Program-made: the position numbers and the translations under genes
Part shown: piece by piece, positions 1 to 64,000 of the stretch
How positions within the stretch are numbered: position 1 is the first letter of the stretch
How the letters are laid out: each line of letters opens with the position of its first letter
Notes under the pieces: generated by a model
The model's database searches: none
Told to the model about the DNA's origin: nothing
Seen by the model: only the letters and a program-made list of their open reading frames with translations
NCBI RefSeq assembly: GCF_022379125.1
Contig: NC_061519.1
Location: 23,983,101 to 24,047,100, forward strand
DNA length: 64,000 nt
Reading direction: 5' to 3'
Source: Scophthalmus maximus
Taxonomy: Eukaryota

Positions 1-2463
1 CACGCCCCGAGAGCTGCTGCGCCGCAGAAAATCCTCACAGGGTCTTTATGTGAAATCTGCGACATGATAAAGAGACGTCCAGCCTCACAGAGGATCTCGG
101 TCAACTGATTTCCATCAGGGATCGAAAACTACAATATCTCACCTTGTCTTTTCAGTTGGAGAGGATCTGAAACCTTCGTCTCCTTCCTGGCTGTGATGTG
201 CTGGTGGATTCACCTGGGAATGGGGGCGTGGCCAGTTTGAGGTCTACCTGAGTCTGTGGGAGGGGGAGAAGGCGTTTCCCAGCCGGTGGGAGACTCTGAC
301 TCACAAGGTTTGACTCATGAGTTTCACCGGCGTCAACAACATCGTGTGAAGAAATTCCCAAACATGATTGGAGCATGTTTTAAAAATAGAAAAATGCAGC
401 GATCATCAGACCACACACTCACAACCAGAGTGAAATTCGAACGGTGAGTCGTGGAAATTCACTAGCCCCCAGTATGAAGGTGTGTCCTGTTACCACAGCA
501 GAAATACTGTCAGGATATTAAATCCTCGCTGGTCAATCCACTCCTTAAAAAAAAAAAATGTTTTCACTATAGCTGCCAAAAGAAAACTATTTTTTGTCTG
601 ATTATTTTGCACTTTCAGAAATGCTCATTTTTGTGATTGATTTTGTTAATTTGATCAATTTGATCATTTTATCTCAACATGTTCATCCAAATTAGTGCGT
701 CAAACTAAGAAATCTTTAAATTGCCAGGGAGCAATTACTAAGATAACTATATTTTATAGACAAAATAACAAAATAAGCAGCAAAAGAAAGGTTTTGGAAA
801 ACTATTCACACTTTCACCAAATCAGAGTTAGATATAGAGATTAAGAATGAATGTTGGTACCTACGTCTACGTGACAAAAACGTAAGATTTGTTAGTTTGT
901 AAAGAAATGTATTTAGTTATTGTTGGAGGAAAAGGTTCTTCTGACATTATATTATTCCTTAATCAGTTGTCACAGTTTTTACCATCACAGAAATTAAGTG
1001 CAGAGATGCAGAATGGCAAACATGTTTATCCCCTTTTAGTTTCATAGTTGCAAGTGTTATTAACATTATTCATAATTATTATTATAGCACCAATTATCTA
1101 TCAATACGTTTTTCTAGAATACAAAAACTTTGATTGATAATAAATTTAAAGAGCCACTTATGTGTACTCGAGGGTGTGGTCAGTACTGTGACATCACGAG
1201 TGCAGGGTGTGGGTGAATCCAGGAATCTATATTCTTCATGGGAATCTGAAGAAGTGTTAACAGCTGCGGGACACGGACTCACTGACAAACAAGTTTATCT
1301 TGGTTTTTAACCTCACAAATACCAAGTCAGCGAGTGTTCAGTCTGTAGAAGGAAATTAATTGTTCTTGTTCACTTTCATTAAAGACCAAATGCACAGATT
1401 GACGTTTTTTTCTGACGATTTTTACATTGACATTTATTCCACATGAAGTTCTACAGTATATTGCACGTAAAAAAGGTATCACCAAATAACCAGATCAACC
1501 CAAAATAAATATGAGGCCTGTGTCATTCCAGTTATCTGACAAAGATTTACAGGTTTACAGTGAAGACATAATATGGCTGATGTATCGAACTTGACACCTG
1601 ATCAAAATGCTGTTTAATAATAATGTAAACTGGGGGAAAAACACAATATACACCATGTTACAAAATGAAGATATGCCCCATTCTTAACACTACTAACAAT
1701 GAAACATATTTCTCGCATGTATAAATAAAGTGATGCCTACGTTTACATATGATTGGCAATTATGCCCTAATACATAACTTAAAACTTATTCTCGGAAGTT
1801 ATATTAAAGCTTGTAACTTCTTGTGTGAACAGTTTGATTGCCTTTGGCACGCGCTAATTTTCAAATTTTATTGAAAGAAAATGATTTCCCAGAAGCTTTA
1901 AGAGACAAAGCTCCTTACAGTGATTCTTCAAAATGAGACAAATATCAAGAAAAAAAAATGAAACGTGTTTCATGATCCATAATCTGAAGAGCAGGATGTG
2001 AGGAAGTGGTTTCACTGCAGCCCTGAACCACAGACTAATGCATCACACACTGTATTTCTAAGGCACTATTATTATTATTATTATTATAAGTAAGAAAGGC
2101 ACTCCTCCCAATGAGTACTGTATAGATCATCTCTACCACTGGTCAGTAAAAGATCCAGGTTTTTAAATATGAATAAATAAACTTTGACGAGACTCTAAGC
2201 AGCACTTACAAGTTAAAATCATCAAGTCCAGAAAATGTCTTTAATAAATCTATGTTCCATCCAAATTCGTGATTTAATTACATCGTTTAAAATCCCACTT
2301 TCTAAAAAAAGACAACACAGTTAGTGTCACACGTTGGCACAACGCCCGAGAGGCAGATATGATAGTTCGTGTACCTCAGTTCCTCCCGTAAAGAGAAAAC
2401 GCTGATCTGATGTCTGGATGCCAGTATTACTTTTTGCAAAAGGGAACTGGTTTGAAGTTTTGT

Positions 2464-3418
2464 TCAAACGTATTCTCGGTTCTCAATGTCCTTCTTGATG
2501 GCTTTTTTAATGCGGTCGATTTCATCTTCGTCTGAACTGTCATATTTATATTCTTTCACTTTCTCGTCGTTGTCCAGAGCAGCCACGTCCTCGTCGCCGC
2601 CCTCCGTCGTGGTCGACTGCAGCTCCTCCCGTATCCCGTTGAGCTCCACCAGACCGTCGTGCAGTTGCGTCGCCACGTCGCGGATTTTGGCAGCGAACTC
2701 CGACTTGGCCCCTTTCTTGAGTTCCTTGGAGTCTTTGGCCACAAAGTAGATGTCCATGCCGACAAAGAGTCCGGTGAGCACACCGGTGGCCATGCTGGCG
2801 ATCTGGACCGCCCTGGCCGCCGTGCTGCCGGCCACGTTGGCGATCTGAACCACGCGCATGATCTCGTTGGCGTTGACGAGGATCGCTTTCCCCGCCATGG
2901 CCCCGTCCTCGTAGAAGCTGCTGGTGAGCGCGGGGAAGTCGCGGTTGTACGCGCTCTTTTTGATCTTGATCAGGTCGAACCGGCGCAGGTTCTCGATTCC
3001 CTGCTTGACGAACTTCAGGCACTTGTTCAGGTCCACCATCTTCTCCTGGTAGTCCTCCACGATCTTCTCCACCTTCTTGCGGTCCATCGAGTTGTTGACC
3101 TGGTTGGAGATGCCGGCGCCCGCCGACGTCAGGCCGCCCGCCGTGGCGACGCCCAGCCCCACCGCCGTCACGATCAAGGAGACTCCCATGGTGACCGGGG
3201 CCAGGGCGAGGCCGGCGATGGTGGCGACGCCCCCGACGGCGCTGGTGGAGCCGCCGGTGATTTGAGCGATCTTCGTCTTCTTGTTGAATTTGTCCAAGCT
3301 GTCGGCGATGCCGTTGAGGTCGATGACGTGCTGCCAGAGGCTCTCGGCGCGCTCCGAGAACAGCTTGTTGAAGACGCGGATTCCCTTCTGCACCTTTTCG
3401 GCCGTCAAAGCGAACGCC
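2464..3418 (-). CDS. Apolipoprotein L (ApoL) family protein, large terminal coding exon (stop codon at 2464-2466)
   Basis: Minus-strand ORF of 332 aa. ApoL hallmarks are present: a Gly/Ala/Val-rich membrane-addressing/pore-like segment (ITGGSTSAVGGVATIAGLALAPVTMGVSLIVTAVGLGVATAGG), flanking amphipathic helices, and a C-terminal acidic/leucine-zipper-like tail. The upstream acceptor tctcttctcag lies at ~3419-3423. GC-rich antisense ORFs on the plus strand are artefacts. Confidence 0.75.
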
Positions 3419-3499
3419 CTGAGAAGAGAGAAGAGTTGTCCCCGCTGGTTACATACCACCATAAGTAGGGCGGGGGTTGCCTAGGAGCCCTTTACTTAC

Positions 3500-3551
3500 T
3501 TGGCCTCTTCTTTTTCTGTCATGTCCTCGTCTTGAGGCGTGTCTTCCCATT
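3500..3551 (-). CDS. ApoL-like gene, internal coding exon (..WEDTPQDEDMTEKEEAK)
   Basis: Acceptor ttcctcag and donor gtaagt on the minus strand. The reading frame joins in phase to the large exon, giving ..EEAK|AFALTAEKVQ. Confidence 0.5.
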
Positions 3552-3818
3552 CTGAGGAAATAACGTGAAAGGAAGAAAGAACCATTAATAGCCTTATCAT
3601 GAGGTAACATACATTAGATTGCCACCGGAACATGTTGAACGTATCATTTTCAAAGCACCGACATAACGGCGCCGAGCTTTGTGCACTGCTCTGTACACCA
3701 CTGTCTGAAATGTTTATGCTGCGAGATCAAAATTGCTCCTATTTTGAATTTTACATTATAGAAGTGAATAAAAGTTCGGCACTCGAGCTCGAAACCCGAA
3801 GAACGCTGAACAACTTAC

Positions 3819-3843
3819 GCTCCACTGTGTTCCACCACTCCAT
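3819..3843 (-). CDS. ApoL-like gene, putative first coding exon containing the ATG (MEWWNTVE..)
   Basis: ATG (gatctcATGG) is followed 25 nt later by donor gtaagt. The split codon c|aa completes in frame with exon 3500-3551. A 5'UTR exon probably lies further upstream, at ~3985-4130. Confidence 0.4.
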
Positions 3844-4590
3844 GAGATCCTCCACCTCCTGAAAGACACCATCACATTTGTATGGGTTGGCATGTTTTGC
3901 CGTCTATGACTGGTTGATAATGCATCAGACTGTATTCAAAATGGATATTCTGTGATATGTTTTCAGTTTTAGAGGTCAACCTGATTTCTTTCAGGCTGAG
4001 CTGGGTCAATACGGAAATCCTCCAGCTGGTCAAACAAGGTCCTGGTTCCACCTTCATTCTGAGACCACAGGAAAAATACATCTTACACATCACATGTGTA
4101 AACAAGTATTTGAAATCCCGACAAGACACAATCTCTGGTTCTGCAGTGTAGCTGAAGTATACGTCAAGACAAGACTTATAATTACTTATCTTACTTAGGT
4201 ATGTGAATAAATATGTTCAGTTTCCCTTTTTATTCTGTGCGTGTGCTCAGATCGAGAGGAGGAAGTGATGGCAAATGGGGATTCTGAATACACGCACTTG
4301 TTTCTACGGGTTTTTTTGCAGAAGTAACACGAGCAAAAAAAAAATCTTTCATAGACTTGAAAAAAAGGAAGCACCGAAACAAGTCTGGCCACATTGCAAC
4401 CTAATCTCCTCTCCTCGTCGGTGTCGAGGGCGTGCGCAAACACTGGGTGAAGGAGTGGGGGTGGGTTTCATGTCAGCAGAGGAGGGAGGCATAACAACAA
4501 CACAACAGGTATAATAGTCCCTGTTGGGAGCTGAGTGGATGCCCGGGAGACAAACTCTGTAAATAACTGCAAGCCAGACGTTGTTTTCAG

Positions 4591-4617
4591 GGAGGAGGAG
4601 GAGGAGGAGGAGGAGGA
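4591..4617. repeat. (GGA)n trinucleotide microsatellite in the ApoL upstream region
   Basis: ggaggaggaggaggaggaggaggaagg read directly. Confidence 0.9.
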
Positions 4618-5450
4618 AGGGTCATGTGACTGAAACAGACCTTTTGTAATCCTGAGGCACAATGAGTGAGACGGCAACAGAAAAGATATACCGACAAGAC
4701 TCGTGGGAAACTGTCGGGAGTTTTGTAGTTTAATGCTCAGTGTCAGAAGGATCTAATAAAACATTTTTGATGGAGCCTTTTTATTTTTTTCCCTACCTCC
4801 GCTGCGTCGTCCTGTGCAGGCCTCTGTACAACTTTGGCCTGAAGCAAATGAAAGACAAACACACAGTTAAAGCAGTTGTAATATCAATATAAATGTTGAT
4901 TTTGGGTAGATATTGGGTTCCAAAAGAATCCAGACAATTACAAAATATTAAAGGCACAGTAACTTAAAAAAAAAATATCTTCAAATCAGCAGCTAAGCAG
5001 CTACATCTACAGCAACAGTATTGCTTTTGCAATTTTAGCAATAACATACTTCATATTTTCAGTGAGCAGCAAGAACGATGCCGACAGGTGACGAACTAAA
5101 CACTGAATGAAAAGGGCGTCGACACAAAACGGACGCCTCCGCACAGGTCACGAAGGCTCACGGGTGATTGGATCGGTAGTGACATCACGGTTGCAAAGTC
5201 CCAACGCAGAGTGACACCAACACGAGAGGGGAAATGTCGGCGCTTGAGGGAATTATTTATTTTAGAATGTAAGGTGGTGATTGGAAACTTTATGAAGCTG
5301 TTCTTTATAAAGTTGATCTTTGTTCCTGTATTTGCCTTTCTCCGTCTCTCTTTTATTGACTTCTTTGCCAGAATGATAAGGATTATTACTTCCTCTAGCT
5401 CTGCTTTGCCCCTTTGAGAGAAAAAAGGTTGGAGGTGCAGTTCCAGACTC

Positions 5451-17962
<12,512 letters not shown>

Positions 17963-19870
17963 CGGCGTCTCTTCGTCCTTCTCGTCGGTGTTCGCGTGCA
18001 ACTCAGGGTTGAACCGACGTCAGAGGAAACGTTTCGGTCCTCAGAGTCGGAGAGTCGTCGACATCGACCCCGCGTCGATCGATACCGTCGGTGGTTTTCC
18101 AGTCGCGCCGATGTGAAGTTTAAGATCCTCCTCCTCCTCCTCCTCGGTGGAAAAAAATAAAAAAAAATGTCTGGAGACCAAGAGACTTCCCTCTGATCCC
18201 TCACGCTCCGGATGAACCGGGGCAGACTCTTGTAGTCACCTGGGCGTGTCCTGGGCGTGTCCTGGGCGTGTCCGTCTCACCTGTGGGGACTGGAGGACAC
18301 AGGTAACAGCCCTGGTGCTGCGTTCAAGTGCAGGTGAGGAATTCTCGCTTGCTGGCGCGATGCAATGGGTAAAAGACGCTTTGGGCCAGCGGCGAAGGAA
18401 ATACTGACAGGATTTAAATGACCTTTTCTCAAAATACAAACCATGCAAAGAAGACCGAGTAATTAATGAAAGATATTTAATTTTGTTTAATTTAAACGTT
18501 TGCAACGTTCATCCAAAATGAAGCAGCTTGTTGGGTATTAATAGCGGAGCTTGGAAGTCAACAATCACTTTCCAAATAATAAACCCGTCCCATGTCTGCG
18601 TGGGCAAACAGCCAAACTCTATTATTAATATTCCATTTTTATCACACCCACATCAGTTGCACAATTTCATACTGCTTCATGTTGATGAGAAAGCCCGTGC
18701 AAAATAAAAGCAGTTCCAAGTGCATTTAATAAAGTTGGCTGCCAACCCATAATATAATATGGATTTATTCAATAACCGACCGATTATGGAATGAATGAAT
18801 GAATGAATCCAGTCATGAGTTAAACTGGGGTTGTCTAGCGTAGCCTATGGCCAATAATGTCAGCTATTTATGGGATAGTTGTAGCAGGAATGTGACAAAC
18901 TGATTTTTGGCATCATCGCCACATATCAAAGCATAACATATGCACATAATTTTGACCTTCATGGCAACATATTTTTAACATGATTAAAAGTTAACATTTG
19001 TAGCATAAAGAGATGATTGTATCTGTCTGACCAAACAAATACACATGGACTAAATCCAAAACTTTAGCTTGGAAGCAATATTTAAAAAATTGATTTTTAG
19101 AACTCAGTTTTGTTTACATAACGTTTTACGATGGCTCATTGTCTCACAGATAAGGGAGTTGTAAAATCATTAGCTGATAAGCTATGTATACACGTCTGCC
19201 ACTCAACTCTCATCGTTTATCTTATGCAGTTTCCATAAAACGTGTAAAATATAAAATGATCGTGAATCTGAGCTATTAGTTTAATTTACAAAATCTGACG
19301 ATCACAAGATGGTCACCACTTCATTGTTGAAACCCGAAAAGTAAAAGAAATGTTACCAATCAAATGCAAATCCTGACAAACTCATCACTGACAGATTTGT
19401 TAAACAAAAAAAGAAGTATTTAATACAATATTTTTAGGGTAAAGCCAGGTTTTCTTATTTAATCATTTAAAAAAATATATTAAATCAAACAACAAATTGT
19501 CAAGTGCAAATTGTTTATTGTCAAAGAAAATTAGAATAACTTGATTGGTATACCCATTCCACGTCAGAAGTTTTAATATTACACATTCCCATTTTCCTTC
19601 AATTATATTTCCATAATAACTCCATAATAAATTCAGTTCACAAAAAACTATATCATAATTTTTTTTAAAGCTTGTCATTCTTTTTATACTTGCTTGTTAT
19701 ATTTGCAAGTTCTTTTAGTCTAAATTAAAGGCACCTGTAAACAAGACATAATTAGACCATTACAGCTTTTACACTTCATTTTACATTTTCCATCATTGAA
19801 GAACAAACAAAAAAAAGCTAAATATTCCCTTAATCTTTGGTTAGTGTAGTGAGCAAAGTGTATTTCTGAA

Positions 19871-19990
19871 TTATTCCTTCCAGGAGAGAAAGTAGAGCTT
19901 CCCCTGTCGGTCAGCACAAACCAGTTCAGTGGGTTTTTCAGGATTCACCTCCAAAAGCTGGACAGGACCTCCGCACACGAACATGCCAAC
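19871..19990 (-). CDS. tep1: TEP1 terminal coding exon (VGMFVCGGPVQLLEVNPEKPTELVCADRQGKLYFLSWKE*)
   Basis: Acceptor ctcctccag on the minus strand; 120 nt including the stop codon. Confidence 0.55.
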   Translation of the reverse strand, partial: VGMFVCGGPVQLLEVNPEKPTELVCADRQGKLYFLSWKE

Positions 19991-22900
19991 CTGGAGGAGG
20001 AGAGAAAAGAGACGGAGAGGAGCACAAAGAGCAGAACATGACTTATTGAAAGATGAAATATAATATATTAAAAACCTCAGTTCAGGGGAATTAATCGATT
20101 TGTGAAAATGCTGCATAGGCAGGGAGCGCGGCCTCTTGACTGGATTAACACACATTTGTTAGTTTGAACTTATAATGAAAATAAATTAAACATCTAATTA
20201 AATATTGAATTATTATAATTATTATATTATAATTTCACTGTGTTTAATAAAGGGATCTTAATCAAACCGAATCAAAAGAATTACCAGTGGAGCCAGAGGA
20301 AATTAATGCTACTCCGCTAGTTAGCATTCAGTGCTAATTTAGCTTGCATTCCTTTGTCTCTCCATTTTGATGTACGATTTAGATATTATATAATTTTCAC
20401 GGCATAAAAAATACTAAAGTTTTGAGCATCAAAATATATATTTTTAGTGAAAACAAAGAGGGAAAGTCGATCAAAACTACAGCACATCGCCAGACTTTTC
20501 CATTACATACTGTACCTGTTTCTTGGTGATTCTGTCCCACAGCTTCACCGTCCGGTCGTAGGAAGCTGAGACAATGGTGCTGTTGGTGAGTCTCAGCACA
20601 CTGATCCTGTCACTGTGAGCCTGAAAATAAAACATAACCAAAATCAGCACACAAAAAACATCTTAAAGCGATGCACAATAATTTCAGATTTTGCCTTTAT
20701 TTCCTTGCAGGACCTAAATAAAATTGCTTAACCTCAAAATAGTATTCAAGTTGAGTTCATTGAGTCATTTGCCACCACTGCAATATGAAAATATGCAGTT
20801 ATCCTTATGTTCTCTGTCAAGAGTCTCTTACAGGTTTCCTGCTGCTCCATGGCGTCACCTCTGACGGCTGGTTAAACCACATGTTTCCCTTCATATCTCC
20901 ACACACCACAAACTCTGGAAAAACATTCATCAAATTAGGGTTATCACATAACACAAAATAAATTATTGATAAAGCTGGCAGGTACAGAGGCAGAAGTTCT
21001 AGTAAATATGTGTTGAAATAAGAGCAGTGACTATAATTTCAAAGTGGGAAAGGTGCTTTTCTGAATAGACAGAATAGCTCATCACCCCTCGATTAGAACA
21101 CATGCAGTAATAAAAAAAAAGTAAATAAAAAATACATGCTAAACATATTCTATTCCATGAATGATAATATATCATAGATCGTGTGATACCAAAAGATTAA
21201 TCTGGAAAATACAGGAAAAGATCGATTGATTCCATAAAAACAGTTGTGAGCTGCAGCCCTAGTTTTGTACCTCTGTCCACAGTTGCTGCTGTTATCGGGG
21301 TTCTCTTCTTCTTCTCCTCCTCCTCTTCCTCCTCGCACTCCTGGAAAGCTGGACTGAGACTGTTTTTGGGTGTCATGGTAAACTGGGGAAGGAGAGGACA
21401 ATGTCACTGTGGAGTCCGACAATTATGTTTGGACTTCATTTGGTATAATGATAATGTGCCTCCTACGACGGACAGAAGGAAAACAAGTACACTGGTACGT
21501 TTGTTTTTACGAAAGAAGGTTTCACTATAAAATATACTCAAATATACAATATTTGTTTTTGAGCATGATCCCGAGAGGAAGAGCAAACGTCTTCTAATAT
21601 TTTCTTTGCCCTTTTCGCCACCAGAATGGAGACGGCAGTGTAATATTAGTCTGCTTACTGTACAACAAGGACATTGAGAATATGAGCTGCAGCAGGCTCG
21701 GCAAAACTCACAACGAAGCCGATGTTTACGTGTCCGTCTTCTTCGCCCACCAGCCACATGCTTTTCTCGTCGTTAGGGATCGAACCCAACAAGCGGACTC
21801 GCCGGTGCCAGCTGCAAACGGACAAAACGCAAAAAGGAGCTTTTGAGGTCGAGTCAACATTTCAAAAACCTTGAGTCTTAAAAAGTAAATCCACGCAGTG
21901 TATTAGAAAAATTTCTAAAATTGAAGCTGTGTATTAAATAAACAATATTTGTCAGGTTCAGCTAACTAGCCATGTTTGATTTAGAATACTTTGGCTGACA
22001 AAAACATCATCATTAACATTCTAGACAGTTTCCAAAACTGTGCGATCACCTCCTCCAGAGGTGGGTTCAATGAGGGAAAGTTAAAACTTACATGATGATG
22101 AAAACTTGCAGGAGGAAGTGTGTTTTCTCAAACAATATGTATAAACCTAATCATCAGCCTTGGACAAAGATCCGGATGAAGATTCTTACTTGTATATTTG
22201 ATTGTCTTTGTTTGCGACGTCAAACAGTGTTCCGTTGTCGGACACTCCGGTCAGGGCAGCGCAGAAGAAGAGGTGGACCACTGGATCTTTCACCGCGTAC
22301 GATGTTACCTTCACCAGGCTGGTGGCAACAGAAACACGGAACAAAGCGAATCAAACTTATTTAACCTAATCACAAGAAATCCCAACTGTCTTGTCTTTGA
22401 CTTGGAGGCGTCTCCCCTAACAAAACCAGGGAGTGTTGGCTTTCAGTTTGAATGTATGTTTGTATGGAAGCTTGTAGTGTCACTGTTTTGTCGTCATCTA
22501 CCTTCCGACGCTGTGCTCTTGATTCCACACCAGCTTCCACACATCCACACAACCGTTCGACTGGGCGACAGCAAACTGTCTGCGAGGCATGGAGCAGATC
22601 GCCGTGACGCAGCTGTCTGAAGCCTGACACAAACGGACTAACTGCGTCATTACACGCGCACAAAAAAAACCAAACACATACAAGTTCTGTATAATTCCCC
22701 TTTCTGGAGCGTTTTTTTTCCCTCACCTGCTTGAGACAAACCACGGTGTTGCGCTGCCACAACTCCAGCAAACCGGACGCATAACCAGCGAGACACAGAT
22801 CCTCTTTCTGGGAGAAGCACAGCGCTGTGACAGGTTCTGAGCGGCTGAGAAGACGCTCTGAGCAGACAACACACAGAACAGAGGTGACGTTTCAAAAAAA

Positions 22901-25900
22901 TAAAACAGCTGCAAAATAATTTGTATTGTAACCATTTTTTTTTTTTCTCGTATCAAAGGAACCGCTTCACCGACAGCCGCAGGAGTCTCAGGTCACAATC
23001 TGCATATCTACATAGTCACAAAATATACAATATTACTTGTTGTCCATGTCCAGGAACGCAGTGAGAAGTCTTCAGACACGGTGAGGAACTCCGGGACGCC
23101 TTGCTTGCGAACAACTCCGTGAATCGCACCGCTGTGACCCTGGAAGGTGTTGAAGTGCTGCATCTGTACGTAAACGGACAGAATAAATAAAATAATAGTG
23201 AATAAAAATGATGACTACAGACTAGAACTAAAGATGAGCATAAATCAGAGAAGATGTGCAGAAAGAACATTGATCGTGAAACTAATTTCGCATGAAGATT
23301 AATGGTCGCTTACAAAAAGAGGAAGAGCATAAATGAGGAGGAAGAACATGAACATGAGGACAAAACTGATATATAGTAAAATGACAGAAATATTTTGAGT
23401 ATTTCACTTTGACCGTCAGACCTGTAGTGGTTTCCAGAGCTGCACTGTTCCGTCACCAGACGCAGTGAAAACAGTCATTTCTTCGGAGTTGACGTCTTTG
23501 TTCATGTCTTAAAACCAAGGCAAGATTTAATGTAAAAATCGGGCTTGTAGGTCTCATTACATTGTACAATGTGAAAGGAGAGACAAAATAGAAAGCGCGC
23601 ACAGAGCAGTTTACCTGTATTCGCGAGGAGAGAGCAGTGGTGTATGCGCTGTTTGTGGGCAGCGATGTGGCAGATTTCTATGTTGGTTTCCCATTCCCAC
23701 ACGTGCAGCGCTCCCTCGGCACCGCCGGCGATCACATACTGTCCCTGCAGACAAATGACAAACACAAAGTCAACACAGACGTTCCTTTATGAAGCCGAAA
23801 AAGAAAAAAGGAAGATGTTTTTAATTTCTCTGGTTGACTAATTGTCTCACCAGACAGCACACAGAGGTGAGAGGACCACTCCAGGAGATTTCTCCCAGCT
23901 GCTTGCCGGCCTGCAGATCCCACAGACAAAGCCTGCCGTCGTTGGAGGAGCTAATCTGGAAGAGACAGACGAAGACAAAGTTTCTGGGGTCACGATAGTA
24001 AACAGGGGGAAGACGTCGAACACAAGTTAGTTACAGATCTTCATAAGAAAAAAATATGATGACGACTCACCGCACAGCCTGGAGTCCAGACGCAGCCGGT
24101 GATCCAGTCTCTGTGAGCGTGAGGGAGAGACTTGGAAAGAACAGGAGGAGACGAGCTCGTATCCCACAGCATCAGGGCCTGAGACCAGGACACAACGCAG
24201 CCAGGCGGAAACAACGGTTGGATTAAGACATACATCCAACGGGGTTACAGCTTGTGTCCCCCTTTCAAATTTATAATGTAAAGAAAAGAAAATTACTATA
24301 AATAGTCAATTAAGGCTTTTAAAAAATATTTATTTCGTTCAATTTGGATAATGTGTTTCTAAGACTGCAGAATAGAGGTTTGGAATTAAATACCTTTTAT
24401 AGAAAGAAAGAAAAAAATCTAAACTCAAGATTCACTTCCTTTCCTTCTCCGGTAACTTTCAACTGTATCTCACAGATCATATGAAACTTTACTCGCAAGA
24501 CTTACAGAACTTTAGCCAAGTGATAAACAAGTGATTGTACACAAGAAAGGTTAATTCGCTGAAGAAGGCCATGGGATGCAATCTACAGCTCTGGAAAAAG
24601 CTATAAAGTGGGGTGTGAGTTTTTTAAACCACAAAGGAAATAGTCTGCAAATAGTGTCAAACTCTGCACAAACATGATTCTGCACAGTGAAGATAAAACA
24701 CATTTTTGAGCTTTTGGGATTTTTGGGATTCAAATATTACAAAAGTAATAATGCAAAAAAAGGAGTACTAACCCTAAATGATCTTTCATCATAAACAGAT
24801 GAATAAACAGACATAATTCTACCTTATCCTTTCCACCGGAGAGAAGCCGTCCACCATCGGGGCTGAAGGCCAGAGAGGTGACTCCCCCACTGTGGCCCCT
24901 CAGCAACGCATGAGCCTCGTCATAGTGGTCGACCACCAACTCGCTCAACAACCACAGAGCGATGCTGCAGTTATCTGATTCAAAGGGAAACACAGACGGG
25001 CAAATAATAAGACATTTATTGGCAGAAAGAAAAGCACAAATATTCTACGGTGTCGCCTGGAAACCATGAGGAAAACACCTGTGACCTTTACCTGAAGCTG
25101 TAGCCAGGTAGGTGGAGTTTTGAGCCAGGGCCAGGACGACGCCCGGTTGCCCACCGAACATTCCCGACATTTTCAGGCCCTCCATCGTTCCGTCCTCTCC
25201 CTTTTCTCTCTTCCAGATTCTCAGACGTTTGTCGCTTCCTCCGGACACCAGCAGCTCGGGTTCAGTGTGATCCGCGTCCGGAGCGACCCACAGCAGGCAG
25301 AGTATGGACTCATCGAGGTCCTTGGTTGACCAAATCATTTTACCTGGGATGAAAATAAAATCATATTTGGTTTGTTTGTGTACAAAGTACATTATGTTCT
25401 TTTTGTGCAATGTATTAATGGAGGGTGGAGGAAGATGAGAAGAAGACAGGAGAGAAATAGAGGTTACTGAAGTGAGTCAGGTTTAAGATCAAGTACTGTT
25501 CATACTGCATGTACCAGTCACTGCAACATACACACTGATATACAGTATATCCACGTTTGATACCCTTTCACAACATTTCTCAGAAAGTGAGGCAGGAAAT
25601 ACAGACAGAAGAGTGAGAAAAATAAAAAAAGGAGGAAAATTACAAATACTCGCAGTCGTATATGTGCAGTAAATGTGGCAGTAGCTTGAATCGAGACTGA
25701 TCATTTCAGTCTGTATAGTACGGTTTTCATGTTGCATAAATAATAATGTACCTGCAGCTCTATGGATAAAAACTCAAGTAAACTGTTTGCTGCGAGTAAA
25801 TAATTTAAAATCATTCCTTCTCATTCTCCTTCAAGCCATCCTCCTCCTACCTGTACTCGTTCTGGCTGCTTAGCGTCTTCCAAGGATTAAATCTTACAAA

Positions 25901-26216
25901 TGAGATATTTCCTGGCTCGTGTGCAGTACACACCTGAGTCGAGACTGAAGAGTTTGATGCCTTCACCGTGATATCCCACAGCAGCACAGTCTCCACTGAC
26001 AGCCACACACAGTGCAGCAGAGTTTGCAGTCTTGAGTTTCTTCTGTGGTGGCTCCTGGTCACACTGAAAAACACAAACGGATATGAGGAGAAATGTTTTA
26101 TTTTTGGAAGAAATAGCTGAAGTTAATTTTTTCAGTATCGTAATAAACTAATACGTCTCATCAGCTGCTCACAAAAGTTTTGCTTTCAATCTTAACACCT
26201 CTTGTTAGATGGTAAC

Positions 26217-26266
<50 letters not shown>

Positions 26267-29200
26267 TGAGAGCTTACTTTATCACTTTTCAATTCAGTGA
26301 TGGAACGTCCCAGTCCTCCTGACCAGAGCTGGAGCTGTTTCACAGGAAAACAAGAGTATAAGAGTCTTTAGGAACTAACACAGACACAAAAAATTCATAA
26401 TCATTTACCTGAAGTCATAATATATCCTTCATGAAACCCAAAATTTCAAAAGGTACCACTTAACTACCCGATAAAGATCATTTTGAAGTTTTTGATTAAA
26501 AAATAATTCCAAATGTTTTTCAAGATCTCTACTCCTGAACCTATATGATTACAGACAGATGGACATATTGATCACTGTGTCCCCAAGTGTATGAAAATAA
26601 AGACACTGTTCAATGTAAAATAAGTGAGAATATTAGAATAACTGCACATTCAGAAAAAAAGGCTTAATACATTTTTATGAATGCAACTAATGCGCTGACA
26701 AAACAGCTGATTTGTTTTGATCTGAGCCTTCATCAGAGCATCAGTCAATTTCTTCATCATGTTCTTCTTAATATGGTTTCGCAATTGTGTACCTGTATGA
26801 ACATATACTCTTTATAAATTAGCTTACAAATGTGTAAAATGTTTATTGTTTCACGGTACTGTAGCCATTTGTTTGAAAAAAACAAAAATACCCTTTTTCT
26901 GAGTTTCTGGTTCAAGGGTAAAGGAGTAAAATCATAATATCATTACGATGCCGGTTCAGTATGTACACTCGGCGACGTCTCACCACGTGATCCGAGCCGG
27001 CGCTGAGCATCATGGCTCCTTCATCCAGGAAGGTGAGGACCTCTGTGGCCCCGTGGTGAGCCTGGAAACAGCCCACACAGGTGGAGGAGGGCAGCGACCA
27101 CACCCTCACCTCTCCGGATATCGAGCCTGAGCAGAGCATGGAGGAGGAGGAGGAGGAGAAGGAGAGACTACGCACTGAGCGCTGGTGACCACACAGGGAC
27201 TGGGAGGGAAAGACAGTAGAGAAATCTCTTAATCTTTAAAAACTGTTTGCAAATGAACGTTTTTTTTTTATTTGAAAGAGCGAACGTCACGCTGACTCCG
27301 GCAACGAGCAACATGCAGCATTCCTCTGGTTTCTCTCCGCTGCTGTGGACTCACAGTTTCAGTTTTATCCTGGAGCCAGTTCCACACGATCACTTTCCCA
27401 TTCCAGCAGCCGGCCGCCAGCAGGTGACCCTCGGGGTCAAAGGTCACACAGTTCATCGGGCTAGGGCTGGTCAGGGCGGCGACCTCGTGGCACTTAGCAG
27501 AGGACCACACCTGATGGGCGGAAAAACGTTTAGGTACACAAACAATAAACGAATCCAAAAAATCTATCAAACGCCAGAAAACCAGTAACAGATTTTGCGA
27601 ATTGAAGAACAAATAAAAAACAAACAAACAAAAAGTTTGGGACCAACTTTGAGCGTGAAGTCCAGAGACACGGTTGCGAGGTGCCGATGGTCTGCGGTGA
27701 TGTCACTGGCCGTTATCGTATTCGTGTGGCCGTTGATAAAAGCCGTTCTGCCAGAAGAGGAAACAAAACACAAGTCATGTATATTCGAGCATCGTAAACC
27801 TGATTGTGTCTGAAGAAATATTCAGAATGTGGGATTTGTAGAGTCTGACGAACATTCCCAATTCCTCAGGACTCTCACCTGCAGCCGTTCCCGATGTCCC
27901 AGATCTCTATCCGTCCGTCGAAGGAGGTGGTGGCGAGATGTCCGTCCCGCAGAAAGACGCAGCTCGAGATGCCGTCACAGCTGCTCACCAGTGACTTCAC
28001 TTTCTGCTCACAGAGCGGAGAGACAGTCCACTTCAGACAGTTTTTGCAGCTTGTTTTCCTCGGCGTGACAGGTTAACAGTAGTTTAGCTCAAACACAGAA
28101 CATGACATACTGATATTTAACGTGTTTACGTGCTACAACATTAATTTCTTTTGGGGAATCAGATTTTGGGCGGTTGGTTTCAGGATTTTTGAATTTAGGG
28201 TAAAAAAAAGGCTCTAGTCAGGTTTTTACATGTGTTCAGAGTTCAGAAGTGTGGCAGGTTAAAGGGAAAGGAGAAAAAAACGAAGAATGGGAGAAATAAT
28301 TACCTGCTGCATTTGCGCATGGATTTTAAGTGTAAGTATGTATTTTTCTGTGCAAGCTGGTTTTCTTTTGTGTAACAGTAAATGCGCAAACATGTGAACC
28401 GCTGGTCTGGACTAGAGCCACGAATACCAACCAGTGAATCTACGAGGCCATTAAATGTGACATGATGAAAAAGTGAAACGATGAGGAGCGCACAGGAGGG
28501 AGGTAAATTATTACCCATAAAACCCCAAATCCTGGAGTTAGATTGAGTTCATACCTGTCGCGTCTGCACGTTGATTAAATGCAGCATTCCCTTTCCAGTA
28601 CCGACCACCATCAGCTCTCCGTCCGAGCTCGCAACCAAACAAGTCGGTTCGGAGGAGAAGGTCGAAACCAGCTCACTGCCGTGAAACATGACAAGACCAC
28701 CGACACATTTCTACATCAATATATAATCAAACAGCGACAAAAATATGATGCCTTCAAGGGATAAAGTTTAGAAATAAACTCCTTGCACACCACGTTCCTG
28801 ACGACCTGCTTACCTGGTCTCTTGACCAGTCTGATCTTTGTTGTTCAGCCACTCAACTACCCGGACCCCCCCCGTGCCCACCAGGCCTCGTGCCCAGCGG
28901 TGAGCGGAGGTCTCTGGAGGCTCGTTGAAGGCCTGCTGGATGAAGAGCGGCGGGTAGGACGAGAGCAGCGAGGCGTGACGACGCAGAAAACTCCAGCAGT
29001 CCTGTAAATGCTCCAAGAAGCCAACTGGGAGGAAAAAGAGACCCTTAATATACGGACTACTTTTGGGGGGGAGGGATAAAATATATATTCAAGCACTTAC
29101 AGGAGAGCGCTGACTTGTTAACTGCAAGAAAAGGAAAATTTCACAGGACACAATCATTAGGTTTTAGGTCACTTTGATTTTTTTTTCTCATTAAACGATC

Positions 29201-32200
29201 TTTCATCAAGGAGAGGTTTTGCTGAGTCAGTAGTTGCACCATTGATCCATAAGCGAAGAATTCAAAGGGAAAAGCATCCCCAAAAAAAATCATCCAAACT
29301 ACCAAAGGGAAATACAACACTCATCAGCACGTATCATCATCATGATGCATATACTCACTGTACGAGCTGTAGGTTTCCAGCAGGTGGTGCAGGAGGCCGT
29401 GGCGCACAAAAGCGTAGAGGAAATAGAAGCTTGAGAGCAAAGGACGGAGCGCCTCCAGGTGGCCACTTTGAATCTGACCATAGCCAAATAGAAAAAAAAA
29501 CAAGGAGTTATGAAGTTATGGATCTCTAACAACGTTACCATAAGATGCTCGACATTAAAGATATTTGAAACAAAAAATCTGAAGTAAATATTATCAGCAA
29601 CTGCACTTCTTTCTTTCTTTTTTTTACAACAGTGTATAAAGTTTCTCTGTATAAATTTCCTAGATTTGCACTGAGCACTCTTCAAAACACATTTTGAGTC
29701 TGACTTCACAGCAAGCTTTTACAAAACATTTTTTTAAACTGTAACGGTGTAAGGAAAAATATATAGTACCAAAAAACTATTTAAAAAAAAAAAACTAACC
29801 AAAGAGTAAAAAGGGGTAAATACGAATCAACTGAATCTTAAATTGACACTTATGTGAGTAAAAATTGACGAGCAGCATTCTGGATTTTGACTTCCTTCAA
29901 GTAACCATCAATGAGAATACGTATAAATGATGGCGTGTATTCATACTTTGGCTCAAATATTTAAGCTGTGCGGTATCTACATAACGACTGGTGGAAGAAG
30001 GTGACTGACCAGGTCGGAAGGCAGGTGCATAACGGAGTCGGCCTCACAATGGAGGAAGGTGTTTGTTCCCTGAGGGTCAGCAAGAGCCAAACGGTGACCT
30101 GTGAGAAGAGACAGAATACAGAACGAGTGGCAGTGACATGACACTTTTATGCATTGAGAGACAAAACTGGGGAAATAATCACCTGCAAGTACGAGATGAG
30201 CTCTGGTCCGGTCACCTTCCGCCGGGAGGAGGAAGTCCTCAAAGGCCCGCCTCACCTCCGGGTTCGTTAGAGTCAGCAAGTCGTCAGTGTCGTGGCAGTG
30301 AGACGGACCAATCAGACTGCAGGAGGCAAATCAAATAGGTTCTGAAATTTGACTGAGACGTCAGTTCACTGTTGATAAACAGACCTGAAAACTACCTGCA
30401 ACATGCGTCTATAAACACGTAACTATCAAACCTTGTGTTTTGTGTTATGTACATAAAAGAAGAAATAAGAAAATATAAAATATAAAGTATTTAAAAGTGA
30501 CCCTTGACATCATAAAAAAAAGGAAGCCCATATTACAGCATATTACACGAGAGTAAAGATAAAAAAAATATCTTTCTGTCAAAGTTTAACAAGAAAAAAA
30601 AAATCCCATTAATTTTAAAATGCAACCAATGTCAAATTCCAACACTGGGATTCCTCACTCTCGGATCTAACGCCTCTTTCAACTCATACTGGATCCACAC
30701 CTTTGTAAACTCTGCACTAAACGGGTGAACGTTGCCATGGGAACGCGTCCTTTGGGCTTCCTGGACAGTTGAAGCACTTCCTCCCACGACACGTGCTCGT
30801 CCCGCGGGGACAGGTCATTGCATGTGTTCAGCACCGAGTAAAAGTCTCTCTCCCTCAGGCCTGGGGATCGAGAGGGGGAAATTATCGAGGAGACAGTAGA
30901 CGAGTAGGAGAGGTTTGATACTTAAGGAAAACCATAAGGTACAGACAACAGATTTTCACACGTATTTTCTTGATTGGGATGTAGAGTTTGCTGCAGTGTA
31001 CCAAGATACTTGCAAAGCCAGTGATTAATAATGTGATATAAATGAATATCATTTTATTTATTCTTTATCCTTTCATTCTGTTACTCCCCCATATTGCACT
31101 ATTTACAACACAACATGCTGCGATTGCAAAATAAACCTCGTCTCCTCGCCTCATCTTACCGGCCGGGCTGACGGTGAGTGCGGCCAGGGTCCAGCGGAGT
31201 CCCGGCATGCCCCTGTGCTGCGAGCAGAGTCTGTCCAGACTGTGCTGCACCAACTGGCTCAGAGACTGAGGCAAGTCCTGCAGGCTCTCCTTCAACTGAG
31301 AACACAAAGACAAGAGGACACGATTGACGCGGCCGTTTATTATGATCCACACCACAGGCCCGAGCTGTGTCGTGTGCAGGAAGCTGAAGGATCAGATGCT
31401 GGATGTGCATGTATGTATGTAGAGTAGACACAAACATGATATATGCATGTATATATCAAATATCAGACGTGCACTGAAGTCCAGACATTTTCCTGAATTT
31501 TGTGGGAACGCAAATGTCTGCACGTGTTGCTCTGGACATTTTTACGGATGTTTTTTCAAGCAGCCACCGGTAAAATTTTTCGGAAAAAAGAGCATGTGAC
31601 AATGCAGCAGGAACATCTCAGGAAAATTCACAACGAGTGAGCGGGCGTGTTGACGACTGTAAACAAAGACTGTGCTTTCCGCTGCGAAATTATCGTCACG
31701 TCCTGCCTCCTGCATGCTCTACCCAGACGCCTTGAATGTTCTGGAAATGTTTCTGTTGGTGTGCAGCTCGTCTGACTCCGACAATCTCCTGCTGCGTTCG
31801 TCATACGCAAGTGGCAAACTCCGGAAAATGTCCAGACGCAATTTTCCGTATATTTTTTGGAGTTCCTGTCTGAAAACATCTTCAGTTTACCATCATCAGA
31901 TCTTAACAACTGTGAGGGTGAAAACAACATTTGAATTGGAGAGATGACTACGGTCAAAATACATTTTCAAAATGACTGCATATAACATTTTCAGGATAGA
32001 CTAATTGATTAATCTTAAACCAATCGTTTCACATATACTTGTTGTTATTTTTGCAATGGCGTAATTCTACTAGCTCATGAATAAAATGGCCATAAACATT
32101 CTGTAATGACTTCCGGACACAACAACATGATTCTGTTTTAGTGTCGAGACAAAGTGAAGTCAGACCTTATCAAAGGAGGCAAAGTTCCTCAGGTCTTCAC

Positions 32201-35200
32201 AGGCCAGATGCAGGTAGAGAGGACTCGCCGCTCCTTTCTTCGTTATCAGGGTCTGGAGCTGGACAAACAGAGCATAGTTTTTAGGGGACAAATTGATAAA
32301 CTACCTGTAGTGTAGGGAAAAAACGAAATTACACATAAGCAGGAGAACCTGGTTGTTGAAAGCAGCATCGCTGAGCTTCTTGCCGAAGGAGTCGAGTCCC
32401 TTCTGAACGATCTCCTTCCGGTCCGGCGTGGTGAGCTGTCCCAGGGTGAACAGGACCGCGCTTCTCTTCTTGGCCAGGGTTTGTAACAGAGCTGCTTTAG
32501 ACGTGATGCTTACAACCAAACACACACGCTGACAAGAGAGAGAGGCACAGATAAATCAAGCAGTGTGAATAAATATAGGCTAGCGGATATGAAGGAATGT
32601 GACAGAGAAACCCCATCTCCCTTCTTTTCTTGAATATTTGAACACTTGTGTTACACGTTGGTCGTCTCTCTACCTGTGGAAGCTGCTGTGGTATCCAGTC
32701 AGAGTTGAGTTGACCTCCGCCGTCTTCGACGACCTCCACCCCATCAACTATCAGCACCAGAGGTTTCTTCTGCTTCACCTCACTCAGCATGGAGTGGAAT
32801 TCCGACAACAAATCTCTGGGATAAGAAAAAAAAAAAAATAATCAAACAAAAACATGATTAATGCAAATGCGACATGATGTACCAGTACATCTTAACCAAC
32901 TGGAAGACAATTCAAAATCTCATCACTTGTAAGAGTGGGGAAGAGGTGATTTCTCCTCGGTGGCTTTGATTTTACAAAGCCGCTGAACGAGGCAGCGGAG
33001 AAGGTTCTCAACGGAGCGTGCCGATTGGCTGGCAGCTGTGGAGTAGGAGATGACGTCATACACCAGGTTTCTCCTTGACTTGGTTCCAGTCCTGAGGGCG
33101 TCTGCGAGAGCAGCCTGTGTGGAGACGGACATAAATGTGGGAAATAACGTTTTGATCATTTATTATTTCATTATATAATTGTTTTTTCTTGTCTGTATGG
33201 ATTCTGTACAGGCCAATGTCTTTGAGAAATTTACCATAAAGACAGTTTTGCCTTCTCCAGCTCCCCCCTCCACCACCATCATCCCTCCTCTGGTCTGGAC
33301 CTGCTCCACCATCTCCACAGCTCCGGACAGCAGCTTCCCTCTGCCGAAGAACTGCCTCTGCAGCGCCCCCTGGTGCACCTCCTGCTCAGTCGCATCCGAC
33401 GTGGCCTTGGCCTCATCGTCCTCCTGCCAAAACAGAGAGTAGATAATGAGCTGATCGTAATCTCCTTTCGTTTGAAATGATTAGATATGTTTGGTTGAGG
33501 ATCATTTTTTCAGAGTTACTAACTTCCAAAAACTGCTTCACAACTGCCACCCACAGGTCTTCCAGCACAGCTTTGCCAAAGTCCTCCAGGTCCTTCAGAT
33601 ACGGTTTCCCCTCCACAACACCTCCCCACTCACAAGTGTAACTACGACAGAGAGACGGAAACGCAGAGTCAGCCATGTTGCCCTTTGTGTCAGATCTTCA
33701 CATGCACATACTGAAAATAATACAGCAAAAATTAAAGTAGTAAAATGATTAACTTTGATTCGCTCTGATTAGCTGTAATCCAATAAACACTGAGTGACTG
33801 TTTTACAGCCTCAAATGGTAAATGTTAGATTTTAAAATGCAGCTCAACATCATTACACATTTTCCAGTCATATACTGCCATGACACAACTCACTTTTCAG
33901 TGACCTTGACGTCACTGGCTCGGATCCCACTTTTCAAAGAGGCCATTTTAGACTCAGCCTCCTTTGATTCAGGAACAAAGTCTGATCTCCAGGCCACTGG
34001 AACTGATCTGAGACACCACAACAAGAAAAATTGAATCATTAAATGGATTTCAAGCACAATGTTTGAATTAAAGACGCCACAAAAAGTAGTTAGTTCACAG
34101 TAAAAAGTCTTAATAGAAATTGTGATGCGTGAATTATATTGATTGATTGATTGGCAGCATACTTGGTGATAATTGGATCCCTGAAGTAGCAGAACATTCG
34201 CTGGTGCACTGTATCAGGGAAAAGAGCCTGAAACTGACGGATCTCCATCTCTGTGATGGACAGACCCACCGGGGCCGACGCCAGCTGCACACAGACAAAA
34301 AAAAAAAAATGATATAAAATATATATATATTTCCAATTAATTGAATCATTATTTCTATCACTTTAAAATAATAAAGGTAGCTAAAATAATTATCCCCTAT
34401 AGCACACAATCATGTAGAAAAATGTTCCATTTCCTGAATGGCCTGTTGATCAGTTAGAGTAACTAATAGTGGAAGGTCCAGTCACTGATGTTGCTACCTT
34501 TAAATATTATTTTTCAGATTCTGAATGAAACATATCTTCCCACTTGTATCTCAGGATAAACATTGTACAATTTTGTTCAAATGGCACAAACGCAAAATAT
34601 TCTTGTTTGAATTCATTTCGCCATGTCAAGTCTTACCCAGCTGTACTGCGGCAGGTCAGGGAGGACCGGTATGGGGGGCACCAGGCCGTAACGCTCCCCC
34701 AGGATTCCCACCATCATCTGGCTGCGACACACCTCCGACAGGCAGAGCTCGGTGGCCCGACCCGACTCCTCCTCTGTCACGCCCCAGCGCAGCTCCACCT
34801 CCTGCAGGTAGAGGCAGTGAGCGGCGGCACGACGCCGCAGCTCCGGGAAGACGCTCCGCACCAGGATGTCGCGCTCGGCGTGCATGTCTCGGAAGGTGGA
34901 GGAGACGAACACGCGCACACCTCGCCACCTGGAGCCAGAGGAAGGGAGTTGATGTTGAAGTAGTGAGGGAAACTTTTTAGGCAGTGGGCCTTTAACTGAG
35001 GAATTACCTCAACTTGGGGCAGGCTGGAATCGGGACGACACTGTCTGTGGTCTGAGGCTCTTTTGCTCCCTGTGGTGGTGGGACGTTGTACAGTTTGTCC
35101 AAGTGCTCCACATGGTCCATCAGCCTTGAGGATCCTCGTTCTGCCACAAACCTGATCACAAAGTTTACAGAAAGGGTTAATGACGTTCTTATTCGCTTTC

Positions 35201-37745
35201 TATGCACGAGTGAGATGAGAAGATCGATAACAGTTTAATGCCTCCGTGGTAAGTTGCAGGTAAATATGGTCACAATCCCCCCTGTCTGTTCCTGAGTTTC
35301 ATCCTTGAGTCCAAGAGGACGTTTCTGCCAAATTTGAAAAATTCCCTCAAGGCTTTTTCCTAAGATATTATGTTTTGTGCAGTCACAGGGATCTTGACCT
35401 TTGACCACTAAAATGTAATTTAATATAATCTAAGCTTCTAATCTATTTTAGCTTAGCATAAAGACTGGAAACAGGAAGAAACTGGCGAGTTAACAACATC
35501 CACCTCTCAGTACCCCTAAAGCTTGCTCATATTGACAGAGCTGTCGACCAATTGGTATCGATCTTCCCATCTAACTTTCAGAAAGAAATAATAAATAAAT
35601 TGGATTTTGCATTAAATGTTCTATTTTTACCTGAGCATTTGCTCACTGAAGCCCGTCAGCGTCACATTGTTTCTGTCCGGGGTGTATTCTGATGAGTCTC
35701 TGTGACGAGTCAACACAACAGCAGATACATTAGAAACAAGGGAAAGGAAACAGAAACCTGCCAAAAGCTAAATGTTAGTAAATGTTGTGTGGCTGTAAAT
35801 ACTGTATTTGAATGTACATTGGTGCATTAAATAAGCAACAGTCAAGTCTCGCGCCCCTATGGGTTTCCGGGTGGTATAATTGTTTGGTCACTGTCGTAAA
35901 TACTGGGAGAATGCTATCCTCTTCCTTGTTTTGGTTACACAATGGGTGACACAAATGATCAATTTGTAATATTTCCGGTGGCCAAGAATACAACATGGTG
36001 AAAGCAAGACTTATAGGACAGCAATATATGCGCCGTGGTGTCTTTTGTTATCGCCATTACATTGTGCAATTATTTTTACCCTCATAAATGACATGTTTCA
36101 GCCAAAAAGTGGCTTTAAAAACGGAGAGCACCCCCACCCGCTGTTATCAATGTCAGCTTCCTATGATATGTAGGCAGATATACCAGAAAAAAATCATGCA
36201 TTTACCCCTGTAATAAGATTTGCACCACAAGGGCTTTGTTGTTTACTTCCTTCCTGTAGTTGCTGATGGCGAAATCGTTGTTTGATCGACAGTAGTCAGA
36301 CAGCACGATGATGTTGTCGATCTGAGACACAAGAGCACACGAGCACGACGATCACATGAGGCGACCTGCACCGTCGTCATCATCTGTCAGTGGCTCTCAA
36401 ACATCTTACGGCATTGATGTGAAGCACAATGAATTTCAGGTCATTTCCTCAGCAAGCATCATTTAGCTACAGAGCTAAATGTACCTCTGGACTTGAATAC
36501 AAAAATTAACCTACTAACCTTGATTCTTTGGGAAAATATTTTGGAGAGGAAATTCTCGTCCCTGGCATCGTAGTTCATCTGAGCACATGACTGTAAAAGA
36601 TACGTATTAGTTAATAATATTAACCTTGAATGAACAGAAACTTCCTTCAATATATACATTTCACCCGTTGTTCAACCTATAAGCAGCAATATGATTCAGC
36701 TGTGTCCATCCTTATGACATTATCATTGCTTAGGTTATTTATTTGTGAAGGTAGAGACTTTTCTCAGTTCCTTTCTGAGGTGCTAACGCAGTAAACTTCA
36801 GCTTAATATTGATTTTTGGGGGGCCGATACCGATGTTAGGGACTACTACTCTTATGTCAAAGAAATGTAATTGATTAAATTAAATTACTTAAATTTATAT
36901 AACTATGGATAAAAAGAAAACTTGAATTAAGAAAAAAATATATTTAGGTAAAATGCACATCTTTTCTGCATTGATTATTCTGTAACATAAACTTCTTCAT
37001 ATCGGCATATAAACATCTGTGTCTGTGCAAAGGCTCATATCAGCTGATTACATCAGCCAACTGATATATCGGCCTGGCTCTGATGAATACTGCAGAAAAA
37101 TAAATAAAACTCCTGACCTCTACTTGCTTCATGACACCTCTGACATTTTCCAAAAGCACATCCGACTTCAGCTTGACCTCTTCACCGTGACTCCAGTTAA
37201 ATAGGAGGAGCTGGCTGTCCTCGGCACTGCTGCAGATCATCACAGAGAGCAAAGCCGCCACTTCCATCATCTGCAAAAAACAGGCAGAGAGAGGTATAAC
37301 TTATTAGTTTATTTTTGGAACCTGAGAGAAACTTTTCATCCAGCCTTCCCTTTGCGTTATTGCTGATCTGAAATAAAAACAGGCACCTACAGAGGGAGCG
37401 AGCTTGTCATCATCATCATTCTTTTTCTTTCTCCTTCTGCTTCTTCTTGGGGCTTCTTCCTCCTCCTCCTCCTCCTCCTCGTCTTTTTTATCGGGGTCTG
37501 GTGGGAGGCAGAAGTCCCGTTTCTGGTCCCAGGTGCGATTGTCATGCATGTCAGTGAAGAGGAGCACAGCGGTCCGCCCGGGGAGCGGGGGCACATTGTA
37601 ACGGCAGGAGATCTGAACCGCCGTCTCCAGAGCTTTGCGGTAACGGAGCAGCAGAGCTTCAGTGTAATGCCTCTGACTGGATGGACAGACACAAAAAGAA
37701 GGTGTGTTACATGACTGAGTATACGCTGTAATGATTCATGGAGTT

Positions 37746-37781
<36 letters not shown>

Positions 37782-38778
37782 ACCCGGAGATACAATCTCT
37801 TAAACATCCTGTAGGGGCATGACTGAAGGTTTTTACGCCAAATAAAGTTGTTGTTAATCAAAAGTCTGCTCTTTTGTATTTTCTTAATATGCAGAAAGTG
37901 GTCGAACAGTTTTTGGTGGTATTATTATGGGCAAAAAGTTGATCAATAATTGCATACATGTATGAGTTCATGTATAGTATATAACACTATGTTACTTTTT
38001 ATGTGGTTCATTTAAAATCAAACGTTTTGATTTCCACCTTAAAAGGGCAGCGAGTACTGGGAGATTCAACTCTAAAATCCAAAATATAATCAATATCACA
38101 CTGATAAGTTTACTATAAGGAGTCCAGGTCGTGATAATTGAGGAAATGATACTAGTAAAGGTGATATAATGTCAATAATTTCATGTACATAATAACTGTA
38201 GGCCTTATTTTTCTTTTACGACTGTGACACGGGTATAAAAAAATTATAAATAAAGGTCGTGAAAAGTCCTAAGTGTGGTTCACAGTGAAGAAATCCAAAA
38301 TTATGAAGACATAAGAGAATTAAAAATCAGCTAAATTATAAAACAAACACTGTCATACTTGGCCCTGAGGAGCTGGGCTCTCTTCGTTCGGTACTTTCGA
38401 TAGACAAATGGCACTTTGAGCGTCATCTTGACCCGGTTCTTTGGGGTCGTCTCCCATTCGAAGGACTTGGTGCGCTTGCACTTGGGAATCCCCTTCAGGA
38501 CTCCCTGCAGGGTTTCTTTTGTAGTGGGAAGTGCCTGGCACGATGTGGACGCTGAAGGAGGAAGAGGCAAAGAAGAGGTCAATCTATATACGTGAGCTCG
38601 CTGACATTAAACCAGCAACTGGTTTGATATTTTAGAATTACAGTCACAGTGGACATCTTTCTGCGTCGAGTGCTTTCACTTTTGCTACTTAAAAAACATT
38701 GTCCTGATTATACTCACACAATATACATATATATACATATATACATATACATATATACATATATATACACACACACAT

Positions 38779-38829
<51 letters not shown>

Positions 38830-41800
38830 TATATATATACATACACACATATATATATATACATACATACTTTTACATAAATAAGACTTTTACTGGAGTG
38901 TGGAATATGTTGACGTGTCTCACCCAAAGTTTGAAGCTCCATGATGACTTTGTAGGCAGCGAGGAATCTGAAGGGAAACTGTCGGCTCTGAATAACTGCG
39001 TTCTGTGAGCACATCACGGAAAAAACACAGTTACAGGGAACGTTACAACAGAGATAAGAACCACATAATCAACGCGGACGACGCATTATCGCTCTTTTCC
39101 CTCTGACTGTTTGTCCTATAATCTTTAACGGAGGGTCTGAGTGAGTGCTTCGCGACAGAGAGTCTCACCTTGTTGGTCAGCCTGCCGAGGATCTTCTTGT
39201 GATGAGCTTCACTGATACCCTGAGTGATCATGTTCCTCAGGTTCCTCAGCGTGGCCATGAACGGAAGAGACTTGTTGTCTGCAAGGCAGAGACGTCATTC
39301 ATCAATACGTGTGATCACTTGACAGTTTGAATATTTGTCGGGGGGTGTGTTATGCGCATGCTTGGAAGGATTAAAGTCAACGTTCATCTATGTATTGGAA
39401 AATACGTTTTTTTGGCGAGGACAGACAGTCATTTGTTTCCCATCATCATGCACTTTGAGCTTGTGTATGTCTGTGTAGCTTTTTCCCTCTTCAGACCTAT
39501 GAGTTTCTCCCAGGTGGCGGCCTTGTTGCCCTCCCGACTGAGCAGGCGCTCCCACGTCTCTGGCTCTTTGAGCTTCATCCTCTGCCCGAATCGCTCCCTG
39601 TCCCACGTGCCCTTGATTCCACTGTGGGTGAACGCTTTCAGGTCAGCGGGATACCTGGGACGAACACAGGCACGGCACATTTTCAAACGGACGCAGGACA
39701 AACTCGGTGAACATAGCTACTGCGCTGAGACCAGACACTTTTCTCCTGCATTGAAATGTTCTTCAACTTGTGTGTCTTACTTTTTTCCCAGAATGGCCAT
39801 GACGTGTTCTGCCGGTTCTTTGATGTGAAGCCTCTTGATCATCTTCTTCATGCTGAATTCATTCTGCTTTTTATCCACCACCACTTTGCTGCCCTCCACC
39901 TGCAGCTGCAAACACACACAAACCAGTTCAAAGTCATCCCCACCTCTGCAACTATAAACTGGAGTAAAAAAATGTAATGTTGATCTAGAACCAATAATTC
40001 ACTTTAAATCCAAAAGAAGTGTTTAGAAGTCATATTTTCTTTAACAAATACAGTTAAATCTAATATCTACACTAGACCCACGATCGCAAACACAGCAGGG
40101 AAAGATGTGGAATAAAATCAGGTAAGAAAAAAATCAGCTCATTCAAAAATATCTTATGATTAAAAAAAAAATTCTAAACGTATAAAAGTATATTGACTTA
40201 CAAATTTCTTCAGAATAGATGCCTCCGACCGGAGCATGGTCGCCCACTGTCTCAGCTGCTCGTTGGTTGGTTTCTGGAAACCAACAGAACAAACCGTGAA
40301 GTGATGGAGAGGAAACATTCACTGGATGTTAGAGAAATGACTCGGTTTCACTGAAATACAAACCACACAAAGTTTTTCTCCGTTTTCCGTATGGTTGGTT
40401 AACAGCACCAACAGGTCAGAGTTTTTCGATTGTGTTTTAATCACAGTGAAAACAAGAAATACAAGAAATCTCTAAAAATGACCAGCTTCTGTACCTTGCT
40501 CTTGAGACCTTTGCGGCTGTGTTTACAGCGATGTTTTCGCGTGTTGTATTTGGCCAGTTGATACTCGGTGAACTGCTTGAACTTGTCGGCCATGGCTTTC
40601 TTCAGGCACATCGGCAGCGAGTGGCTGAAGCACTGGACCACACACAGTCATAGTGGTGAGACAAAAACCCGTCGCAATCGTGATTCTACCACACAGCGGA
40701 CGCTCACTGAGACTTACTGCACTATAGATTCTGACGACTTCCAGCCAGTCGGACGGAAGCTGCACGGCGGCACAGAAGTATCTGCGGACATGAGGCTTGG
40801 TGGACGGCTGGTTGGCAGCCAGAGCCAATAAGAAGTTTGATGTGATGCGGATGTTCAGCTCCTGTCGAGCATAAACCGCCACCTGGATGGGAGAGAAATA
40901 TCAAACACACTGTACATGAATAGTGGAAATGATTATAACCCTTTAAATGTTGCACTGTGTTGGCTTCTTTGTTTATTTTCACAACAGCACCAACTTAACT
41001 TGTTCATGTCAGAATATCTGATCCAAAAGTTCAATCCACTGACAGACACGCATCAAAACTGTGCTCACCTTGAGAAGAAACTCTGGGTCATGGACAGAAA
41101 TGTCCTTAGCCAGGTTTATGATCCTGGTCCAAACACCGTCCTCTGAGTCCCACTCCTTCTGTCCTGGAGCCGTGCTCTTACTGACCAGGGAGCAACACAC
41201 TTCGTTCAGCAGGAGATACTGAGGCAGAAAGACAAAGAAGTGTGTGTTTTCAATACACATAAAATAAACAGAAAAATGCTGCAAAGAAAAGGGAGAATAT
41301 TTCTCTGACATGTTCTACATAAAGCAATGGTAAAATAGTTTCTTCTACCTTTTTGTCCGTCAGCTCCTCCTCAATATTGCCTTTTCCTCCATCGACCTCA
41401 GCGAATTCCTCCTGTCTGATGGCCGCACTGTCTTCCACTTCCTGGTCGACCAGATCGGTTTCCAGGAAAGGTGATTCCATGTAGGAGCTATCATAAACAT
41501 CCTCCATCTCCTCTATCTCCTCCTCATCCTCCTCTTCAGAAAAATCATCATCGTCCTCAGATTGCTGCAGAAGAATAAGACGGGATTTCAAAACAGCAAA
41601 ACCACCACGTGGTGTTTGTCGAATATTCTAAAGACGATTGTATTAGCAGCCAGGGGAGGCCAGGCAAAAGAAGAATAGTTCATGTACCACACTTGTCCCT
41701 TCAAAACTGGACTGCATCTCTTCAGATATTTCCTCCCTGCCTTCGTCTCCTCCGGCATCCCCCTTCTGTTCTCCAGCCAGACCACGAGGCAGGAATGAAG

Positions 41801-42225
41801 GAGGATGAGCAAAGCGATTGAGCAGAGGACCGCCGGCCAGGGACGTGGAGAGCAGAGAGTCATTAGGGACAGAGGAGGTCAGAGAAAAGGAGAGACGGGG
41901 TGAATCACTAGCGAGGAGCCTGTTCTGGGTGCTGACGAGGGGAGAGGCGAGGGAAGGTAAGAGGGAAGAGGTGGAGAGAAGGGAGGATGATGTGGAAGAG
42001 AGAATGGACGGCTGGAGAGAGGAGCAGGAGGAGGGTTGGGCTGCAAAGAGAGAAGAGGGCTGGGGCATCGCCATGGAGGTCTGAGCCAAGAACTTGTTCT
42101 CCAGACTCAGAGGAGCAAAGTTAGAGGACAAACTTCTCCCAATAGTGGCCTCCTGCTGCCGCTGCCGCTCTCCTTGGGCCAATGGGTCTACCGGCTGCAA
42201 AGTCAGGGCCCTCATCTCTGTGGAG
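19871..42225 (-). CDS. tep1: Telomerase-associated protein 1 (TEP1, vault/telomerase RNP component), about 45-55 coding exons
   Basis: Minus-strand exons were translated by hand. The N-terminus is MRALTLQPVDPLAQGERQRQQE.., with ATG at 42223-42225, followed by a Ser/Leu-rich low-complexity region. The TROVE/Ro60-like region spans ~37100-41250 (ATLRNLRNMITQGI.. compares with Ro60 ALLRNLGKMTA; AVLLFTDMHDNRTWDQ compares with Ro60 ADVFIVFTDNETFAG). A DUF4062-like exon reads [28 protein letters not shown]. The NACHT P-loop is VVEGGAGEGKTVFM, with further NACHT exons at ~31000-33100. WD40 exons fill 19871-28700 (GHSGGVTSLAFSPDGGRLLSGGKDK; SASYDRTVKLWD; GEVRVWSLPSS). The stop codon follows ..LYFLSWKE at 19871-19873. 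Confidence 0.7.
20516..20620 (-). CDS. tep1: TEP1 WD40 exon (AHSDRISVLRLTNSTIVSASYDRTVKLWDRITKKQ)
   Basis: Acceptor ttttattttcag and donor gtacag on the minus strand. Contains a WD dipeptide motif. Confidence 0.55.
26219..26262. repeat. (CA)n microsatellite in a TEP1 intron
   Basis: Direct reading. Confidence 0.9.
33235..33423 (-). CDS. tep1: TEP1 NACHT Walker-A exon (EDDEAKATSDATEQEVHQGALQRQFFGRGKLLSGAVEMVEQVQTRGGMMVVEGGAGEGKTVFM)
   Basis: Acceptor ttttggcag and donor gtaaat on the minus strand. Contains the P-loop GxxGxGKT. Confidence 0.6.
34637..34928 (-). CDS. tep1: TEP1 DUF4062-like exon (..[53 protein letters not shown])
   Basis: Donor gtaaga after ..QYSW. The R-V-F-[IV]-S-S-T-F-x-D motif is typical of the domain that precedes NACHT in TEP1 and NWD proteins. 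Confidence 0.55.
37751..37780. repeat. (GT)n microsatellite in a TEP1 intron
   Basis: Direct reading. Confidence 0.9.
38715..38878. repeat. Compound (TA)n/(CA)n microsatellite in a TEP1 intron
   Basis: atatacatatatacacacacac.. read directly. ORFs translating as IYIYTH across it are artefacts. Confidence 0.9.
41693..42225 (-). CDS. tep1: TEP1 first coding exon (MRALTLQPVDPLAQGERQRQQEATIGRSLSSNF.., Ser/Leu-rich, loosely repetitive)
   Basis: The ATG is preceded by ..tctccacag. The open frame runs down to a gtacat donor after ..SFEGTS. The 3' boundary is approximate. Confidence 0.45.
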
Positions 42226-42688
42226 AAAACACATCGATCAGAAGGAAAAAGGCCGCAACGAGTTTGAGCCTCTCCTCTGGGTCGCAATCCCTCATAATCC
42301 CAGTCTGCATTGAGTATTGAGATAAGCAGTACAGCAGCATTCCTTCAACTGTTTGACCAAGCATTGTGCCACTGTCATCGAGGGAGTGCTACTCAGCAGG
42401 AAGACTCCATAAAAAGAGACCAAAGTCTGGAAAACAGCCAGCGCACACGGCCCCGACTGACGTTTCAGTTTCACTGGACACCGGGAGAACCACAATGCAT
42501 GAGGAATACGCCCAAAAATTGTAGAATACTATGAAAATCTGAAATTCCCCAAACAGAAGGAAAAAAAATCAGTCATGTACCGATCAAATGGAGAATCAAC
42601 AAGACCAGATGGTTTTTTTGGGGGTTTTTTTTTACTTCACACCATGAACTTGTCTCTCACTGACAGAAAATGTTGGAATAAACGCAGT

Positions 42689-42959
42689 AGCTGCAACAAT
42701 TAAGTGGATTAAATGATTAATCACCAGCTATTTTGACAACCAATTAGTTCTTTTAGTAATGTTTCAAGCAAAAAGGCCAAAAGTTCAGCTTCACAAATAT
42801 TGTGGTATTCTGCTTGTTTTGAAGAAAAAAAATATTTCCGGAGCAGTGGGAAATTATAATGAGCATTTTATTTACTTACTATTTAGTGACATTTTGCAGA
42901 CAAACAATCGAGTAACTGCTCAAATAACTGGAAGATGATTATAATTGTTATTTGCAGCC
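42689..42959. mobile_element. MITE copy (TIRs AGCTGCAACAATTAAG .. GTTATTTGCAGCC), same family as 58557-58904
   Basis: GCTGCAAC and GTTGCAGC termini and an internal gattaa(a)tgattaatc block are shared with the other copy. Confidence 0.45.
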
Positions 42960-43379
42960 TTGTCGAATAACTATATATGTATTTGTGTGTGTATGACATG
43001 ACAATATAGTGAATAAAGTTTAAAGTTGGTCCAGATGTGACTTTTCTTCCCTTTGAGAGGAAGTCTTGTTTTTATTTTTTTTTGTCCCAACAAAGTGAGC
43101 AATTTACCACAAAACACCAACATAAAAACACACAATATACAACATAGAAAAACATGTCCTATGTATATGTAGGATGTCAAAACATACAATAAACCGCAGA
43201 TACACACCAGAGAATTATGATTTCACATCTATTCCTGTAAAAATGTAAACTACTTAGACTGTTTGCAGTCAAGACAAAGACAAGTCGAGACAATCGTGAA
43301 CACTCAACATTACTCATGTTTCCAAGCAGCCTGCTGCGAGTTCATGACTCAGGAGTTTGGAAGGTGTGGTTCTCCTGCT

Positions 43380-43660
43380 GCTGCTGCTGCTGTGCGTTAA
43401 GCTTTGCGCCACCACATTACGCGCAGAACAAACTCACCGCAGACCAAAGTAAAGTCCTCCGGCCGAACGCTGTCTCCGAGCAGAAGTCTGTGTCATGTAT
43501 AGAATCAATGTTTATTAAACTGCAGCGTTATGAGAATCTGCGTGTGGTGACGCCGAGTGCGGCTCCGCCTCCTCCGCACTGTACTTCCTCGTTCAGCAGC
43601 TGCTCGGGCGGGTCTCTGCGGAGCGGAGAGCGCTGATTGGTCAGGATGTTGTGTACTTTT
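43380..43660. promoter_or_regulatory. GC-rich segment with a CCAAT box in reverse (ctgattggtc), a candidate TEP1 promoter or 5'UTR
   Basis: gcggagagcgctgattggtcaggatg lies ~1.2 kb upstream of the TEP1 ATG on the minus strand, with CpG enrichment relative to the flanks. No TSS can be defined from sequence alone. Confidence 0.3.
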
Positions 43661-44443
43661 TTACCGTAATGGCACGAATACAGGCGCTGACGTTGGTCTT
43701 TATTCTTTCTTTTTCTTCTTTTATTAAATTGTTTTACTTATTGACTATAGATCCATCACTGGTTCAAATTTGATAACTTGTTTCTCTTTAAAAGGGTCAC
43801 AACTATATAGTTTGGTTTTTTGAAAATAATTTTCCTGAAATAGTTCTCAGTAATGAGGTAAATCAGTCAAGAGTAAATTGAGTAATTCTTGGGTATTATA
43901 TTGTCTGTCGTGCGCTTTATTAGGAACACCTGCTAATTCATGCAGTCTCATCTAATCGTGTGGCAGCAATGCAACATATACAATTATGTAAATAACAGGT
44001 GAGGAGTTTTAGTTTATGTTCACATCGAACATCCCAGTGGAGAAAATGTGAGCTCAGAGACTTTGACAGGTTCAGATGTGAGAATGTCTGAAACTGCTGC
44101 TGTTCACATGCAAAAAAAAAGAGAGTCTCTGATAAAAACAGACAGCGAGCGAGAGGTGATGAGAGAGAGGTCAGAGGTGATCGAGGGCAAGGCTGGTCAA
44201 CAGAAGCATCTCAGAATGGACAAGTCAACAATGTCAGCCAAGAACAGAAATCTGAGGCTGCAGTGGACACAGGCTGCTCCAAAACTGGACAGCTGAAGAC
44301 GCAGTCTGTTGTGATGAATCTAGATTTCGCAGATGGTGGGGTCAGAATCTGGTAATCTGACAGAATGAATAACCGGTGATGATTTAAATTTTTTTTTCAT
44401 GTATGTTTGGATTTAGTATTTTTTTTACTGTATAATTAGATTT

Positions 44444-45696
44444 TAATTTTTTATTGTATTTTTATATATTTTTATTTTACTGTATGTTTAGATTTTTTTT
44501 CACCGTATGTTTATATACTTTATTTTTACTGTATGTTCATATATTTTTTACTGTATATCTATAATATATATATTTTTCCTGTATGTTCAGATTTTGTATT
44601 TTTCTACTGTATGTTTATATATTTTTTTCATCTGTATGTTTATATATTTTATTTCCACTGTATGTTCAGATTTTCTATTTTTCTACTCTGTTTATATATT
44701 TATTTCTACTGTTTGTTTATATATTTTATTTTTCTACTGTATGCTTATATATTTTATTTCCACTGTATGTTTATATATTTTATTTTTCTACTGTATGCTT
44801 ATATATTTTTATTTCTAATGTATGTTTATGTATTTTATTTTTCTACCGTATGTTTATATATATTATTTCCACATGATATTTTTCTCCTGTATGTTCAGCT
44901 CCGCTGCGACACGGTGACGTTACCGTAACTGTCCGTGTAAGAATCAAAGGAGGAAACGAAACCGCGGTGTTTCCGCTGCAGCAGCAGCGTCAGAAAAAGA
45001 AAAAAAGAAAAAAAAAAAGAAGAAAAAAAAAAAAAAAGGAAAAAGAAAATGTGGCCAGTGAGGACGAACTGAATTTTTTATTGTATTTTTATATATTTTT
45101 ATTTTACTGTATGTTTAGATTTTTTTTCACCGTATGTTTATATACTTTATTTTTACTGTATGTTCATATATTTTTTACTGTATATCTATAATATATATAT
45201 TTTTCCTGTATGTTCAGATTTTGTATTTTTCTACTGTATGTTTATATATTTTTTTCATCTGTATGTTTATATATTTTATTTCCACTGTATGTTCAGATTT
45301 TCTATTTTTCTACTCTGTTTATATATTTATTTCTACTGTTTGTTTATATATTTTATTTTTCTACTGTATGCTTATATATTTTATTTCCACTGTATGTTTA
45401 TATATTTTATTTTTCTACTGTATGCTTATATATTTTTATTTCTAATGTATGTTTATGTATTTTATTTTTCTACCGTATGTTTATATATATTATTTCCACA
45501 TGATATTTTTCTCCTGTATGTTCAGCTCCGCTGCGACACGGTGACGTTACCGTAACTGTCCGTGTAAGAATCAAAGGAGGAAACGAAACCGCGGTGTTTC
45601 CGCTGCAGCAGCAGCGTCAGAAAAAGAAAAAAAGAAAAAAAAAAGAAGAAAAAAAAAAAAAGGAAAAAGAAAATGTGGCCAGTGAGGACGAACTGA
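44444..45696. repeat. Exact tandem duplication of a ~627-bp unit (44444-45069 and 45071-45696). Each copy has an AT-rich ~40-bp minisatellite (tttt(t)actgtatgtttatatatttt..), a GC-rich block with a TGACGT CRE half-site, and a (GAAAAA)n purine tract.
   Basis: ORFs 44507-44818 and 45134-45445 are identical at an offset of 627 nt, and two other identical ORF pairs have the same offset. Copy 2 runs directly into the ZNRF-like 5'UTR. Confidence 0.85.
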
Positions 45697-45874
45697 GGCC
45701 GGACGAAGCACCGCCGAGCCGCACACGACTCCTCCGCAGAGATCGACTGCTGCCATCGACGCTCCCCGCCGACTCGGTCGTCCAGTGCGAGGGACGTTTC
45801 GAGGTGAACTCGTTGTGTCGGTTCGCCCGGAGGAGGAAGCAGCTCGGCCCCCGAAGTAGCTCCCCCCGCTCGAG

Positions 45875-46430
45875 ATGGGGACGAGAGCCAGTCGCCTCCA
45901 GGAGGACCCGGCTCCCTCTGCGTTCGGGAAGGACGGCACAAAGCGGGACTCGTACCGGCGACCCCGCCTCGCCAGGCCCACCAGCCTCATGGTCGACTTC
46001 TCCGGAAGCTTCGAGGACACGGAGGCCAACCGCAGCCGCTCGGAGGAGGGCAGCGACTCGGACCTGGGGCTGCACGGGGCGAGCGCCGACGGCAGCCCCG
46101 CGGACCACCACCACCACGGCGGCGGCGGCGGCGGCATCATCCCCTCCGGCGGGAGCCAGGCGTCACCGGCGGACCACGACGACGGCAGCAGCGAGGGGAA
46201 ACCCGAGGGGGACGGCGGCACCAGCCCGGAGGCTCCCGTCGACGCGGAGCACCGGCCCGCGGAGGAGACAGGCCGCGCGCCCCACCGCACCTTTTCCGAG
46301 CGGCTGCCCGGGAATCGGCACTCTTCCGCCCGCAGCGTCGGCGCAAGATCCGCCCGGGTCCGGGGCACGCACCAGCGGCCGATGTCAGAGGCATGGATCG
46401 GCCTGTACCGTGTGAACAACCGCCATGGCA
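45875..46430 (+). CDS. ZNRF1/ZNRF2-family RING E3 ubiquitin ligase, coding exon 1 (MGTRASRLQEDP.., GC-rich disordered N-terminus with HHHHGGGGGG; family certain, ZNRF1 vs ZNRF2 paralogue unresolved)
   Basis: Begins with an MG N-myristoylation-type motif. The donor gtaagt at 46431 leaves phase 1. Overlapping ORFs in the other frames and on the other strand of this GC-rich exon are rejected because only this frame splices onto the zinc-finger and RING exons. Confidence 0.65.
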
Positions 46431-48655
46431 GTAAGTCATATTAACAATAATAATAATGATCATAATAATAATGATAACTAGCTGGTGTCCATGTGTGAGT
46501 TGCCGGGGGTTAGACATGAAAACAGCTCATTTCCAGGAACAGGACGAGTTCAGCTCAAGTGACAGGGGAATTCGTGGATGTGTCACATCTTGGCACCAGG
46601 ATGAGCCACATTAAAATGACACAATGCACCAGCAGCATCCCAATGTGAGACACCCGGGGTATGATGACGGATGACCCTCATCACCACACCGCGGACCTTC
46701 GACTGAGAGAAGGCGTGATGCAGAGAAATAATAATAATAATACAGACATGATGTCCCGGATGAAGGTGCTCGTGTTCATAGTTTGACAATTTGCAGAGGC
46801 CTGAGTTGACGGTTATCACGCTAATGTCAGGTTTTTAACTCTGGGGGTGTGAATCACCATGGTAACATTACAGGTGAAGTCCGAGACGAGAGATCAGAGC
46901 CAGTCGCCAGTCCCCAACTACTGGCCAATCAGATCACTGGAAAAACCCACGCGTCATCGTTCTACAGGACCCCGACTGGGACAAAAGAGGTTGTTTTTTT
47001 TAGTGACATATAATGAAGCGCAGCAGAAATATTTATAGATGAGTGGAACCATGTTGCTTCTTCCAGACTTTTCACGTGTCCACACAAACGGTTTCTGATA
47101 AACGGAGGGAGAGTTTACGACACTACCTATGAATACATGGGCTCCTTAATATTAGAGCTTCATTTGAATTTGATGAAGATTATTTGATTGCCGACGGAAT
47201 CGCCCACAATGTTTGACTTTCTTTTTCTATCACTGCAGCTCGGGAACAACACGAGGAGACTGTGACGATAGATAGTAATAAAAACGTAATACTATCTCTT
47301 TTATCAGTTAAATGATCCACACACTGATCAATATTTCTAATGAGCACGAATGAATAGCTCAGTGTGATTGATGACATCACACATGGACGTCTTCTGTGAC
47401 ATTGCTTCAGCGCCTCGTCATCACAGTTTGATCATCGCCAGACATCAGGGCAAAAGATATTCACTCGCTAAATTCCTGTGCTTGTTAACATTATATTTCG
47501 GGGCTGACTTTGAATTGAAGTTCTTTTCTATTTGAGTTCTTTGATCATAATATTTTTCATTTCACTTTGTAGAACGCTGAAACCACATCGACCTGCACGT
47601 ATCAGCTTTCTTTTCGTATCATATTAGAAAACTTTATTGTACGCTTCTGACGATGTCGCTTATTATTATAGCGACTCCGTCTCTTCCACATGAACGCGCT
47701 GGTACGGACAGAGAAATGGAGCGTTCACTGAGACAGTTGATGTCCATCTTCGTGGTACAGGTTATCCAGGATGGTCAGTGTTAGGTTAAGTCAAACCAAA
47801 TAAGGAAAACTTAATCCTGGGTATGTTGAACTCGCTTCGTAGGACAGGACCCAGAACAACTCTTAAGGTCAAGTAAAGGTTTCTAAACTGACACTATGAA
47901 TTCTTCATCAAAACATCCCCCCAGCTCAACCCTCAATCTAGCCCTTCTGAAATTAAAATGGATTATGTGAGGAATTTACATTCCTGAGCAGATTATCCTC
48001 TTTTACCCGTGCGTACATGCTAACTGAAATCATCAGAGACCCTATTGTGTGAAGCGGAGCTGTGGCGTAAAAAAAACAACTGTTAAGAAGCGACGACACA
48101 CGAGCCCTTTCATGTCCCAACTGTGGTTGTGCACGGGGCCGTGCAAGTGGAAACAAAAACACAAAGCTATCGACCGCATTTTCGTTGAAGTGCATTAAAA
48201 TGGGAACAAGAGTTTTGCAGAGGAAGTGTGAGTTCTCACTTGGTTTGGACCTGACAAATGTTTTTTTTTTAAAGCCGAAACGCAGAAGTTGCAGTGGGCT
48301 TCCCGGGGCCAGCCCCCTCGAGCAAGTGTCGGGAAATGGGTCACAACTTCACATGCGCGCTCTCACTTTGCTGGCAGCAGCTCACAGATGGGAGGAGAAT
48401 GTAGGGCAGCGAGGCAACGCTTTTCTGCCTGTCCCGTCCCGTCCCATCCCCGCATTGAAATGAAATGAAGCCTTCAAACTTTTCTCAAAATAACATCAAT
48501 CACATCGTGTCTGTGACGAGAGTGCATCCATTACTCTGGGCTGCCGAATCTAGATGTCCAAAACACGGCACTTGTTGTTAAATGTGATGTGCGCTTCATC
48601 CATCATTCATACCTCGCCATACTCACAGCTCTCTCGTGTCTCTGCTTTGTTGCAG

Positions 48656-48751
48656 ATATCCGCTGTCCTTTCTGCTCGAAGCCTTTCCCGGGGGGTCGGA
48701 TTGAGGATCACCTGTTGAGCTGCCTCACGTCTCCTCCCCTACCGTACAATA
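48656..48751 (+). CDS. ZNRF-family exon 2 (N IRCPFCSKPFPGGRIEDHLLSCLTSPPLPYN, the C2HC zinc-finger part)
   Basis: Acceptor ttgttgcag. Matches human ZNRF2 FKCPVCSKFVSSDEMDLHLVMCLTKPRITYN. Confidence 0.7.
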
Positions 48752-48862
48752 GTAAGTATCATCATCACCGTCCTTATCACAGAATTGCACGTATTGGCGT
48801 TGTGATTTAAAAGGCCGGAAAACACTCTTTAAGGTCGCTTTGTGTGTTTTGTGTGTTCACAG

Positions 48863-48968
48863 CGGATGTGCTTAGTAAAGACAGCGGAGAGTGCTCCATC
48901 TGTTTGGAGGATCTGGTTCAGGGGGAGACCATCGCCAGGCTGGCTTGCCTCTGCGTCTACCATAAGAG
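48863..48968 (+). CDS. ZNRF-family exon 3 (T DVLSKDSGECSICLEDLVQGETIARLACLCVYHK, first half of the RING-H2)
   Basis: Matches ZNRF2 EDVLSKDAGECAICLEELQQGDTIARLPCLCIYHK almost residue for residue. Confidence 0.75.
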
Positions 48969-50258
48969 GTAACTGAGTTCACTTGATGTGTTTGTGCATG
49001 ACCAATAAACCAGACAGACAAAACAAGTAGGACGATAAGAAAAGGCGTACAGTGCATACGGTGGGAAAAATGTTTTTCAGGTCAGACGTGATTTCCAGAT
49101 CTGAAAAAAGTGTGGCAACTGGGCTGAGGTAGAAAAATAAGGAAGCAAAAGTTGTTCTGTGCTATTGCACATTATCAGAAAAAGAGACCCGTGTTCCTTC
49201 TCTGTGATATGATGTCCTCAAAAGTTATCTTGACAAACCCTGAAGTGAGTCGCCTCATCAAGAGTGGTTATGTTGGCCACAAGATAAAAACGGATGATTG
49301 TGGTAAAACTCCAGAGAAAAGACAGTTTGCCTTTTGTTTCTGTCTTTGTTACAGTTGGTGAATATTTGCAAAAAGAGATTTCACATCTACGGAAATATGA
49401 ATACAGACGCATCACTGTTAAATTTGAATTAAGTGTAGTCACAAAGACTTTCTTATAACTTAAGAAATTACTATGTAAATGTTTACTATAAATCACGTGT
49501 GAAGTCATTTCCATCTTAGAATCATGCTGCAGTGTTCCCCCAACTTGGACTTCCCCAATTTTCAAGTAGCCATATTCACCCACCCCCCCCCCCCCAGTAA
49601 TTTTGAGCCTGATGAGGTCAGACATTTACCAGGATTATGTAATCGATCATAATGAACATCCTGCCTGCTACATGATGCCACACGTCAGGTTAAACCGTGA
49701 CGTATAAAACCAGCAGAGAGAGAAGTGTCGAAACAGAGGGTTACAAATTAAATTGCTGCAAAAGTTCATCTTGCATAAAGCAGCCACACGTCACAACGTC
49801 TTTTTAGATATTTGTGTTCACAGTGGTACATGCCGTCAGTTTTGTACCGCGGTTTGTAGGCGTGTCCGTTTGACTGATCCATCCGGTAGATCGACATAGA
49901 TTTGGAAACAATGACAGTTGTAAATAATTACACAAACTTGACACAAACTGTCTGAAGAGAGAGAGAACTGCAAATCATTGCAATTTAAAAGCGGCGCAGC
50001 TTGTTAATGTATTTGCTTGTTATTTGTTAATTGACCAGACGTATAATTTCTATATTAGTAATTAAGGCCAATGAAAATAAATACAAGCCCATCACACCTC
50101 TCGTGTTCCTAGTCAGTGTCAGTGTCGTTTCACATGCCCTCGGGGGAAATTCCACAATCTGACAGCGACTGCACCGCAGAGGCTTTGGCATATGAACACG
50201 ACTTCATCAAAAATGTCGTGTCCTCACCCCTTTTTCTCTGCCACTTTTCTCCCTGGTA

Positions 50259-50316
50259 GCTGCATCGACTCCTGGTCCAAGGTGAAGCCCTGCTGCCCCG
50301 AACATCCCTTCGATTG
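50259..50316 (+). CDS. ZNRF-family terminal exon (S CIDSWSKVKPCCPEHPFD*)
   Basis: Matches ZNRF1 and ZNRF2 CID(S/E)WFEVNRSCPEHP(A/S)D-stop. Stop codon TGA at 50314-50316. Confidence 0.75.
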
Positions 50317-53212
50317 ACTCACGGGTCACGTGTTTTCTGCCCAGTGACCAACCCGACTCAGGTGTGTAGTAAGCACGTGTTAGACCTGCTGAAGGTCCAG
50401 GACCTGTCAGCCAAGCTTCTTAGTTAGTTGTGATCCATTTGATCAGTGTGGAATCTGCAAGATAGAAAAAGAAAGTTATTTTAACTTTGACCATATATTT
50501 CAGTCCAGTTTCCAATATTTCAGTCGGTAATATATCAAGTGTTGAGGCTCAAAAGCCGGCAACATTTTTTGTACATCCACAAAGTTGTAGCATCAGTATG
50601 TGAACTAGTGGTATGGTACTGTATCCATAGCAACGGGTATTGTATATTCCAGCATGGAAAGTTTACAGAGAACAGAAAAGTTGGGTGCGTAAAACCTGTC
50701 TAAATTATTTCACGTTCAAACAAAATATGTGAGTTATTCCGATCAGGAGCAGTCCCAGGTTCTGACAAAAGAGCGATAACCACGACCAGTCCAGAAGAAA
50801 AATGAGAATCGATTAACGTGAGCAATAATCCCTACTCAAGTCCGAGATCATTAACATGAGCCAGGTGTGTTTATCAAACAGAAATCAAATGGGCATTATT
50901 AATGGCGCAGAGAAAATCATACAAATGATCCATGTCTGTGTTGTTTTTGCAGGTAATCAGGCCCTTAACTGTGATCTCACAAATCTAGATACAGTGGAAC
51001 AGACATGTCTCTGAACCTTTGCATTTTTTTTTGCAGACTTCAGCCCTCTGTCTAATGGTCACTCTTGTCCTTTTCCCCCCACCTTTACAGGAGACTACAC
51101 TGAATCCTAATAAAATCCCAATAAAGATGTGTTAATGAATAAATAAAAAATCCCCCCTGTCCCCCTTCGGACGCATACTAATATTTCCGTGGAAAACAGA
51201 AGATCCCAACAGGAAGCTACAGTTAGCCACACCCCTGCGTTTTCCATTTGGATCGGCCCATTTGAACTTGGTCTCGACCATTTCAAGCCAAACTCCAAAA
51301 CAACAAAACAAAAACAGCTGCTCCGGTCTAATCTGTGGTCCAGGCCCTTGTTGGAACAGAACAGAAGTGGAGGGGTCCCCCCCCCCTTTTTTTTATTTCA
51401 CAGACTTGGCTTGTAAAATGCATTAACTAGATATTATCGTGCCAGAGCGATGGAACCCGCCTCAGAAAGATCTCGAACTTGGGAAAGAACACGGAGGGCG
51501 GAAAAGTTGTCTGGACTGTGACTCTGGATCCTCTTGTGTATTTCCCCCCTTCCCTTCTCTTGAATGGGATCGTTTATTTTGGTCATTTTTAATTTTTTTT
51601 TAAAGTATTTTAAGTGTTTTGCAACCAAAAAAAGAAAAGAAAAAAGAAAGAGTACTCATCCATGTCCATACATCGGGTGAATGTTTCCTTCCCTCGGCTC
51701 GGCACTGGGAGAGCGTGAACTGTTACCACATAAACGTTGGTGTGTTTTGAACGAGCCGGAGATTGAGGGATGGTCTTTTGGTGAACGGGTGGCCGTCGTT
51801 ACACGGTGTTAATCTGTTTTTATATTACCTGTAAACATTTCAGGGGGATTTTGTGGGCTCCTTCCTTCCATTAGGAGGTCAGTTTCTTGTAGGTGGTTAG
51901 TAAAGCGCTGAGTTTTAATGTGCTGCTACACGCTGAGTGTTTCTGGAAGGTTGGTGGTATTTCATTGGGTCACGGCAGCGCTGGTGTTGGCACCAATTTG
52001 AGCACTTTTGTCCCTCAAGGCTTTTTTTTTTTTTTTGCCCCACATAAAGTCTGGGTTGTGTATGTGTGTGTGTATGTATGTTAAGATGATGACCAGGGAC
52101 AGGAAATGTCCTGAGAATGCCTGTATATTCAAGAAAGTGCGTGCGCGTGCGTGTGTGTTTACTGTAAACTGCCAAGAAGTCTGCTTGGTGAGGCGGGTTA
52201 ACCTTTCTTTAAATTTGAATGCTCTTCTTCCTTTTTTATTTTTTTGTAAACTCGAGTCACGCTGGCGAGCATCCTGTGACATGCGGCATTGGTACGAAAC
52301 ATTGGTGACTCGCGGGGGCCCACGTTCCACGTCTGAAAGCGGTTTTGAGTTATTTGTTTCCCTCCTCGAAATACTCTCTCGGGTGCAGTCCGGATCTGGG
52401 TTTTTTTTTCCTCTCTCTCTCCCCCTTTTTTCTTTTGGACCAGACCCCACGCGACAGTTTCGCCATCTGGGGACATCAATGCCAGATCGGGGCGGGATAA
52501 CGGGGACGGACGGACCGAGGGATGTATTTTTTGGGGGCATGTTTACACCATGTGGCATCTGCCGCTCTCTCCCCGACACTGGAGGCAATGGACAGCTGCT
52601 TGTTAATAATTACACAACTACCCCGCCTTCTTTTTTTTCATCTTGTTTTTAAACAGGATTTTAGATATGACATCATTACATTATGATAATGATTATCTGC
52701 TAAATGTGTCAAATGGCTTTCCTTTGCCTTTGTTTTGTGTGTGCGTTGATTGCCTTTGCCTGGTGACGGGGTTCTTGTGCAAGCGGGTATTTGTCGAGTT
52801 TTTGTTTTTTTTTGAGGACTGATGCGGAGGCCCCCGACTGCGAAGCTGCTCGACAGATGCCGTCTGACAGGTTGTGCGCAGGCCAAGGCAAACTGGGAGA
52901 GGACAAAAAATCGTTCGCTGTCGGAGCCACGTGTCACGGTCTTTGCCACAGCGATATCGATCCGTTTGGAGGTCGGCCCGGTGCACAGGTTTCCCCACTG
53001 GCCAGTTTGTTCTCCAGAGCCTGATCTTCTTTTATTCCCCCTCCTTTTTCTGATCCCTGGTGTGTTCTGAGGTGCTATGACTTGTCCCACCACTCCAGGG
53101 CAGCCCTGCGCATGTTTCTCTCTCTCCTTTTTTCTTTTGTATTGGAGACTAGAAAAAATGATGCCAAAAGTCCGTCTGTGCATTGGGGGGGGGGGCATTG
53201 TGTGAGAGAGTG

Positions 53213-53641
<429 letters not shown>

Positions 53642-55839
53642 GAACTAGCTCCTCTCCACTCGTTTTGTACAGATGTCTCTAAACTCCTTGGTCTTGAATC
53701 GCGGGGCACCGATGCCCCGTCTGCATTGAGACTGACGACGTCTTTAGATGAGAATGTTTTTTTTGTTGTTGTTTTTTTTTTTCAAAGAGCCACCACAGCA
53801 GCACCTGCATCCCCCCCGAGATATGGACAATCTTGCCTTCTACTCTGGTATAAGAGACAAATTGAATTTTTATTTATTAAAATTGTAAATATGTAATGCA
53901 ATTCAAGAAAAATGGCTTTTGGTCTCTGTCTGTTCAATATACTGTTTCTAAGCTCCAATCTTTTGTATGTCTCAGAAATGGTTTTTTATATGTATTTTTT
54001 ACAATAAATATGTGTGCGAGATGTTTTGTGAACGTCTTTGTTTTGTGTCTCTGATTGTCGGTGACGTGTTTGTGGTCGTTTGTGGAGCAGAAGTAATGGT
54101 GGAAATTCTCACTTTTCACTCAGCCCGTTTGCACAGGGAGGGACCTTTTTTCTTTCTTTCTTTCCTCATTTCAAACCATCAAAAAGTGAAAGCCGGCGTA
54201 ACAAATGACACCCACATTTAAACACAAGGAGTTTTTATCGCAGAGCCTCCTCAAGCACAACACTGTCGTCGTTCTCTGACACGAGTGATCCAGCTGAACA
54301 AGGTAACAGGTATTCTACGATTTTAATTCATTGACAGCAAACATTTGAATAATCTTAATCCACTATTATCTCATCATGCAGTTGATGAAGTTTGGGGTTT
54401 TATTTGCTGTAAGTTTTGAGATCTCTGGTAGCAGATGTCTCAGGGATGGAAACATCAAAATTTGAAAAAAAGATTTGGGTGAACTGATTTTAAGTGTTCG
54501 GAGTCAGAGCAGCGAGTGTAACTGTAATAATTAATCTTTTGGACTTCATTTTTTTTTATAAATTTTTTCATTCTAATTCTACAGTAAATCAAAGGGAATA
54601 CGACTCTGTGCCCTAAATAATAATCGACATGTCTCTGTTCACTGTGTGTCGCTTCCTCCAAGAACAGGAACTTAAACGTTAAGATAAAATGAACTAGATT
54701 TAAAATAACATCTCTGCAAAACAATGGGCTTAAAATATAAATAAAATGTACAAAATATACAAATCAAAACATCAGTGATGTTACGATTAAACTGAACACG
54801 TTTGCACGAACGGGTAAATTGCTCGTTTTAAGGGTTTAGTACAGTGAGCTATGGTGAATGTAAATCTACCAGATGTTAATATACAGTATAGTTTTATATT
54901 TCACTGCAGACACATGTCACAGGTGGAAATAATAAAATCCTGTTTCCAAAAATAAAAAATTCAACCTTTAATAAATGTGAATAGTTCAATACACAAATCC
55001 AAAGATGATAAAGTTTTTAAACTGAATGATATGACGCAAAAAGAGGTTCCCACAATGTTCGCTGCTCTCAAGAGAAGCTCGAGTTCCACTTCCTAATGTT
55101 TATTATGCTCTTGAGCAACGAGTATGCAGCAAGTCTGGTTGTGGTCAAACATTCAGAGCTGATGTAAGCCACCGGAATTATATTACAAAATATTATCATT
55201 ATATAAACATGGAGCGTCCCCACTTCTGCTTCTTTGCAGATGTAGGGACAATTTCATATCTTTTTTTTTCCGAACTTTTTTTAAAAACATATAACAGAAT
55301 ATTCCCTGACATTGGACATAAGGGAAAAATATATAATAATACTAATACAAATAATAAATAATGATACAAATATTAAATAAATCTAAATAAAATACAATAA
55401 GAATTGTGAAATGTATGTACGTACATACTCAGTTATACACATGTACATACAATCAACACAAATTAATAAATAGCTGATAAATTAAATTAAGCAGAATAAG
55501 TGAGAATTCACCCAAATGTTGCAGTGGAGCAGGTTCATTTACATAGAAACCTATGACCTTTCCTGTGAATCTCATCCAATGTAATATGTTACATCAACAC
55601 ATTGCATCTTATTGGACACTCAGGTATTGTGTGACCATCTTTGAATGAAAGTATAAAAAATATCTTTCATTTTTTATTGTATAGTTTTCACTTCTGATTC
55701 TGCTCCCATTCTTAAAGAACTTGTTTTTTATTTATTTTTCTCCTTACTGGCTTTTTAATTTGCTCTGTCTTTCCCCTCATTTCTCTACTTTCTCTTTTTG
55801 CGAACTCCTTGGTTCTAAAAACACGATTGGGATGCTGAA

Positions 55840-56151
55840 ATGACTGAACCTCGTCTTTGGCCCCCAGTTCCCTCCACAATGTCCGACATGGCCGTCACAT
55901 CCAAGGAGACGCAGGACGCCCCTGGCTCCGACACGTCTGCCCCACCACCACCACCATACTCTTACCAAGGGCAGCAGCCTCCGCCCTACACCACAGACCC
56001 CGCGATGTACTTTCCACCCAAGACTGAGGCGACCTGCATCAACCAGCCAGGCGCTGGGTACATTTGCCCAGAAGCCCAGTGGGACGAGACTCCCATCCCA
56101 GCCTCTTCCTCATTCGACGACAAGACAGTGAGAAGAGCATTTGTTCGAAAG
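55840..56151 (+). CDS. TMBIM-family protein (Bax-inhibitor/Lifeguard family, GRINA/TMBIM1-like), exon 1: Pro/Tyr/Gln-rich N-terminus ending ..DDKTVRRAFVRK
   Basis: Matches the conserved pre-TM1 motif D(D/E)(K/R)x(I/V)R(x)AFIRKV of GRINA and TMBIM1. Donor gtttg follows. The alternative start ATGTCCGAC at 55879 is possible. Confidence 0.6.
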
Positions 56152-57213
56152 GTTTGTTTTCTGAGTTTGGTTTTGTTTTTGGCTACTAATCTCCAGAATA
56201 TCTGCAGTTATTCAAAACAAAAAAAAATGATTTTACAGTATTTGGTGTTTCACGTCTTCTCACGGGAGCCCTCTTCTTAAAACAAACTTCCCAACCTGAA
56301 GACGGGGCCCAAATAACAGGGGGTTTGAGATGATTAACAGATGCTTTTGATGTTTATTGATGAATATAAACTAATATGACCTGTAGAAATTATTATTATT
56401 ACTATTAAAATACACCAATCTGAGGAAGAACAAAATAAATCATAGATATATGCAGCCTGTTAAAAGAGGCCTGTAGTTTCAGGGGTCAGAGGGTCGAAAA
56501 GGTCAGGAACCATTGTCTCGCACAAATGAGCCAAAACTATGAATCATGACAAGAAAAAATCACGTTGATTCAAAAGCCATCTATTAAGTAAAGAAGGAGA
56601 AGGGATTCTAATTATTGCGTCAAGCAAAGTATCTGCCCTGAGGATTATTGAGCTGATCAAGGTGACGTGTCAGGATAATGGTAAAATGTCCCTGTTTCTA
56701 TATCTAAGTTACATTTTTTTCAGGCACGAATGGAAACCATCTTAGTTTTTAAAGCCATAGTATTTTCCAGCTTAATGATAGTTAAATAAAAAAGAGAAAT
56801 TACACAGATTTTCCTTTTTGGGTGACAAGAAAAAATCATGTCTTGATTTTGGAAGACGTACCGAGTTGAGTTTCTTAAAACGGCCCTGGGACTTGACACC
56901 TTTGTCAAGAAGGGTTTCTGGAGAGTGAACTCAAGTGTCATGCAGCCTAGAAAGCACACGAATAATCATACATTCTTATTTTTAATCAGTTAAGTGCTTC
57001 ATTTTTCCGACATGAAAGTGCTTTCCTTCCCACGAAAGGTCACATATCATGTGTATCATTCTCAAATCAAAAAAACGTTTCCCTTTGTTCTTAAAATCCA
57101 TGAAAATCTTAAGCGTTATGCATATTACTATTTTTAAAACACAAGGACCTTTCGCCGCAGCTCACTTATTAATGAAACTCTTCTCCCCCCGCCCCCCCCC
57201 CTCCGCCGTGCAG

Positions 57214-57414
57214 GTGTTCTGCATCCTGACGCTGCAGCTGCTGTTCACCTTCAGTGTGGTGTGTGTGTTCACCTTCTCCAGCGTGGTCAAGGAGGCGGTG
57301 CAGACCAACCTGTGGGCTTACCTCAGCTCCTTCATCGTCTTCGCTGTGGTCGCCATCACCCTGAGCTCCTGCAAGTCCGTCAGCCGCCGTCACCCCTGGA
57401 ACATAGTGGGACTG
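57214..57414 (+). CDS. TMBIM-family exon 2 (VFCILTLQLLFTFSVVCVFTFSSVVKEAVQTNLWAYLSSFIVFAVVAITLSSCKSVSRRHPWNIVGL)
   Basis: Aligns with GRINA [60 protein letters not shown]. Acceptor ccgccgtgcag and donor gtgagt. Confidence 0.75.
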
Positions 57415-57844
57415 GTGAGTAGAAGTGAAATGTGTTGGTCAAGTCCTTGTGCTGCTGCCACATCAGCTAAATGCTGCTCAGTAAAAAGCTCTTAACAGGA
57501 ATACCACCCAAGTAGTAGTCAAAGTATTTAATTCAAAAAGATTTTTTCGTTAAGTGTACATGGAAAACATCTCAGTTTAGACCTCTCTTGGGATCTGAAG
57601 ATGTATAAATAGATTTTGTTTGCCTCTGTAGGGAAATCGGTTTGCACTTAGAAACACTCACAAGGGCCGTTTTTCCACACACACACCAACAAAACAAAAA
57701 CCAAAACAATCAACAGACCGAACCAATTGTTAAATCTTAAAACTTGGATTTTTTTTGTGATGAACAAAGTTCTATCTTCATCTAATATATCAGCGAGGGA
57801 GGGAAAATATATTTAAAATGCTCAAGTTTTTTTTATCCCGACAG

Positions 57845-57973
57845 GTCGTGGTCACCCTGAGCATGTCGTACATGGTGGGAACCATCGCCTCATTCCACGA
57901 CACCACCGCTGTTGTCATCACTATAGGAGCGACGCTGGCGATCACTCTGGCAATCATTGCTTTCTCAGCACAG
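57845..57973 (+). CDS. TMBIM-family exon 3 (VVVTLSMSYMVGTIASFHDTTAVVITIGATLAITLAIIAFSAQ)
   Basis: Aligns with GRINA [44 protein letters not shown]. Confidence 0.75.
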
Positions 57974-58295
57974 GTCAGTCGACCGGGCTCACATTCTTCT
58001 AAATGTCCCCGTCAAGTAATGTGCATGGTTTTCAGGATCCGTTTTTTGGCCTTCTATGGCACGCAACTCTAACATCACCAGGACAACCGCTCAAAAATTG
58101 TATCCAAGGAAGAAGAAGAAGAGGGAAGTGTAGCGCTGAAACGATTAGATGATTCCTGTACTAGTCGACGCAAACTGACAGACATTTTTAATTCAGTTCA
58201 GAGAGATTATTAAATGTATCTGTAGTTTCAGCTCTCGACTTAATTAATGTGTAACCTATTGAAATTGATCATAAATGTCTTTGTTCCATTTGCAG

Positions 58296-58439
58296 ACCCG
58301 TTATGATTTCACTATATGTTACGGGGTTCTGCTGATTCTGGCCGTGGACCTGATCATGTTCTGCGTCTTCTGCACATTCTACTACTCCTACGTCGCAGAC
58401 GTCGCCTACGGATGTCTGGGAGCTCTTCTGTTTTCACTG
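58296..58439 (+). CDS. TMBIM-family exon 4 (TRYDFTICYGVLLILAVDLIMFCVFCTFYYSYVADVAYGCLGALLFSL)
   Basis: Aligns with GRINA [41 protein letters not shown]. Confidence 0.75.
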
Positions 58440-58556
58440 GTACACTATATACACCATGATCATTAATATATTGTCTACAGGAGCTCACACTTATTCTAAA
58501 AACTGAAGTTTTTTGTAAATGAGTACATTAAATGCAATTGTGCGTCTAAAAAACTA

Positions 58557-58904
58557 AGGCTGCAACTAACGATTATTTTCATAATCGATTAATCTGTCGG
58601 TTGTTTTCTCGATTTAACCGATTAGTTGCTTGGTTCAAAAGATGTCATAAAATGGTGAAAAATGACGATCGTGTTTCCCAAATCCTACCATGATGTTTTG
58701 TTCTGTCCACACACCAAAGATATTTAGTTTACTGTCATATAGGAGCAAAGAAACCAGAAAATATTCAGATTTAAGAAGATGAAATCAGAGAATTTACTTT
58801 TTTTTCATAAAAACTACTTGAACCAATTAATCGACTATCAAAATAGTTGGGGATTAATTTAGTAATCATTAACTAATCGATTAATTGATTAACTGTTGCA
58901 GCTC
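58557..58904. mobile_element. MITE / non-autonomous DNA transposon (TIRs GGCTGCAACTAACGATTA.. / ..TAATCGATTAATTGATTAACTGTTGCAGC) in TMBIM intron 4
   Basis: Clear terminal inverted repeats of ~25 bp. The AT-rich body has cgattaatcgat palindromic blocks. The family is recognisably a common teleost interspersed repeat, and two further copies lie in this window. Confidence 0.55.
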
Positions 58905-59208
58905 TACAAAAAACATTAATATTATTGGTAATAACAGCCCAGTGAAATATAATATGACAATATAACTCTTACAGGGGCCTCACCTTAACTATTGCTGTTA
59001 CTACTTTTCTATTTTTACTTGGTACTTTTACTAAGTTTTGAAAGTATTTATGTACTATTCAACTGTGTATTGCTACTTACTTGGCTGAAGCCAAAACAGT
59101 TACATGAATTTCAGCCACTTTGAATTGTTTTCCTGCTGTGACGTGTGAAAGCGTCTTTCTTACCCTGTCTGTCCTGAATCCTTGTCTCCTCCTCTCCCTC
59201 CCTCCCAG

Positions 59209-59343
59209 TTCCTGTTGGTCGACTGTCAGCTCATGATGGGCGCCATGAGCTACCGCCTGGATCCCGAGGAATACGTCAATGCTGCTCTCATGCTCTACCT
59301 CGACGTAGTCCTCATCTTCCTCTACCTACTGGGGAGGAAGTAA
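59209..59343 (+). CDS. TMBIM-family terminal exon (FLLVDCQLMMGAMSYRLDPEEYVNAALMLYLDVVLIFLYLLGRK*)
   Basis: Aligns with GRINA [46 protein letters not shown]. Stop codon TAA at 59341-59343. AATAAA at 59527-59532. Confidence 0.75.
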   Translation, partial: FLLVDCQLMMGAMSYRLDPEEYVNAALMLYLDVVLIFLYLLGRK

Positions 59344-60209
59344 TCTGTACACACACACACACACACACACAAACAGACCAACACTCCAAACTGTAGCCAT
59401 AGTGAAAAAATCTCCTTTATTATTACTGTAACGTATGTGATGTAACAGCTTCCTGTCTAAAGAGAAATTCAATCGATTTATGATTATCTGTTTTTACAGA
59501 CTCTCGTCTCTGTCTCAGTTTTACATGAATAAAAAAATGATGTTGAAGACGTTGTACTGAATTAATTTGTTGTTTTGGGATTTCATGTTGACCCAGAGTT
59601 AATGAAACAAACAAAAATACATTCATAAGCACCAACCAAAATGTTTTTTTTCATGTGCAACATGCACTTTAATATATAATAACGACGACATTCACAATAT
59701 AAAGCAACATAGAGAAATGTAGTCCTCAATGATCCATATGTTCTTCATATCATATCAATCCATCCTCACCTTTTAGAAAACAGTTTTTGTTTGTGTTCTT
59801 ATTATTTATTTTATTTACGGTGATGTGTTGAAGTAGCTTGTTTTATGTGACAAGCAGTTCTAAACCCAAAAGATGTTCAGTTTGATATCAGATATGAAAA
59901 GGAAAACAGCTAAAGTCTCACATTTGAGAAGCTGCATCCAACTCATTTTTGCCATTTTTCTCTTGAGAAAATTATCGAAACAGTTGTCGTTTAATATTCT
60001 GTGGATCAACCGATTGATAATTTCACTTATTGTTGACGCTCTACATGAGTAAACACTTCTGTTGTCCATCAAGTTCCAGCAGCAAAGTTCAGCTTTAACT
60101 TCCAATCCTCAAAGAGCAAGAGCTACACAGAATCCAAGCGAACACAAAGATTGACGAGGTGACGCCTCGTCCCTGCTCAGTGGAGACAAACCTCCCTCGT
60201 CGTTCAGCC

Positions 60210-60369
60210 TCACCACAGCGAGGAATAGTTGAAGCGGATCCGCAGCAGGTACCTCATGCGAGTCTGGGCCGGGTTGTAGACGATGAACTCGTTGTAGAGG
60301 AGGGAGTAACCGCTGTTTTTACCCACCTTGGTCTTCACCCCGGGCCCCATTGGCACCTTGACACCGTCC
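60210..60369 (-). CDS. parp2: PARP2 terminal coding exon (..DGVKVPMGPGVKTKVGKNSGYSLLYNEFIVYNPAQTRMRYLLRIRFNYSSLW*)
   Basis: Matches the PARP2 C-terminus (..LNYNEYIVYNPNQVRMRYLLKVQFNFLQLW). Acceptor ttttctcag on the minus strand. Stop codon rc TGA at 60210-60212. Confidence 0.75.
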
Positions 60370-61195
60370 CTGAGAAAAGACGGAGGTGGATGTGTTTAGA
60401 TGGATGAACTTCTCAGTGAGTCACATGTTTGAGCTCCCGAGAGAAAAATATTAAAAATTAGCCAGTAAAGAAAGATGTGGCTCAGATCGAGTGGATGATT
60501 GTTTCTGCCCAAAATCTGGAAAATCTCATCTAAAAAAATGTATATTATATATTTATTATTGGGAGTAAAAATAACAAACAACTACTGATTAACTTTTGAT
60601 TAATCTGACACTTGTTTCCTCTATCAACTGATTATTTTCCAACTCCATAAAATGTCAGAAAATGTTTGTTTTTTTGTAAATGTCTTTGTTGTGTTAGACC
60701 ATGAGGTCACAACCCAAAGAAACTTGGTTACAATCATAGAAAACTAAATGGCAAATGTTCACAGAATTTTGCCGTTTTTCTTAAAAATATTAACCAAAAT
60801 ATCAGCCTACATACAACAAACATTACAAAAAAATCATAAATGTTATATCTTTAATCTTGTCTTTTAGTTCATTTTCCTCTTTCCTCCTTTTCATCAACCT
60901 CCATTTTTCTTTATTAATGTCATTAACAACCCCCCTTTAAATAAATGTAACGATTTTTGTTGTGCAACATTTGAGCACCATTAAATCAATATTTGGCCTG
61001 TATGAAATGTTTCCACGGGTTGGGTTGTAACGGATTACATGTAATCAGATTACAAAAAAGAAGTAACTATAATCAGACAACATTATGTTTGAAAAAATGT
61101 GTAATTAGATTTAGTTTAAATGTCAAGGTCTCCAGGGTTACTTCATTACATTTTGATGATGTCTTTAAAATATGGCAATATTAAAATCACAATTT

Positions 61196-61198
<3 letters not shown>

Positions 61199-61234
<36 letters not shown>
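61199..61234. repeat. (AT)n microsatellite in a PARP2 intron
   Basis: Direct reading. Confidence 0.9.
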
Positions 61235-61236
<2 letters not shown>

Positions 61237-61618
61237 CTGTACATAACTCAACAGTATATAACTGTACTTTACTCCTCTCGGGTTGCCAGTTTTGTTGCAA
61301 GGTTTGTTTTGTAAATGCTAAATATGCTAATTGCATTTTATTTGTGTTGAAAATGTTTCTGAATATTTTCAAAGATTAATTTGTGAAACTCAAAATTTTG
61401 TGGTTGCGTCCATTTTTTTTGGGGGGGGGAGGGTATTGGGTGCAATATTTTCAAGCTTTAATTTTTAAGTAATCCAAAAGCATTCAGATTAGGTTACATT
61501 GTTTTTGTAATCCAATGGATTACGTTTATGATTACAAAAATTATCATGTACTTTGTATTCAGTAACTGACTACAGGTCAAAGTAATCTGACTGTTTCAGT
61601 GTAGTGAGGCAGACTAAC

Positions 61619-61743
61619 AGTGTGACGGAGTTCTGGGGGTCCGGTCCGGTCTGTCCCAGGCCCTTGGTGCTGTGTTTTCCAGTTGGCAGATTATTGGCCT
61701 CGTAGTCGGCATCTAGCAGCTCGTGACAGTCTCCCAGTGCAAC
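61619..61743 (-). CDS. parp2: PARP2 catalytic-domain exon (VALGDCHELLDADYEANNLPTGKHSTKGLGQTGPDPQNSVTL)
   Basis: Matches PARP2 (L)SEVALGQCNELLEANPKAEGLLQGKHSTKGLGKMAPSSAHFVTL. Donor gttagt leaves phase 2 (ct|g = Leu). The acceptor AG lies directly after the (TG)n tract, which is an unusual GT-rich 3' splice context. Confidence 0.65.
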
Positions 61744-61747
61744 CTGC

Positions 61748-62199
<452 letters not shown>

Positions 62200-62353
62200 C
62201 ACACTCAAGAAAGCACAGAAACTGAAACAGTGCTGCGTCACATCTGGGCCAAGTCCATCGTGTGATGTCCAAACCACATTTACATCAAACAGCCACTGGC
62301 AAATGAGACAAAACATTCCGTCGACTCCCACAGATAATATTCCGTTGACTCAC

Positions 62354-62452
62354 CTCACACAGCAGCAGCAGCCCGACGTGATTGTGCTGATTGGCAAAGC
62401 AGTAGTTGGCACTTTTGGACGACATGTCGGCAAAGTAGATCCCTTTGCCAAA
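62354..62452 (-). CDS. parp2: PARP2 catalytic exon ([33 protein letters not shown])
   Basis: Matches PARP2 [33 protein letters not shown]. Acceptor tttctttcatccag and donor gtgagt. Confidence 0.75.
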
Positions 62453-63200
62453 CTGGATGAAAGAAAGACAGGGAAATTACTGTCACTGTAGTAAAAGAAA
62501 TATTGCTGTAATGATTCTTTACAGTTTTTAGATAGCGAAGTATGTGTTGTTCCAAAAGACACCATTAACACAAGTCATATAAAGTTGTGTATTAAAGGGG
62601 CAGTATGCGATTTTGGAGAAAGCTTGTCTCTCTCTTTGTTGTTGTTAGCACCATTTGCTAGCACTTCTCTTAAAGCCCCAGTGTGTAATTTTTGTACTTT
62701 TCTGGCGGCATCTGGTGGTAAATATGCAAAACACAACCAATTTATCAACCGACAGGGGACACTTTATGGTGGCGCAGAGCTAATTCCATTTCCAGTTTCC
62801 GGCACCGCTGAAAATGCAATATGAATGCCAGGTATTCGGGAACGTTTTGTGCAACAACGGTATTCAACACGACGTAGCAAACATGGCGACTCACACGGAG
62901 GTCAGGTCCACCTCATGTAACTATATTTAACTCATTCATAGTTGAGGAAAAACATTGGTTCTTTGTTGAAGGTGATTCAATTTCTGTGAATAAGTACTTC
63001 TAAATATTACACACTGTAGCTTTAAGGTGTCGGGGAGTTTGTTTGTTTATTTGCATCCCCATTAGCTTCCTTTATTTTTGACTTGTATTTTTTTTAATGC
63101 AGAGGACTTGATTTTGAAACAAATATATATATTTTTATATATGAAAAAAAAGGATGGAGTGAAAAACATTACATGCATGTATTTTTTCTATCCGTCCTAC

Positions 63201-63300
63201 CATGTATCCAGTGACGGGAGCTTCCGGTGGGGCCACTCTGAGCCCCCGACTGAGGATGCCGACCCAGTTAGACAGACGGGAACCGTGCCACAGCAGAGTC
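63201..63300 (-). CDS. parp2: PARP2 catalytic exon ([33 protein letters not shown])
   Basis: Matches PARP2 [33 protein letters not shown]. Donor gtagga. Confidence 0.75.
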
Positions 63301-63442
63301 CTGGTACGGAGATGAATAAAACATGCACAGCAGAGTACCTGAAGAGTCGCTTATTGTAAAAAAAAATTATTGGCAACAACACCTAACAAGGCACATTTAA
63401 ACACAGCAGAGTAAACCAGCGATGGGGTCTAGCCGGTCTTAC

Positions 63443-63571
63443 CTGTTGTGTATCTGTGAGATGAAGTTGTGACTCTCCCCGTCTCTGTCCACTGAGAAGA
63501 CGTCGAGCAGGGTCATGGTGTAGTCCTGATGGGTGGGGGCGTGAGTGGAGTGAAGATACTTTTCTACAACC
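63443..63571 (-). CDS. parp2: PARP2 exon (..VVEKYLHSTHAPTHQDYTMTLLDVFSVDRDGESHNFISQIHN-R); the 5' boundary is approximate and the gene continues beyond 64000
   Basis: Matches the PARP2 region ..KKYLQSTHAPTH.DYTMTLLDLFEVEKDGE...HNR. Donor gtaaga with phase-2 carry-over (ag|g = Arg). Confidence 0.65.
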
Positions 63572-64000
63572 TTCGACACACAGAGACGAGGAGTGTTAAA
63601 CACGGTCTGAGCTTGTTGCTTGTAGAGATACAAGACAGAAATGTTGACCAGTGGTTCAGTTTCTGGAACGAAGCTTTAGCAGGAAGTGCACGCTGAATTT
63701 TATCGTACTTCACGGAGTATAAGGGCCACTTAAAGGAAGAAAAAAACAGGATTTTGGGGGGAAAAAAGTCAGTATCATGAGAATCAAGTCATAGTTTTCT
63801 GAGAAAAAGTCATTATATAAAAAAAATTATGTTGTAATTTTACAATAATTAAAGTTGTAATTTTTACGAGAGAAAGTCATAACATTATGAGAATCAAACG
63901 TAATTTTAGGCTACGTGTTGTTTCAGAGAGGGAATATCAGAAGATCAGTCTGTCGTCTGCATTAAAATTAGGAATGTGGAGCATCTTGTGAAGTTATACT

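Follow-up and report, generated by a model that had tools for sequence, protein, structure and literature searches.

The window, by which we mean the whole 64-kb stretch of turbot (Scophthalmus maximus) DNA analysed, carries a TEP1 gene on the minus strand and a ZNRF-like gene on the plus strand. The two genes are arranged head-to-head, as the preliminary description had it, and this order is also conserved in Larimichthys, Anabas, Scomber and Oryzias. Between them lie two separate conserved promoters, a probable transposon remnant, an AT-rich minisatellite and a tandem duplication with a unit of 627 bp.

The TEP1 coding region covers positions 19874 to 42215 and its C-terminal exon ends ...KLYFLSWKE. 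The identity and strand proposed for this gene agree with the Pfam matches on the translated exons (TROVE, DUF4062, WD40 and TEP1 beta-propeller), i.e. the TEP1 arrangement of TROVE, DUF4062/NACHT and WD40 propellers, and with TEP1 gene calls from two turbot assemblies at the corresponding locus, where the domains agree. The ATG occupies 42213-42215, with its A at 42215 and not at 42225 as previously placed. When TEP1 exon 2 and the DUF4062 exon were used as protein queries, all matches were short ORFs of exon size; neither a full-length turbot TEP1 nor transcripts were among them.

For the ZNRF-like gene, the proposed ATG at 45875 was exact. Splice reconstruction gave a coding sequence from 45875 to 50317 in four exons (45875-46430, 48656-48751, 48863-48968 and 50260-50317), encoding 271 amino acids that are 100% identical to an S. 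maximus ZNRF2-like protein (P0001). This identity and the RING match in Pfam (zf-RING_2) bear out the name given to the gene. Among the matches listed, identity to teleost ZNRF1/2 was 53-89%. ZNRF family E3 ligases are marked by a C-terminal zinc finger and RING-H2 module, an N-terminal MG and orthologues named ZNRF1/2, and the protein belongs with them.

The interval between the two genes

The interval had been taken as a single shared intergenic region of 3.6 kb. It resolves instead into several parts: a conserved promoter with exon 1 that belongs to TEP1 alone, a second conserved promoter for the ZNRF-like gene, about 1.2 kb of TEP1 intron 1, and about 290 nt of ZNRF-like 5'UTR.

TEP1 exon 2 starts at 42217, behind an acceptor AG (42219-42218) that is conserved in five species, and a branch point, a polypyrimidine tract and a CAG acceptor are conserved directly before the ATG exon. 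The predicted intron 1 (42218-43437, minus strand, about 1220 nt) has a conserved donor and acceptor, and contains a conserved non-coding stretch at 42228-42590 that aligns with Larimichthys, Scomber, Anabas and Oryzias. The promoter and the predicted non-coding exon 1 of TEP1 (43438-43672, minus strand) were located by a five-species alignment, a donor scan and blastn to Anabas, Scomber, Larimichthys and Oryzias. On the minus strand, this block contains TTACGGTAA (43669-43661), GACCAATCAG, CAGCTG and GAGGAAGT; the CCAAT already noticed in this GC block lies within GACCAATCAG, at 43640-43636. The donor of exon 1 (G/GTGAGTT) is conserved and the last exon base is 43438. The alignment suggests a TEP1 transcription start site (TSS) at about 43520-43580, and TEP1 would then be driven by its own NF-Y/ETS-type promoter, about 1.25 kb to the left of the ZNRF-like promoter block. 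A first exon inside the ZNRF-like block, with the palindrome GGTAAC as donor, had been suggested by gene predictions for Anabas and for one further turbot assembly (L001). This candidate was rejected, and the donor at 43438 was preferred because it is conserved together with CCAAT, CAGCTG and GGAAGT in five species.

A MITE had been proposed at 42689-42959, within the predicted intron 1. Its ends show only a gapped match of GCTGCAA and CAATTA (7+6 nt), the repeat tool found no TIR, and a second copy was absent both from the window and from some 75 kb of sequence at other fish loci, so that at most a putative, decayed element can be named here. Between the two promoter blocks, at 43900-44350 on the plus strand, lies a probable degenerate Tc1/mariner transposase remnant. 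Its frame-shifted translation contains ...MSAKNRNLRLQWTQAAPKLD... and ...DESRF...GVRIW, which we take to resemble Tc1 transposases. Pfam gave no match for this segment, and no further copies were found in the window or the fish loci compared.

The ZNRF-like promoter and its upstream ORF

The core promoter block of the ZNRF-like gene is present twice on the plus strand, as a distal copy at 44909-44991 and a proximal copy at 45536-45618. Both were defined by blastn to four percomorphs, a multiple alignment in which the shared motifs are visible, and a motif count. The sequence 44909-45016, and likewise 45536-45640, matches the stretch immediately before the start codon of the orthologous gene in Larimichthys (E = 7e-20), Scomber (2e-13), Anabas (1.5e-9) and Oryzias (4e-6). 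The distal block contains GTGACGTTA (44914-44922), TTACCGTAA (44920-44928), a GGAGGAAACGAAAC stretch and TTTCCGCTGCAGCAGC; in the proximal block GTGACGTTA and TTACCGTAA are found at 45541-45549 and 45547-45555, respectively.

The CRE-like gtgacgtta had been reported in each unit, which is the case (at 44914 and 45541). Its distance to the unit end is 158 bp in copy 1 and 155 bp in copy 2, not the stated value of about 280 bp. In turbot the element is a half-site only (GTGACGTTA), compared with the full TGACGTCA palindrome. Its TGACG is kept in four of six species (turbot, Larimichthys and Scomber, and as TGACGC in Anabas) and is absent in Oryzias and in the species of mRNA contig L012. The invariant core of the block is ACCGTAA, inside TTACCGTAA. 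A search of the literature for the TTACCGTAA motif matched only primers and vectors. The same motif is common to both promoters of the conserved gene pair.

mRNA contigs of related species also carry the block at their 5' ends. Five contigs (L004, L005, L010, L011 and L013) were aligned at the ZNRF-like 5'UTR, and the spliced contigs of the relatives start between TTTCCGCTGC and the upstream ATG (uATG), i.e. within or just after the block conserved in the four genomes. Contig L012 reaches about 215 nt upstream of the block, and the contig ends therefore bound the TSS on the downstream side only. Transferred from these other species, the TSS window of the ZNRF-like gene would be about 45587-45669, with an equivalent in copy 1 at about 44960-45045, and the 5'UTR made from the proximal promoter would cover 45587-45874.

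Some 200-230 nt before the main ATG and within this 5'UTR, at 45673-45696 on the plus strand, lies an upstream ORF (uORF) of seven codons, MWPVRTN and a stop; it corresponds to 45049-45072 in copy 1. The uATG was present in all ten non-Esox percomorph sequences. The length is seven codons in eight of the ten, four in Larimichthys (by an in-frame deletion) and nine in L012/L013. The changes across species preserve the frame and the uORF was found inside the mRNA contigs of relatives, which points to a conserved uORF. In keeping its start codon and short length across about ten percomorph sequences it is like the short uORFs of other vertebrate 5'UTRs, but it differs in its peptide, which is weakly conserved (MW[T/P]....).

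Structure of the tandem unit

Copy 1 of the duplicated unit covers 44445-45071 (627 bp) and copy 2 covers 45072-45695 (624 bp), both on the plus strand. The copies are contiguous and head-to-tail with an offset of 627, as expected of a tandem duplication, and the doubling claimed for this region is thereby confirmed at the level of the sequence. A run of 573 bases is identical between them (44445-45017 and 45072-45644); past changes in the length of A-runs, identity picks up again at an offset of 624. In total the copies differ by three single-A indels and by no substitution. This is the sole long perfect repeat of the 64-kb window, which contains no Ns.

Each copy opens with the minisatellite. 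The AT-rich array at 44381-44898 has a unit of 26-28 bp (54-bp double unit) and about 18 units, as found with TRF and as a direct-repeat family; the TRF rows give periods of 26-28/54, 16-18 copies and 69-78% matches, within the 10-100 bp unit range of minisatellites. The 5' breakpoint of the duplication (44445) falls inside this array. The 3' breakpoint falls in the ZNRF-like 5'UTR, on the last base of the TGA stop of the uORF, and the junction reads GTGAGGACGAACTGAATTTTTTATTGTATTT (45058-45088). The same A opens copy 1 (44445) and copy 2 (45072) and follows copy 2 (45696), which gives a junction microhomology of 1 nt.

The copied segment consists of about 450 bp of minisatellite, about 85 bp of core promoter, the transcription-start region, an A-rich tract and the uORF. 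The A-rich tract is expanded in turbot (about 56 bp) and follows a unique segment of about 95 bp. Two parts of the preliminary description of this duplication were revised. The interval is not mostly duplicated unit, as the two units make up 1251 of about 3660 bp (34%), and copy 2 does not end where ZNRF-like 5' sequence starts, as the final 175 bp or so of each unit, with matches in four other percomorphs, are already ZNRF-like promoter and the start of its 5'UTR. The conclusion that a promoter-proximal block was duplicated stands: the entire conserved core promoter, the transcription-start region and the first 110 nt or so of the 5'UTR, including the conserved uORF, were copied.

Origin, alternative readings and possible effect

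We consider it likely that the locus contains a very young head-to-tail duplication of 627 bp, by which the ZNRF-like promoter/TSS module is present in two identical versions at a distance of 627 bp. A single copy, virtually identical to either copy of the window, is found in two other turbot assemblies (L001 and L002), so the second copy could stem from faulty assembly or represent a rare allele. An assembly or polishing artefact, with turbot truly having one unit, would also agree with window copies that differ solely in homopolymer lengths, which are typical sites of long-read error. L001 is an Illumina-only assembly made with SOAPdenovo2 at K=29 (PMC7067757), and L002 (CP026249) is the re-scaffolded Illumina 'sm5' assembly (PMC4909306, PMC6105115). 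These two cannot discriminate, however, because Illumina-only assemblers normally collapse a perfect tandem repeat of 627 bp. An exact look-up of the full ZNRF-like protein matched two turbot assemblies, both Illumina, and look-ups of the product of the exon-1 ORF gave no match. Against an artefact, the junction is clean and in unique sequence, there is no gap or N nearby, and no other suspicious duplication was found in the 64 kb. A real allele is favoured and an artefact is judged unlikely. A different origin, in which the unit arose by ordinary unequal exchange of a VNTR and represents the expansion of a higher-order repeat rather than a one-off duplication, would fit the position of the 5' breakpoint and the 70% share of minisatellite in each unit. 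Yet the 3' breakpoint lies in a part of the 5'UTR that is unique and conserved and that resembles the 5' breakpoint in no more than one base, and a period of 627 bp bears no relation to one of 26-28/54 bp; exchange between minisatellite units is not favoured, and we regard this origin as very improbable. The unique segment and the A-rich tract behind it might also be read as a retroposed or SINE-like element in two copies. This reading was rejected, as four other species have the conserved block in the orthologous place, directly in front of the same gene. These species carry just a short A-rich stretch at the block, no other copies exist in the window, and we give this reading practically no credence.

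It is also doubtful in the extreme, if somewhat less so than the exchange and retroposon readings, that the 3.6 kb act as one intergenic, bidirectional promoter for TEP1 and the ZNRF-like gene with the CRE-like element as the key duplicated site. The conserved head-to-head order, the TGACGT in each unit, and the Anabas and L001 gene predictions that put the first TEP1 exon in or beside the ZNRF-like block all speak for it. Against it, TEP1 has a separate conserved promoter, exon 1 and donor 1.25 kb away and an ATG exon with a conserved acceptor, and ACCGTAA never varies, whereas TGACG is missing from Oryzias and L012. The TSSs of a bidirectional promoter are usually said to be less than 1 kb apart; the turbot genes are divergent, but their TSSs, all predicted, are at least 1.4 kb apart and fall outside this definition. 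Vertebrate bidirectional promoters reportedly contain NF-Y/ETS motifs, and the turbot locus is like them in its conserved head-to-head pair and its CCAAT and GGAA-core motifs. In medaka and Anabas the TEP1 and ZNRF promoter blocks are only 190-275 bp apart; turbot differs, with a block of its own for each gene and a spacing of 1.25 kb to the distal copy and 1.9 kb to the proximal copy. An ancestral compact pair of divergent promoters has thus probably been spread apart in turbot by the transposon remnant, the minisatellite and then the duplication.

As to the mechanism of the 627-bp duplication, the single shared base suggests a non-homologous, microhomology-type event (replication slippage or end joining). 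Adjacent copies in the same orientation, no spacer, 1-nt junction homology, near-100% identity and a copied segment that takes in a promoter and the start of exon 1 are shared with microhomology-mediated tandem duplications at promoters, and nothing in the turbot case is unusual among these. Promoter-proximal VNTRs are known from the insulin gene (insulin-gene VNTR) and MAOA (uVNTR). Here too an AT-rich minisatellite adjoins a core promoter and copy number changes near the TSS, but what happened in turbot is one 627-bp duplication of array plus unique promoter/UTR sequence, rather than a gain or loss of 26-28-bp units.

The proximal promoter copy would give the normal mRNA, with a leader of about 290 nt and one uATG. 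The distal copy, if active, would give an mRNA with a leader of about 914 nt; 18 uATGs were counted in this sequence. Such an mRNA should translate poorly; alternatively, the proximal promoter may suffer interference from the distal copy. The net effect of the duplication is probably neutral to mildly negative. That it is a real segregating allele with two active tandem TSS clusters, measurably altering ZNRF-like and possibly TEP1 output, seems unlikely. If so, the distal cluster would give the uATG-laden leader or interfere with the proximal promoter, and an aquaculture species would harbour a dual-promoter eQTL of natural origin.

The turbot duplication is thus a structural variant of an ordinary kind and of very recent origin, or it may reflect a mistake in the assembly; it has little importance beyond annotation. 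One promoter has been doubled by a small structural variant. Were this variant real and polymorphic, it would provide a convenient natural setting in which to test tandem-promoter interference and leader isoforms rich in uORFs; were it an artefact, it would mark a local error of assembly at the 5' end of a gene. Small regulatory leads that can be tested in this conserved gene pair are the conserved uORF and the TTACCGTAA motif.

Structure and content of the duplicated unit

The 627-bp unit between TEP1 (minus strand) and the ZNRF-like gene (plus strand) is present as copy 1 at 44445-45071 (627 bp) and copy 2 at 45072-45695 (624 bp). The copies are identical over 573 nt (44445-45017 = 45072-45644), followed by an offset of 624 after A-run length changes up to the unit end. 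Global alignment gave 0 substitutions and three single-A deletions, all in the A-rich tract. With no substitution in 624 bp, the duplication is very young. Together the two units cover 34% of the interval, and not most of it as the preliminary description had it.

Each unit opens with an AT-rich minisatellite having a period of 26-28 bp (54-bp double unit), ~16-18 units and 69-78% matches. As the array begins at 44381, the 5' breakpoint lies inside it. One A is common to both copy starts (44445, 45072) and to the base after copy 2 (45696), and alignment of the copies showed no breakpoint similarity beyond this A. The two breakpoints have a single base in common and are otherwise unrelated in sequence, which makes a one-time non-homologous or microhomology event more likely than unequal exchange inside the minisatellite array.

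The block 44909-45016 (= 45536-45640) was found by blastn to match the DNA directly upstream of orthologous ZNRF-like ATGs in Larimichthys (E-value 7e-20), Scomber (2e-13), Anabas (1.5e-9) and Oryzias (4e-6); beyond its 5' edge, the sequence in those species is unrelated and is AT-rich or made of simple repeats. The alignment shares GTGACGTTACCGTAACTGT, then CAAAGGAGGAAGCGAAA with a GGAA core, which we take to be ETS-like, then ATTTCCGCTGCAGCAGC, a short A-rich stretch (~56 nt in turbot by expansion) and finally GGAAAATGTGGAC...AACTGAGGCC. The CRE-like gtgacgtta described earlier is indeed present in each unit, 158 and 155 bp before the unit end, rather than ~280 bp upstream of the next unit, and the one in copy 2 is 334 bp before the ATG; its TGACG half-site is not kept in all species, and the core that does not vary is ACCGTAA.

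In related species, five spliced mRNA contigs assembled from RNA-seq begin within the block: at CCATTTCCGC (L013), 11 nt upstream of TTCCGC (L004), ~20 nt before the ATG of an upstream ORF (uATG; L010 and L011) and 4 nt before it (L005). These ends are a downstream bound only for the transcription start, because a longer contig (L012) extends ~215 nt further upstream. Transferred from these species, the turbot start would lie at or before ~45587-45669 in copy 2 and ~44960-45045 in copy 1. Block conservation and the relatives' mRNA ends together indicate that each unit carries the conserved core promoter in full, together with the start region and ~110 nt from the beginning of the 5'UTR. The earlier proposal that a promoter-proximal block was duplicated is thus upheld and sharpened, the 3'-terminal ~175 bp of each copy being the conserved ZNRF-like promoter and 5'UTR start.

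In every percomorph sequence examined (L003, L004-L008, L010-L013 and turbot), AAAATGTGG starts a short uORF, mostly of 7 codons (MW[T/P]xxxx*), ~200-230 nt upstream of the ZNRF-like ATG; none is found upstream of the Esox gene. It reads MWPVRTN* in turbot, MWTERTN* in Scomber and L004, MWTDSRT* in Anabas, MWTAGMN* in Oryzias, MWTDVAL* in L005, MWTETRD* and MWTETTD* in L010 and L011, MWTEVKNLF* in L012 and L013, and MWTH* in Larimichthys, following an in-frame 9-nt deletion. The turbot uORF is at 45673-45696 (plus strand) with its copy-1 counterpart at 45049-45072, and since the duplication junction is the last base of its TGA, it is intact in both copies.

Reality and expected effect of the duplication

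The two further turbot assemblies obtained, L001 and L002, each have exactly one unit, as would be seen if the second copy were an assembly error. A perfect tandem repeat of 627 bp would normally collapse in an assembly from Illumina reads alone, so this single copy is not decisive. L001 (GCA_006346445.1) is such an Illumina-only assembly, made with SOAPdenovo2 at K=29 (PMC7067757), and L002 (CP026249, GCA_003186165.1) was built from the Illumina 'sm5' assembly by re-scaffolding on linkage maps (PMC4909306, PMC6105115). Against an error, the junction is clean and in unique sequence, and the 64 kb has no Ns, no other long perfect repeats and no other odd duplications. On these grounds we consider a real event quite probable. 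The doubled, conserved promoter/start/uORF module reflects a small tandem duplication of an ordinary kind, with an assembly error as the possible alternative.

The single unit of L001 and L002 is virtually identical to either copy, apart from an 8-bp insertion in L001 and one SNP in L002. The insertion, AGCTGATG, falls exactly at the minisatellite/promoter boundary (~9700 in L001; 44898/44899 in the window), and A-run lengths vary among all alleles. The promoter edge is indel-prone.

The proximal promoter (copy 2) retains its original sequence context downstream and an unchanged 450 bp on its upstream side, and should work normally. The distal one (copy 1), with upstream and core sequence as in the proximal copy, is probably competent. 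Its transcripts, if made, would start with a ~914-nt leader holding 18 ATGs, against ~287 nt and one ATG from the proximal promoter; they would cross the second minisatellite and promoter, and poor translation or some promoter interference may be expected. TEP1's own promoter should be untouched.

The TEP1 side and the relation of the two promoters

The TEP1 ATG has its A at 42215 and not at 42225. It is immediately preceded on the minus strand by CTGATCGATGTGTTTTCTCCACAG|AG, in which a branch-point-like CTGAT, a polypyrimidine tract and CAG are kept in five species, including Anabas and Oryzias. The ATG itself is not conserved in these two: at the site used in turbot, Larimichthys and Scomber, Anabas has GTG and Oryzias no ATG (Anabas locus L006, 4384-4400; Oryzias locus L008, ~4706-4720). 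The Anabas gene call begins instead at an ATG within the ZNRF promoter block (L006, 5703-5748). Start-codon usage of TEP1 therefore varies among species, or is mis-annotated.

The GC block noted earlier is conserved, with the TEP1-strand order ATTACGGTAA, GACCAATCAG, CAGCTG, GAGGAAGT, and a donor G|GTGAGTT (G|GTAAGTT in medaka) follows ~200 nt after the CCAAT box. Motifs and donor are kept in turbot, Anabas, Scomber, Oryzias and Larimichthys, the last without CCAAT. From the conserved acceptor, motifs and donor we read 43438 to ~43560 as a non-coding exon 1, 43437-42218 as intron 1 and ~43575-43672 as the promoter of TEP1 (all minus strand). The joint conservation of the 43438 donor and the motifs upstream of it makes a TEP1 start in or beside the ZNRF block, as in the gene predictions of Anabas and L001, the less likely reading. 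With a promoter, exon 1 and intron 1 of its own predicted there, TEP1 does not leave a 3.6-kb shared intergenic region; the MITE was not confirmed and stays putative, inside the predicted intron 1.

The ~360 bp at 42228-42590, read as the 3' end of intron 1, align at ~65% with Larimichthys, Scomber, Anabas and Oryzias, including GACTTTG..CCTTTTTATGGA and CAATGCTTG.TCAAACAGTTGAAGGAATGCTGCTGAAC, and could be an intronic enhancer or alternative TEP1 promoter. An ISRE-like GAAACTGAAACGTCAG at ~42450-42470 is found in turbot alone.

The distance from TEP1 block to ZNRF block is ~190 bp in Oryzias, ~275 bp in Anabas, ~1.0 kb in Scomber and ~2.45 kb in Larimichthys; in turbot it is 1.25 kb to copy 1 and 1.9 kb to copy 2. 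The turbot spacer consists of AT-rich DNA, a probable Tc1-like remnant and minisatellite. The remnant (~43900-44350) is presumed from translated motifs that resemble those of Tc1 transposases, and Pfam gave no match to it. Only three copies of the 9-mer TTACCGTAA are present in the 64 kb (0.34 expected). It is found once in the TEP1 promoter block (43661-43669) and once in each ZNRF promoter copy (44920-44928, 45547-45555), and is kept in both blocks across the five genomes compared. It resembles the PAR-bZIP D-box (TTACGTAA) but differs by one extra central base; a literature search on the motif found nothing relevant.

Genes and neighbourhood

Both gene names proved correct, by protein identity, Pfam domains and gene calls in other turbot assemblies. 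Splice reconstruction gave four ZNRF-like coding exons (45875-46430, 48656-48751, 48863-48968, 50260-50317, plus strand). The 271-aa product has a RING finger matched by Pfam, is 100% identical to 'putative E3 ubiquitin-protein ligase ZNRF2-like [Scophthalmus maximus]', and has 53-89% identity to teleost proteins listed as ZNRF1 or ZNRF2. TEP1 exons run from 42215 down to ~19874 (minus strand) with TROVE, DUF4062, WD40 and 'TEP-1 second beta-propeller' matches, and the full domain set is found in gene calls at the equivalent locus of the two other turbot assemblies. The head-to-head pair is common to turbot, Larimichthys, Anabas, Scomber and Oryzias and absent in Esox, where an ApoL gene, not TEP1, is upstream of the ZNRF-like gene.

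A long ApoL-like ORF is found at the left end of the window (2467-3480, minus strand). Downstream of the ZNRF-like gene is a Bax1-I/TMBIM-family gene (~55880-59340, plus strand), a neighbour found in Anabas and Esox as well. Another tandem repeat, at 12100-13300, has a period of ~441-444 bp, and as many as 64 40-mers are shared. Repeated exon-like ORFs containing the motif QESGGMFSGMFKK overlap it (minus-strand ORFs, ~11400-15300), and the whole resembles a gene in which exons recur internally. Microsatellites of (GT)n/(CA)n, all of them long, are present at 7000-7600, 53480-53645 and 61730-61940, and one such microsatellite lies downstream of the ZNRF-like stop codon.
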